Source: Hyaloraphidium curvatum SAG 235-1
Taxonomy: Eukaryota > Fungi > Monoblepharomycota
Length of the DNA stretch: 64,000 bases
Direction of reading: 5' to 3'
NCBI GenBank assembly: GCA_025558095.1
Contig: JAIVFI010000005.1
Span: forward strand, 620,001 to 684,000
In this document: positions 1-64,000 of the stretch, one piece after another
How positions within the stretch are numbered: the stretch's first letter is position 1
How the letters are laid out: each line of letters opens with the position of its first letter
The notes under the pieces: model-generated
Seen by the model: only the letters and a program-made list of their open reading frames with translations
Database searches by the model: none
What the model was told of the DNA's origin: nothing
Translations under genes and position numbers: made by a program

Positions 1-2195
1 CTTCGGCTTCTTTGCCGACTGCGCGCACGAGGTCGAGCGGCTAGATTCCGGCCGTCGCCTGGTGCTCATCTACAACGTCGTACGCCGCGGCACCGGCGCC
101 GTTCCTTCCCTGCGTGGCGACGCATCCCACGACGCCGCCGTCGCGCGGATCGCGCGGTGTGCCCGGCTGGCCGCCCAGTTCGGGACGAGGTACCTGCTTT
201 ACCCTCTCGAGCACTCCTACACGCCGGCCTCGCTGGCGCACTCGGGCGCCAGCGCTTTCAAGGGCCGGGATGCGGCCGCCTGGCGCCTCCTCTCGGATCC
301 CGACTCTGGCTTCGCTGTCGGCGCCGCCGAGATCGAGCTCAAGGCCTCCGGGCAGGGAGACGGGTACTACGACCGCCGGTACGGCAGCAGCGAGGCCTCG
401 ATGGACTGGCATCCGGACGACGGAGGCGAGATCGACCTTAGCAGGGGAGCGATGCTGCACGCTGCGCTCAAGGGGGTCGCGCCGGCGGTGCTTCTGGAGC
501 CGGGAGGTGCCCCGCTGCCGGCGTTTGGGACGATGCAGATGGTCGGCTCGGACACGGACTTTTTCCGTTCGAGGGACAGGCCCAAGGATCGGCACGCGCA
601 CTACACCGGCAACGCCAGCGTCGATGTTGGTCACCCTTGCGATCATCGGTACCTTCTCGCTGACTGTCCGTGCGCAGGTCGAGTATCAGTACCGCACCAT
701 GGCCCTCGTACTGTTTCCTGACGACGCCGGATCCACGATCGCCGCGTGTTCCTCCGCGCCCGGCAAGCTCACCGAGCATGCACTTCGTGCGTGGCGCGTC
801 GCACCGACCGGGTCGCAGGCCAAATTGGATGGATTGGAACTCCTGCAGAGGGCCGTGGGCGCCGGCGCTACCTCAGCCCGGGGCGATGTTGCTCTGGAGA
901 CCCTCCGCGCACTGCCGGAACAAGTCAGCAAGGGCCCGATTGAGGAGCACCTGAAGCTGGCCCCGGCGGGAACGGCGCTCGTGATTGCCGGCGACAAAAA
1001 GCTTCTCGGCCTCGTCGGATGGCAGCGTGCGGTGGCGTGCGTGTCGGCGAGGGACATGCGGACGGATCCGGCTGGGGAGCTCGACCTCCTGCTCAAGCTG
1101 AAGGAACTCGATCCGACCCCGTCCTCTATCAAGACCGCCAAGGAACGCGAGCGGCTCGGCGCAGGCATAGTGGGCGCAATCTCGTCGGCGACGCACCCGC
1201 GCATCCTGGGCCAAATCGCCGTCAAGGCCAAGGCGTCCGGCGTCGCCGGTGGTGCGGGGATTGCAGCCGCCTGCACCGCCCTCTCGCGCATGCCCTTGCG
1301 TTGGGCCGGCGGGGCCGAGGGCGAGCTGCCCGTTTCATTCGTGGCCGTGGCCTCGCTCGCCGAGGGCGAGGACGAGCTTGGCAAGGTCGCATCGACTCTC
1401 GTGGCGGCACAACGACCGGAGCTGTTGACGGGCTGCCGCTCGCTGCGGGAAGCTTTTGCGCAGTGCGGGATCTGGGAATCGAAGATCCGCCCGGCGCTGC
1501 TCAAACTCTGCCCCGGGAGTGGGACCCGCGGCGCAGGAGGACCTCCTTCGGGGATGGCATTCCGGGAACTGCTGGACGCATGTGCGGACGATTCGGATGC
1601 GGGGAGCTTCGCCGTTGAAGCCTGCGCGATATGGGTTTCCCACGACCGCCAAGAGGCTTTCAAAGCGCTGCGCTGGGGTTCATGGTGGGCCGTGGCGCTC
1701 GCCGACTCGTTGGAATCCCTGCTCCGCGGCACGGGGCTCGACCTCGCGGTCGCCGAATGGACGGTCTCCTGCATGAGCACCGCGCCCGGCGCGGATCTCG
1801 CCCCGCTCGGCCGCGCGATCATGGCGCTCGAGGCGCAGTTCCCGCGCCCGGGGCCGGAGCCGAAAGGATGGCCTCACCTCCATGGATTGGGGCGGACTGC
1901 GGGGGGGCTGCCGGGCCCGGTAGCGGCGTTCCTGGGAGACGATGCTGCCGGCGCGACAAAGACCTTTGTCTTCCGCCGCAAGATGGACCGCGATCCCGTC
2001 GCGCGACTGCTGAAGCAGATTGCGCCCTCGGTCCAAGCAATGGAAAGCAGAGAGGGCACTGCGGAATGGAAATTAAGGCTGACAAAGACGCATGCCGCGC
2101 ACGATGCGGCCGTGGCCAAGCGGAAGCGGTGGGAAGCAACTGCCAACGCCGTCAGGAGGCTTGGAGGACTGCCGGACGGCACAGTGAAGAAGTGA
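1..2195 (+). CDS. 2OG-Fe(II) oxygenase-domain protein, 5'-truncated by the window edge; one intron at 626-677
   Basis: Frame +2 reads FADCAHEVERLDSGRRLVLIYNV (distal His and RxV/YN strand of 2OG-Fe(II) oxygenases), then LEHSYT..FKGRD and YTGN. A 52-nt GT..CTGAC..CAG intron joins in phase to the 114..2195 ORF (VEYQYRTMALVLFP). Confidence 0.7.
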
Positions 2196-2565
2196 TCAGG
2201 TTAAGACGAGGCAGCACGGTCTGTGACAGCGGATGTTTTTTGATTGTATCCTGAGGTCATTTGCGCAAAATTGCCATTATTGATTGAGTTCTTTGAACGC
2301 GGCAGCACCGCCCGAACTCAGACCCGGCCAATGACGTGCCGAGCCGGCCTCTTGTTGACGCATCCCCGCGCATCAATCTGCTCGCGAGATGGTTTTAAAT
2401 GACCATTAAAATTTGTTCCGAGTCACAGAGGTGGTCGTGGACGCGAAATCGGATGATGACGGGGAACGGAAACTGGAATTTGGCTCGGCTTGAGTCAACG
2501 TCGAGCGGCCGCGTTCGCGTTCGTCATTCGTTCCCACATCACTATCCACAGCGAAGCGAAGAAGA

Positions 2566-3553
2566 ATGTCGGAAAGCACGGCCCGGACGGGCACGGAGGC
2601 AACGTTGTCCATGAGCGAAAGCGAAAGCGGGAGCACGGCAGAGCAGTCGGATTCGACAGGTCGGTGGCGCCGCTTTGGGCCCGAAGGTCGCGCCGCGAGA
2701 CTGACTCCCGCGCCCGTTCAGCGGTCGTGTTCCCGGCGTCAAAGGACGATCCCAAGTACCAGCTCTGGTTGCAGGCACTCGAGGAAGCCTTCGAGGAGTT
2801 GCAGAAGCGGAAGGACAAACCGCTCAAGCAGAAAAAGTGGAACCAAATCGGCGCCTACTTCATCGACAGATGGAATATAAGCCCACTCAAGAACCTAGTG
2901 TCGGGCGAAGGCTACCAGTCCGAAGACGTGGACTGGGCGGTCAACGGCATGATTCTTGTCGTACGTAATCGAACTCCTTGACTTCTCGAGTTCCCTCTCG
3001 ACTCACGACTGTAACAGAATGCTTTGCTGCTTACCATCCCATTCGAAATCATGGGCAACCTTGGCCATGACCATTGGTCCTGGCTGGAATCGGCCTATCT
3101 GGCCTGGTGAGCCGGCGCCTTCTACGGCCCAAACTTCGAATGCTGATCACTGACGCGCCGCACAGCGGATTCACGGCCGAGAATGCCACAGAGCTACTGC
3201 ATAGTGATTTCCTATTGCAGATTGGCTCACTCTACGGCATCATCCTATGCTCTGGAACTGTCGTTCTGATCTGCACCGTCTACTACTTCCTGCGCCCGCC
3301 GAAAAAGGCCCCGCACTTCAAAACTTGGTGGAACCGGGCGCGTTGGGTTATTCTGTTTATCGTTTGCGCAAGTGCGCTGTCGGACATGATGCTCGCCGTG
3401 CTCACGATGCAGATGTGGGGCAAGTACACTGTCCACCCCAGCATGGTCTGTGAGTGGCGGACGGGCCCGAAGGTCTTGAACGGAGGTGTCATGATGGCGA
3501 TGGTGTGGCTCGTCATTGTACTTCCATCGCTCTCATTCCTCATCATGATGTAA
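2566..3553 (+). CDS. hypothetical multi-pass membrane protein, 3 introns (2660-2721, 2961-3017, about 3107-3165)
   Basis: Three GT-AG introns join ORFs 2566, 2490 and 3074 in consistent phase. The product has a Ser-rich N-terminus and about 4 hydrophobic segments (MILVNALLLTIPF, LYGIILCSGTVVLICTVYYFL, WVILFIVCASAL, VMMAMVWLVIVLPSLSFLIMM). Confidence 0.6.
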
Positions 3554-3966
3554 CCGTGCGGTTTTGGGGATGTTTCATGTATTACATCATATCGGAAAGC
3601 CCATCCAAGTTTCGGGCTGGGCGCAAGTAGCAAACCTCGGCGAGACCAGCATTAAGACGGTCGGAAAGACGCACCAGGAGCGTTTGCTTTGATGCAGGCG
3701 TGTACAGACCGCACGGGGCCAACCGCTGGGGGACGGCGGGGGTCTGCCGCCCTCTGCGAACTTGCCCTGTTGCCTCACCCGCGGGTCTCGCTCTTAGTAG
3801 CTAGCCAGACAAGCATGGCTACGAAATCAATAGGTCTTCGGGATGGGGACATATAGAGAAAGTATGAAGGAACCAAGAATCTATTCTTCACATGTTGCGG
3901 CGTTGCTCTGGGTGCCGGACCACTCCGCTTCTCTGTGGCAACCGGTCTATAACCCCAAGAGACATG

Positions 3967-4515
3967 TTAGAAAAGAATGCCATCGTCGGGGCCGACCCAC
4001 CAGAGCGATGCGTTCTTGCTCCTTGGCCTTTTACCCATCAGCGAAAAGACGTACGCCCCTCCGGTCATGTTTCCTCTTTCCGGGATCTGCCCAACCTGCC
4101 GCATCATATCGAGTATGTCGTTGCAGCCCTGGTACCGGAGCAGCTTCCCGTCCCTGAACTCGGCCAGCAGGTCGAACCCGTCCGACGCCATCCGCCGGCT
4201 GCCGTGCTCGGCCGGGCCGGTCGCCTCGGCGACCCAGTGGACCATCATGCTCGCGTCGTCGGCGCCGAAGAAGTGGCCCTTGATGGTGAACTTGAGGTCC
4301 GGGTATATCGCCCAGAACCTAGAAAAGTAGCTCTCCAGCTCGGCGTTGACCCCGTGGATCACCCGCGGCCAGAAGATCTGCTCGTCGAAATGCACCTCGG
4401 GGTCGAGAATCTCGCGGAAGAGCGAGAAGTCGCGCGAGTTCCACGCGTCGGCCCACTTCCGTGCAAAGTCCACGAGGAACGCGCGGTCAGGCTTCCACGC
4501 AGCGGGGTCGGGCAT
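3967..4515 (-). CDS. SnoaL/NTF2-like (ester cyclase family) protein, intron-less, about 182 aa
   Basis: W-ADAWNSRD..LDPEVHFDE..HG..F-W-AIYPDLKF..HW..TG..DGFD..EFRDGK..D..MMRQVG pattern typical of SnoaL-like proteins. ATG at 4515 preferred over the upstream ORF start. Confidence 0.8.
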   Translation of the reverse strand: MPDPAAWKPDRAFLVDFARKWADAWNSRDFSLFREILDPEVHFDEQIFWPRVIHGVNAELESYFSRFWAIYPDLKFTIKGHFFGADDASMMVHWVAEATGPAEHGSRRMASDGFDLLAEFRDGKLLRYQGCNDILDMMRQVGQIPERGNMTGGAYVFSLMGKRPRSKNASLWWVGPDDGILF

Positions 4516-4919
4516 GGTGGGCGGGGTGCGCAGGAGTGGAGGACGGCGAATGTCGCGCACGGCGGTGCGCGACTGCTTGTTCGCGCAGGGCGGTTCGCGA
4601 TTACGGCGAACGTCTCGCGGCTTTGCGCGATTGGTTGCTCCGCACGAGCTTTTGTACGGGGGCCGGGGAAACGGTAAACCACCGAAAACGGGTCCAGTCG
4701 GCTCGCCCAGCCGACCGCCGATCGGCATATAGTGCCATGGCTGGGAGGCCAGTAGTGCTCAGTAGTGCAAACAGTAGTGCCCAACTCCAGTTACGCCACG
4801 AGCTGGTTACTAGAAGTGAGGGCGATCAACTAGCGTAAGGCAGTCAGGGCGGCCGCCGAACCATTCTATCGCAGAAGATCTATGCAATATGCACCACTCG
4901 GAAATCCACCGATGCCGCC

Positions 4920-6819
4920 TCAGAGTTTCGCCTTCGCCTTTGCCGCCTCGGCCCTCGCCCTGACCTCGTCCCTGATCTGCCTCCGCAGGATCTTGCCGCT
5001 CGGGTTCCTCGGGATCGCCGGCACGAACTCGACGCCCCCCCGCAACCTCTTGAGCGGGCTCACCAGGCCGTCCAGAAACGCCCGCACCTCGTCCTCCTTC
5101 GCCTTGGTTGCCTCGACGCCAGGCTTGAGGACCACGAACGCGCGCGGCACCTCGCCATGCTCCTCCGAGGGCATGCCGATGACGCACGAGTCCGCGACGT
5201 CCTTGTGCCGCAGCAGCAGGTCTTCCAGCTCCGCGGGGGCGATCTGGAACGCGTTGTACTTGATCAGCTCTGCGGACGGACGTCAGGTCACCTGCGAACG
5301 CGACCAAGCGCAACAACAACTACCAACCCTTGAGCCGGTCGCGGATCCAGAACTGGCGATCCTCGTCGCACGACACCAGGTCGCCCGTCTTGTAGAACCC
5401 ATCCTCGGTCCAGCTCCCGCGCGTGGCTTCGGGGTTGTTGACGTAGCCCAGCGCAACGTTGGGCCCGCGGATCCAGAGCTCGCCCTCCTTGTTGTAGCCC
5501 ACGGGCTCGAGGGTTTCGGGGTCGACGACTGGCAACCGATAGGGGGTGAACGCAGTCCGATCTCAAACGGGCTTTCAAGCTCACCCTTGACCTCGAGGTT
5601 GGGAAGCGGCACGCCGACGGAGCCGCGCTTGTAAGGGGTGTTGTGGCGGTAGAGGAGCGCGCCGCAGGTCCCCTCGGAGCAGCCGTAGCCCTGCTTAACC
5701 GGCACGCCAAACTTCTCGATGAGGATGTCCTCGACCTCGCCGCCCAGCGGCGCCGCGCCGCAGCCGATGCCCTCGACCGCCGAGAGGTCGTAGCCCGAGA
5801 GGTCCGTCTTGGCCAGCACCACGGCGAGCGGCGGCACGAGGCTGATGGTCTTGGTTTTGTACTTGGACCAGGCCTCGAGGGCGATCTTGAGGTCGAAACG
5901 GGGGTACACTGCGCCGTGGAGATGAGGTGAGGCCGGGGAGCGAAATAAACCGATCGAATCCACCCACCGACGGTCGTGGCGCCCATTTTGGGCGCCATAC
6001 AGAGGAACTGCATAAGACCGTTCATGTGGAACAGCGGGAGGAAGCAGGGCCGGTAGTCCGACTCGGCGGGGGGCTCGTTGGGATCCCGGAGGTACATGAA
6101 CTGCAGAACGTTGGCCACCAGATTGTACTGCGACAGAGCGACGCCCTTAGGCAGCCCAGTGGTCCCCGAAGAGTAAGGAACGAGCGAAGGGACCTCCTTG
6201 ATCTCCCTCTCGGTGAGGACGACCTTGCCGCCCACGTCCGCGTCGGTCAGCTGCTTCCCTCGCTCCGTGATCCCCTTGACGGTCGGATAGCCGGGCACGC
6301 CCTCGTCCATGAGGATCAGCCGCGAGTCCGGCAGCCCGGCCTCGGCGGCGGCCTCCTTGGCCGGTCCCAGGCACGTCGAGTGGGAGATCAGCAGGGTGGA
6401 CCCCGAGGATTTGAGCTGGTGGACGAGCTCGCGGACGGTGCTGGAACGGCAGCGGTCAGCACGACGTCGGGACGCGCCCCGGGACCGCGGAACACCCACT
6501 AGTTCGGGTTGCTGGGCGACAGCCCCCCTCCCGCGCCCATGAGCCCGAAGATGATTGCCGGCAGCCGGATGTCGTTGGGTCCGAACATGCACGCGATTTC
6601 GCCCCTCTTCAGGCCGCCCCACGGCGACTTGGGGTCGCGCAGGCCGCGGCCGAAGGCCAGCGCGTCCTCCCGGAGCTGCCCGTAGGTCAGCGTCTCGCCG
6701 GTCAGGCCGTCGATGTAGGCCGGCTTGGACAGCTGCGAGTCGGGCATGGACGACCAGACAAAGTCGTAGAAGCCCTGCACGGGGATGTCGAGGACGACAT
6801 CGGGCTTGAGGTGCACCAT
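4920..6819 (-). CDS. 4-coumarate-CoA ligase/luciferase-like AMP-dependent acyl-CoA ligase, peroxisomal (PTS1 AKL), several introns
   Basis: YSSGTTGLPKGV AMP-binding motif, QGYG..E, GELWIRGPNV..GY, FYKTGD, DRLKELIKY, IPRNPSGKILRR and a C-terminal AKL. Confidence 0.92.
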
Positions 6820-6948
6820 CGTGCTCGCCGGAGTGAGGGAAGGATGACCGGGAACGTGGTCGGCCCGGAAGCGCCGCGTAAACAAGGCGCGCGTCAATCG
6901 ATCGTTCTAGCTCGCGCGGAACCCCGCTCGACGCGTCTCGATCCGCCG

Positions 6949-7380
6949 ATGCTCTCGCGCCGCCTGTACGCGACGATGCCGCGCCGCCTCCTCACCGGCG
7001 CCGACCGCGCCGCCGCTCTCGCGCCGCTCGCGTCGCGCGGCTGGCGGGACCTCGCGCCAGCGCGCGACGGCATCGAAAAGACCTACGTGTTCAGGGACTT
7101 TGTCGAGGCGTGGGGTGCGTCCCTTTCCCCGCCTTCCCGTTGGCCGGCGGAGCTGACCGGATCGGTGCGCGCGGGACCGCGGCCAGGCTTCATGTCCCGC
7201 GTCGCGCTGCTCGCGGAGAAGCGGGACCACCATCCGGACTGGCGCAACGTGTACAACAAGGTCACCGTGCTGTGGGAAACCCACGACCTCGGCGGGCTGT
7301 CGACCTGGGACACGGAGCTGGCGGCGCGGTGCGACGAGGCGGCGGGGGAGGCGGCCGGCGCGGGCGCCGGCAGGTCCTGA
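6949..7380 (+). CDS. PCBD: pterin-4-alpha-carbinolamine dehydratase with likely mitochondrial presequence; 72-nt intron at 7115-7186
   Basis: [47 protein letters not shown]..LA signature. Removing the GT..CTGAC..CAG intron restores AWGFM. Confidence 0.92.
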   Translation: [143 protein letters not shown]

Positions 7381-7500
7381 GCGCGATCGTCCGCCGCCGG
7401 TCTTTGGACGTCGGATGGGTATGTCCGTCTATGTACGTCGATCGGTCTTCGTGCTCCGACTCGATAGATATCCCGGCCCCGTTCCGTCCCGCGCCCGCGA

Positions 7501-9702
7501 TCACTCCTCCCCCAGAACGTCCCCCACCAAAACCTTGTGCCCCCTCGACAGCCCCCTGATCCACCCCTCCACCGTCCTCCTCTCCTCCGCCCCGAGCCCG
7601 CGCACGCCGCACTTGCCCCCGCCGCGGAAGAAGAACCCCTCGGCCTGCCCGGCGCCGAGGTCCGCGACGGGCACGGAACGCCCGCTCGACCGGAGGACCC
7701 CACCCCCGTCCGCGACCAGCCTCACCGCGGTCGCGTTGCCCTCCTCGACGACCGACGCGAACGATGCGACGGGGTGCGCGAGCGGGCCGCCCGAGGCGCC
7801 GCCGGCGACCAGCAACGCCCTGAGCTGGGCGCCCTTTCCGGCGCAGGCGGAGAGGTCGCGGCGGCCGTACCGCCCGCGGCCGACGAGCCGGCCGTCGTGC
7901 GAGTGCAGGTCCGACGCCGGGCTGCGTGCCAGACGGGCGGCCAGCTGCGGGGCCCAGGAGACGGATGAGGGGTGCATGCCCAGGGGGGGCCAGAGGACGA
8001 GGGTGTTCGGGGGCATGGCCGAGCGTCCGGGCCAGGGGAGCGAGGTGCGGTCGTCCGCGGCGTCGGCGGCGGGGCCGGCGAGGCGGGAGAGGGTGACGGA
8101 GGAGCCGAGGAGGAGGGCGTCGTCGAGGTGGCCCGAGGCCGGGGTGCAGCGGAAGGCAAAGACGTCCGGGACGAGGAGGTGCACGGTCGCGAGGGGGTGC
8201 GCGACGAGCCAGGCCAGCGCGGCCGAGGCGGCAATGGCGGCACCCGGGGGCGTGGAGGCGCCGGGGGCGACGAGGACCACGTGCAGGCCGAGGGACCAGA
8301 CCCAGGCGGCCGTGGCGGCCGGCCAGGCGCCGGCGAGGGAGCGCGCGTACACGGCGGCGGTGTTGTTGCGCGGCCAGCGGCCCTGCGCCTGGGCGTTCAG
8401 GGCGATGTCGACGGCGTGCACCAAGGCGTCCGCGTCGAGCGCGCGAAGGCGGGCCTCCTCGGCACCCTCGTCGTTCGGTACGGCGTGCGAGTGTTTGCGC
8501 GAGCGCGGCCGGTCCTTCCAGAAGCGCGCGCGGAACTCGTCCGGCACGGCCGAGTGCGCCTCACCCGCGGCGGGGCCGGACGAGCCGTCGTATGACGCGA
8601 ACGGGCCCTCGAGGGGCACCACCGGCACAGCGCCAAACATGGCGGCCTCGAGCGCGCCGCGCTCGTGGCCCTCGGCGCCGCTCTCGACGTACACGGCGGC
8701 CATGGCCATCAGGCACAGCCGCGTGGACACGCTCTCGGCGTCGGCGTGGCCCAGCCGGATGACCTGCGTCCGCGGCGCGCGCAGGTCGCGCAGCCTGTCG
8801 AGCACGGCCTCTGGCAGCTCGGGCGTGTCGTCGTCGACGAGCACCAGGGGGCGCTTCTCGGCGCACGAGACGTTTGTGTCCTCGGCCTGCAGCGCGGGCG
8901 AGCAGTCCAGGCCCTCGTCCCAGCACATGTCGGCTGCCGTGACGGCGGCGGTCAGCATGGGGCGCGGCGGCGCGGCGGCGAGCACGCGCAGGGCGGCGGC
9001 GAGGGCGCGCGAGGCGGCGAGCGGCGTCGCCCAGCCTGCCAGGGCGTCGCGGCGCGAGGCGTGGCCCTCTGCGTCGGTCGCCAGCGCGTACGCGCGGATG
9101 CCCTTTGGCAGCAGGTCCCTGACCGGGTGCCCCTTGGGCATGACCTCGAAGTCGTCCCGCATGGCGTCTGGCGGGAGGCCTGCCCTTGCAGCAGACAGCA
9201 GCACGGCGTCCCCGGGCTGCAGCCCCGGCGGCGGCCAAGCGGGGACCGGCCGCACGCGGTAGTCGTCGCCGAAGCGCTGCGCGTCCGCGCCCCAGATGCC
9301 CGAGCGCGCGCCGGCGGCCAGCACGGCGTCGTGCCACAGGTGCAGCGTGCCCGCCGCCGGCCCGCCGGCCTCCTCGGCGTGCGGCGCCTCGGCCGGCCCG
9401 GTGCCGGCAAACACCCACACCGCGCCGCCCCACGCGGGCACCTCCAGCCGCCCGCCGCCCGCCGCCCCCGCGCCGCCCGCGCCCGGCCACGCCAGCCGCC
9501 CCGGCGCAGTCAGCGCCGCGACGCCCGCCAGCGCGGCAAGCAGCACAACCCGCTTCAGCACCCGCGACGGCCGTCCCAGCGACAGCCCCGCGGGGAGCCG
9601 CCGCGCCCGCATCTCGTGCGAAGGGCTGCCCGGCGGCGTCCGGCGGCCCATCTCCGGCGCCGCCCCGCGGGTCCGCGTGCGGTCGGGCGTGTGTCCATTC
9701 AT
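7501..9702 (-). CDS. type II membrane protein, putative GT-B glycosyltransferase-like, intron-less
   Basis: Basic N-terminus followed by an anchor (VVLLAALAGVAAL). VYVESGAEGHERGALEAAMFGAVPVV resembles the E-x-A..G-xP-V donor-binding end of GT-B (GT4-like) enzymes. Confidence 0.5.
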   Translation of the reverse strand: MNGHTPDRTRTRGAAPEMGRRTPPGSPSHEMRARRLPAGLSLGRPSRVLKRVVLLAALAGVAALTAPGRLAWPGAGGAGAAGGGRLEVPAWGGAVWVFAGTGPAEAPHAEEAGGPAAGTLHLWHDAVLAAGARSGIWGADAQRFGDDYRVRPVPAWPPPGLQPGDAVLLSAARAGLPPDAMRDDFEVMPKGHPVRDLLPKGIRAYALATDAEGHASRRDALAGWATPLAASRALAAALRVLAAAPPRPMLTAAVTAADMCWDEGLDCSPALQAEDTNVSCAEKRPLVLVDDDTPELPEAVLDRLRDLRAPRTQVIRLGHADAESVSTRLCLMAMAAVYVESGAEGHERGALEAAMFGAVPVVPLEGPFASYDGSSGPAAGEAHSAVPDEFRARFWKDRPRSRKHSHAVPNDEGAEEARLRALDADALVHAVDIALNAQAQGRWPRNNTAAVYARSLAGAWPAATAAWVWSLGLHVVLVAPGASTPPGAAIAASAALAWLVAHPLATVHLLVPDVFAFRCTPASGHLDDALLLGSSVTLSRLAGPAADAADDRTSLPWPGRSAMPPNTLVLWPPLGMHPSSVSWAPQLAARLARSPASDLHSHDGRLVGRGRYGRRDLSACAGKGAQLRALLVAGGASGGPLAHPVASFASVVEEGNATAVRLVADGGGVLRSSGRSVPVADLGAGQAEGFFFRGGGKCGVRGLGAEERRTVEGWIRGLSRGHKVLVGDVLGEE

Positions 9703-10243
9703 TCGTCGTCGCCGGCCTGGGCGGGCGGTGCGATCAAACCGCTCGCATTCGCCAAGCCAGTCACGGAAGACAGTGGAAAATGGAAAGACCACTGCTGGAT
9801 GAATTTCGAGCACGGATGTCGTCCATCCAGGTCCCCGGCCGGATCGGCCGGCCCGTGCCGTGGCTGGGTCCGCCGTCGGGGGCTTGCAAAAACACAGCAA
9901 TGCTGGAAGCACTTCAGGAGGTCTCGAATGAATGTAAAGCGCTCGAGTCACCTTCACACAGCGAGATCCATTCATAAATTGGAACTGGATCGGGACGGTT
10001 CCGGCTCCGCCCCGGGCACGAGTGCTGACCAGTGCTGCTGGCCCTCAAAACCGCCAGTGCCTCCATTGCAACATGCAGCTAGCTTACAGCAATCTGATCC
10101 GTGCTCATGCTACAGCTAGCTAGCGGTGAGCGGGTGGATCTGCGGAACCAGCGCGACCCAATCACGAACACGGCGCCTCGCGGGACGCCCGTCCACAACG
10201 GCTCTCGGATCCCGGACCTTCACGCGGGGACATGCGATAACCA

Positions 10244-12850
10244 ATGCCGCCGCCCTCCGCGGCGAAGACGGCCAAGGCGGCGGCGCGGCTGGCCAAGGCG
10301 GCCGCGGCGCCCCGGGCCGGCAAGGCCGCGGCGACGCGCGCGCCCAAGCCGGGCCCGGGGCCGCGGGCGGCGGCCGCCCCCGCGCCGCTGGTCCCGCCGC
10401 TGTCCGCCGAGCAGGCGCTCGTGGTCGACGCGCTGCGCGGCGGCAAGAACGCGGCCGTCGACGCCGTGGCCGGCTCGGGCAAGACGACCACGATACTGCA
10501 AATCGCCGCCGCGTTCCCCGACAAGCGCGTGCTCGCGGTGCTCTACAACCGCCGCCTCAAGTACGAGACAAAGACGCGTGCCGCCGCCGCGCGCGTCACG
10601 AACCTGGCCGTGGACAACTACCACGGCTTCGCGTTCCGAAACTACTCGGACGAGTGCCTGGACGACCACGGCCTGGAGCGCGTGGTGCACGACGACCTGC
10701 CGCTGCGGCGCAGGGACAAGAACGCGTTCGACATTCTGTGCCTGGACGAGGTGCAGGACATGACCCCGCTGCTCTTCCGCCTGGTGCGCAAGCTCGTGCG
10801 GGACGCCAAGCGGCCGCGCAAGCCGCTGCAGTACGTGCTGCTGGGCGACAAGCGCCAGGAGATCTACGCCTTCAACCGCGCCGACGCGCGCTTCCTCGCC
10901 TACGCGGACGAGTGCTTCCCCACGGCCCAGCCCTGGGTCCGCATCGACCACCGGACCAGCTACCGCATGACCGCCTCCCTGGCCTCCTTCCTCAACGCCG
11001 CCGTGCTGCCCCCCGACGCCCGCATCCGCGTGCCGGCGGTCGGCGACGCCGGCCCCGGCCCGCGGCCGCGGTACCTCGTCGCCGACGCCATGCGCTACGA
11101 CATCCCGCCGCTCATCCCCATCCCTTCCCCCGCGCACCTCGAACCCCCGGACCCCGCCGCCTCCCCCCTGGGCGGCCCCTGGTCCCCCCTGGACGAGATC
11201 GCGCGCTACCTCTCCCTCGGCATCGCCCCCTCGGACATCCTCGTCCTCGCGCCCTCGACCCGCTCCCCGCTCTCCCCCGCGCGGAAGCTCGCCAACGCCA
11301 TCGCCCTCTCGCTCCCCGCCAAGGTCCACGTGGCCGACTCGGACTCGGAGCTCGCGCGGGCGGACGAGGCCGCACGGGGGAAGGTGCTCGTGTGCAGCTA
11401 CCACCAGGCCAAGGGGATCGAGCGGCGGTGCGTGGTCGTGCTGTCGTTTGACGGGGGTTACGCGAGGTTCTACGGCAAGAAGGACGGCGCAGAGGCGGAC
11501 GCGACGATCGCCAACGCGCAGTACGTCGCGCTGACGCGGTCCACGGGGCACCTGACGGTGGTGCAGGACCGCGGGGAGGGGCCGGCGGTGGGGGTGCGGC
11601 TGGACGGGGTGCGGGGGACGTGCGACGTCGTGGGCGGGGAGCTCCCGCTTCCGTTGTCCGAGGTGCCCCCCACGACCGACGACCCATCGCCGCACTCCCC
11701 CGACATCCCCTCCGAACCATCGGTTGCCACCGTCGCCCCGACGCGCGTGCGCTTCCCTTCCACGCCGGGCTCCCGCATCCCGCTCCTCCCCCTCACCCCG
11801 CTCCTCGCCTCCCTCCCCACCCCGCTGATCAAATCCCTCTTCTCGCACCTGGAGCTGGAACCGCTGCACCCGGCCTCGCCGCCCTTGCCGCACGCGCGGG
11901 CGCGGCAGTGCTCTGACGGGCTGTGGGAGCCCGTGGGCGACCTCGTCGGCCGGGGCGCGGTGCTCTGGTTCGAGGGACGGAGGGGGGGCAAGGGGCTGGG
12001 TATGGTGCAGGACGAGCTGCGTGCCGAGAAGGAGCGCAGGGAGAGGGAGCGCGAAGGCCTGGAGGCCGGGACGGCGAGGAGGAGGCTGGTGGACTACCGC
12101 GTGCCCGGGGACGTGCGGACGCACCTGCCCGACGCGCTGCTGGACGAGATCCTCGGGTACAGGGCCGAGGATATGGGGCCCGAGGCGTTCGCGCTGCTGG
12201 CGCAGGTCGCGGCGGCGCTGCAGTCGTCGTACCTGCCGCGGCTGGTGCAGCTCGAGAGGGCGCTGTACGATTTCCTGCCGCCGCACGTGCTCGGCGCCGC
12301 CGAGGAGCTGCTGGGATCGCACCTGAGCGCCGGGGCCGAGTACTGGCTCCCGCTCCGGAGGATGATCGAGACGGCGGCGGGCAAGGCCAAGGTCTGGGCG
12401 ACGGCGGACGCGGTGGACCGCAACACGCTGTGGGCGGTGCGGTGGGCGGATTCGGTGCGGCTGGAGCACGTGCTGGAGCTGGCGTGCCTGGCGGCGCTGG
12501 ATGCGCGCACGGACGGCAAGGTCAGGACGACGCGGGAGTACCGCCTGCTGAACTTGCAGACGGGGCAGGTGGTCGGCCTGAAAGGGGACTTTAGGGAGGT
12601 GCTCAAGCGGCTGGTGGAGCACCGCCTCGGTCCGGGCGAGGCGCGTGCGCCGGATGCGGTGTTCAGGGAGCACCTCCGGACGCTGTTCGCGGCGCAGTTC
12701 GAGGCCCGCAGCTCGGTGCCGCACTGGCTGCACGCGGGGACGGGCGGGCACGCGGCGGACCAGACCAGGGTGTTCGGCGACGCCGAGGGCCGGGGGATGG
12801 ACGCGGAGCTGAGCAGGCTCGTGCTGCGGAAGATGCCGATGATCACGTGA
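10244..12850 (+). CDS. SF1 (UvrD-like) helicase fused to a degenerate PD-(D/E)xK nuclease-like domain, intron-less
   Basis: AVAGSGKTT (motif I), LDEVQD (II), LGDKRQEIY (III), SYRMT (IV), SYHQAKGIE (V), YVALTRS (VI). C-terminal ADAVD..LWAVR..EHVLELA..LLNLQTG. Confidence 0.85.
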   Translation: MPPPSAAKTAKAAARLAKAAAAPRAGKAAATRAPKPGPGPRAAAAPAPLVPPLSAEQALVVDALRGGKNAAVDAVAGSGKTTTILQIAAAFPDKRVLAVLYNRRLKYETKTRAAAARVTNLAVDNYHGFAFRNYSDECLDDHGLERVVHDDLPLRRRDKNAFDILCLDEVQDMTPLLFRLVRKLVRDAKRPRKPLQYVLLGDKRQEIYAFNRADARFLAYADECFPTAQPWVRIDHRTSYRMTASLASFLNAAVLPPDARIRVPAVGDAGPGPRPRYLVADAMRYDIPPLIPIPSPAHLEPPDPAASPLGGPWSPLDEIARYLSLGIAPSDILVLAPSTRSPLSPARKLANAIALSLPAKVHVADSDSELARADEAARGKVLVCSYHQAKGIERRCVVVLSFDGGYARFYGKKDGAEADATIANAQYVALTRSTGHLTVVQDRGEGPAVGVRLDGVRGTCDVVGGELPLPLSEVPPTTDDPSPHSPDIPSEPSVATVAPTRVRFPSTPGSRIPLLPLTPLLASLPTPLIKSLFSHLELEPLHPASPPLPHARARQCSDGLWEPVGDLVGRGAVLWFEGRRGGKGLGMVQDELRAEKERREREREGLEAGTARRRLVDYRVPGDVRTHLPDALLDEILGYRAEDMGPEAFALLAQVAAALQSSYLPRLVQLERALYDFLPPHVLGAAEELLGSHLSAGAEYWLPLRRMIETAAGKAKVWATADAVDRNTLWAVRWADSVRLEHVLELACLAALDARTDGKVRTTREYRLLNLQTGQVVGLKGDFREVLKRLVEHRLGPGEARAPDAVFREHLRTLFAAQFEARSSVPHWLHAGTGGHAADQTRVFGDAEGRGMDAELSRLVLRKMPMIT

Positions 12851-13122
12851 GGGGGTTGGAGGCGTCGGGGTGGCCGCGGGCCGGCCGCGGGGCAAGTGGA
12901 CGATACCAGCGATTCCGCCCCGCTCTTTAGTCGGGGCCTATACTGTATGTAGGATTTTCGCTGCGATCTTGATGATGCGAGTCGTCGTGCAATGGACCCT
13001 TGGACCGACTCGACGGGTACCTCCGCCCGCCGCTGGTCAGACCCTGGGGTCCCTCAATCGGCGACCGACCAAGCACATTTGCCGCCTTCCCCCTCCCTCC
13101 TCGTCGCACCGCGTTTCACAAT

Positions 13123-14687
13123 ATGGCGACTGCTCCCGCGCCCGCCGCGCAGGCCGCGGCCGCGGCTGCCGTCCCCGCGCCGGAGCCGGACATCAACAAG
13201 GGAAAGCTGAGGTGTGCCTCCCTCCCCAACCTTCCCTCGGGAGGCTCAGATCCCGCTCCGCCCGCAGCCTGCAGGCCAGGCTGAAGAAGCTCTCGCTGTC
13301 GGTCACCGTTGACACCTGTGGGTCGGCGCGCCGCGTCTCGCGCGGACGTCCTTCTAACACGCGGATCGCGATCCCCAGTTGCCATGCTCGTGGGCCATCT
13401 TCGGGCTCGTTTTCCCCGAGGATCGAGTTGCTAATTGTTGCGTTTTGATCCATGCCCGGCCAACGCCCCTCGCTGGCCGTTCTTCTCCCCCGCCGCGTGA
13501 TCCGTTTCCTACCCTTCTGGCAACGACCGATCCCTGCCCCCCCCGACGCCCCTCGCTGCCATTTCTCTCCCGGATCGCTCTTCTGCTTCTTTTGCCTCGC
13601 CGTTGGCAACGGTGGAAACCCTTTGTTGCGGCACGCGACCTCCTCCTCAGTTCATGATCCTCGCCGAGACCGGCCCGTCGAACCTCAGCCTGTCGTGGGG
13701 TGTCTACACCTCGGCGACCTACCCTCTCGTGCCGCAGTCGCTTTTCAATATCTATACCGGCATCTTTGGTACCTGCCGCATTCCCACCACGGCCAACGCG
13801 TTCCCCGTCTGCCTGCAGTGGTGGGACGACCCGTACTATACCCGTATCTGTGTGTTCCGGCCTCTTGCTCTCCCCCAGTACCCGTGCTGACCGCTGCTTG
13901 CTCAGACTCGCGCTTCTTCCTGTCTTCCATGGCCGGCCTCGCCAACTTTGCCATCTTCGTTCTCTTTTTCGGCGCCATCTACGCGTGCTTCCGCCCCGGC
14001 CTCGACGGCTTCATCTGCATGGTCGTCACTGGTGGCCTTGCCTGCGCGGCCTGGATCCCGGTGCGCTGCAATGCCGTCGCCCGCGCTGCCGGTTCAGGGG
14101 CTGACCTCCCTTGTTCCAGTGCTTCTCGATGATGACCTGGCTCCACAACGACCTGAACAACTTCGTCTACCCGTACCGCAGCGAGTACTTCTCCGCCGGC
14201 TTCTGGATGGGCCTGGTCGCCCTCATCCTGTCCTTCCTCTCGCTGGGGATCAAGATCACGGCGTACAAGAAGCCGAAGACGGCCGACGAGATCGCCGTGG
14301 GTCCGCGCGATCACCCCATCCACCGCAGGCCCCTCACCCACGCTTCCCCGGCAGGCCATGAAGCACATGCAGGCCGAGGCCAAGCGGAAGCAGCAGCTCC
14401 AGGCCCAGGGCCTCGTCGTGGTCCCCATGGCCCCGCAGCAGTACTACGCCCCCGCCCCCATGGTCGTCCCCGTCGGGCAGGCGCCGGCGGGGTACAATTA
14501 CCAGCAGGTCGGCGTGCCGATGCAGGCGCAGCAGGTGGTGCCCGGGGCGCAGGCGGTCGCGCCGCCCGGGACCTACGCCGCGCCGCCGGCAGACGCGCAG
14601 ATGTACGCGGCGCCGGTGGTGCCCGGGGCCGAGGCGGTGGCTCCCCCGGGGACCTTCGCAGCACCGCCGACGGACGTCAAGATATGA
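13123..14687 (+). CDS. claudin/SUR7-PalI-like tetraspan membrane protein with Pro/Gln/Tyr-rich tail, multi-intron
   Basis: Spliced ORF pieces give YTGIFGTC..C in the first loop, hydrophobic helices, FSAGFWMGLVALILSFL, and a repeat-containing tail (VVPGAxAVAPPGTyAAPP x2). Some exon boundaries are approximate. Confidence 0.55.
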
Positions 14688-15005
14688 GAGGGGTCAGCGG
14701 CACGCAGCGGCTCGACGAAGCCAAGGTGTGGGGGAGTCGGCGGGGAGCTTTGTGGCGGGGGTGCTTGTCTATCTACCTACTTCGAAAGAGTGAGATCAAG
14801 CCTTTCTTCTCTTCTATTGTCGACGGAATTGCTGGGAAAACCGTCGATGATCGTGGTGGTGACAGGGCCGAACGAGTAGTGACTGACGGAAGCCAAGCCC
14901 GCCGAAGCTTTGTGCGGAAGCGCGTGCCGAAGCAGGCTCCGTTCGATCGACGCACCATCGGAGAGGTCATAGTGCATCCGGAATCTAGCTTACGACCCCA
15001 TTCCA

Positions 15006-16629
15006 ATGGCCTCTCCGCTCGTGCTCAGCGGCGTCGAGCTCGCGGCCGTATTCCCGGCGCGGCCGGACTCATTGCCGCCGCGGCCGTCGTTCCCCTCATC
15101 GCTCGTCGCTGACGCGGCCAGCGATCTCAAATCAGCGCTCACACCGCTGGAACACGTTGAAACTGGCCACGCATCGTCGCGGGATGTCGACCCTGTGCCC
15201 CCTACGCTGGACGCGGTTATCGACACCTTGGCTGCCCTAGGGGAGACGCGCTTGGTGTCCATGCTGCGGGCGACATCTACGGCCGTCAATCTTCAGCTTG
15301 GCCCTTCCAGCGTAGCCTTGGTCTCCTGGCCAACAGCTGCCTGGCTCGTATTCGTGGCATGCGCAATGGCGGCCACCGCCGCCGTGTTCACCTTCAACGA
15401 CGGGACATTCGGATCAAGGCAAATCGCAGCCGGAATAGCAGCACTGGCGGTTACTTTCGCTTCCATGACCTTTATCCAACTGGCGTCATCCGTGATCGGC
15501 GCCAGAATGCCGAGCTGGGACGTCGTGCTCGCACAGGCGCTCTCCGGCCTCTATTGCTGGGGTCAGGCTGTCCTGCTGCAAGCGCCTTTGCTTTCCCACG
15601 TTGATGGTGACGACCTGTGCCCGTGCCATCGATGCTGCTCCCGGACGGTTCTTGTTTGGAGCTTCTGGGAACGAGTGCTGAGGACCGTGCCGCTGAACAG
15701 CTTCAACGTGTTCGTGACCCTGTCTTTCGTCTGGACGCCCGTGGTTTTCTACGGCTCTTCATTCTGGACATCTGGGGCCTACATCGCAGCAGGTGTTTTG
15801 CTACGTGAGTATTATCGGATTACCGCCGCTGCTAGGTGCATTCCGTTTATTTCCCTCTTGCTCTTATGCACCAGTTACTGCGACACTGATGTACAATGTG
15901 GTGAGCATGGTGGGTCGCTTTGGCAGCTACAGCTCTGCGGAAACCCTTCTGGAGACCCGCATCTACCTGCGAGCCAGCTTCCGCGCAATCGAGGACCTCC
16001 TCCGTCGGTACCGCCATAGGCTCCTCCTTGACCCTTCGGACGACGACGGCGCTGTTGCCGATGACGTCCATGGCAACGAGCTGTATGTTCGGCTCCACCT
16101 TGGGTATAGAGCCAAGTGGGAGCGTTCCCGCGCGGTCAAGGCCTTTGATAGGAACATCTTCATGGGCCTGGCTCTGGCTCTCATGCCTTTTGCCCTGCTA
16201 TTTGGGGCCGTCATCAATCTTGCCGCGGGCGGCTGCGTCACCATGTGGACGATCATGCAGCTCGTGGTCACCCTGTACGTGATCGTGGTGGGGGTTGCCG
16301 AGCTGCCTGCCATCAACTCGCAGATCGATGCGCTCTCCAAGATGTACCTCGACGCCGTCTTTGCCATCCGGGGCATGCTCATGGACGCGGCCAGCCTGCC
16401 CAGGGATCCGCGGCGCGATGCCGCAGTGAGGGAACTGGAAGCGCACGCTGGGTTCTTGGCGACGTTCGGGAGCGTCGAGAGCCTGAGGGCGACGTTTGTG
16501 GGGATCCCGGTTACCTGGGGGCTTGCCAAGACCCTGCTCGTCACCATCATCACGCTCGGTGTCGCACTGTGGAGTGTCCTGCGCGGCGTCGGCGTCGTGT
16601 TTACGTTGCAAAGTGTCTGCCCGTTGTAG
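15006..16629 (+). CDS. multi-pass membrane protein, gustatory-receptor-like/DUF3537-like 7TM channel candidate; intron at 15805-15874
   Basis: A GTGAGT..polypyrimidine..CAG intron joins ORFs 15006 and 15793 in phase, giving about 7 hydrophobic segments. The C-terminus ATFVGIPVTWGLAKTLLVTIITLGVALWSVL resembles the TM7 region of GR-like proteins. Confidence 0.6.
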
Positions 16630-16864
16630 GACGACGTTAATGCAATGAGTTACGCAATGCGTGTGAGGGTCGGCGGTACACAGCGGCCCGAGAGGTCAGC
16701 GGGGCGGTCGGGGAAGACGAAAGTCTGTGGAAGGCGACAGCTCTCTTTCCACCTAACCCCACGGAAGAGCAAACATTGGTGTTCTACTCCTTGGACCGTC
16801 GACGAATTGAGCCGGAAATCGTGGTCGATCGAACTGTGAGTGTGACACAGCAGCAATCGTCCCC

Positions 16865-18502
16865 ATGTCGGCCGCCCCGGACGCGGACTCCGGCGCCGCG
16901 GCGAAGGCCGGCGAGCGCGCGACGCCCGCGCAGCCCACTGCCGTGGGGCTGCCCGCGCGGGCGGCGTCGCACGGCGGCGGACTCGGCGCTTCGCGGCAGG
17001 CCTCGCGCCGGATAAAGGGCCGCTTCCCGTCGCTGGGCGCGCTGCCGCCGGGCGTCTCGCGGTCGCATTCATTCTTACCGGGCCGCGCTGCCTCGCTGCG
17101 GCTGCTGCGGGCGTCGCTGCCGCGGCTGCGCACGTTCCACGGCGTCGAGTCGCCAAAGTCGCCCGGCTCGCCCGCGCGCGGTCCCGAAACTAAGCACACG
17201 CCGTCGCCCGTTCCGCCGCTGCGCGCCAAGAAGAAGCCAAAGCAGGCCTCGCCCGCCGAGAGTGTGCTCGCGCTGCTGCTGGACCGGCCCGTGCTGGACC
17301 GCAAATCGTACCTCGCCCTCGCCGCGACTTCGAGGCGTCTGCACACCTCGGCCATGGCACCGCACCGCTGGCCAGGCGTGGTGGCGGACTGGTGGTTTGA
17401 GGAGTGGCTCGAGGAGGCCGTGAACTCGCCCCCGGAGGACGAGGACGCGTCGCTGTGCGACTCGCTTCTGGACCGCCTCTTCGAGACCAACCTGCTCTGC
17501 CTCTCGGACCCCCTCCTCCCGCCCGTGTGCCTGCCGGCCGGGCACATGCGCCAGCGTCCAGCAACGGAGTCGCTGCGGATAGTCCTCCCCTCGGACCCGG
17601 CCTCGCCGCCTCCGAACACCCATGCCTGGGCGCCTCTTGGCCTCGTTCCCCGTTCCTTCCTCCGCGGCGCACCCCCGGAGCTCCTGGACCACGTCGTCGA
17701 GCGCCTCTCCCGCACCGTCTTTGCCCGCCTCCTGGCCCGCGAGGCCTCCCTGGCGTACCCGGACGACGACGTCGAATCCCTGGACCACTCGCAGCAGCTC
17801 GCCTTCCTGCAGCACTCCCTCGCGCAGGACCGCGCCCTTGTGCTCTCCTTCCTGTGCGGGTACCTACCCCTCTCCTCCCTCTCCAGGTTCTCGCACCTGC
17901 TCGCCCCGGAGTCCGAGGAATGGCACCCCGCCGCCACCCCCGTGCACGTCGCCGCCGCCCGCGGCCGCCGCGACGCCGTTGCCCTCCTCCGCGGGCTGGG
18001 CTGGGACGCCGGGGGCACCCTTCCCCACCGCTCGGGCGGCGGGTTCGAGGGGTGCGTGTGCGTGCCGCTTGCGCCGGTGGAGCACGCGCTGTTTGCCGGG
18101 CACGCGGGGACGGCGAGGTATTTGCTGAAGCACGGGGCGACGGGGCATGTGGAGCGCCGGGGGGAGGCGTGCGCGGTGGCGTGCGCGTGGGTGGCGGTCA
18201 AGAGGGGGAATTCCGGGGCCGGGGAGCCGGGCGGGCGGTCGGAGGCGTCGGCGGGGAACGGGTCACCCGAGACCGGGATCGATCGGGAGGACGAGGACCA
18301 ATTTGGGGACGGGGAGCTGGACGCCGTGAGGTTGGCGGAGCGGGGGTCGCGCTGTGCGAGGTTGGCATTGGACGTGATCGCGGCGGCGAACCCGGGGTGG
18401 AAGCCGGGCGGGGAGCTGTGGAGGGAGGTCGGGATCGAGATGCTGTTTGCGCCCAGGGAGGTCGCCGAGGCGTGGGGCGACACCATGGGGGCCTTGTTCT
18501 GA
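16865..18502 (+). CDS. hypothetical protein with ankyrin-like repeats
   Basis: 545-aa ORF containing TPVHVAAARGRRDAVALLRGLG and APVEHALFAGHAGTARYLLKHGA. LDRKSYLALAATSRRLH is weakly F-box-like. Confidence 0.6.
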   Translation: MSAAPDADSGAAAKAGERATPAQPTAVGLPARAASHGGGLGASRQASRRIKGRFPSLGALPPGVSRSHSFLPGRAASLRLLRASLPRLRTFHGVESPKSPGSPARGPETKHTPSPVPPLRAKKKPKQASPAESVLALLLDRPVLDRKSYLALAATSRRLHTSAMAPHRWPGVVADWWFEEWLEEAVNSPPEDEDASLCDSLLDRLFETNLLCLSDPLLPPVCLPAGHMRQRPATESLRIVLPSDPASPPPNTHAWAPLGLVPRSFLRGAPPELLDHVVERLSRTVFARLLAREASLAYPDDDVESLDHSQQLAFLQHSLAQDRALVLSFLCGYLPLSSLSRFSHLLAPESEEWHPAATPVHVAAARGRRDAVALLRGLGWDAGGTLPHRSGGGFEGCVCVPLAPVEHALFAGHAGTARYLLKHGATGHVERRGEACAVACAWVAVKRGNSGAGEPGGRSEASAGNGSPETGIDREDEDQFGDGELDAVRLAERGSRCARLALDVIAAANPGWKPGGELWREVGIEMLFAPREVAEAWGDTMGALF

Positions 18503-18598
18503 CGGGACCCTGCTGTGCGTGGAGGTGAACTCGGGAGAATCTGTCGCAATATGTAGGCCCAGCGCGGGTCGATTGGTTTCAAGAACTCAGGTATATCC

Positions 18599-21004
18599 TT
18601 ACACGCGATCGACCTCGGACCCCGCCTCGGCTTCCTGCTCCGCGCCGTCCGCGATCTCGACCGCCGTCCCCCGCCCGGCCAGGATCTCCCTCAGCCCCGC
18701 CGCATCGTCCACGGAAACCCACCCCCTCCCCACCGCGCCGTCGAGCCAGTCCTCCGCGGCGCGCACGTCCCCCTCCGCCGCGGCCTTGGCCGCCATCCGC
18801 GCCAGGATCCTCGTGTCCGGCGGCAGCGACAGCTGTTCCGCCGCCCCCGCCAGCAACTTTGCCGTCCTTCCCCAGCCGTCCTCCTCCAGCGCGCGCTCCA
18901 GCAGCGGGTGCATGGTCCGCGGCGGCACCGCGACCTGGTGCGCGGCACGGAACGCCGCGAGCATCCCCAGCGCGCGCTCGGGGGCGTCGGGCAGCCCCGA
19001 GGCGCGGAAGCCCCGCGCGGCGGCGGCGAGCGCGCGCGCGTCGGGGCGGAGATCGAGCCCGTGAGGGTCGCACATGCGCGCGGCGAGGCGCTCCGCGAGG
19101 TCGGGGCGGCCGGAGCGGAAGTGGGCGTCCAGGAGGTAGGTGTAGGATTGCAGGCCCGGGGTCCGGCGGGCGTCGGCGAAGGGGTCCGGAGGGCCGGCGC
19201 GGTGCGAGAGGAGGTCGGATTCGCGCCGGGCGACCACCTCCGCTGCGTCGTCCCACCGCTGCAGTGCCGAGAGGCCGGCGACCATGCCGGCAAGCATGGG
19301 TTCCGTGGCAACACCCGTTGGCGACGCAGCCTCCCACACCTTCCTCGCCAGATCCTCGTGCCCGGTCGACATGCAAAGCCTCACCAGGGCGCCGATTGCC
19401 TCCCCATCCAAAGAGTGTGGGCCGCCGGGCAGCACGTCGAGCTCGCCGCGGTCCAGCGCCCTCGCGAGCGCCTCGGTCCACCGCGCCACGCCGGCGGCGT
19501 CCGCCATCCGCGAGTAGCCCAGCAGGAACAGCGCGTACGTGCCCCAGTTCCACCTGATTCCCCTGGTGCGTCCCGCGACGCCGCGCTCGTCGTCGGTCCG
19601 GGCATGCACCGCCTCGGTGAGCATCCTCGTTGCGACGCCCTCGGCAGCGGCAGGGTCCGCGAGGAAGTGCAGCCTGAGCACGGCGTTGTACACGTCCGCC
19701 GACGGCACCAGGCCCCTCGTCGAATTGAGCTGCCTCAGCGTTCGGAGCACCTTTGCGTGCGCCCCCGCCAGGTTCGGATGCGGCTTTGCCCCCGCCGTCC
19801 TCCTCGGATCCGGCCCGGGCGCGCTCCACGCCCTCCGCACGTGGCAGTCCAGCGCCAGCTCGAACGCCCGCGCCAGCGCGGCGGTGCGGAAGGCCGAGGC
19901 GGCGGGGTCGCCGGGGTGCTGCGCGGTCCAGCGGCCGCGGACGACGGCCAGGACCTGCTCGCATTCGGCCTCCATGCGGTCCTGCCGGAGGACGTCCATG
20001 AGGCGGAGCAGGTCCGCGGTGGGGATCTTGAAGGGGTCCGGGTCGCGGCGGCGGTCGGGGGGTTGGCCGACGGCGAGGTGCACCTCGCCCGAGAGGTGCA
20101 GCTCGCGGAAGGTGTTCCAGGCGAGCCGGACCGGCTCGGGGTCGCCGCGCGAGCGCAGCGATTCGGCCAGGGAGGCCTCGAACACGCGGATCGCCTCGGC
20201 GGGGTCGGCGAGCTTGGCGCCGCCCGATTTCTGCTTGCGCCTCGCGGGCGGCTTGTCCGAGATGAGCTTCCGCATCTGCAGGTAGTCCGTGTTGACGGGC
20301 AGCGCCGACGGGTACTGGTGTTTCATGCTTTCGATCAGGCGCTGCCGGAACTGCGCCTTCCAGCGGAGCGCGGCGTCCTTCTTTGGTCCGTCGGTCCTTT
20401 GCGCATCCGAGCCCGGGTCCTCGTCGGCCACCAACCGCAACGATGGGGAAGAATGATCGGAATCCGAGTGCTCCTCGGCCTCCTCGTCGACCAGCCTCCC
20501 CGCCCACTCCGCGGCACCCGCATCCGGCACCGTTGAGCCCCGGTGGAGCGCAAACTCTTCAGAGCGCTGGTACCGCTGCAGCTTCTGCTGGTTCGCCGAC
20601 ATGGCCCTCCGGTCGGGACTGGAAACCCTCGCTTTCTCCTCGGCGCCCTCCCCGCCGCGGTCCGCCAGTCCGTCCTCGTGTGCTTCGATCCTCGCGCGCG
20701 AATCGGGGGCCACTCTGCCGCGTTTCGGCCTGTGCTTTGCCAGGAACTCCTCGACGGAGAGGGGCCTGTGCCGCGGCCGCCCCGGCCCTCGCGCCTCGGG
20801 CTCCGCCGCCCGCGACCGGCCCCGACCGCTCTCCGCGTCCTCGTCGGCGTCCAGCACGGCCCGCGCCGCGTTCGCCGCCCGCCTGCTGCCGCGAGGCAGC
20901 GCGCCCGTGGGGAGCCCCGCCGCGGCGGCGACCCACGCCCGCAGCGGCGCCAGCGGCGACGTTCGAACGCCCAGCGCGGCCGCGCGGCAAAAGGCCCGCG
21001 ACAT
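18599..21004 (-). CDS. pentatricopeptide-repeat protein, likely mitochondrial
   Basis: Arg/Ala-rich presequence MSRAFCRAAALGVR, and PPR-like units PSADVYNAVLRLH, WNWGTYALFLLGYSRMAD, PGLQSYTYLLDAHFRSGRPDLAERLAARM and RPDARA. Confidence 0.75.
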   Translation of the reverse strand: MSRAFCRAAALGVRTSPLAPLRAWVAAAAGLPTGALPRGSRRAANAARAVLDADEDAESGRGRSRAAEPEARGPGRPRHRPLSVEEFLAKHRPKRGRVAPDSRARIEAHEDGLADRGGEGAEEKARVSSPDRRAMSANQQKLQRYQRSEEFALHRGSTVPDAGAAEWAGRLVDEEAEEHSDSDHSSPSLRLVADEDPGSDAQRTDGPKKDAALRWKAQFRQRLIESMKHQYPSALPVNTDYLQMRKLISDKPPARRKQKSGGAKLADPAEAIRVFEASLAESLRSRGDPEPVRLAWNTFRELHLSGEVHLAVGQPPDRRRDPDPFKIPTADLLRLMDVLRQDRMEAECEQVLAVVRGRWTAQHPGDPAASAFRTAALARAFELALDCHVRRAWSAPGPDPRRTAGAKPHPNLAGAHAKVLRTLRQLNSTRGLVPSADVYNAVLRLHFLADPAAAEGVATRMLTEAVHARTDDERGVAGRTRGIRWNWGTYALFLLGYSRMADAAGVARWTEALARALDRGELDVLPGGPHSLDGEAIGALVRLCMSTGHEDLARKVWEAASPTGVATEPMLAGMVAGLSALQRWDDAAEVVARRESDLLSHRAGPPDPFADARRTPGLQSYTYLLDAHFRSGRPDLAERLAARMCDPHGLDLRPDARALAAAARGFRASGLPDAPERALGMLAAFRAAHQVAVPPRTMHPLLERALEEDGWGRTAKLLAGAAEQLSLPPDTRILARMAAKAAAEGDVRAAEDWLDGAVGRGWVSVDDAAGLREILAGRGTAVEIADGAEQEAEAGSEVDRV

Positions 21005-21111
21005 TGCGCCGCCACTGCCCTCCTCTGGGCTGCTGACCTGTAGCCGGGTGTGTTGTCGATTGTTTGTTTGTCCCCTGATCACCCACTGCCGCCGCCCGCC
21101 AGCGGGCCCGA

Positions 21112-23538
21112 ATGGCGCCGGCCCGCCCTCCTCCGGCGCCGATCGCCCTCCCCGTGATCGTGCGCCCCCCGTCGGACGCGCAGGCGGCGTGGTGCCGCCT
21201 CCCGCCCGCGCTGTTCGGCGGCGCCGCGGGGCTGCCCGGCCCGTGGCTGCTCGCCGTGCCAAAGGGCTCGCGGGACGCGTACCTGGGCAGGGCGTGGCCG
21301 GGGGAGCAGGGGACGGGGTTTGCGGACGTGGACGCGAGGGTGACGGTGCCGGTGGGGGCGCTGGACGCGTCGCGGTTCCCGTTGCCCGCGGGGGAGGACC
21401 AGAGACCGGGTTCGGTGTTCCGGTTGCCGCAGAGGATGCCCGAGGCCGGATCCTTGACTGTCGAGGCGGACGTCGCGGACCAAGATTCCTTCTTCCGGTG
21501 GCGCGGATACCGCTGGGCTTCGGCGGACGACGGGAAGCGGCGGGAGGAGGCGGCGGCGGCGCTCGCGGGCCTGGTGGTGACCAAGGGGGCCGTGGTCGGG
21601 CACGGCAGCCCGTTCAGCGTTGTCGTGGGTTTTTGCTCGCTCAGTGATGGGCTACCGTTGACTGTGGACGGCCCGGTCTGCCTTGCAGATCCTCAAAACG
21701 GAACCTGCGTCGGACGGCTTCCTCGAAGTCACGCCAAACACGAGGATCCGGCTCGGCGCTCCGGAGCCCCGCGATCCCATGCCAATGAACTCCGAAGATA
21801 ACAGCACGGTGGCCGGCTCGGGACCGCCGGGCGGCCTGAAGGAGCCCTACGAACGGCTGCTCGAAGTGGTCCGCTACCCGATCCTCTACGCCGACCAGCT
21901 CAAGACCCTGGGCGTCGACGTCCCGCGAGGCGAGCACGCACTTATCTGCTTCCCACCTCGCCCTTCCTGACCACCCCCCCTTTCCATGCCAGGCGTCCTG
22001 CTCTACGGCCCCCCCGGCGTCGGCAAGACCCTCCTCGTCCGCACCGTGGCGCGGGACTGCGGCGCCCGCCTCGTGGTAATCAACGGCGCCGAGGTCGCGT
22101 CGCCGTTCGCGGGGGAGGGCGAGGCGGCGCTGGAGCGGCGGTTCGCCGAGGCCGCGTCCGGGGACGGGAGGCCGAGCATTCTGTTCATCGACGAGATCGT
22201 GGGCACCCCCGCCAACCCCCCCGTTCCGCGCATCCTCACCCGCCGGTTTGGTTGCCGCAGGACGCGCTGGCGCCCCCCAGGGAGCAATCCTCCCCCTCGA
22301 CCCTCCGCCTGCTCGCGCACCTCGCGCACCTCTTGGACCGCCTCCCCTCGCTGGCCCCCCGCGCGGTCGTCGTGGCCGCTACCAACCGCCCCGGCGGCGT
22401 CGACGCCTCCCTGCGCCGCGGGGGCCGTCTCGACCGCGAGATCGGGGTGGATCCGCCCGGGGCGGCGCAGAGGGCCGAGATCCTGCGGGCGCTCGTGCGC
22501 GGGGTCGGGCTGGCGCCGGGCACGGAGATGGACGAGGTGGTGGGGAGCACGCCGGGGTTCGTCGGGGCGGATCTGGAGAACCTGGTGCGCGAGGCGTGCG
22601 CCGAGGCGGCGCGGCGCGGGGGCGGGGAGGGCGTGTCGACGGCGGATTTCGCGGGCGCGCTGAGGAGGATCGGGCCGAGCTCCGCGGCCAGGGGGTGGAC
22701 GCTGGACGTCGGCGCGCGGAGGGGGTGGGAGTCCGTGGGTGGGCTGGAAGGGGTCAAGAGGAAGCTGAGGCAGGCGGTGGAGTGGCCCGTGCTGCACGCG
22801 GGGACGTTTGCGCGGCTCGGGCTGAGGCCGCCGCGGGGGGTGCTGCTCTACGGGCCGCCCGGGTGCTCCAAGACCACCCTTGCGAGGGTGGTGGCGGGGA
22901 CGGCGGGACTCAACTTTGCCAGCCTCGACGTGGCGGGGCTGTATTCGAGCTACGTGGGGGACTCGGAGCGCCTTGTGAGGCAGGCCTTCACCAAGGCGCG
23001 GGCGGCGGTGCCGTGCGTTCTGTTCCTGGACGAGCTGGACGCCATGGCGGGCGACCGCGGCCACGGGTCGAGCGGGTCGTCGGACGCGGTGCAGGGCAAG
23101 ATCCTCTCGGCGCTTTTGAACGAGATGGACGGCATCGAGTCGGCCGACGGCGTCCTGGTCGTCGCGGCGACCAACCGGCCCTGGGCGATCGACGCGGCGC
23201 TGCTGCGCCCGGGCAGGTTCGACAGGCTGGTCTACGTGCCCCCTCCCGACCGCGCGGCGCGGGAGCGGATCCTCGAGATCTACGCCGGGGACATGCCGCG
23301 CGCGGCGGGCGTCGATTTCGCGCGGATCGCGGGAGAGCTGGCGACGGACCTGTTCAGCGGCGCGGACGTGGAGAACCTGTGCCGCGAGGCGGCGCTGGGG
23401 GCGCTGCGGCGCGGGTTGGGCGGCGGGGGCGGCGAGCTCGAGGTGACGATGGCCGACTTTGAGGCCGCGGCGGCGCTGGTGAAGCCGTCGCTGTCCCGGG
23501 AGCAGCTGGATCGGTACGAGAGGTTCGAGGCGAGGTAG
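21112..23538 (+). CDS. SPATA5L1: double AAA+ ATPase, SPATA5L1/AFG2B-like; includes a GC-AG intron at 21930-21992
   Basis: Two AAA modules (GPPGVGKT/FIDEID; GPPGCSKTT/FLDELD/ATNRP/LLRPGRFD). GCSKT marks the AFG2 family, and LYSSYVGDSER plus KILSALLNEMDG fit the SPATA5L1 branch. Confidence 0.75.
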
Positions 23539-23689
23539 AATTGTGCCGATCCATGGCAGCTGTAGTCGAGTGAGGCAGAAGCCTTGTCCGTCGGGCACTG
23601 CCTGAAATATTCGTGCGCCGCGTGCCCAGAGCGTGGCCTCCTTTCCGACGACTGCCACTCTTAGTGCCCCAGAAGAGGACACCGCCGGC

Positions 23690-25416
23690 ATGTCGTACGG
23701 CGGGACGCCGCTGCTGCAGCGGCACGGCGGGCCCGGCCTCTCGCCGCCGCGCGTGGAGCTGCACGACCACGACCACGGCGGGGCCGACCACGGGCACGCG
23801 CACGCCGACCCGCCGCACCACGCGTGGGCCGCCGACCTCGGCCGCCCGCCGCAGCCGCCGTCGCCGTCGAAGGCGCCGCCGTCGTACGCCGCGCTCGGCC
23901 TCGGCGGGCTGCCGCTGCCCGGCGCGGCGCGCCGCCGCCAGACCCCGCGCCTCTTCTGGCGCCGCTCGCTGCTCAAGCCGCTGGCCGACGCGCTGCGCAC
24001 AATCGCGGGCGACCGCACAACGCGCCGCATCCTGCTGTTCCTGGTGCTGAACCTGTCCTTCTGCGGCGTCGAGGCCCTTTACGGCCTCATCACGAACTCG
24101 CTGGGCCTCTTCACGGACGCAATTCACATGGGCTTCGACTCGACGGCGATCGCGATGGGGCTCGCCGCCAGCGTCGTGGGCAAGTGGGGCAGGGACGAGA
24201 AGTGGACCTACGGGTGCGTTGGGGAGCGGCACCGGGGCGGGGAGATGTGAACGAACGGGACGGGCATCGGCCGCAATGGAGGCTGTCCTCGTTGCTTGGG
24301 GCCAGGTCGCGATATTGTGGCACATCGCCGGGCCATCGTTTTGGCGGGTTTGCTAGGAGCTTCGCTCGAGGGCGCGCCGGGGACCTGAGAAGCTTCTCAC
24401 TTTCTGGATCACTGGCTTGCTGGCTCCCACTTTGACGCTCAGAACCTAACTATCCTTCCTTTCCGCAGCTACGGCCGGATAGAGGTGCTCGCGGGCTTCG
24501 CCAACGCCGTCGCCCTCTTTTTCGCCGCCTTCGGCATCATCTGGGAGGCCGTCGAGCGCCTCATGACGCCGGAAACCATCCACACCGACAAGCTGCTGCT
24601 CGTCGCTGTGCTCGGCCTGGGCGTGAATCTCGGTGGGCCTCATGCTGCCCTTGGTGGCGCGTCGAATTGTCGCTGACGCGGCCCCCCAGTCGGCATCTTC
24701 GCGTTTGACCACGCCGCCCTGCACGGGCATGGGGGGCACGACCACGGGCATTCCCATTCCCACGGGTCGCACTCCGAGCACGACCACGATCACGGGGGGA
24801 AGGCGGGCACCACCGCGAATCCGCTGCTGCACGGTGGGTTACTCCCCGCGGGCCGCCCTGTCGTCGCCCGATCCGAACACCTTCTTTCGCCAGGCATGTT
24901 CCTGCACATCCTCGCGGACACGCTCGGCAGCGTCGGCGTCATCACCAGCGCCATCCTGGTCGACTGGTTCGGTGCGTTGCCCCTCCCTCGCCCCCCTCGA
25001 CCCTCCCTGACCTCCGCGCCCGCGAAACAGGGTGGCACTGGGCCGACCCCCTCTGCTCCCTCTTCATCGCCGTCCTCATCCTCTTCTCCGTATGGCCGCT
25101 CCTCCGCTCCTCGGCCCTGACCCTCCTGCAGCGCTCCCCGCCCTCCCTGGACCGCTCCGTCCCCGCCGCCACGCGGCAGATCCTCTCCCTCCCCGGCGTC
25201 GCGGGCGTCGAGCAGCTGCACGTGTGGGAGCTCAAGACGGGCCACCTGGTCGGCACCGCGCGGGTGCTGCTTTCCGGGCGGGGCGACGCCGCGGACGGGG
25301 AGATGGCGAGGGTGACGAGGGAGGCGGGGGCCGTGCTGAGGCAGTTGGGGTGCAGGGAGGTGGCGGTGCAGGTGGAGAGGGGGGAGCCGAGGGAGAACGG
25401 GTACGGGGGGTACTGA
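23690..25416 (+). CDS. cation diffusion facilitator zinc transporter (Msc2/ZnT5-7-like), multi-intron
   Basis: TNSLGLFTDAIHMGFD, TYGYGRIEVLAGFANA, His-rich loop, MFLHILADTLGSVGVI, DPLCSLFIA and LHVWEL. Confidence 0.9.
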
Positions 25417-25680
25417 GGATGCCTGGTCGTGTCATGTGCCCCGCGGGGGGGGCGATAGAAGTCGGTATGCTGGGAAACCCGTCACCCTGCGGATGAACTG
25501 CCTGGATGCCGAAAAGCAGCGTTCCATTCCAGCTAAGCGATTGATGGAATCCAACCAATCCGGCCCGGCGGAAGCTCGCGGCTGCGGGCGTCGCGATCGA
25601 CCTCTCAAAAACACGGCGGGACGCCGCGGCGCGGGATCAGGGTTCCGTCGGCCACGCCTTTCCCGCGCTCCACCGCCGCC

Positions 25681-28280
25681 ATGTCCAAGCGGCGGCGCTG
25701 GAGCTTCTCCCAGAACGACTGGGTGGACCTCCCCCCCGCGGCCGAGGGCACGGAGTACGAGATGCAGCGTGGACCGACGAGCGGGGTCCTACTGGGTTCC
25801 CTCGCCGCGAGGGACGGGACGTACGTGCCCGCGGGGGGGAGCGGAGAGACGGTGGTGGATGTGAACGGGAAGGAGGGCGGGATTCCGCTGTATTTCAGTG
25901 GGTGCACCACTCGAGGAGGCCCGGGAACGCGTCGTGATCCAGTTCCCCCTTCCATGTGCTTCACCTGTTTCCCGGAACCTCCCCGCGATCCGCTCCCCCT
26001 CATGTGCTTCTCTTCCTTCCCATCGCCCTGAAAGGCGAGCTGCAGACCGAGACCGAGAACTTCCTCACCGAGATGGAGATCGACGCGGCCAACCTCGGCG
26101 GCGAGGCCCTCATCGCCGGCATCGGCCGCGAGAACGACCTCGTCGCGGCGATCCAGAACCTCTCCCCCGGGGACAGGATCGCGCACCGCGCCGAGACCAT
26201 GGCGCAGAAGGACTACAACCTCGAGGCCGCGTTCAGGTTCATGATGTGGAGGCGGCTCGAACGGCTGAGGACGGGCACGATCGGGAAGCCGTCCATGGCG
26301 CGGTTCATCGTCACGGTGCTCGTGTTTGCGTTCTTCATCCTGATGGTCGGCGTGTACGGACGCCGCTTCTACGAGCTCAATCCCTGGGAGAGCCTGGTCG
26401 TGGGGGTGATCCTCCTCCCCATCATCTTCTTTGTCGCCGTCTCGTCGAGCTTCTCGGTGGCCCTGGCCTTCTACTGGTCGGTGGTCGGTGTTGCCATCCG
26501 GACGTTTTCCGGCTGACGCCTCCGCCAGGGTGGCCATCGGCTCCGTCGTCCTACTCATCGTCGCCGTGGCGGCCCCGGGCGACCGCGAAGGGCAGTGGTT
26601 CTACCCGAGCCCCACGTTCAACACGGCCTGCTCCGTCGTCGTCTGGGTGACCGTCGCCCTCGTCATCATCTCCATGCTGACGCACCTGATCTACTACTAC
26701 TTCTGGCCGGTACGATTGCCGCCCGCTCCCGAACCCCGCTCGGACTCACGCCCGCGTGGGTCGCCAGTGGTACATCACCCACGGCTTCGGCAACTCGGTC
26801 CGCGACTGGCGCATCCGCAAGGTGGCCAACCGCAAGGGCGCCGTCACCTACGGCGCGTGGGAGCCCGCGATGCGGCGGTTCACGCGCAACCTCGTCGTGT
26901 ACCGCGGCATGTGCGACGACGAGGGGCGGCCGCACGCGTTCGGGGAGTGGCGGGACGATTCGACGGCGGGGGAGTGCCTGCAGGGGTACTGGAGCCACGG
27001 TCTGCCCGTGGGCCCGTTCGTCAGCCGCGAGTCGGGGACGGGCAACGCGTTCAGCGCGATGCGGTGCGGGTTCGCGCGCAACTGCGCCGGCGGGTGGAAG
27101 GAGATACGGTGGTTCCCGCAGCGCGGGGAAGGGCTGGCGTACGGCCTGGCCGTGACCGAGTGCTCCATCGCGGGAGCCTTCTTCAGCAAGCTGCCGGCAA
27201 CGCAGCTGCTGATCCCGCCGACGCTCAAGAGCAAGGAGCAGGACGTGGTGGAGAAGGTGGTCGAGGGGCTGGCGCTGGGGACGGACCCGACGACGGTCGA
27301 CAAGACCGAGGACTGCATCATCTTTGTGCACGGGTACAACGCCAGCCTCGAGTCGGCCTTCGTCACCTTCTGCCAACTGCTCTCGCTCGGCGATTTCCCC
27401 AAGAAGTTCCGCCCCTTCATCTTCAACTGGCCCGCCGGCGGGCCAGTCACGTACCTGCAGGCGCGGACGATGATCGAGTCCGAGGCGTGCCGCGGCGACT
27501 TTGTGGAGTTCATCCGCGACTTGGGCAACGTGGGCTTCGACCGTTTCACCCTGATTGGCCACTCGATGGTGGTTGCTGCGTGCTTCGGGGTCGTTCTCGG
27601 TGCTGACGCCGCTCCGACCGCGCAGGGCGCCCGCATGCCCGTGGGCATAACACCCCAATACCACACCCTATTCCGCCCCCTCCCGGGCTCCGACCTCCCC
27701 CAACCCTCCACCGCGCTCCCAACCCTCTCCGCACTGGTCCTGCTGAACGGGGAAGCCCACTTCGACGACTTCAAGTCGGCGCACTTCCCCACCATCCGCC
27801 AGTTCTGCGACAACATCGTCGTCTACTCGGACGACAACGACGGCCCCCTCGGCATCGCCGAAACGGCGGGTTGGCTCTTCCCCGCGCCCTCGGTCACCGG
27901 CCTGCCGTACAAGGCCCTGGGCAAGCACGGCCGCGAGCTGTACGTCGAGGACCCCGCGGTCACCATGCCCGGCCGCGGCGGCACCCCGCGGCCCCTGCGC
28001 AGGTACCTGGACCTGGACGTGCTCGACACGACGTTTTTGCAGAGCAACGTGCAGGGGATGCGGCACACGTTCTTTGGGATCGCGAGGAGCGTGGTGGACG
28101 ATCTCTACGGTGGGTGTCACGTGCGCCGCTGCCGCGCCTCCCAGGCGGTCTGACGGCTCCAAACTTCCAAAAGACGTGATCGTCGAGCGCAAGCGTGCCA
28201 AGGACCGGACGAGCAGGCTGATGCGCCGGGACGGCAACGAGTTTGCGTTCCAGACGGCGCCAGAGTACTACAAATACTAG
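25681..28280 (+). CDS. membrane-anchored DUF900-like alpha/beta hydrolase, multi-intron
   Basis: N-terminal TM helices, then IIFVHGYNAS..FNWP..LIGHSM(G) nucleophile elbow..VYSDDND..H in the C-terminal domain. Confidence 0.75.
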
Positions 28281-28464
28281 GCAGCGATCGGCGCCCGTGG
28301 GCAGGATATGCAGTTCCTTAATCATGGCTTTCTGTTTGTTATGTTCATTAGAGATACGGACCGGCGGTCCGGTGCCGATGGCAGCGATGACTTGGGGGCG
28401 ATCAGGGTCACCTGGGTCGGACCCAAAACCCCGCCGGGCCGCAGCACGATCGGGCGGGCCCCCG

Positions 28465-29631
28465 ATGGCGCTCGACGGGCGCACGCGGCTGGCGCTGCTC
28501 GTGTCGGCGGCGGTCGGCGCGCTGTGGCTGGTTTTTTTGGCGGCGGGAGCGGCGGGCGGCGGGCGGCGCGGGCTGGCGGGGCTCGCTGCGCTGCCGGCGG
28601 GCGCGCTGACGCCGGGCGTGCGGACGCGGCTGGCGGCGCTGTCGGCAGAATTGCGCGCGCTGGCCGGCGAGCTGGACGCCGCGGCGGGCGTCGGCCCGGG
28701 CCCGGGCACGGCGCCCGCCGACCTCGCCTACGTCAACCCGCGCAGGTGCGGCGCCTCCCCGTCGGAGCCCTTCCTCGCGTCGGACAAGGTCGCCGTGCTC
28801 GTCGAGACGCGCATGCACCCGCGGCTGCTGCCCGTGCTCGCAAACTTCCTCGCCGTGCTGCCGCTCGACTGGCGCCTGCAGCTCTTCCTCTCGGACGCGA
28901 ACGCGCCCGCCGTCGAGGCCGCGCCCGGGCTGAAGCACTGGCTGCGCCGCGGCAAGATCCGGCTGGAGCGGCTGGGCGACGTCTTCACGGACCCGCACTA
29001 CCGCTCCTCGTACAACGCGGTTATGAAGAACGCGACCTTCTGGCGCGCCGTGGACGGCGAGCACGTGCTCGTGTTCCAGACGGACGCCGCGTTGTGCCGC
29101 GCCTCGGCCAAGTCGGTCGAGGACTACCTGGACTGGGCGTTCGTGGGCGCCCCGTGGAACGAGGGCGCCAAGTGCGGCAACGGCGGCCTCTCGCTCCGCA
29201 AGCGCAGCGCCATGCTCGACGTCCTCCTCCGCCCCGACGGCCCCGCCGCGACCAACGAGGACGAGCACTTTTGCGCGCGCCTCCGCCACTTCGGCTACCC
29301 CATGCCCGACTTCGAAACGGGCCGCAGCTTCTCCATCGAGATGGCCTACTACCCCTCCCCCGTGGGCCTGCACCAGGTCTTTTACCACCACCGCATCGGG
29401 ACCGACTGGCTGTACGAGATACACCGGGGCTGCCCCGAGTCGAGGGTCATCTCGACGCCGCCGTGCAGGAGGACGGCGTGCGGGAACGACGCCAAGGTCA
29501 AGGCGGCGATGAACAGGACGGCGGTGTGCGAGGCGCCCTTCAAGGAGGCGAGGAAGGACCGGAGGGCGAGGGACAGGCCGGTCGAGTGCGACATCACGGC
29601 GGGGTTCGTGCAGCCCAAGAAGGGGCCGTAG
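28465..29631 (+). CDS. DUF5672 family putative glycosyltransferase, type II membrane, intron-less
   Basis: Signal-anchor (LALLVSAAVGALWLVFLAA), then KVAVLVETR, FW..VLVFQTD..C, FVGAPW, GNGGLSLRKRS and NEDEHF. Confidence 0.8.
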   Translation: MALDGRTRLALLVSAAVGALWLVFLAAGAAGGGRRGLAGLAALPAGALTPGVRTRLAALSAELRALAGELDAAAGVGPGPGTAPADLAYVNPRRCGASPSEPFLASDKVAVLVETRMHPRLLPVLANFLAVLPLDWRLQLFLSDANAPAVEAAPGLKHWLRRGKIRLERLGDVFTDPHYRSSYNAVMKNATFWRAVDGEHVLVFQTDAALCRASAKSVEDYLDWAFVGAPWNEGAKCGNGGLSLRKRSAMLDVLLRPDGPAATNEDEHFCARLRHFGYPMPDFETGRSFSIEMAYYPSPVGLHQVFYHHRIGTDWLYEIHRGCPESRVISTPPCRRTACGNDAKVKAAMNRTAVCEAPFKEARKDRRARDRPVECDITAGFVQPKKGP

Positions 29632-29745
29632 CGGGCGGGTGCGGGGGTTTGTTCCTTTGTGGCATGGTCGGCTTCGGGGCGCTCGGTTATACAGGAAAGG
29701 CCAATCCACACGGGCTGCGATGTGGCGCAAGGGGGTATAGAATCC

Positions 29746-30978
29746 CTAGCCGTCGTACAGCGCGTGCCACCTAGCCGCCATCGCAGCGTCCTGCCCGTAC
29801 CACGCCTTTGTCCTTTCTCGCTTCCACGCCAGCCCCTGGCACACTTCCTTGTTCCACGGCCTCGCGTGCGCGTACGCCTCGGGGTGCGCGACCATGCTCG
29901 CGTTGCCGCACGCGAACCCGAACATGGACCCGGGCCTGACCGCCGCGGGGTAGTCAAAGTTGGGGCAGCTGGGGCGCATCTCGTCCATCGGCACGCCGTA
30001 GCCCCACGTGTACGCGTCCCCCGATCTGTTCCCCGCGCCGGCGGGCAGGCAATCCGCCGGCGCAAACTCGGGCGGGCTCATGAGCCACGCCTCGTAAAAG
30101 TACCTGTCCACGCCCAGCCACGCGGTGTAGCAGCTCCCCGCGCCGGCGTTCAGCCGCGCGCGCTGCGTCCTGTCGGCGAAGCTCCGCTCGTCGTAGCTCC
30201 GCGGGGAAACGAGCGCGGCGATGTGGGAGCAGCGGGCCCACCAGAAGTTGCCGCTGTAGTGGGCCAGGGGGTACAGCGTCGCGCGGAGGCCGCACATGTC
30301 GAAGCGGTCCAGCGCGGCGAGGCAGCGGGGGGTGAGCACGGCGCAGTCCATCGCGCGGCGGACGTTGGTGTTTTCCGCCAGCGGTGTGTGCGAGCCCTTG
30401 TTGTGAAAGTACAATGTTCGGGCGTCCGGGTTGGATTTGCAGAAGGCGTAGAGACGCTCCAGGGTGTCCCCCTCGCTCCCCGAGGCCAGCGTCGCGGCCT
30501 TGTGGAACTTCTCCGGCGGGATCGGCGACCCCGGCAGCGGCAGCGTCAGATTCTCGGCGTGCGCACCGATGGCCACGTAGGTGATCAGGTCCAGTAGCGG
30601 CGCCAGCCCCGAGTCGTTGAGCACGCGGAGCTGCTCCGAGACTATGTTGAAGGCGTGGTCGGCGTTGGGCACGTAGACGTTGTAGAAGGCCACGATCTGG
30701 GAGGGTCGCGGGGAGGGAGGGGGACGCGTTGGCGGGAGGGAGCCCGGGGGTGGGGGGGGGTGGGGGGGATTGCGACCGGGAGAGGGGTCGCCGAGCACCG
30801 GTGCAGGAGGCGGGCGGACCACCGCGCCAGGCGCCGGCGGGGCCAGCAGGGGCCTCTTCGAAGCAAAGGTCTCCACTGTCTCGGAGTCAGTTGTACCGCC
30901 GTGGAGGGCCGCCAGAAGCACGACAAGCACAACGGCCGCGAGCAACGCGGCAAACGCCAGCTGCTGGCGGGGCTGCAT
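29746..30978 (-). CDS. type II membrane putative glycosyltransferase-like protein (YFHNKG / HYSGNFWW motif family)
   Basis: Anchor LAFAALLAAVVLVVLLAAL and Pro-rich stem (possible in-frame intron at about 30697-30798), then E..TL..LY.FC..LYFHNKGS, HYSGNFWWARCSHI and DRYFYEAW. Confidence 0.65.
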   Translation of the reverse strand: MQPRQQLAFAALLAAVVLVVLLAALHGGTTDSETVETFASKRPLLAPPAPGAVVRPPPAPVLGDPSPGRNPPHPPPPPGSLPPTRPPPSPRPSQIVAFYNVYVPNADHAFNIVSEQLRVLNDSGLAPLLDLITYVAIGAHAENLTLPLPGSPIPPEKFHKAATLASGSEGDTLERLYAFCKSNPDARTLYFHNKGSHTPLAENTNVRRAMDCAVLTPRCLAALDRFDMCGLRATLYPLAHYSGNFWWARCSHIAALVSPRSYDERSFADRTQRARLNAGAGSCYTAWLGVDRYFYEAWLMSPPEFAPADCLPAGAGNRSGDAYTWGYGVPMDEMRPSCPNFDYPAAVRPGSMFGFACGNASMVAHPEAYAHARPWNKEVCQGLAWKRERTKAWYGQDAAMAARWHALYDG

Positions 30979-31095
30979 GCCAGACAGACCTCCCGGCCCT
31001 CCAGGGCCCTCCCGACACGATGCAGAATGCAGACGACGGAGTGACAAGGGAATTGCCGCACTTGGGCCGGGGTCCATTTCATCGCCGCAGCGCAG

Positions 31096-32148
31096 ATGGA
31101 CGTCCGTCGGTTAGGCGGCGCGGCGCTCGCCTTCACCGGCTCGCTCCTCCTTTACTCTTTGTTTTTCTCTGCCGGCGACGACCCGCGGGTGGCGCTGGCC
31201 GGCGGGCGCGCGGACGACGCGCCGTCCATAAAGTGCCCGCCGAAGCAGCGCTCGCCCTTCCCGACGTCCCGCAAGGCCGCCGTGCTCGTCGAGCCCGTCG
31301 CGCACACGCTGCTGGTACCGGCGGTCGACAGCGCCGTGGCGCACCTCCCGTGGGATTGGAAGATACTCCTCTTCGTGCCGGACGCCGTCGCCGCGGAGGT
31401 CGCGACCAAGCCGATGCTGAAGGACCTCCTGGCGATCGGCAAAATCCGGACTATGCCCAACATCTACGGGACGCAGGCCGACGCCCTGCTCAACGCGACC
31501 TTCTGGCGCGCGCTGGACGCGGACCACGTGCTGGCCTTTGGAGCCGGTACCGCCATGTGCATGGCCGCCAACCGCACCGCGGACGACTTCCTGGACTACG
31601 ACTATGTCGACGCCGCGTGCGGCTCCCCCGCACCGCCCGACGAGGCCGCGGCGTTTGCCTCCGCCCCCGGCCCCGTGCTCCCGGGCTCGACCAACCGCGC
31701 CCCGCGCTCCGCCTTCGCCTCGATCATCCCGAACCTCCTCCCCCGCTCCAACCTGACCGACAGCGCGCGCACCTCCCGCATCCTCCTCCTCTCCCGCTCT
31801 GCCACCCTCTCGGCCCTCTCCTCCCTCGCCCCGCCCGACCCCGCCTCGGCCAAGGGCGACCCCTCCACCTACCTCTGCCGCGCGCTCACCTCCTCCGGCT
31901 CCCGCGTGGCCTCCCCGCAGCTCGCCGCCTCGCTCGCCGTCGGCCCGGTGTGGCACCCGTCCCCGTTCGCCGTGGACTCGTCGCACCGCACCCTGGCGCT
32001 GCACCCCGAAAGGCTGGACGCGCTGTACGAGGAGTGCCCCGAGGCGGTGCTGCTGGCGGATTGGGAGGTGGAGGCGGCGGCGTGCACGTCGGGGGATATG
32101 GCGGCGCTGGATTACTTGGAAGTGGACAAGTTCTGCGCGGGCGGTTGA
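31096..32148 (+). CDS. divergent DUF5672 paralog lacking the predicted catalytic motifs
   Basis: Aligns by eye with 28465-29631 (KAAVLVE, LPWDWKILLF, NATFWRALDADHVL, DFLDYDYV, ECPE), but QTD, GNGG and NED are replaced. Confidence 0.7.
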   Translation: MDVRRLGGAALAFTGSLLLYSLFFSAGDDPRVALAGGRADDAPSIKCPPKQRSPFPTSRKAAVLVEPVAHTLLVPAVDSAVAHLPWDWKILLFVPDAVAAEVATKPMLKDLLAIGKIRTMPNIYGTQADALLNATFWRALDADHVLAFGAGTAMCMAANRTADDFLDYDYVDAACGSPAPPDEAAAFASAPGPVLPGSTNRAPRSAFASIIPNLLPRSNLTDSARTSRILLLSRSATLSALSSLAPPDPASAKGDPSTYLCRALTSSGSRVASPQLAASLAVGPVWHPSPFAVDSSHRTLALHPERLDALYEECPEAVLLADWEVEAAACTSGDMAALDYLEVDKFCAGG

Positions 32149-32540
32149 GGGGGGCGCATGGCGGGGAAGGCGGCGAGGCAGCGCCGGGGGGACGGGCCTG
32201 TGGCGGGCAACGTGCCCGCTGACGCGGGGCTCGCTGGCGCTCGCGGGCCGCTCCGCGGCAAAGCTACATGGGAAGCAGCGGCGGGGACGCAGCACCATTC
32301 CGCCGTGCGAGTTAGAGTCAGCGTCCGTTCGCGCACCAATAATGTAGAGGGGGATCTCGCGCCGCTCCTTGGCGACCTGCTCGAAGACGGGGCCCGCGTC
32401 CGGCCATGACGTTGCGACCCGCGGCTTCCGAGTGAAACAGACACAGCTCTATCAATAAGTTGGATTCGAAAACAGTAGATAGATGCACCTCGAGATGGCA
32501 TCATGGCTTGATTAGTCGACGAAAATGATCAAAGCTGGAG

Positions 32541-33236
32541 CTACAACGGCACCGTCGGGCAGGTCTGCGCATTCTTGACCAGCGAGGTGTCGCCCGGGAC
32601 CGAGACCCAGTACTGGTCGCTCGGACCGCAGCTTGCTACTAGGGACCAAACGCGGCACACCTTGCCGACGTGGTTGAACGAGGCGAAGTTGCAACCCGGA
32701 GCTGGATAGGTTTCGCAGTAGGTCTTGCACGCCTCGAACGTGTCGCTGGAGTGATCCGGCTCGCTCGCGCCTGCATCACAGAAGATGCCGGCGCACTGGA
32801 GGTAGGGGGATGCCTCTACAACCGGCGAGGTTGCGGCGGTGAGTGCGCGGCGAGTCGGCCGGCTCCCGACGGGGCCCACCGTAGCGGCGGTACAGCCCGC
32901 CGGCATCCTTGAAGACCTGTTCGACGCACGCAACGTGCACACGCAACGTGGCCTTCGGGCGTGCCCGGGAAGCCGAACTCGCTGGGCACGGGGGATCAGA
33001 GCGGGCGGGGTGGGAAAGCGATCGGGCGTCGCTACCAGAAGGCGGAGACGTCGCAGTCCGCGCAAGAGCGGCGGAAGACGGCGGAGGTCTTGGAAGAGGG
33101 CCTGGCCGGGCAGGAAGGAGGGGTGAGTCGTCGCCGGTGGGGATGTGGCGGCGCGACGGCGCGGGCCTACATGGCGGCAGTCCGTTAAGCCGGCGGCGCC
33201 GAGCACGGCCAGGAGGACGAAAGCGACGGCGCGCAT
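32541..33236 (-). CDS. small secreted Cys-rich protein, PAN/Apple-like C-terminal domain (probably spliced)
   Basis: Signal peptide MRAVAFVLLAVLGAA, and C-terminal FEACKTYC..GCNFASF..VCRVW with C-x3-C..C..C spacing. Confidence 0.5.
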   Translation of the reverse strand: MRAVAFVLLAVLGAAGLTDCRHVGPRRRAATSPPATTHPSFLPGQALFQDLRRLPPLLRGLRRLRLLVATPDRFPTPPALIPRAQRVRLPGHARRPRCVCTLRASNRSSRMPAGCTAATVGPVGSRPTRRALTAATSPVVEASPYLQCAGIFCDAGASEPDHSSDTFEACKTYCETYPAPGCNFASFNHVGKVCRVWSLVASCGPSDQYWVSVPGDTSLVKNAQTCPTVPL

Positions 33237-36200
33237 TCTGGGTGTTGGCGACGAAGGCCGAGGGGGATGTCTGTGGTGTCTGACTACTGATGATCCCCTC
33301 CTGCGCCGCATTTGTCATAAAAGTCGGTTTGGGACGCTGTACGCCCTTGGGACCGAACTCCGACGCACGCACTCCCGTGCATGGAGGTCGGCGCGCCGCG
33401 TGGCAAATAGGACCTGTAGCGGAGACGCATATTGTAGGCGCGCGTTATGCTCTCGGGGCGTTCCAGTCCATTTCGTCCGTTATCCCATCGCGGAGTCCCC
33501 CAAGCGAAATCACCCCAACGGTGGCTGATCACGAGTTAGCCGACGAAATCACCCCGACGCCCGAAAACCATCAAAAACGTACAGAATCAATATTTCAGTG
33601 CAACCAATCAGCATGGAGGGCCTTGTGCTAAAGAGCAGCGGGATGGGTGCGCTTGACGGTTGGGGAACGTAGAGAGTCACGGGGGTTCGCAGGAAAACCA
33701 CTGGCTTTCTCGATGAATTCCAGGCTCTCTACTAAGCCCTTTCGCGATCTGCGCCTCGTCCCATGGATCGCGAAGAATGGCGAGAGTGCCTTCACCCGGT
33801 GCTCTGGGGACGCGCTGCACGGCCCACGACACCGCCCAAGCCTTTCTTTTGAGTCAGGCTTAAGTCACAACCTCACAACTTCGCACGCTCCAACCGAACA
33901 AATCGTGCTGCGATTCTCCAGCATGCCGGTTGCGCACCGCGTCGCATGCTCGGGACACGTTTGCCGGCCGGCGACTTCAACGACCTCGTTCGCGAAAAGC
34001 TGGGCGTTCTTGGCGCCATCCAGGACAACAAAATTAACCGGAATGGTCGCCATTGTGGAGCGAGAGTGTTTTCCGGCCATTTCCGTGTTCGTGACGAAAC
34101 GGTCGTACGTGAGGAATCGGTGACCCTGGGTCGACATCACCTTCGCGATTCTGAACGGCGCCTCTTCCCCACCGTCTTTCGTCCGCGTGTCGCTCGGCGC
34201 GTCGCAGGCAGCCGACGTTGCGACGTTGGAGGCGTTCTGCAGGCTCCGTGAGCAGCTGCTCGCCAAAGAGGAGGCAACCGGGTGCTATGCGTGCCGCAAA
34301 GACCCTTCGGAACCCGCCCTCGTCGGCGTGGCCCCCGGCCCGGGTCCCATCCGCGCCTTTGTCGTGCCCGCGTGCGGCGCCGGGGCGTGCCTCAGCGACG
34401 CGCGGAACGCGCTCGCCCGCCTGAAGCGCGGCCGTCTTCCCGCCGACAACGCCGCGTATTCGATCGACCTCGGCGTCTTCATCGCGGTCTCATGGCCGGC
34501 TGGGGCTCCCATCCCCGTCTTCGTGCAGGTGGCGAAGGTGACGATCGCAATCCTTCGATGCGCGTCCGCGCGAACCCGCACGCGAAGGGCCCGGAACGGC
34601 CGGCCGATCCGGGCGGCGTGGGAGACTTGCTTGGCACCCCGGCCGCCCCGCCTCCCTCGCTCCCACCCCCCGATCCCGATTCCGACGCGTCCTTCCCGCG
34701 TCCCAACACGTCCATATCATTAATTATTCAGCGCTGGCCGGGGGAGACGGCCCCGGTTCGCGAGAACCCTGCCGCGCCCAAAAGCCGGGGGGTCGCGAAG
34801 CCCCCTCCCCCCGGCCGGCCGAAAACCCCCGGCAATCGGGCCCAGCGCGCCCCGCCACGCGTCGCAAAATCCCCGCAGATCCCCCGCGGCGCCCGTCCGC
34901 GGCGGTTGGAGGGGGCGGGGTGCCGGGGGTGCGGTACCGCGGGGGCCCGCTTCCATAGGGGGGGCGGGGAGGGAAGGGCGTGGGATTGCATTCGACGCGC
35001 CGCGGGGGCCGGGGACCGGCGTGGAAGATGGCGAGATGTGCGGACTGCTGTGTGCGGGGGCGAGAACGCGTGCCCCGATGCAAGGGAAGGTGTATCCCCA
35101 CCCCGACGGCCGGTCTGGGTCGGAAAGGGGCAGAACACCGACCGAAGAAAAGACCACCTGACCTCCCCCACGCAAGCAGCGCGCCGCCGCCCCCGCGACG
35201 CGGTGCCGCGACTCGCCGTCAGCTCGCAGGCCGCCGGACGCGGCATCGGCCGCGGGCCCGTCGTCCCCGCGGACGCAGGGGCACCGCGCAACGACGCTGT
35301 CACCTGTCGGCTCCAGATCTCCCGACCCGACCGGCCCGCGCCCGCCGCGGCACTCGCGAAGGTGGGATCCGACTGAGAGCGGCGGGTGAGGGCGGGAGGA
35401 GGGCGGGCAGCGCGCGCGTCGCGCCGCATCGCGGGTCCGGAGAAAGGGCGGCGGGTGCGCGGTGCTCGGGCCGCCCTCGCCCGCGGTGCTCGGACCGCCG
35501 CCCGCCGCCCTCCTCCGCCTCAGAGACATGCGGCCGCCGCGCTCCCTCGCCGCCCCGCCGCGGTGCGCCGGCCGCCGCGTGTAGTCACCTCTCTGACTCC
35601 CCCCCTCCCTCCCGCAGCACCCCCCCCTTTCCCACGATGGACCCCTCCGCGCTCGAGTCGCGCCTCGCCGCCGCCGTGCTCGCCCTGCTCCGCCTGCCCG
35701 ACCCGCGCCCCGCGCTCGCGGCGCTGCACCTCTCCCTCCCGCCGCACGTGCACGTCATCCCCTCGCCCCGCGGCCCCCCGCCGCGCGCGGCTTTCGTCGT
35801 CGTCGGCTCGCGCCTCCCCGTGCGCGTCGCCCTCCCGGCACCGACCGCCCCCGCGGCGCCCTCCCCGCCGCAATCCCCGTCGACGCCCCCGCCGCGGGAC
35901 CGCCCCGCCGCGCCGCCAAAGCTCCGCCGGCGCAGGTCCGCCCCGCGGGAGCAGCCGACCCACCTGCCCTCGCCGCCGCCGGATCCGGCGTGCCAGCAGG
36001 GGGACGTCCCCGCGTCGCTCGCCAGGGCGCTCTTCCACTGTGCGTTCACCCCGCGGCCGTGCGTGCCCTCCTCTGACCTTCGTCCTCCCTCCTCCTCCTC
36101 GCAGGAACCCGGCCCGCGCCGCGCGCAGGTCCCTCCCTTCACCTCCCTCGCCACCGATACCTCTGCTCTCCCAACATACCTCTTCCTCTCTAGAACTCAT

Positions 36201-36734
36201 GACGCGGCCGCCCGGCGCGCCGCCCTCAACATCTTGCCCGCACAGCTCCCTCCCCGCCTTCCGGAAGGCGGACGTACAGCACATGTAGACAGGCGTAGGA
36301 TACCTCTTTGGCGATCGTTTGGAAAAGCCCGTGACGGGGCGGTGTAGATAGCTTCTTTCTTCGGCCGGAACGATGCATTCTTTTGCAGACGCCCCTTGCA
36401 GCGGAGCCCGTTCCTACCCGGCCCCTTCTGCCACCCCGTCGGATCCGGAGGGCGATCCCGTGCTCCGACCGGCTGCCGCGATCGGGCCTCCGCTCGCGCG
36501 GATCGCAGCGCGCGGGAAGCGCCGCCGCGCATCCGCCGTCGCCATGCTTACCCCGATGTGAGTGGCACCTGGTGAGTTGGAATGCATGCGATGGAGGGTT
36601 GCTAATGCGTCGTTGGCTGCCTCCTGTCCCTTTTGTCCACGAGCTATTCTCTAGAAAGGCACAGCCAGTAGGAACTTTGCGCGGGTTCACGCGCGTCCGC
36701 CGGATTTAAGCGCTGTCTCCCCCCCCTTAACCAA

Positions 36735-37183
36735 GCTCGCCGCCCTGCTCTCCGCCGCCGCGTACGTCGCGCGGGAGTTCCTCTCGGACCGCGCGGCGAT
36801 GTGCGGCCTGCCCAACCCGCGCCCGGGCAAGCTCCCCGTCGTCGGGCACACCTTCATGGGCGCCACGTGCCGCCAGCCGCCGCCGCGCGGCCGCCTACAC
36901 CATGGCGAACCACAACGACCCCGCGTACTTCCCGGACCCGGCGTCGTTCCAGCCCGAGAGGTTCCTGCCCCCGCGGAGCGAGGGCGACCCGCCCGGCCGG
37001 TTCCTGCCGTTCGGGGCCGGGCCGCGGATGTGCCTCGGGTTCGCGCTGGCCAAGATGGAGCTCGAGGTGTACCTCCACGAGATGATCAGGGGGTGAGAGG
37101 TGGAGCTCGTGGGGGAGCCGTCGGTGCCGACGATTCCGATGTTCTACGCGAGCCCGACGGTGAGGATGACCAGGCGGGGGTGA
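36735..37183 (+). pseudogene. cytochrome P450 remnant (internally deleted, premature stop)
   Basis: An N-terminal anchor plus LPNPRPGKLPVVGHT lies about 40 nt from DPAYFPDPASFQPERF..FLPFGAGPRMCLG in another frame. An in-frame TGA at 37094-37096 precedes the final beta-strands. Confidence 0.75.
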
Positions 37184-37377
37184 AACGTGGACGGGGCGGT
37201 GGGTTTCGCCGTTGGAAAGCGTGTAGGAGTTTCGCCATGCCTTGTTAGTCGTTGCGTCGGCAAGGCCTGTAGAAGATCCGGGTCCGGAAGGATCACTTCG
37301 TTGGTGGCTGGATGGACCGCGGCAACCGATCCGGTCTGAAACCCCGGCACGACCACCGACCGACCCCGGCCCGTTAT

Positions 37378-38523
37378 ATGCCGCCGCCGGGGCCCTTCGT
37401 GCGGCCGGCCATTTTCCTCGCCGGGCTCGCGATCGGCCTGTTCCTCCGCCCGGCGGCGCAGCCCGCCCCATCCGGTGCGCCGAACCCTGGCCTCCGGGGC
37501 GCCGATCCCCTCCCCACGGCGACACATGCATGCAACGCAACCCTCCTGCAGCAACGGTGCCGCCCTGCCGCCGCTCGGCCCCCCTCCGCGGCCCGGCGCC
37601 GGACACGCCGCCCGCCCCCTGTGCCCTTCGCCGACGCCGTCCTCCCCATCCTCCGCGAATGGGGCTGCGGCCACCGCAACCTCGAGATCCCCCGCATCTT
37701 GCTCCCCGCCCTGGGCGGCCGGGAATTCGACCCCCCGCGCCACGGCCGCGGCCGCTTCGTCGTCGACGTCGGGCTGGGCCCCGGGGCGGACGAGACGTTC
37801 GCGGCGGTGGAGAACGGGTTCGTGGCGTTTTCGTTCGAGCCCGATGCGGGGAGCGTGGCGGAGATCGGGAGGAAGGCGGGGGAGAGGAATCTGACGGGGA
37901 GGATGCGGTTCGTGTCGCCAGAGCCGGGGAGGGCGTTCGACGCCTCCGAGCTGCCGAGGCCGCCGCCCGATCCCGAGGTCCGGGGATTCGCGTACGTGTT
38001 CCACGCCGCGCTTGGGGACTCGCATGGGACCGCCGGGCTGCGTGGATCGGGCGCCGAGGCGCAGGTGGTCGCGGACCCGCCAGACGGCTCGGGAGGCGTC
38101 GCGCTGCTCCGCCTGGACGACGCCGTCCCCGCCTGGGCCGACCCCGTGTACCTGCTCAAGATCGACACCCAGGGCCACGAGCTCAAGGTGCTCCGCGGCG
38201 CGCGCAGGCTGCTCCCCCGCGCGCGGTACGTGCTGTACGAGTACTCCCCGCGGCTCATGCAGCGCGGAAAGCTCGGCGACGACGCGGCGCTGCTGCGGAT
38301 GCTGCCACGCATGGGGTTCCTGTGCTTTGATGCGATGGGGGAGCATCTGGCTTTGCCGCGGCCGGGGAGGCTGGGGAGGTGGAGGGAGGAGCTTCTCGAC
38401 TGGCAGAGGTACGGGCCGGGGGTGCCGTTCCCGGGGGAGCCGGACAGGATCGGACCGTGGGAGGACGTGGTGTGCGCCAACGTCGCGGCGATGCTCAAGG
38501 ACAGGTCGCCGGACCCACGGTGA
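37378..38523 (+). CDS. FkbM-family SAM methyltransferase with N-terminal signal-anchor, intron-less
   Basis: VVDVG..AFSFEP..FHAALG..LRLDD..YLLKIDTQGHELKVLRGA..LYEYSP, with anchor AIFLAGLAIGLFL. Confidence 0.85.
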   Translation: MPPPGPFVRPAIFLAGLAIGLFLRPAAQPAPSGAPNPGLRGADPLPTATHACNATLLQQRCRPAAARPPSAARRRTRRPPPVPFADAVLPILREWGCGHRNLEIPRILLPALGGREFDPPRHGRGRFVVDVGLGPGADETFAAVENGFVAFSFEPDAGSVAEIGRKAGERNLTGRMRFVSPEPGRAFDASELPRPPPDPEVRGFAYVFHAALGDSHGTAGLRGSGAEAQVVADPPDGSGGVALLRLDDAVPAWADPVYLLKIDTQGHELKVLRGARRLLPRARYVLYEYSPRLMQRGKLGDDAALLRMLPRMGFLCFDAMGEHLALPRPGRLGRWREELLDWQRYGPGVPFPGEPDRIGPWEDVVCANVAAMLKDRSPDPR

Positions 38524-38797
38524 GGCGGTTTGATTGCTTGATGGGGTCGGCGGGGACGGATCGCGATGCTGGAGGCATGACTCATCATGGGAACGGCGGC
38601 CTGATCCGGCACGGAAACCGGCACGGGAACGGAAATTCGTCGATGCCGGGCAGGATGCCGCCGATCGCGCCGCCGCAGCCTGCGGTCTGCGGATCCTGCG
38701 GTGGATGCGCCTGGCTGACTGCAGCGCGGGTTCGGCCTCCAAGTCCCCCTGGCGGATTGCCGCGCCGTTGCCTCACCGGACAGCCCTCCCGCCCCTC

Positions 38798-40087
38798 ATG
38801 GACGCCGGCAGCCCCGCGAACGCCGCGAACGCGCGGGCGCGGTGGGCGACGTGGGCGGCGGTCGCGCTGGTCGCGGTGGTCGGCTTCAACGTGCTCGGCG
38901 CGCTGCGGGAGGACCCGCCGGCACTCGCGGGCGCGCCCGCGGCGGTGCTCGGCGGGCGGGTGCGGCCGCCGGAGGACAGAGGCGGCGCGCGGGGGGCGGC
39001 GGGGCGGGGCTGCCCGCGGCGCCCGCGGTCGCCCGTCGCCCGGCGCGAGAAGGAGCTCGGACTGGAAACGCACCTGCCCCTCGCGGCGCTGCGGGATCTG
39101 CACGCGCCCGAGTTCAACGCGTCGTCGGTGAACTGCGCCGACCTCGGCTGGGCGCCGCGGGCGGAACCGGCCGCGCTCGTCGACCTGATGCTGTTCAACG
39201 GCGAGGCCGACATGCTCGCCGTGCACATGGCCGAGCTCGACGCCGTGGTGGACGTCTTCCTCGTCGTCGAGGCCAACGTGACCTTTTCGCACCGGCCCAA
39301 GCCGATGTACTTCCCCGACCTGTACCTGGACGAGTTCGCCGGCGCGTGGCGCGACCAGGTCGCCTTCCACCCCGTCGAGGTGCCCGTCTCGGTCGGGGCC
39401 CACTGGCTGACGGAGAACTACATCCGCAACCAGTCCCGCCCCGCGCTGGAGCATCTCCTCCGCACCTCCCCCCGCCTCAGGGGCCGAAGCGCGTCGGACG
39501 TCTTCCTCGTCATCTCGGACACGGACGAGGTCCCGTGCCCGCACAAGCTGGCCTACTTCCGGCACTGCCGCGCCGAGCCGCCCAGCCAGCCCTTCCCCGT
39601 GCCCCTCGGCCTGGGCACCTTCTACTACTACTCGCTGCGGTGGGACACGGGCCGCGCCTGGGGCGGCGCGCCCGTCGTGTGGCCCGCGCCCATGGTGCTC
39701 GCCGAGGGGTTCAACGGCGACCAGAAGCGGGACCGGCACGCCCCGGTGCACCCGGCCCTGCGCAAATGCGGCTGGCACATGTCGTACTTCATGTCCCCCA
39801 CGCGGATCCGCGAGAAGCTGCTCGCCTTCAGCCACAAAGAGTATTCGGGCCCGCCGTACACCACCCTCGAGCACATCCGGGACAAGCTGAGCCGCGCCGA
39901 GAGCCTGTTCACGCCCACACCCATGAAGCTCGCGGTGCCGGATCCCAGGGACTCGAAGGCGGAGATACCGCGCTTGATCAGGGCCAACGAGTGCTACTTC
40001 AAGGAGTGGCTGGGGCCGTTCGGATGCTCGTACGGGGAGGACGATGACGAGGATGGGGAGGGGTCGGATGAGGATGAGGATGAGTAG
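38798..40087 (+). CDS. glycosyltransferase family 17 (MGAT3/GnT-III-like beta-1,4-GlcNAc transferase), type II membrane, intron-less
   Basis: D..LFNGE.DML..ELD.VVD.F.VVEAN.TFS..PKP, E..IRN, ISDTDEVP (DxD), YYYS..W, GWHMSYF and KLLAFSHKEY. Confidence 0.88.
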   Translation: MDAGSPANAANARARWATWAAVALVAVVGFNVLGALREDPPALAGAPAAVLGGRVRPPEDRGGARGAAGRGCPRRPRSPVARREKELGLETHLPLAALRDLHAPEFNASSVNCADLGWAPRAEPAALVDLMLFNGEADMLAVHMAELDAVVDVFLVVEANVTFSHRPKPMYFPDLYLDEFAGAWRDQVAFHPVEVPVSVGAHWLTENYIRNQSRPALEHLLRTSPRLRGRSASDVFLVISDTDEVPCPHKLAYFRHCRAEPPSQPFPVPLGLGTFYYYSLRWDTGRAWGGAPVVWPAPMVLAEGFNGDQKRDRHAPVHPALRKCGWHMSYFMSPTRIREKLLAFSHKEYSGPPYTTLEHIRDKLSRAESLFTPTPMKLAVPDPRDSKAEIPRLIRANECYFKEWLGPFGCSYGEDDDEDGEGSDEDEDE

Positions 40088-40217
40088 ATGGCGAATGCAG
40101 GCGCCGTCGAGCTCGGAGCTGTTGCCTGGAAGCGGTGTCCACTTCCAGGGTCCGATCAGGATGAGTTGGCCGATCGGCTGCTGCGGCCCCGCAACGTTCC
40201 GCCGCCCGCTCCCAGCG

Positions 40218-41180
40218 ATGCGGCAGCTCGTCCTCCCCGCCGCCGGCGCCGCGGTGCTGCTCATCGCGCTGTTTGCCGCGTTTTCGGGCGGGCCCGGTGC
40301 GGAGGACGGCGTGGGGAAGGCGGCCGCGGGGGGCTGCCCGAAGCTGTTCTGCCCGGCGTGCCCCGTGCCGCCCCCGTGTCCGGCGCTTGCCGGCGAGCTG
40401 GCAGCAGGAACCGTGCCCGCACCGGCGCCGGCACCGGCACCGGCACCGGCACCGTGCCCGCCGTGCGCCGCCCCCGCTCCGCAGTACACCGGCCCCGCCG
40501 GCGGCCCGCCGCCGCCGGCCCCCGGCGCCGCCAACGAGAGCTACTGGCGCTGCCCCTCCGGCGTCTTCTCCGCCGACGGCGCGTGCGAGGACCCCTCGGA
40601 CGGCGGCGCGTGGCGGTACCGCCGGCCCGACGGCACGTGCTCGCTGGACGAGGGCAGCGTGGCGGGGGACCGCGGGACCGTGCGGGCGCTTCCCGTGGTG
40701 TTTCCGGACGTAAAGTCGGCGTTGGATTTGGGCGGGGGCATCGGGCTCTACCTCACGGGGTTCAGGGACGCGGGTGTGCCCGAGGGGGAGCTCGTGGTGG
40801 TGGAGCCCGAGGACCTGGCAAACTGCACCGTCAGGGGCGTGCGGCAGCTCCGGGGCACCGTGCCGAGCGTGGACCCCGGGCGCAAGTTCGATCTCGCCAT
40901 GTCGATCGAGGTCGCGGAGCACCTGCCCCCCGGCCGCGGGCTCGAGGCGGCGCTGGTGGACTTCCTCGTGCGGACGGCAGCAAAGTACGTCGTCTTCTCG
41001 GCGGCACACCCGGGGCAGGCGGGGCAGGGGCACGCCAACGCCAAGGAGCCCGTGTGGTGGCGCGGGGCCTTTGAAAGCAGGGCGTGCGTGGCGTTCGACG
41101 TCGAGAGGACGGCGGCGGTGCACGCCAAGGCGGTGGACATGCTCAAGACCAACCTGCACGTGTTCAACAAGACCTGTTGA
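40218..41180 (+). CDS. class I SAM-dependent methyltransferase (bacterial surface-glycan type) with signal-anchor and (PA)n stem, intron-less
   Basis: SALDLGGGIG (motif I), FDLAMSIEVAEHLP and VVFSAAHPGQAGQGHANAKEP.WW. Confidence 0.82.
   Translation: MRQLVLPAAGAAVLLIALFAAFSGGPGAEDGVGKAAAGGCPKLFCPACPVPPPCPALAGELAAGTVPAPAPAPAPAPAPCPPCAAPAPQYTGPAGGPPPPAPGAANESYWRCPSGVFSADGACEDPSDGGAWRYRRPDGTCSLDEGSVAGDRGTVRALPVVFPDVKSALDLGGGIGLYLTGFRDAGVPEGELVVVEPEDLANCTVRGVRQLRGTVPSVDPGRKFDLAMSIEVAEHLPPGRGLEAALVDFLVRTAAKYVVFSAAHPGQAGQGHANAKEPVWWRGAFESRACVAFDVERTAAVHAKAVDMLKTNLHVFNKTC
40418..40454 (+). repeat. (GCACCG)n hexamer tandem repeat encoding a Pro-Ala linker
   Basis: gcaccggcgccggcaccggcaccggcaccggcaccg is seen directly, inside the methyltransferase stem. 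Confidence 0.7.
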
Positions 41181-41330
41181 GCTTGCAGGGGACGGGCACG
41201 GCGAGGTGGCGCGGAAGATTGCACCGTGCCTGCCACAGAAGCATGGATGCCCCCCTGGCAGGGGCTTGCAACAGATTGCCAAAGAGGTATCTGGCCCTGC
41301 AGCAGCAAATGCAGCAACCGCTATTGAGCT

Positions 41331-42542
41331 TCAGCGCGCTTCAGCGCGGGCCGGCCTGGCCTTGGCATCCAACCGCTTCAGCATGTTGACCAGCAAGAAC
41401 GTCCAGTACGCGTACGGGTCGTCGTTGGAATAGTGCAGGCAGTCCGTATGCCCGTCCCCCTTCAGGCCCGTAGGCAGGGAAACGTCCAGTGGGAGGACGG
41501 AGGGATACTCCCCGTTGATCAGGTCCACCACCAGCTTGCTCTGGTTCCAGAAGGTGCCCCAGGAGTAGGGCAAGCCTTCGCCCGGCTGGACCTCCGCGAG
41601 GGGTTCCTTGATTCCACCGCATCCGGCGTGGCCAGGGGGCGTGGTCCGCCAGAACTGAAGTGCATGGGGCGCCGCCCCGCGGACGTACCCGAACGCGACG
41701 CGCACCTCGTCCAGCAGCCTCTCATCTTGCTCGGGGTGTGCACCGCGGTTCATGATCACGATCCCCTTGTAGTGCCGGATCTGTTCGGTCCAGCGCATGT
41801 CGATCGCCCACCCCTGCAGCGCCCTCGCCGGGTTCCCGTCCATCAGCAGCCTGTCCGCCCTCAGGTACCGAATCTCGGACCCGTTGCAGATGGCGTCCCT
41901 GTAGGGCAGGCCTTGTATGTGGGGCACGATCGAGGGGTCGGGCTCCGGGTCCCACGATTTCGGCGTTACCCGGAGCGGGGGCAGCCTCTGGTCGCTGCCG
42001 AGCGTCCGGTTCAGGTACTCGTAATGCTGCCGCGTGATCGAATCCCCGACCAGCATCAGCGGCCGGCTTCCCAGCGCCGCGCAGACGGCCTCGCGGTCCA
42101 TCGTCGTCTCAAAGTCGGAACACCGCGGATCCGGTTCCCAGACGTAGCCCAAGCCGTGCACCGGCGGGTCCATCCTGGTCCAGTTCCCGAACCACGACCA
42201 GCAGTACGCCATCCTGCGCAGCGCGACGTAATCCGCCCCGTCCAGCACCAGGTCCGCCGTGAGCCGCAGGGAAGAGGCGCCGTGGGGCAGCGCGGCGGGG
42301 ACCGCAGGGCGCGGCGGGAACGCCGGCACCGGGCCGCCCAGAAAGTCCCACTGGGAGCCGCGCGATGGCGGCTCGCCTTTGCCCGGCGTGAACTCCAGCG
42401 GTTCGGGGGTCGTCATGCCCGGCACCGCCGCATCGCGTGCGGCCGGCGCCGGGCCGCCGCGCGTCAGGCCCCAGCACGCCACCACCGTCACCGCCAGAGC
42501 CGCAAGCGCGATCTCCCGGCGCAGGTGCGGCGCTGGCGTCAT
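41331..42542 (-). CDS. PC-esterase/TBL-like SGNH O-acetyltransferase, type II membrane, intron-less
   Basis: Anchor IALAALAVTVVACW, then G.W..Y.WEP..C, LMLVGDSITRQHY, NRGAH, FWRTTPPGH..C and DCLHY (GDS plus DxxH). Confidence 0.85.
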   Translation of the reverse strand: MTPAPHLRREIALAALAVTVVACWGLTRGGPAPAARDAAVPGMTTPEPLEFTPGKGEPPSRGSQWDFLGGPVPAFPPRPAVPAALPHGASSLRLTADLVLDGADYVALRRMAYCWSWFGNWTRMDPPVHGLGYVWEPDPRCSDFETTMDREAVCAALGSRPLMLVGDSITRQHYEYLNRTLGSDQRLPPLRVTPKSWDPEPDPSIVPHIQGLPYRDAICNGSEIRYLRADRLLMDGNPARALQGWAIDMRWTEQIRHYKGIVIMNRGAHPEQDERLLDEVRVAFGYVRGAAPHALQFWRTTPPGHAGCGGIKEPLAEVQPGEGLPYSWGTFWNQSKLVVDLINGEYPSVLPLDVSLPTGLKGDGHTDCLHYSNDDPYAYWTFLLVNMLKRLDAKARPARAEAR

Positions 42543-42842
42543 GGGAGCCGGCTGGGAATGTGGAGCGTTACGTTCTTGCCGGACAGCTGGGCTGTGCCCT
42601 GTGACTCGTTCCAAAATCCCATGGGGATTCAGGCAAAACCTGGGGCGCAAAGCACGCATCCGTTCCTCAATGGTATTCCGCTCTCGATGGTAATGCTACA
42701 GCTTGTAAAGTCAGAGAACAAAAGGGCCGCATGGCCGAAAGAAAACGCCCTGGGGCGGATCGCATCAGGTATCCCGTCCTTCCTCACCCTCACATTCCCT
42801 CCATCCGTCCTTCATTGCTCCACCGCACCGCGCCGCACGGCC

Positions 42843-44543
42843 TCACCCGCGCAGCAGCTTCTGCCTCTTGACGAGCTTGTTCCTGTTGGCTACCAGCTTC
42901 CTCCGCTCCCCGGGGCCCAGCCCCTCCTGCTGCAGCCTGAGCGTCGCCGCCCGCACCTTGCGCGCAATCTTGCGGAGGAGCATCCTGCGCTGCTCCGCCA
43001 GGTGCGTGCGGGGATCCTCGGCCTCGTCAGCCACCGCAGTCGGGGGCGACCGCGCCGGGCCGAGGAAGCCGACCGACATCTTGCGCCGCATGCGCAGCGC
43101 CGCGCCGCCGGGACGGTCGGGCTGCTCCTTGGACAGCAGCGAGATCAGGCGCGGGGGGATGGCGGGGGACAGGGGGAGCGCGCGCGGGGGGGGCTCCTCG
43201 GGCACGCGCAGCCCGGGGTCGGAGGTGCGCCGCGCGGAGGCGGGGGGAGGCGGCGGGGCGTCGGGCATGGCTTCGTCCGGGGGCGGCGAGGGATCCGATC
43301 GCGTGCGCGGGCGCTTGGTGGGGGGTTCTCCCTCGCCCTCGGGGGCGCGGAAGTCGGCGAGCATGGAGCGGCGCTTGGCCGGGGCGGAGGGAGGAAGCTT
43401 GGCAAAGTCCAGCGGGCCGGTGGCCTGCCTCGCGCGGGCGAAGGGGAGTGCGGGGGGGAGCATGGAGGCGGGCGGGAGGCGGGGCGGTTCGTCGTCCTCG
43501 TCGTCGGCGTCTTCCTCCGCGGCGTGCGGCTGGAAGTCAGGCGCCGCGGGCTGGGGCGGTGTCCAGGCAAACGTCGCCGGCCGCGGGCCCACATCCTCCC
43601 CCTCGCCGTCCTCGTCCTCCTCCTCCTCTTCTTCCTCGTCGGCCTCGCCGTCCGATCCCGAGTCGCCGTCAGTGGTCAGCCCGCTCTCGCTCATGCGCTC
43701 GAGCTCCTCCTGCAAAGACTGCAGGATGGCCGCCTGCTCCTGGTACAGCATCGCTTCGCTCGCCGACGGGTACCCGCCTTCCCCGTCTTCGCCGTCCGAG
43801 TCCGAATCGGAATCGGAGCCGAACGGTTCGGGCTCGTGCGCGGGGGGCTGCGGCACGGCGTACGAGTAGCCCGCCGACAGCGATGGGAAGGCCGGGACGG
43901 GGTCCATCGTGCCCGAGGGCCAGCCACCGGGGTCGCCGCTCACGCCATAGGCGTCCTGCGAGCCAAACGCGTCGTCGAAAGAGTAGTCCACGTCGTACAG
44001 GGGGGCGGAAAACGCGGGGAGGGTGGTGTCCGCGGCTGAGGTGACGAGGCTCAGCAGACCCCAGGCGGCAGTGTTGGTGTCGGCGGACGGCGGGCGGGGG
44101 GTGGGGACGGCGGGGAGCAAGCCTGCGTGCGGGGAAAAGGGAGATCGGGGCTGGCCGTCGGCGGTGAGGGGGGTCGGAGGTGGGCTGAAGGTCAGGTGCG
44201 GCTGGGCGGAGAAGAGGGCGTCGGTGGCTGGCGGATCGGGTGCCGGGGCGGAGTGCGGCGAGGTGTAAAATGGCGGCGGATCGGCGGATGCGGATCGGAT
44301 GGCGATGAGGGGGAAGACCGGGGGTGTTTGGGAGGCGGTGCGGTGCGGGTCAGCGGGGAAGAAAAGGTGGATGGCGGCACCGGCACACGCACCATCGCGG
44401 CCAGCTGACGGCTCCCTGCGGTGATGCAGCGCCGATAGCGGCGAATCTGCCGCGGACGACGGCGGCGTGCGCAGTGCGGCGTCCTGGCCCATGCCAAACT
44501 CGGGCTGCGGCCGGAACCGCGACGACGAAAGCGTGCTCGCCAT
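42843..44543 (-). CDS. hypothetical low-complexity Pro/acidic protein with basic coiled C-terminus
   Basis: 566-aa ORF with D/E tracts, NLS-like KRPR and a helical C-terminus. The start is uncertain (possibly 44492). Confidence 0.5.
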   Translation of the reverse strand: MASTLSSSRFRPQPEFGMGQDAALRTPPSSAADSPLSALHHRREPSAGRDGACAGAAIHLFFPADPHRTASQTPPVFPLIAIRSASADPPPFYTSPHSAPAPDPPATDALFSAQPHLTFSPPPTPLTADGQPRSPFSPHAGLLPAVPTPRPPSADTNTAAWGLLSLVTSAADTTLPAFSAPLYDVDYSFDDAFGSQDAYGVSGDPGGWPSGTMDPVPAFPSLSAGYSYAVPQPPAHEPEPFGSDSDSDSDGEDGEGGYPSASEAMLYQEQAAILQSLQEELERMSESGLTTDGDSGSDGEADEEEEEEEDEDGEGEDVGPRPATFAWTPPQPAAPDFQPHAAEEDADDEDDEPPRLPPASMLPPALPFARARQATGPLDFAKLPPSAPAKRRSMLADFRAPEGEGEPPTKRPRTRSDPSPPPDEAMPDAPPPPPASARRTSDPGLRVPEEPPPRALPLSPAIPPRLISLLSKEQPDRPGGAALRMRRKMSVGFLGPARSPPTAVADEAEDPRTHLAEQRRMLLRKIARKVRAATLRLQQEGLGPGERRKLVANRNKLVKRQKLLRG

Positions 44544-45415
44544 CTCGGGGGGCGGGGAGCCCGGCGCGGGCGGGCGCGCCGGGTGCGGCTTGTCGCTGCC
44601 CGCTGGAGGCAGCGGTGCGGGATTGCTGTTGGCCCGCGCGATGTCGCCCGACTTGGGGTGCCGGCGGGATAAGCGACGGCGGACCGCGGAGGCGTCCGCG
44701 GCGCCCTGTTTCGGCCGATTCGGTGCTTACGCTGCGGGGATGAGCCACGCTCGGCCCGCGGCGGTGTGTTTTAGCGGTGCGGTGCGGCCTCTGCGGTGCG
44801 GCGGAGAAGGTGCGGTTTTAGTGAGCGACGCCTCCGACGGCGCAGCGACACCGGGAACGGGCGGCGGAGGGCGGGCCAAGTGTGCTCCGGTCGGGGGAGC
44901 CGCGCCGGAGCACTGCCTGGGTTTGCGGGCCACCGGAACACGGCGAGCAGGGGGCACCGCCCGGGTGCGGCCCGAGAGACGCCGCGGCCGCAGCCCGCGA
45001 GCCGCCGCGACTGGCAAAAGATGCTCACCGGAAGATGGTCCGCGAGGCACCGGTGCGGCGACACGGCTCGCCTGTCGGTGGTGCACAGTTTGAGTTGATT
45101 GCGCTCCTTCGGCCGGAGGATCGAGACCGCGGGCTGGAGAGTTGGGTCTTCGGATGGGACGCGTCACCGATTCCCAAGGCCCCTTCCCCACGCCGAGCGA
45201 GGCCTCGTGCCCTCCTTTGGCCAGCTGATGTCGATGGAGGAAGGTCTGGACTGCCGCTTGTTGCCGGCCGGGACCACTGGACGGGACGGACAGCACCCCA
45301 CCACCTCCCCGGAGACCTTTTCCATTGTGGCGAACCCCTGCAAACATCGAAGACTCCCCCATCCCTCCATGTGCCCATCAAAATCCCAAGATCCACCCAT
45401 CATCCGCGCATTGCC

Positions 45416-46208
45416 TCACTTGTTCACGTGCTTGGGCTCGTCGCTGACCTCCTTGAGCGCCCCCGCCACCTGCCCCTGGTCGCCGTGCCCGGTGGCCACG
45501 TCGCCGAGGGAGAGGACGCCGGTGATGCGCTTGTCGCGATTCAGAACCGGGAGGCGGCGGAGCTGCGAGGAACGGGGGGGTCAGCGGAGGGATGCGGGAG
45601 GGGCAGGACAAGGGGGGAACCTGGCGGTCTTTCATCTCCTTGATGGCCTCGGAGACGTCCTGTGCGGGTCAACGACGGCAATGAACTGAGCATCAGAATG
45701 CACAGCGTGCCGTCCTTCCGCACCTGGTCCTCGAAAACGTAGTGCACGCCCTTCGTAAAAGCATCTTTCACCGTCGCATTGCTGCATCGGGCCGCGACGG
45801 GAACCATCAGCACCCTTCGCTCCCTGCGTCGGCTTCCGCACGCACTTGTAGTCCTTCCCCTCGGCCACTACACGCCCCAGCACCGACAGATCAGCACGAT
45901 CACCGCCGCCGAGCGTGCCCACCCACCGGCGTAGATCACGATGTCCCTGTCCGTCACGGTCCCCACGAGCCTGTCGTTCTCCCCCACGGGAAAGAAGCCC
46001 GTGTCGTTGGACTTCATCTTCATCGCGGCCTCCTTGAGGGGGGTGTCGGGGGTGACGATCTGCGGACGACGGGTCAGAGGGTGGGGGGGAGGGAGGAGTG
46101 GGGAGGAGACCTCGATGTCCTTGGTCATGAGGTCGGCGACTGCGAAGGGAGGAGTGTCAGAAGGGGTGGAAACGGGTGGGGAGGGGAGGGAACGGGACCT
46201 TTGGGCAT
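45416..46208 (-). CDS. stand-alone CBS-pair protein of bacterial type, about 145 aa, 6 introns
   Basis: Spliced product: MPKVADLMTKDIEIVTPDTPLKEAAMKMKSNDTGFFPVGENDRLVGTVTDRDIVIYAVAEGK..HYVFEDQDVSEAIKEMKDRQLRRLPVLNRDKRITGVLSLGDVA..GALKEVS. Confidence 0.85.
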
Positions 46209-46797
46209 GTTGGCGGTCGGCGGCGGTTGCTCTGGAAAACTGGTGTCCGCGGGCTTCAGTAAGAGTCTCTGTAAGCAAGCAGCGCAGCTTATAGGCCGTC
46301 CGTGCCGCCCACTGTGTGCTGCGAGGGTTGACGTGTAGGTGTGAGTCGAATGATGACTGGGCGCGCATGCGTGGCACGCGTCCCTCAACAAATACATGGC
46401 GGAAAATGATGGTTTGCCGGCATTCTTGAAAGAGAAGTGCTGTTCGACCCGTATGCTGTTCCTCGGCTTATTGCCGTGCCAATTCAATTTCGATCGAGCT
46501 GGACCAGTGGCAATAGAGGCATCCGGCCGTGCGCCGTCCCGGTAGCTTTCGTCCGTACAGACAGATAATGCTCGCTGGATGTCCAAGCCAGATTAGAGCT
46601 TCCCGCTTGCTTTCGTAAGGAGATGGTGGGTTGCCCCCTGTGCGCCATCAATCGTTCCACTTGCGGCGAGGATTTGCCGACTTCCGCGCCGTCTCGAAAC
46701 CGCCCCCCAAACGCCGACGTGGGCCTTCTCGCCAATCCAGGCGCGGTACCGAACTCTTTCTTCCCTCCCCCCCCCCACCCCGCCCCCCAAACGCGCG

Positions 46798-48012
46798 ATG
46801 TCGGAGCCGGAAAAGAAGGAGTGGAAACCTCCCGCGAAGAGTCCGTCTCCCCGACGCTTTCGGCCCCGCTCCAGGCTGACGGACCCTCGGCAGTCGAGGA
46901 GCTCTACGCTGCGACCTCGGGCAACCAGTTCGCCTCCATCAACGCGCCCACCGCGGGCGCGAGGGAGCAGGTGGACAACCCAGCGGGGTCGGCGCCGCTG
47001 CAGCTCTACTCGCTGGCGACGCCCAACGGTGGGCGCCTTTTTCGGCGTCCGTTGCGGATTTGCGGCTGATTGAAGCGCGGTGCCGGGTCCGGTGGGTGCG
47101 GAAAACAGGCGCCAAGGTCGGGATCATGCTCGAGGAGCTCGGCGTGGACTACGACGCGTTCGGTGGGCCCCGTTCCCCTCCTTCCACCTCCTCCTTCTGA
47201 TCCCGGCACGCACGCTAGTGGTCAACATCGGCAAGGGCGAGCAGTTCTACTCGGGCTTCGTCTCGGTGAACCCCAACTCCAAGATCCCGGCGCTGCAGGA
47301 CCGCGCGCCCGAGGACGGCGGGCCGCCGATCAACCTGTTCGAGAGCGGGAGCATCGTGCTGTACCTGGCGGACAAGTACGATAAGGAGGGGAAGTTCATG
47401 CCTAAGGACGCAAGGGGGAGGGCGGAGGTGATCAACTGGGCAATGTGGCAGATGGCGGGGCAGGGACCCATGACGGGCAACTTTGGGCACTTCATGTGAG
47501 ATTGTTGTCGGGCTTGGTGGTGAATCGGGCGTCGGCTGAGGCGTGGTTGGTTTCAGGGTCTACGCGCCCGCGGACAAGTGCGAGGCCCGCGACTACGGCG
47601 TCGCGCGGTACGGCATGGAGGTTCAGCGACTTTGCAGCGTGTTGGAGAACACTTTCAAGGACGGCCGAAAGTTCTTGGTGGGTTTTGCCGTTCGTTTGGG
47701 TTGTGAATGTCACCAGGCTCACCAACTTGGTTGGGACTCTTCCCCACCCTTTCCGCGGAACCCCATTTGCAGCTCGGAGACAAGTACACCGTCGCAGACA
47801 TCATGGTCGCCCCATGGTTCAATGCCCTCCACTTGGGCTACAAGCACCCCAGCGGCGTCGACGCCAAGTCCTTCCTCTCTGTGGACCAGTACAAGCTCAC
47901 CAACGCCTGGCGCGACCGGTGCTTGGAGCGGCCGGCGGTGCAGCGGGGCCTGCAGGTGTGCCGCGGCACCGGAAAGCCGTGGCTCGAGAAGAAGGACGAC
48001 CAGAAGCTCTAG
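46798..48012 (+). CDS. yghU: YghU-like (Nu-class) glutathione transferase/disulfide oxidoreductase, multi-intron
   Basis: FASINAPTAGAR..PLQLYSLATPNG.KVGIMLEEL, GEQF.SGFV.VNPNSKIPAL, LFESGSIVLYLADKY, WQM..FGHF and RPAVQRG. Confidence 0.85.
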
Positions 48013-48533
48013 CCTGTTGACCTCGGACGACGGAATGGTGGTGTGAAAATGGAGCCGCTGTGTTGGACTGTGTGCGGGTATGGACGAATCTGCTCTGTAG
48101 AGCTCAAAATCGATCTCCATTGACCTCCTGAGCTGCTTCTTCGCCTCATTTTTTCGTGTCCTGACGTGGTTTGACAACCTCGCCACTCGCCACACCGACT
48201 AGTCGCGCAGGTCGGCCGCGAACCAACCTGCATCACCTGCCGATGGGCCCCCGCGACGGATGCTGCTGACGGCCGCCCGGAGCAGTTGTGAGGGCGGCGC
48301 GGGCGGCGGAGGCGACGGAACGGCGAAGGACCCGCACTGCCAAGGTGAGAAGTTTGGTCCGAGAGGGGACGCTGGTCTCCGAATTCCTGCGGCGACGCTC
48401 CCTCTGCGCCGCACATTCCGGCTCGGCGCCCCGGGTGCTGCTTGCGACGGTGCATTCGCACTCGCTGCCGGGTGCTCGGTTGCGTGGCGGTGGGATCCGC
48501 CGCGGTGTGCTGCGCCAGCGGGGCGGTCCGTAC

Positions 48534-51070
48534 ATGCAGGGCGCTGACGTCCCTCCCTCCCCAGCGCAAGGCACGCTCGGCGGAAGCGGCACAGATCCGC
48601 TCGTGGGATCCACGGAGGGGCAGGCAGGGGCGTGGGAACCGCCCCACGTCTTCACCTTTTCGTCGCCGACGGACCACCGCCGGGTGACGTACCACCGGGC
48701 ACCCGCGAGGTCGGCCCTGGCCCCGCTTTCCCCGACCTCCATCCGCGCCAACGCCGACATGAGCGCCTCCGTACTCAGCAAGGCCCGTGGCATGGCGCTG
48801 TCGCCGCCCACCTCGCCCGGGAGGGTGAAGCAAAAGACGCCGGTCAAGGAGGCCGCCCGCCCGGGCTCGGCGCCCGTCTCCCCGCCGTCGTCGGACCCGA
48901 GCACCAACGCCGAGAACGCGCTGGGCGTGGCGGTCGGCCTGACGGCGTTTGCGCAGAGGCTGCAGCGGATCGACGAGGAGCCCGCCCAGCCGGCTTCAGA
49001 CCCGCCCGCGGAGCACTGCGAAAAGGCGGCGGTGCCCGAAGCCGCTCCAGCGCCGGCGGAGGCCGACGACGAGGACACCGCGACCCGCGGCATTGTGCTG
49101 CCCAGCTACGGCCTGGACGATTCGGACGACGAGGACGAAAATGCGTCCCCGGCGCAGCGGAACAGCTCGAAGCAGCCTAGGAAGCAGGCCCTCCCCAGGC
49201 CCTCGCTGTCCCTGCACGCCGGCCGTCGGAAGCCCTTCGCACCCTTGGGCGCCACGAGCGCGGGCTCGTCCGCGGCCGGCCCCGGAAGCGCGCTCAGGGC
49301 GACCTCGGGTGGCAGCCCCGGGAGCAGCTGGGCGCGCCTGAACCAGAAGCTCCACACGCCCCAGGACAAGGCGCCTCGGCACCCCTCGCAGTCTCCCGGC
49401 AGCTCAAACGGAGAACCGCGGAAGAAGAGCCCGGGTTCCCAGGGATCGGCCCCCCGGAGTGTCGGCGCCTTTGAGTTCGACCCCTACTACTCGGCTCCCT
49501 CGTTCGCCATCGTCGAGATCCCGGCCCCACCACCCCGGCCGCAGTCCCCCGCGCCCATCGAGGACTGCTCATCGCCCTTCTTTGTGCCTCCGCCGCTCGC
49601 CGCGGCCGGCAACAGCCCATCCGAGCCGCCCGCCAAGCCGCACAAGAAGCGCAAGCACCGCGAGATCGAGGGCCTCCCTTCGTCGGGCAAGCACAGGAAG
49701 CACCTGGTCACGCGCAGCGGCCCCGGCGGCCACGTGGCTAAGGCTCCCAACCTGCGTCACCCCCCGAAGCTCAAGCTCAAGAAGGTCCCGCCGCCCGGGC
49801 ACCCGGCCTACCTCAAGACCAAGGCCTTCTCCAACTCGGCTTCGAGGCTCGCCGCCAAGGCAGATTCGGTCATTATCGGGAGCATGCCCGTGACCTACAA
49901 GAAGCTCAAGACCGGGGCCGGGGGCGAGAGCCATCGCGGGGCCAGCGCCCCCAAGCAGGGATCGCCCCTCGCCAAGGAGCAGTCGTCGTCGTCGCCGCCG
50001 TCCTCGCCGCTCAGCAACATGTCGGACAAGGAGAACGGGCGGGAGGCGAGCCGGTGGCTGCCCCTGCCCGTCAAGGCGCGCAAGTTCACGGAGGAGCAGG
50101 GTGCGTTGCTTCGGCCTTCTTTGCTGTCACCTCCTCACGCTCTTCTTCCGCAGCCCACCACATGCTCCGCGTTGCCCGCGAGTCGCTCAAGAACACGCTC
50201 AACTGCCACATCAGCCAGTCTGTCAACAAGCTCCGCAAGAAGCGCCTCGAGTGTCAGCGGGACGAGCTCGAGAAGCCCGTCGGCTCGCACACCGGGCGCC
50301 GCCCGCCATCGATGTTCGAGGGCGAAGAGGGGCCTGGAGCCGAGGCGGATGCGGCGGGGATGCAAGGCCCGGAAACCCCGACCGGGCAGCGCCAGGGACA
50401 CCAGCGCAGGCCCGTAACGTCGAAGCTGGCCGTGGTCGCCTACAGCGAGCGCACGATCGTCAAGCTCGGGCCCGAGGACCACGAGAGCCCAAAGAGCCCC
50501 ACTCCGGTGCAGCGCACCGTCGTGCGCCAGATCGCCGTGATCGAAAGCGACGACCTGCTGGACGAGGACATCCAGCTCGAAGACCCCGCTCCTCAGCCCT
50601 GCAACGTGCAGAAGCCTATCGTGCAGGAGAGTGCGGCTGCCTCGCCCGTTGGCTCCATGACCACACAGGAGACGGTAGCTGATGCTGCTGCGCCTGCCGA
50701 GACGTGCATCAACGAGGCTCGCGCTCCTTCGACCCCGACCAAGCGATCGCCCGGCCTCAGGGCCAAGCGGTCGCCGAGCAAGTCTCCTCCTTCGCCGCTC
50801 TCGCTCGCCAAGAGCCCTGAGCGGCCGCGCGTGCGGAGCCCGATCCAGCGCCGCGCCGCGCAGGCCCGTCGCGCTTCCCCGGTCGCCATCCCCGGCCGCG
50901 CGGAACCCGTGTTCCAGAAGGAGCCGTGCACTTCGCCGCCCAACTCGGACGACGGGGAGGAGGACGAGGTCCTGTTCGACGCCGTGGAGGACGTGACGGA
51001 GCCGTTCGCCGTCTTTGCGTTCGAAGGGGGTCATGAGGAGCACTTTGTCGAGGCGAACGAGGCGCTCTGA
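48534..51070 (+). CDS. hypothetical Ser/Pro-rich, Lys-rich (probably nuclear) protein; intron at about 50101-50153
   Basis: Two long ORFs joined by a GTGCGT..CAG intron. Contains many SP motifs, KKRKHR and a KEN sequence. No family recognised. Confidence 0.55.
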
Positions 51071-51175
51071 TCGCGCCGGCGGATGTACTGTTTCAATTGT
51101 GGCTCTTGCCATTCGGATTTGCCTGAAGTTCTTGTAATGGAGGCGGTGGAGGAAGTAGACGAATACATACGCAGA

Positions 51176-51960
51176 TCACGACTCGCCCTGTTCCCGCTGC
51201 TCCTTCAGCTCCTGCATTATCCGAGCCGCAGCGCCGGCCTTCTCGTCGTCCACAGTTCCATCCGTCTTTTCGGCGCGCAGGCGGAGCGCTTCCATTGCCC
51301 CATCGAAATCGGCGGGTGGGCGGTTCTGACTCATCTTATTGGTGCCCTCCGCTTTCTCGACGTGCAGTACGACGCCGACGATGGCCTTGAGCATGGTGTC
51401 GATGTAGGGAGTCGGTGCGCTGGCGGATACGGCTTCAGACGTGAACGGCAACACTTGCGGTTCCGCACTCACTCGCTGACCTTCCAGCTCGACCCAATCT
51501 TCCTCTCGTGGTGGTTCGACAGATCCGATACGATCTTCAGCAGCCTGTCCCGCTCCGTCACGATCTCCAGGCGCCCCGAACAGTGCACAGATTGGTAGTC
51601 CCAGGTGGGTACCACCTTGCCCGTCTCCTTCTTCGTCTGGTAGTACCCAGGAGAGATGTATGCGTCCACAGGTGGGGTAAAGATGGCCAGGGCGGCAGTG
51701 TTCGCCCCGGCGGAGTAGTCGAGCACTTTCCACTGCGGATTCGCCTTTGCGATGTGACCGACCAAGCGAAGCTTCTTCTCTTCGGTCCCCGGCACGTCGT
51801 CGACCTCCAGAAGCATAGGGAGGTGCGTCGCGTTTATCGCCACCGACGGCGAATCGGCCGGGATCCCCGCAGTAACGAGGGTCGCAAGATTCGCGCGCCG
51901 GATGACGTCCAGGAGCAAGGACTCGTGCGGCCCGATACGGAAGTGGGCCGGAACGTACAT
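51176..51960 (-). CDS. paiB: PaiB-family FMN-binding split-barrel protein; one intron near 51421-51474
   Basis: MYVPAHF, ATHLP, GHIAKANPQW, AYISP.YY..K..VPTWDY.SVH.SG, AIVG and KMSQNRP. Confidence 0.88.
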
Positions 51961-52061
51961 ATCTCTCCTTTTTGAGGGAAACTAGGGCCAAGAGAGGGCA
52001 AGAGTCGGTGGCACAGTCTACGCGCCGGCGGCGCACGATCGATCGACGCCAGACTACAACA

Positions 52062-52744
52062 ATGAGCGCCACCCCTCTTTCCGGCCTTTCTGCGCGATTG
52101 GCGCGTTCTTTCGCCGCGACGAACGCGTCCAGATGTTTATTGCAGTCTGTGGTGGCGGGCGTGGGCTCTGTAGCGCCTCTCCCAGGTCGTCGGAGCCGCG
52201 CTGGACTTCTGTATTCCACGGACGCAGCGAAGGGCCGCAACACGCAGCTGAAGGAACGCCTTCAAACGGACCTGAAGGCTGCGATGCGGCAGAAGGAAAA
52301 GCTCCGCTTGGCCGTTGTGAAGTCGCTCGTTGCCGACATCAAGTACGCTGAAACATCAGAACGACCGCCGGATGACCTTGTTGTCGTCATTCAGAAGGCA
52401 TTGAAGAAGCGGCAGGATTCGGTGGAGCAGTACAAGGCGGGCGGCAGGCCAGAGCTCGCGGAGAACGAGGAAGCCGAGGTGATTTGAAGGACTGGAGGCC
52501 CGTTGGATTCGGGAACTCACTCGATTTGCAGATCGCGATTGTCAACGAGTACTTGCCTAAACAACTGTCTCCAGAGGAGCTGGAACAGCTGGTTCGGGAC
52601 TGTGCCGCGGCCGTTTCTGCGACGGGACCGGGAGATCTTGGGAAAGTAATTAAGGAAGTTGGTTCCCGCGCGGACGCTGTGGTCGCGCCGCGGAAGGACG
52701 TGAGCGCGATCGCGAAAAGGATCCTCGGCGACGCCAAGAAATAA
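52062..52744 (+). CDS. AIM41: YqeY/GatB-domain mitochondrial protein, one intron
   Basis: Presequence, then LKERLQTDLKAAMRQKEK, KRQDSVEQYKAGGRPELAENEEAE|IAIVNEYLPKQLS and DLGKVIK. Confidence 0.85.
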
Positions 52745-52881
52745 AGTACAATGCTCGGCCTTGGGAATAGCCACTCTCTCTAGGTCTGCAGGGTACAGAA
52801 TAGAGCTACTGGTCGTGCTGTCGCCGGCAGTGTCCCTTCCAGGCTGTTACATACGCCTCGCCGCGAGTCCGCTCGAGAGAA

Positions 52882-55108
52882 TCACGGCTGAGCACGGCCC
52901 ATGAACCTCGGGTACAAGCAGACCTCGCGCACAGTGTAGCTGGAAGGCAAGTTAGTCCATCAATAGAGCACGGTGCCTTCCGAGACGCACCGGTTAAGTA
53001 GCCAAGCAAGGAACCGCTCCAAACCCAGGCCGAAGCCACCGTGTTCGCACGTGCCATACTTTCGCTGGTCCGTGAACCAGTAGTACGGCGACGGGTCGAT
53101 CCCCTCCCGCTTGTAGCCCTCCATCAGCTCTTGCTGTTCAGCGAGAGCCATCAGCGGCGCATAAGAGAATGGGCACGACAATACAAACCAAATCGGATAT
53201 CCTCATGCTACCGCCAACAATCTCGCCAACGCCCGGCATGAGCACGTCCACGCTCTCCGTGTACGCCCGGTCTTCCGGGCAGCGCTTCATGTAGAAGCTC
53301 TTGATCTCCACGGGGAAGCGGCAGAGGAAGATGGGCTCGTTGATGGTGTCCGTCATCTTACGCTCCGGCGCCTCTGGAATGTCGTCGCCGATCTCGTAGA
53401 AAGTACCGTCGTCCTTGGTGATGTTGTTCTCCTTCAGCCACTTGATCGCGTCGACGTAGTCCATCCGCTTGAAGGGCCTCTTCAGAGGCTGGAACTTCGG
53501 GTTGAGCTCCCGGACAATCGCCCCATAAGGGCCGCTCAGAATCGTGTCCACGACGTAGCAGATCATGTCCTCCAGAAGAGACAGCAGGTCATCAAAGTTG
53601 ATGAAGGGGCATTCGGCCTCGATGTGGGTATACCTAGGAGAGGCGAATGAGCGCAGCCCACTTTGCCAGCAGATGGTGACTCACTCGGAAAGGTGGCGCC
53701 TCGTGCTGGACTTTTCGGCCCGGAAGCTCTCGGCGATGCAGTACACATCACCAAGAGAAGGCAGGACCGTCTCCAGGTAGAGCTGGCTGCTCTGCGTGAG
53801 GTACGCGGGCTCGCCGTAGTACTGGAAAGAAAAGAGGGTGGATCCGCCCTCCACCTGCGTCTGGACCATGAGCGGCGGGGTGACCTCGAAGAAGCCGCGT
53901 CCGTCGAAGAAGTCCCGGAAAGCGCGGACGACGCCGTGCCGTGCCTTCAGGATGCTCGAAGTGGTTTCCCCCCGAAGGACGAGGTGCCGCTGGTCGTACA
54001 AAACGTCGGGGTTTGCGTCCTAGAGCGGCAAGATCAGGAGCCCGGACATCCAGACAGCATCTCCCCTTCCTACCGCGTTCAGTTTGTTGTTGAAGGCGTC
54101 GTCTCCCGCAGGCGAGAGACCGACGGCTTCCCAGTAGTCCACCTGGAGCTCATGTCCGCCCGGTGCCGTCTTCCCTTCCGGGACGGCCTTGAGCACGCCG
54201 TACAAGTTCACGGTGGACTCGACGGTGAGCATGAGCGCCTCGTACGTGTGGCACTATCGGGCTTGACATCAGAACGCGATCGAAAAGAAACGCCTGTCTT
54301 TACGACACTCACCAGCTTGCCGTTGAGCACGCACTGGAGGTAGCCGCTTCCATCACGCAGGACAATGAACATGAGGTCCTTGCCCTGGCGCCGGAGCCGG
54401 TGGACCCAGCCGCCAATAACCACACGCTTGTCACGGTGCTGGGCACCGTCGCGAATTTTTATCTGCGAACGCAAAGACTGAGTGACCGTTCCGCTTCGGA
54501 GTCGCCGTCCACGAGCCAAGTGTTCGTAGCCAAGGGTCGTTTGAATCTCCCCACCCGTTTCCCTTACGCCCGTTTGTGACTTCCGCCTCCTTGGCGGAGT
54601 AAAGCACAGGCGTAATGAATAAAGTGGGTTGTGCCTCCGATGACGGAGCTTTGGGATAGGTCCCTCCTCTACTGCCCACCTTCGTCGCCGCTGGCAGAGA
54701 CGGGTCCTGTTCCAGCTTGATCTTCTTGCTCTCCTCGAGCTTCCTCTTCTCTTCCTCCTCGGCCTTGAGCTTGTCGTCGCCCAGTTTCTTGGCGGCCTCC
54801 TCGGCCTTCTTCTTCTTGGCCGCGTTCACCTCGTAGCCCTTCCGCGCCTTCTTCAAGCCGGCGCCCGAAATGTCCTGCCATTCCGCCGGCGCACCGCCCT
54901 CGCCCGGTTTCCGGACCTTGATGGCGACGTTGGCCCCCGAGACGCGCTCGATGGCGGCCACGGCGGACTTCAGCGGCGCGCCCTCGGTTCCATCGCCGGT
55001 CTCGTCCGAGCCAGCGGTCTCGTCGACGTAGAGCGTCGCAGCAGGAGCCGCATCGTCGGTGGAGGCCTTGCTGGCCTCGCCCACTACCGCGTCAGTCGCC
55101 CCGCTCAT
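52882..55108 (-). CDS. NARS1: cytosolic asparaginyl-tRNA synthetase, multi-intron
   Basis: [14 protein letters not shown]-domain, [72 protein letters not shown] and LYPRF. Confidence 0.95.
54480..54630 (-). ncRNA. candidate intronic H/ACA snoRNA (snR8/SNORA56-like guide for LSU Psi960) in NARS intron 1
   Basis: The 217-nt intron (54463-54679) folds as CCCACUU/GGGUGGG lower stem, UUACGCC/GGCGUAA upper stem and UCCGCC/GGCGGA apex. Pocket strands GGGAAAC and UUAUUC are complementary to conserved LSU GUUUCCC-U-CA-GGAUAG. AGA lies 15 nt downstream of the upper stem. The boxes are non-canonical. Confidence 0.6.
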
Positions 55109-55288
55109 TTTGTTGTTGGCGGTGGAGGAGCCGAGCCCGGCCCAAGCCGAGCCGCATTCGTCGATCGACCGCGGTGCTGGAGATCATCATCTTCCACGTC
55201 CAAGCGAAAGCTATCGATCATCACCGTACGTAACAACGACATACATCAATGGCATTGCGTGCGCTGGACACGCGGCAAGGACCGGCGC

Positions 55289-56391
55289 CTAGTCTCGCCT
55301 CCTATCAAAGAGTCCAAGCTTCGGCAGCCACGAGCCGCCGACCCCGGATGCCGGCTCGGGCGCGTGATCGGCGGGCGCCCGATCCGACCCGCGTCTCCGT
55401 CCCTTGTCCTGCTTCTGCTTCTGCTTGATCGGTGGCCGCTTGTCCACGAGGAAAACGCGCTTCGAGGGCAGGCCGTCCCCGGGGGTCTCGAAATACAGGA
55501 CGTACGGCTCCCACTTGCCGTCATCCGACTGGCAGGAAATGATCGGGACCGTCAGTTATGATGGGCAGGGCAACACAAACGAGGAGAGACCCACCAAGTG
55601 CACCTCGGAGTTGACCGCTCCCCGCGCCTTCGACCCTTCGATGTAGAAGCGGATGAACATCTTCTTGCCATCCTCCGTGATTTGGTGGCTGTGACGATAT
55701 CGACCGTCAGTGCCCGTTCCGCGAAAGTCGGGAGAAGCAACCCACTTTACCCGCCGCACGCTCCGAGCCCGCGTTCCGTGCTCGTGGAAGCCCTTCAGTG
55801 GCAATCCGATGAGCTCCTCGACTTCGGGATGCTGCCGAAGCTGCTCCAGCAGGTCGTGGTAGACCTTTGTCGCGCTCGAATCAGAGGTCAGCTCCGACCC
55901 GATCACGTAGAGGATGCCCCCTGGGAGCAGCCGGTAAGCCCAGCTACCGGAAGATCCTCGGCGTAGCTTACCCATGATAAGGACGCCGCCGACAACGAAA
56001 CCCGCGGTGACCAAGGTCTTGCTCGCTTCGACAACTGGACATGGAACGTAAGACCGCGCACCACCCCACCGCAGGAGGCTCGCCACATACGTCGCTCGCC
56101 CCTCGTCATCGTGTTTACTCCCGGTGGCGGCTTGTAGTTGTCCGAGGAGTCGTGCCACGTACCCCGGCCATAGTCTCGCCGAGCCACCGCGAAGCGCGTG
56201 GGATCCGCGCGGGAAAGCACCGGACCCGCCAGGGGCCGAGACGCCGTGGCACACCCTACACAGACGCTCGGGTATGGGGCGGCGGCCGCAGCCCCGGGGA
56301 AGACGACGTTGGGCCGGCTGGTCACGCGGGAAGGCGGGTGAGCTCGCCGCCGCCGCCGCCGCCCGATCCGCTCCCACCGGGCCGCGATCAT
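55289..56391 (-). CDS. TIM21: mitochondrial import inner membrane translocase subunit Tim21, multi-intron
   Basis: Presequence and single TM (AGFVVGGVLIMG-GILYVI.SEL), then V..LIG.PLKGF.E..R..R, MFIRFYIEG..G.V..E and WE..L.F..P..RVFL. Confidence 0.78.
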
Positions 56392-56550
56392 GGGTCGTGC
56401 CGGCATCCTCAGATAGTCCCGACAGGCTGCTAGGCTCCCGTCGGCGCCCGATCGCTGAGCACGCCCGAGCTAGGAGTCCCAAAATGCTTCAAAGCCCTTG
56501 CCTCTCTCTCGACAGACTTTGCCGCCATCCGAGTTGGACGGGATCGCGCC

Positions 56551-57471
56551 ATGGGGAACGTTGTCGGCACCGGCAGCAGCGCGGCGGCGACGCAGCTCGC
56601 GCTGCTGCGGCAACGGACGGAGTCGCTCGTGCCGCAGGACCGCGCGTACCTGCGCGGCGTGTTCGCAAAGTACAGCAAGCCATCGGTCGCGCCGGCCGAC
56701 TACGACGTGCTGGACGAGATCTTCCTGGCCGCCCTGCGCGCCGGCGACTTCCAGCTGGCCGAGCAGGTGCGCGACGTGGTGTTCCAGCGCTTCCCTCCAA
56801 AGGAGTTCCCGCGGTCGGGCCGCATGCAGGTGCTGCTCGACGAGGCAAAGGGCAACTACGGCGACGCGGAGGACGGGACGCGCGCGCTGCTGAAGGCGTC
56901 CGAGGACGCCGACGTCGCGTCGCGGAAGCGCATGGTCGTCCTCGCCGTGGAGCGCGGCCGCAAGCAGGACGCCATCGACATGCTCACCAAGTACGTCGAC
57001 ACGTTCGCCTCGGACGTCGAGGCGTGGAACGAGCTGTGCGCCCTGTACCTGGACGAGCAGATGTACGCGCAGGCGCAGTTCTGCGCCGAGGAGGTGCTGC
57101 TCCTGGATCCCCACTCGCACCTGCCGCACATCCGCCTGGCGGAAATCCTCTTCACCCGCGGGGATTACGCCATGGCCGTGAAGTACTACTGCAGCGCCCT
57201 GGAGCTCTGCCCGGACACGATCAGGGCCCTGTACGGCTTGAAGCAGGCGACTTCGAAGCTGGTGAAGGACTTGGGCGGGCCGACCACGCCCTCGAAAAAG
57301 GGCAGCGAGGGGAGGAAGGAGAAGAAGGGTGCCGACGACGATTCGGACGCGGACAAGGCAAAGTGGTCGGAGCTCAACGCGATTGCAACCGAGAGGCTGC
57401 TGGCCCTCTACAACTCGCGCGGCGGAAAGTCGGTGTCGACGGAGACGGCTAAAGCATGGCTCGAGAGGTAG
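56551..57471 (+). CDS. EMC2: ER membrane protein complex subunit 2 (TPR)
   Basis: RFP..S.R, EAKGNY..A, RKR.V, AI..L.KYVDTF.SD.EAW.EL..LY, A.FC.EE.LL..P, KYYC.ALEL and RALYGL. Confidence 0.88.
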   Translation: MGNVVGTGSSAAATQLALLRQRTESLVPQDRAYLRGVFAKYSKPSVAPADYDVLDEIFLAALRAGDFQLAEQVRDVVFQRFPPKEFPRSGRMQVLLDEAKGNYGDAEDGTRALLKASEDADVASRKRMVVLAVERGRKQDAIDMLTKYVDTFASDVEAWNELCALYLDEQMYAQAQFCAEEVLLLDPHSHLPHIRLAEILFTRGDYAMAVKYYCSALELCPDTIRALYGLKQATSKLVKDLGGPTTPSKKGSEGRKEKKGADDDSDADKAKWSELNAIATERLLALYNSRGGKSVSTETAKAWLER

Positions 57472-57856
57472 TTTTTGGTGTGGTGCAGGCCTCGCTTGAT
57501 GTATTGGGACGAAGTATACCCGGGCCTTGGTCTAGGATGGCTCTTTTGACCTGCGAGGCCCGAGATGAGCCCGACATGCACGAATTCATTCGTGCTGAAG
57601 AGATTACATGTAATCTCTCGATTCGCAGTGCAAGGAGAGGAAGCGCGGAGGGGTCCGTCGATGGGGGCCCGGGACGATCAGCCAGGCTCGCAGTGGTTGC
57701 CGTCGTGTTGGGCTGCCGTCGGCCATAGAGCCGGCGAGGCCCGGGCACCGCGGGTCCTAGCGAGACGGTGCTCTGCCGTTGCTCGCTGCCGACCGCCGCG
57801 GTCGGCGCGGAAAGAGTGGCCCGGGGAGGGACCGGTGACCGCGACGGTTCCGGACG

Positions 57857-59031
57857 ATGAGCGCACCGAAGGAGGAGCGCGAGACCTTCCTGGCGTCGGG
57901 GCCTAGCTCCAGCGACGTCAAGATTCAAATCAAGCCGTTCGAAGCGGCCGTGCGGACCAACACCGGGACGCCATTCTCCGGAGATAACGCCAAGACGGTC
58001 TTCTGGGTCCTGCTCAATATCGTGACCTCGGTGCTCATTGTCACCGTCAACAAATGGTTCGACGCCCTTCCTATCTTTGCGAGGAGGTCCACTGACGCGT
58101 GTTTCTGAAGGGTGTTCACGACGGACAAGTTCAACTTTGGGACCACGCTGACGGTTCTCCACTTCCTCGTGACGACCGTTGGACTGGAAATTCTCGCGCG
58201 CGTCGGCTTCTTCGAGAAAAAGCAGCTGTCGATACCCGGCGTCCTTCCGCTCGCCATTTGCTTCAGCGGCTTCGTGGTCCTGACCAACCTCAGCCTGCAG
58301 CTGAACTCGGTCGGATTCTGTGGGTTCGGCATTCCCGCCGCCGCCGAAGCGCTGACCCGGCACCGCAGACCAATGCGCCAAGGTGCTGACGACGCCCACG
58401 ATCGTCTTTATCCAGCGCGTCTTCTACGGAGTGCAGATGACCTCCCGCATCAAGATCTCCATCGCGATCATCCTGGTCGGCGTGACAATCGCGACGGTCA
58501 CGGACGTGGAGCTCAACTTCTGGGGCACCATCGTGGCGTTTGCGGGCGTGGTCGTGACCAGCCTCTACCAGATCTTCGTCGGGACAAAGCAGAAGGAGCT
58601 CCAGTGCGACGCGCTCCAGCTGCTCTACTACCAGGCGCCCATCTCGGCCGCCACCCTCATCTTTGCCGTGCCCTTTTTCGACGACATGGAGGCCCTGCGC
58701 AACTACGAGTGGAACGCGCAGGCGATCCAGGACATTGTGCTCTCGGCGCTGCTCGCGTTCGGGGTCAACATTTCGATCTACGGCATCATCGGGCGGACGA
58801 GCCCGGTGACCTACAACGTCGTGGGACACTTTAAGACGGCGTGCGGTGAGGCCTGGCTCGTTTGTCTTTGCGATCTTGCGCTCACGCCCGGCCTCGCCAG
58901 TGCTTGTTGTTGGCTTCGTGGTTTTCAAATACCCCGTCTTGTGGAAAAACATACTCGGCATCGTCCTGACGGTCGCGGGCGTCATCGACTACACGCAGGT
59001 GAAGATGGCAGAGACGCCGGCAGCACGATAG
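57857..59031 (+). CDS. nucleotide-sugar transporter (SLC35E3/UXT-like, TPT family), 3 introns
   Basis: NIVTSVLIV.VNKW, TTLTVLHF, FVVLTNLSLQLNSVGF, KVLTTP, YQI.VGTKQKEL, QLLYYQAP and TSPVTYNVVGHFKT. Confidence 0.9.
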
Positions 59032-59277
59032 AATAGATCGAAGCCTCTCGCATGGATCAAGGATGAGGGTCGAATGTGCTTGGAATCCGAGGATTGTGGC
59101 CGAAACTTAGAATGCCGTCCAATTGCTGCCTTGATCCTTGGTGGATTTCTTGTTCCTACGGTAGCATTTCGTTCCGGCGGTGCCAGGTTGATGACTTCGT
59201 CCTCGCGCCAACTTCGTTTCTGTCTCTTGGCTTCCCCCGGCGCATTTGCCCTGCTCCTAGATCTCACGCGGGCGAAG

Positions 59278-61647
59278 ATGGCGCTCAAAATACCCAAAGT
59301 CGGCCTTTCGCAGGTCGGTAGCTGGCGGACGCGCGTCGGGAGGGGAAGCGGCCGGGAAAGGAACGGAACCCCTGGACGAACGACCTCCCGGTCACATCGG
59401 CCCATCGTGCCGCCAGGCCGGACGTGGACTTCGATGCGTAGCAGAGATCCTCTCTGGCCGCGCTCGAATGTAATCTGGGAGCGAACGGGCACTGATCAAG
59501 ACCCCCGGTTTCCCGGGACATGCCTTTGTTTCCACAGATGCTCAAGGATGGGTACAAGGTCCAGCAAGGGCTGGAGGAGGCCGTGTTCCGGAATATCAGC
59601 GCCACCGTGGAACTCGGGAACATTGTGCGGACGTCGTATGGACCGAATGGTGTGTTTCCTGCTCCTTTCCTCCCGGCCAGCTCTGACCGCGGGCAACGCG
59701 CTTGGACGCGCCGCATGCCTTCATCGCGCCTCCAGGCCGGAACAAGATGGTTATCAATCACTTGGAGAAGCTGTTCGTCACGAACGACGCGGCTACCATC
59801 ATCAAGGAGCTCGAGGTCGTCCACCCCGCGGCCAAGATGGTGGTCCTTGCCAGCCAGCAGCAGGAATCGGAGGTCCGTATCTCCCCGCCCAATTGTTTAA
59901 ATGGAGCTGAACGGCCGCCGCGTTTTCGTTGGCAGATGGGCGACGGCACGAACCTCGTCATCGTCCTCGCCACCGAGCTCCTCAACAACGCCGAGTTCCT
60001 CCTTCGGATGGGCCTTCACCCCTCGGAAGTCATCGACGGCTATGATGTGGCTTCGAAGAAGGCGCTGGAGATCCTGGAAGGTGGGCATGAACCGGTGATC
60101 TAGGCATATTGGCGGGATCTAACAATCCATACAATTCACCAGAGCTGGGCACCGTCTCAATTGGTGACCCCAAGGTGGAGGCCAACCTTTTGAAGGTCGT
60201 GAAGCCCGCGGTGGACGCGAAGCAGCACGGTTACGAGGACCTGCTCGCGGGCCTCGTCGTGAAGGCCAGCTTGGAGATCATGCCGAAGAAGCCCGAAAAC
60301 TTCAGCGTGGACTCCATTCGTGTCGTCAAGATCCTTGGTGGGAGTGTGGAGGACACCGCGGTCGTCAAGGGGATGGTGTTTGGCAGGGAGCCCGAGAGTG
60401 AGTTCGATTGCGGAGGAACATGCGCCTTGGCTGAGCTTCGGCGCAGGCACCCTGCAAAAGGTCAGCAAGGCCAAGATCGCCGTCTTTACCTGTCCTCTGG
60501 ACGTGCAAATGACGGAGACCAAGGGGACCGTGCTGATCAAGAACGCCGGGGAGATGCTCAACTTCTCCAAGGGAGAGGAGAGCCAAATGGAGCAGCAGTT
60601 CCGCGAGATTGCCGAGTCGGGGGCAAAAGTGCTGGTGACGGGCAGCTCGGTCGGCGACCTGGCACTCCACTTTATCAACCGGATGGACATGATGGTCGTG
60701 AAGGTACTAAGCAAGTTTGACCTCCGGAGGTTGTGCAAGGTCATCGGTGCCACCGCCCTTACCCGTGTGGGGAAGCCTCTGCCGGAAGAGCTTGGGTACT
60801 GCGACATTGTGGAGACGGTCGAGATTGGTAGCGATCGGTGCACGGTCTTCCGGCAAGGTGTGTTCACTTTTGTCCGCCAAAGTATCTTGTTTCCCTAACG
60901 GCCTCTTCCCTTCACAGAGGACGAGTCGACGCGGACGGCGACGATCGTTGTTCGTGGAGGGACGATGAACCTCCTCGACGACATCGAGCGCGCGATCGAC
61001 GACGGCGTCAACGTCGTCAAGTCCATCTGCAAAGACCAGCGGGTTGTTCCGGGGGCGGGAGCTGTCGAGATCGAGATTGCAAGGCGGCTAGCACAGTTCG
61101 GCGACAAGACGGCGGGCCTGAACCAGTACTCGATCAAGAAGTTTGCCGAGAGCCTCGAAGTGGTGCCGAAGACTCTGGCCGAGAACGCGGGCCTGGACTC
61201 GACGGACGTTATCAGCTCGCTCTATGCCGCGCACCAGAAGGAGGGAGGATCTGGGGTCGGCGTCAACATCGAGGTGAGCAGTCCTCCTTTAAGTCGCTCT
61301 GCATGAAATTTGACAGCCTTTTGCAGTTTGGCAATGAGGAAACCACCATCGACGCCGCTGCTGCGGGCATCTGGGACTCGGTGGCTGTGAAAACGCAGGC
61401 GCTCAAGCTGGCAACACACGCCGCCATGACCATCTTGAGTGTCGACCAGGTAAGTCGCAGCTCGCCCAGGCGACATGAGCCCGTTGTGATTTCTTCGCCT
61501 CCTTCTTCAGATCATCATGAGCAAGCCTGGTGAGTTTAGGAGATTGCGATGCGAATCCGGCGGCTCTGACCCAATCCTCCTTCTGCAGCCGGAGGCCCGA
61601 AGCTTCCCAAAGGCCAAATGGCGGGCGGCGACGACGACGACGACTAG
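59278..61647 (+). CDS. CCT8: T-complex protein 1 subunit theta, multi-intron
   Basis: MALKIPK, GLEEAVFRNI, RTSYGPNG, NKMVINHLEKLFVTNDAATI, GDGTN, VVKILGG, FSKGEE, DDIERAIDDGVN and VDQIIMSKPAGGP. Confidence 0.96.
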
Positions 61648-61940
61648 GTGGACTGCTACTTGCGGCGATTATACCAGCGATACTGGTCTAAATATACCCG
61701 GTTACTGCGTTCCCCGGTCTCAGGTCGGAGTCAAGTGCATTTGCAGGCGGACTACTCGCGAAACGACAAAGAGCTTCACAGTCTATGGACCGCAACAGTT
61801 GCATAAGACTCCATCAGATCATCCATCACACCGAAGCGCTACACTAAACACGTCTCGTCATCTAGGCGCTCCAATCCAATTGTGGATCCATAGGATAGCG
61901 AGTCATGGTTCAAAACAGCCGCATCCATCCCGATGTGCAT

Positions 61941-62537
61941 CTACTGCAAAACGCGCTTCAGCTTCCTGCACCAGCGCGGGAGCCGCAGCTTCCGCGGGCG
62001 GGAAGCCGGCTCGGCCGCGGCCCGACCGACCAACTGTTCCCAGGACCAGGCGGCATTGAGCGCCGGCGTTGCGGGCGCAGCAGCATGCGAGGGCTGTGCG
62101 AAAGTGTCATTGCGGTTGTCCGCGCCCTCGGAGGTGGCGGTCTCCATGAGGTGCACGTCGTCGCCGGCCACGAACGAGAAGGGGTCCGTGGCCCCGAGTC
62201 CGGTGCGCTCGCCGTCCTGGCGGACAGAGTTCTGAGCGCACATCGAGTCGACAGCGCTGAGGCGATTGTCATCGGCTTGCCCGGCGCCGGCGTGGTGCAC
62301 GGCTGCCTGTGCCGTCTCGGAGTGCAGGCTCGCCTGCGAGGCGACCAGCAGCTGCGGGAACGGCTTGAACGGGAGCCGCGGAGCATAAGGGGGCTCATTT
62401 GCGAGGTCCTTGAGGGTGACGGCGGCGACGGCAGCAGAAATGTCCGACGTGAGGTGCAGGTCGTCCCCGGGCACGAAGCTGAACTCCCGGGACCACCACA
62501 GCTGGTGCTGGGGAACAGCGCGGCGCAGCGTGTGCAT
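61941..62537 (-). CDS. hypothetical protein with a duplicated FSFVxGDDxHL motif
   Basis: ORF from ATG 62537. FSFVPGDDLHL and FSFVAGDDVHL copies differ mainly at synonymous sites, which supports coding status. Confidence 0.45.
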   Translation of the reverse strand: MHTLRRAVPQHQLWWSREFSFVPGDDLHLTSDISAAVAAVTLKDLANEPPYAPRLPFKPFPQLLVASQASLHSETAQAAVHHAGAGQADDNRLSAVDSMCAQNSVRQDGERTGLGATDPFSFVAGDDVHLMETATSEGADNRNDTFAQPSHAAAPATPALNAAWSWEQLVGRAAAEPASRPRKLRLPRWCRKLKRVLQ

Positions 62538-63790
62538 TGTCGCGATGCGGTCGAAGCGCAGAAGTCGCGGTAGCTGCCGAAGTCGCCGCGGGAAGGGCGG
62601 GAGTCGGTTGAGTGATAAAAGGAAAAAGGGCAGGCAGGGGTCCAGCGCAAGGTCGCAAGGTCGCTCCAAACTCATCGACCATCGACCCGTCCCTTCGATG
62701 AGTGACACAGAAGACCGAAGGAATGCCAGAGAGATCCGCTTTCGCAAAGTCCGCCCGACTTTCAACCGCGCGGTCTGAGCTTCCTCGGAATGAGCGAGCG
62801 GCGTAGCAGCACCGGCGATCTCCTCTCTCGTTCCGTCATTGAGCCTCATTCAACGGCCAGCAAACGGCCGATTCGAAACTGTCAGCGAAGTTTGTCCAAG
62901 CACGCATCGTCAGCGTTCATCGACTCGAGCGCCACCTCAGCTTGTGGCTTACCTGAACGCCGATTCCTAACGACGCCTCCCCGACGCGTCTCCGTCGTTT
63001 GAATTGCCCATTCTCACGGCCCAATGGCCGCATACACTTCTTTGGACCTCCGTGGCTCGCGGGAATTGGGAAGCGGCCCGCACATCTGGCTCCGGGAGCA
63101 ACTGCCAGGGACGCTCAAAGGCGAAATGCCTGCCGTCTTTCGCCTCCAGACCTTCCTATGCGAAGCTTCATTGCTTCCTTCCTGCCACAATGGTTCCGAT
63201 ACGTGCCTGCGACTTGCCGGAAGGACCTCCACGGACGAACAGTTCCATTCCCCTCGGCTGCGGCGAGAACCACGTTTTCCCGCCGTTGCCGTGCCGAATT
63301 ATCCCCGGAGACCCCATGGAGCAGCCGGAGACCCGGATTTGCTCACTCCCCACCTTGGCTTTGGAGGGAACGGGACGTTGGTGGACCGACGCCGGGCTGG
63401 TGTGTGTCAACACCGTTCACAGATCGGGGTCCCCAAATCTCTGCGGTCGGACGGGCGAAAAGTCGCTGTTTCTCCAGCTCTCTGACATCTTCGGTTTGGC
63501 TGCTTGCCCTTTGCCAGCTTTCGGACCTCGTCTGCCATCTGTTGGTCGCCAGGTGCCCTCTTCGGCCTGCGCGGACAGGAGACTCGTGAGGCACATCCGC
63601 AACTCTCATTGAGCCAACTAGAGGTCTACAGACAACAGCCCTGCATCGTCAACAATCATTCTAGACACAGTCAGGCCACCAGGACCTCGCAAGCCCGTAC
63701 ACGACTTCGCCCATCCCACATCGTCCCCGTCCGCGTGTCCGCTGCCCATCTCGGGCTCCAAGAATAGATAGCATTTGTCACTGGCACAGC

Positions 63791-64000
63791 TCACTGGGCA
63801 CTGCGGCGCCAGAACCGCAGGCGGATGTCTGAGAGGCGCGGGAAGAAGCGGCGGCGGGCCGGCTTCGCCTCGGTGACGGCAGGGATGGCGTCCGGGGCCT
63901 CGGGCTCGGCAGCGGGCTCGGCGGCGGCGACAGGCTCCGAAGCGGGCTCCTCCGCGATGGCTTGCAAAGCAAACATGTCCTTCACCGACTCGGGGCCGAA
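63791..64000 (-). CDS. 3' end of a hypothetical gene continuing beyond the window
   Basis: Open frame to the window edge with a Glu/Ala/Pro linker and Arg-rich terminus RRRFFPRLSDIRLRFWRRSAQ*. Confidence 0.4.
   Translation of the reverse strand, partial: FGPESVKDMFALQAIAEEPASEPVAAAEPAAEPEAPDAIPAVTEAKPARRRFFPRLSDIRLRFWRRSAQ

Follow-up and report, generated by a model that had tools for sequence, protein, structure and literature searches.

A candidate glycan biosynthesis-and-decoration cluster of seven secretory-pathway genes in Hyaloraphidium curvatum

Seven single-exon genes, g1 to g7, occupy positions 28465-42542 of the Hyaloraphidium curvatum DNA analysed here (the window, 64,000 nucleotides), at the coordinates previously noted. 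We estimate a probability of about 60% that they constitute a genuine glycan biosynthesis-and-decoration cluster, made of lumenal type II enzymes: three predicted active transferases, an inactive protein (g3), two methyltransferases and one O-acetyltransferase. The earlier note had described seven genes in 14 kb that share one architecture and belong to unrelated glycan-enzyme families. Both points held, the families being assigned as two DUF5672 proteins, DUF8361, FkbM, GT17, a methyltransferase (g6, weakly) and a PC-esterase-like protein. As to the contrast it drew between an intron-less cluster and intron-rich neighbours, the seven genes are single-exon, but long single exons (563-1004 aa) are likewise found in several other genes of the window, with others visible only as domain fragments.

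The third-position GC (GC3) of each of the seven reading frames is 0.84-0.92, and the proposed start codons lie where coding-type GC3 sets in. The start codons of g2 and g3 diverge from a 117-nt spacer (30979..31095), which could possibly serve as a shared promoter. The other adjacent genes are 114-274 nt apart, with spacers of 130-274 nt in the tandem same-strand run g4-g5-g6. The exception is the g3-g4 gap of ∼5.1-5.2 kb, which divides the cluster into two. This gap holds the C-terminal exon of a cytochrome P450 gene (36731..37093, forward strand), which matches PF00067 (1e-21) at profile positions 367-430 of 462, including the haem-binding loop, and was not assigned to the cluster. No long ORF was detected for the remainder of the P450 gene.

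Each of the seven proteins shows exactly one hydrophobic peak, located inside the first 45 residues (19-residue Kyte-Doolittle mean of 1.67-3.09; g1 2.47, g2 3.09, g4 1.75, g5 2.02 and g6 2.53), in addition to a tail of positive charge and a stem rich in P, A, G and S. In g2 the anchor is followed by a Pro-rich stem, and the stem of g6 is Pro/Ala-rich. The same hydropathy check revealed no such anchor-and-stem pattern in either of the two genes that flank the cluster. These hydropathy profiles support membrane anchoring of g1 to g7 in the manner of Golgi type II enzymes, and we infer that the catalytic domains of all seven are on the lumenal side in the secretory pathway, presumably in the Golgi.

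Three of the proteins are predicted to be active glycosyltransferases: g5 (GT17), g2 (DUF8361) and g1 (DUF5672). The g1 gene (28465..29631, forward strand) codes for a type II membrane protein that matches the DUF5672 family (Pfam PF18922, 3.3e-24). Its AlphaFold model has a mean pLDDT of 80, with a core above 90, and the top 50 matches in a structural search with this model were all GT-A glycosyltransferases (LARGE1, Z 12.9; BcsA, 12.6; LgtC, 12.2). The model thus predicts a GT-A glycosyltransferase; in other proteins DUF5672 is found fused to GT90 and GT32 domains. The type II membrane protein encoded by g2 (29746..30978, reverse strand) carries the motifs YFHNKGS and HYSGNFWW; its own database entry (P0001) is annotated as PF27674 (DUF8361), and an atlas search against DUF8361 clusters gave 0.94. 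The core of the g2 model (residues 91-230, pLDDT ∼85) is best matched by GT-A and nucleotidyltransferase folds, such as ArnC (Z 10.0) and mannosylglycerate synthase (Z 9.8), so that a GT-A-like fold is predicted. The g5 gene (38798..40087, forward strand) encodes a type II membrane protein that matches GT17 (PF04724) at 4e-22 (79 bits, cut-off 26), and viral GT17 shares both its acidic SDTDE block and its GWHMSYF block without change. The public 299-aa gene call for g5 begins within the first conserved strand.

The remaining protein of this type, g3 (31096..32148, forward strand), is a degenerate DUF5672 paralogue. It aligned with g1 by BLASTP (1e-28, 29% identity), and no match was obtained in a Pfam profile search. 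It has FGAG in place of FQTD, and a ∼60-residue insert costs it the GAPW and GNGGLSLR blocks; the changed positions are nearly invariant across the DUF5672 family alignment. Although its GC3 is still 0.92, the lost motifs indicate that g3 is probably a catalytically dead pseudo-enzyme.

The other three genes code for putative decorating enzymes. The type II membrane protein g4 (37312..38523, forward strand) belongs to the FkbM family of SAM methyltransferases, with matches to PF05050 (1e-7, 32.6 bits, cut-off 22.7) and TIGR01444 (2e-10, 41.1 bits, cut-off 37.7). The g6 gene (40218..41180, forward strand) encodes a type II membrane protein whose Pfam matches are all sub-threshold (Methyltransf_23, 2.7e-5, 24.4 bits, under the cut-off of 27; Methyltransf_12, 0.085); with its GxGxG-type motif, it is probably a class I SAM methyltransferase. 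The g7 product (41331..42542, reverse strand), also a type II membrane protein, is divergent and fell under the Pfam PC-esterase threshold. It retains the GDS and DCLH (DCxH) motifs, and hhalign against the PF13839 proteins of the same genome gave a probability of 97.1% (E 5e-11, 270 columns), in an alignment that brings both motif blocks, GDS and DCxH, into register. An atlas search against PC-esterase clusters gave 0.96. On these alignments and motifs, g7 is a member of the PC-esterase superfamily and probably a glycan O-acetyltransferase. A Cas1_AcylT (RWA-like) gene, unlinked to the cluster, is present on contig C13, hence lumenal O-acetylation is feasible in this organism.

At 70% GC the window contains long spurious ORFs in many frames, so that some or all of the seven could in principle be non-functional, as pseudogenes or as chance open frames. 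The loss of family-invariant residues in g3 would fit such a reading, as would the public gene models of g5 and g7, which differ from the ORFs used here. We consider it very improbable, since six of the seven ORFs have a significant family or profile match in the coding-GC3 frame, g1, g2, g5 and g7 keep the family-invariant residues, and a g7 orthologue (P0163, 63% identical) in a relative matches g7 in length and architecture.

The six cluster families have low copy numbers and together account for ∼43 loci in the 31.9-Mb genome: five Pfam-detected DUF5672 loci plus the degenerate g3, five GT17 genes, four DUF8361, three of the g7 family plus three PC-esterases, 19 FkbM and three g6-like copies. 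In 200,000 random placements, at least six loci, or at least five families, never fell within 15 kb (Poisson estimate ∼2e-12). Outside the cluster the closest pair of different families is 48 kb apart, and no cluster family recurs within 10 kb of any of the 13 paralogues examined, all of them from the DUF5672, GT17, DUF8361 and g7 families. The clustering of seven loci of six families in 14 kb is therefore non-random, far beyond chance.

A rival to a single pathway is a neutral neighbourhood of independent secretory-pathway enzymes that serve several different glycans, in a genome whose intronless glyco-genes tend to come together, for instance by duplication in place, by retroposition into permissive regions or as blocks are rearranged. 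The genome has other, smaller groups of glyco-genes (GT4-like, WsaF-like and DUF5672 on contig C26; GT17 and GT25 on contig C1), so that such local grouping may reflect a general tendency of the genome and not one pathway. The ∼5.1-kb spacer and the fact that g1 and g3 are local paralogues point the same way, as does the comparison with relatives. Conserved synteny was not found in the few relatives available: on metagenome contig L031 the g1 orthologue (55-63% identical) lies beside a GT22 gene and is without g2 downstream, g2 is likewise not downstream on L030, and on L192, from a relative, the g7 orthologue is at a contig end, with upstream genes unrelated to the window. Against a neutral origin stand the departure from random expectation, the smaller size and different families of the other groups, and the fusion of the same family combinations in giant-virus polypeptides. 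We regard it as a serious but clearly less probable reading than a genuine cluster. As for expression, the only public run found, its type guessed, is available as contigs only; these reach the 3′ portions of g5, g6 and g7, but do not cover g4.

The viral linkage was counted in an unbiased set of 80 GT17-seeded giant-virus loci and in a second set of 80 DUF8361-seeded loci. DUF8361 was present in 14 of the 80 GT17-seeded loci, in 13 of them fused to GT17 in one ORF, and SAM methyltransferases in seven, with four fusions to GT17. DUF5672 lay within 4.3 kb of GT17 in 5/80 loci, and in 2/80 an FkbM protein related to g4 was within 4.7 kb. Among the DUF8361-seeded loci, 20-21 of 80 had a methyltransferase, and in a Pirellula genome a methyltransferase is immediately upstream of DUF8361. 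Individual viral contigs encode a GT17-DUF5672 fusion (L084), a single 1800-aa ORF with GT2, GT17, Methyltransf_24 and DUF8361 (L169), a fusion of GT17 with two Methyltransf_24 domains and GT4 (L147), or GT17, DUF5672 and DUF8361 inside 7 kb (L221). These fusions and adjacencies support an independent tie between GT17, DUF8361, DUF5672 and SAM methyltransferases, and the occurrence of the same combinations in single polypeptides argues for shared substrates. The PC-esterase family was never near GT17, DUF8361 or DUF5672 in the viral or bacterial loci examined; what links g7 to the cluster is adjacency alone.

The abundance of these families in giant-virus contigs (at least 333 DUF5672, 284 DUF8361 and 511 GT17 relatives), the shared combinations and the lack of introns in all seven genes would also be expected if the segment had been acquired as a block, from a giant virus or some other donor, in which case linkage would reflect common descent of the segment and not selection for clustering. 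Such a relic is improbable. The GC3 of the cluster is host-like, whereas viral loci have a median GC of 0.32-0.35; each of the seven proteins has a type II anchor of the eukaryotic kind; and the orthologues of g1 and g7 in relatives are 55-63% identical, against at most 35% for viral copies. Moreover, a DUF8361 tree unites g2 with the three paralogues dispersed in its genome (SH-aLRT 89) and places this group with other sequences from eukaryotes (99), separately from each of the 50 viral ones.

For a genuine cluster, we infer a single common product and co-regulation of the seven enzymes, as well as the donor and acceptor sugars and the order of steps. In the Golgi, the transferases would lengthen a glycan carried by secreted or wall glycoconjugates, with g5 adding a β-linked HexNAc by analogy with MGAT3. 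The g4 and g6 methyltransferases would O-methylate the newly added sugars, perhaps sequentially, as domain 3 of chlorovirus A064R and then A061L do. The g7 protein would O-acetylate the glycan, with acetyl groups supplied via the unlinked Cas1/RWA-type gene.

The statement that no fungal cluster of this kind had been described was too strong, given the five-gene galactosaminogalactan (GAG) cluster of Aspergillus and Metarhizium (PMC8224951). As in H. curvatum, unrelated carbohydrate-active enzymes are encoded together on the chromosome, and the GAG set makes and modifies one extracellular glycan. Its enzymes (an epimerase, a large membrane synthase, hydrolases and a deacetylase) belong to none of the g1-g7 families; it is maintained in different species and experiments have addressed its function (PMC8224951), whereas the H. 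curvatum cluster has been described here from sequence and showed no such conservation in the few relatives compared. The likeness to a bacterial O-antigen locus, also proposed in the earlier note, holds for the enzyme types, since O-antigen and capsule loci have glycosyltransferases, FkbM-type methyltransferases and acetyltransferases side by side, and the tandem g4-g5-g6 run resembles an operon. In contrast to those loci, however, the H. curvatum genes are eukaryotic and each needs its own promoter; flippase, polymerase and sugar-nucleotide synthesis genes are absent from the cluster; and no GT17 match was found in 14 control prokaryote genomes, with DUF8361 in only 12 of ∼185,000 prokaryote species genomes. 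Animal MGAT3 (GT17), plant TBL and Cryptococcus Cas1p (PC-esterase) are Golgi enzymes that have the type II topology and catalytic families of the cluster proteins, although the divergence of g7 leaves it under the Pfam PC-esterase threshold. To our knowledge, their genes are unclustered in animals, plants and Cryptococcus.

The closest analogue found was instead the glycosylation module of giant viruses, whose contigs have GT17, DUF8361, DUF5672 and SAM methyltransferases in common with the fungal cluster. In the viruses, the methyltransferase domains belong to Methyltransf_24 and a PC-esterase partner was not seen; the fungal methyltransferases are FkbM or g6-like, g7 is present, and the proteins are separate, membrane-anchored and equipped with stems. 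By prediction, the majority of chlorovirus enzymes are soluble proteins of the cytoplasm, and GT17 is not mentioned in a review of giant-virus glycosylation (PMC9614988). Glycosylation gene clusters are present in Megavirinae, and A064R of chlorovirus PBCV-1 combines two rhamnosyltransferase domains with an O-2 methyltransferase, its neighbour A061L being an O-3 methyltransferase (PMC9614988), so that two methyltransferases can modify the same sugar in sequence. As in the arrangement proposed for H. curvatum, the glycosyltransferases and SAM methyltransferases of these viral modules are encoded together, and build and then methylate one glycan.

Hyaloraphidium curvatum is a monoblepharid fungus of the zoosporic lineage. 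The assembly that holds the window comprises 31.9 Mb in 55 contigs, and the window corresponds to positions 620001-684000 of contig C5. Since long ORFs occur in all six frames at the ~70% GC content of these 64 kb, reading frames were picked by third-position GC (GC3). From 28.2 to 42.7 kb of the window there are seven ORFs with a GC3 of 0.84-0.92, which is of the coding type; the coordinates and the count of seven genes reported in the earlier note were correct. With the likeliest start codon in the GC3 frame, these single-exon genes are g1 (28465-29631, +), g2 (29746-30978, -), g3 (31096-32148, +), g4 (37312-38523, +), g5 (38798-40087, +), g6 (40218-41180, +) and g7 (41331-42542, -). The contrast drawn at first between them and intron-rich neighbours could be verified in part only, several other genes of the window being long single exons too. 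A spacer of 5.1 kb parts g1-g3 from g4-g7 and holds an isolated cytochrome P450 C-terminal exon with the haem-binding loop (36731-37093, +; PF00067 at 1e-21). No long upstream exon was found for this P450, so that it belongs to an intron-rich gene or is a remnant. Immediately upstream of the cluster there is a DUF900 alpha/beta-hydrolase gene (26690-28150, +). In one giant-virus locus (L084) an alpha/beta hydrolase likewise follows GT17-DUF5672 and GT32 genes, which may be a coincidence.

GC3 climbs to ~0.9 at or just past the proposed start codons of g1-g7, and because the rise begins there, the N-terminal anchor and stem regions are coding. The membrane anchors attributed to these proteins were borne out by hydropathy analysis: exactly one strong hydrophobic segment was present in each of the seven (7/7), within the first 45 residues. 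The N-terminal tails are short, with a net charge of +1 to +4, and Pro, Ala, Gly and Ser abound in the stems. Neither of the two flanking proteins, the DUF900 hydrolase upstream and an acidic protein downstream, shows this tail-anchor-stem pattern. Hydrophobic N-termini are also found in eukaryotic DUF8361 homologues (the family of g2) and in the orthologue of g7 from a relative, with which g7 shares 63% identity. From their sequences, g1-g7 are predicted to be type II signal-anchor proteins, with the layout of Golgi enzymes and a lumenal catalytic domain.

The public gene models of g5 and g7 are probably wrong. For g5, the public model of 299 aa has its start within the first conserved strand of GT17 and has no anchor. 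That of g7, 467 aa long, uses an internal Met as its start, skips the stop codon and runs into the antisense strand of g6. An NCBI record on contig C5, 'hypothetical protein DFJ74DRAFT_656849, partial [Hyaloraphidium curvatum]', is identical to g7; an exact database look-up of the g5 gene model proposed here returned no record.

The g1 product belongs to the DUF5672 family (Pfam PF18922, 85.8 bits, cut-off 24.4, E 3e-24). An alignment with g1 as the reference row revealed the nearly invariant residues Q205, D207 and D225, a GAPW block and an NGG-S-R block. A structural model built from 50 homologues had a mean pLDDT of 80, and its top 50 structural matches were all GT-A glycosyltransferases, with Z scores of 10.1-12.9 (LARGE1 12.9, BcsA 12.6 and LgtC 12.2). 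The g2 product is a DUF8361 protein: PF27674 is the precomputed annotation on its own database entry and on 9/9 homologues, and the atlas search concurs. Among its aligned homologues there is no variation in the motifs VAFYN, YFHNKGS and HYSGNFWWARC. The g2 model is confident in the core only, and its matches mix GT-A enzymes and nucleotidyltransferases (ArnC, Z 10.0; mannosylglycerate synthase, Z 9.8), so that the case for a GT-A fold is weaker for g2 than for g1. Searches of PDB sequences with g1, g2, g6 and g7 gave no significant match.

The homology of g3 to g1 was detected by BLASTP (1e-28), the sole evidence for it; g3 gave no Pfam match even at E 10. In g3 the GAPW and GNGGLSLR blocks have been lost, as have Q and D of the FQxD motif, all of them nearly invariant in the family. 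Because the Pfam match is absent and the invariant positions are lost, g3 was filed as a degenerate paralogue rather than as an active member of the family, and its product is probably inactive.

The g4 product was assigned to the FkbM family. It matched PF05050 with 32.6 bits (cut-off 22.7), but over profile positions 97-171 only, and passed TIGR01444 with 41.1 bits (cut-off 37.7); beyond this FkbM assignment, NCBIfam and PHROGs profile searches added nothing. The g5 product is a GT17 protein: it matches PF04724 over positions 57-302 of the 348 in the profile, with 79.2 bits (cut-off 26, E 4e-22), and D137, D139, E140 and G221-F227, the acidic and GWHMSYF blocks, are invariant relative to six viral and metagenomic GT17 domains. 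With g6, Methyltransf_23 reached 24.4 bits (cut-off 27, E 2.7e-5) and Methyltransf_12 an E of 0.085; the best PDB sequence match, a SAM methyltransferase, was not significant (E 1.1). On these sub-threshold profile matches, g6 is a probable class I SAM methyltransferase.

The PC-esterase profile PF13839 did not match g7, and a genome-wide search with it gave three other loci. The g7 orthologue of the relative (P0163) scored 17.5 bits with PF13839 (cut-off 27), and NXPE4_C scored 16-22 bits (cut-off 27). When the g7 family profile was aligned by hhalign with the bona fide PC-esterases of H. curvatum, a probability of 97.1% was obtained (E 5.3e-11, 270 columns), with the GDS and DC(L/S)H catalytic blocks in register. 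Both the GDS and the DxxH blocks are invariant across the four-member g7 family alignment, and the atlas search led from g7 to PC-esterase clusters with a score of 0.96. Judged by profile comparison and catalytic motifs, g7 belongs to the PC-esterase/SGNH superfamily, though it falls below the Pfam threshold. Lumenal O-acetylation by PC-esterases usually depends on a membrane partner of the Cas1/RWA type. A single Cas1_AcylT (RWA-like) gene was found in the genome, on contig C13 (601730-602919, -; 2e-54), unlinked to the cluster, and it is the likely acetyl-donor partner of the PC-esterase-type proteins of H. curvatum.

The loci of each family were counted by six-frame searches of the whole H. 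curvatum genome. These yielded 5 DUF5672 loci in addition to g3, 5 GT17 genes, 4 DUF8361 loci, 3 g6-like loci, 3 loci of the g7 family plus the 3 true PC-esterases, and at least 19 FkbM loci in 32 Mb. On contig C21, two of the FkbM loci are separated by 7.6 kb. Random placement of these 43 loci, repeated 200,000 times, never gave ≥6 loci or ≥5 families in 15 kb; the density observed, 7 loci of 6 families in 14.1 kb, has a Poisson estimate of ~2e-12. The concern that these families are so expanded that such runs would be common can therefore be set aside for the families counted here. Elsewhere in the genome, the closest pair of loci from different families of the six is 48 kb apart, and at 13 DUF5672, GT17, DUF8361 and g7-family paralogues no second member of the six families was found within 10 kb. 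The large DUF5672 and GT17 paralogues, each searched as two pieces, had no extra Pfam domains.

Two further glyco-gene groups, both smaller than g1-g7, were found. On contig C26 (~605.4-612.0 kb), GT4-like, WsaF-like and DUF5672 genes lie side by side (L007:4414-6438, -; L007:6309-8174, +; L007:8571-9998 with L020:2-1036, -). The WsaF-like product matches this bacterial rhamnosyltransferase family at 1.9e-34, the DUF5672 gene encodes 822 aa, and all have N-terminal hydrophobic segments. The group on contig C1 (~289-297 kb) comprises L009:4768-6156 (+), a GT17 gene across stretches L009 and L022, and L022:1808-2761 (-); here the GT17 paralogue lies 1.4 kb from a gene of the GT25 ('LPS biosynthesis') family, with an MFS transporter upstream. 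In view of these groups, glycan genes seem to be habitually grouped in this genome, with g1-g7 the largest example seen.

The evidence from fusion and adjacency that these families act jointly is the main new result. In IMG/VR giant-virus contigs, at least 333 relatives of DUF5672, at least 284 of DUF8361 and at least 511 of GT17 were found. By Pfam, one viral ORF (L084:9311-10771) is a GT17-DUF5672 fusion, followed by a GT32 gene, and another (L147:15053-18265) joins GT17, two Methyltransf_24 domains and GT4. An ORF of 1800 aa (L169:5171-10570, +) contains GT2, GT17 and Methyltransf_24 by Pfam together with an in-frame DUF8361, and GT17, a Methyltransf_24-type methyltransferase and DUF8361 are also joined at L226:5889-11348 (+) and L249:2-3103 (+). 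The multidomain enzymes of L169, L226 and L249 are 1,034-1,820 aa long. In order to avoid ascertainment bias, 80 viral loci seeded on GT17 alone were scanned with local HMMs. DUF8361 was present in 14/80, in the same ORF as GT17 in 13 of them, and a two-domain GT17-DUF8361 protein of ~505 aa recurs, L210:9989-11503 being one example. A methyltransferase was present in 7/80 (fused to GT17 in 4), DUF5672 lay 1.9-4.3 kb from GT17 in 5/80, and a relative of g4 (FkbM) lay ≤4.7 kb from GT17 in 2/80. Conversely, 20-21 of 80 loci seeded on DUF8361 had a methyltransferase, fused to DUF8361 in 11 ORFs. On giant-virus contig L221 (9995-17153), GT17, DUF5672 and DUF8361 genes, the trio also present in the fungal cluster, lie within 7 kb.

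A Pirellula genome carries a methyltransferase gene directly upstream of DUF8361, and DUF5672 forms fusions with GT90 and GT32 domains in other proteins. Scanning of metagenome data with GT17 returned four distant loci, with no partner families. Around DUF5672 homologues of other eukaryotes, we observed a polysaccharide deacetylase adjoining as a divergent pair (L202:1768-3216, -, and 3771-4793, +) and an O-fucosyltransferase-family gene ~7 kb off (L201:1-3040, +, and 10001-11116, +).

That domains are fused in a single polypeptide is strong evidence that they act on a common substrate, and these fusions tie g5, g2 and g1 to one another and to at least one methyltransferase function. The viral and bacterial GT17, DUF8361 and DUF5672 loci yielded no PC-esterase relative, and g7 hence stands outside this evidence.

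The GC3 of the cluster is host-like, against median GC values of 0.32-0.35 for the viral loci. Phylogenetic analysis of DUF8361 placed g2 with its three dispersed H. curvatum paralogues, and together these join other eukaryotes (SH-aLRT 99), apart from all 50 viral sequences. Both the host-like GC3 and this placement of g2 argue against an endogenous giant-virus element. Furthermore, relatives have orthologues of g1 and g7 that are 55-63% identical, and from composition, phylogeny and these orthologues we judge that the cluster did not arise by recent insertion of viral DNA.

The neighbourhood is not kept in relatives on the seven eukaryotic contigs available, a small sample in which a contig end cuts the comparison of g4-g7: no second cluster family was found beside the g1 and g7 orthologues or the DUF5672 and DUF8361 homologues. 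On metagenome contig L031 a GT22 gene adjoins the g1 orthologue with no g2 downstream, and g2 is absent from contig L030 as well. The g7 orthologue of the relative, on contig 12011 of run SRR26194948, lies 106 nt from the contig end, and the genes upstream of it are unlike those of the window; a g1 orthologue sits on contig 90447 of that run.

No 9-mer common to the upstream regions of the cluster was found. The 8-mer GCCGCAGC or its complement occurs at positions 28438, 31084, 38672 and 40180 of the window, 12-126 nt upstream of the starts of g1, g3, g5 and g6. Its presence in 4/6 upstream regions has a shuffled P of ~0.02, uncorrected and for a motif chosen after the fact; there are 20 copies across the window, and ~0.4 would be expected in the 1.36 kb of upstream sequence. 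We regard GCCGCAGC as a candidate shared promoter element, a lead only. A single public run was found to hold this stretch; guessed to be RNA and available as contigs only, it covers 39207-40078, 40628-42188 and 42659-42900. These contigs correspond to the 3' parts of g5, g6 and g7, with g4 uncovered; such a 3' bias would suit poly-A RNA, short of proof.

We put the probability that g1-g7 form a real, and probably functional, cluster at roughly 60%. More tentatively, and at somewhat less than even odds, the fungal cluster may be the cellular, unfused counterpart of a widespread, undescribed giant-virus module in which GT17, DUF8361, DUF5672 and a SAM methyltransferase share one protein; it would make a methylated, HexNAc-containing glycan, with g4 and g6 as fungal lumenal sugar O-methyltransferases. 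If so, DUF8361 and DUF5672 would be two uncharacterised glycosyltransferase families, and the glycan, also O-acetylated in the fungus, would be of a kind common to early-diverging fungi, other protists and giant viruses.

Clustering of glycan genes is usual in bacteria and giant viruses but rare in eukaryotes. A seven-gene cluster of the Golgi type in an early-diverging fungus would offer a compact, testable pathway and would give roles to DUF5672 and DUF8361, domains that are abundant in giant viruses and protists. To our knowledge, few enzymes that O-methylate glycans in the secretory pathway of eukaryotes are known, and the cluster would supply candidates. The fusions link the cellular with the viral glycosylation machineries and point to viral multidomain enzymes worth characterising. 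Our literature searches found no work on the function of DUF5672 or DUF8361, and nothing relevant on FkbM with Golgi.

The earlier note knew of no described fungal cluster of this kind. Fungal glycan clusters are in fact known already, the five-gene galactosaminogalactan cluster being an example, but its enzymes are entirely different from those of g1-g7 (PMC8224951). GT17 is absent from a review of giant-virus glycans (PMC9614988). In chlorovirus PBCV-1, A064R has two rhamnosyltransferase domains and a methyltransferase that acts on O-2 of the terminal rhamnose, and A061L, encoded nearby, methylates O-3 only once O-2 is methylated (PMC9614988). The order g4-g5-g6, a glycosyltransferase between two methyltransferases, fits a build-then-methylate scheme like that of PBCV-1, and the giant-virus glycosylation module is the nearest functional analogue of the fungal cluster.
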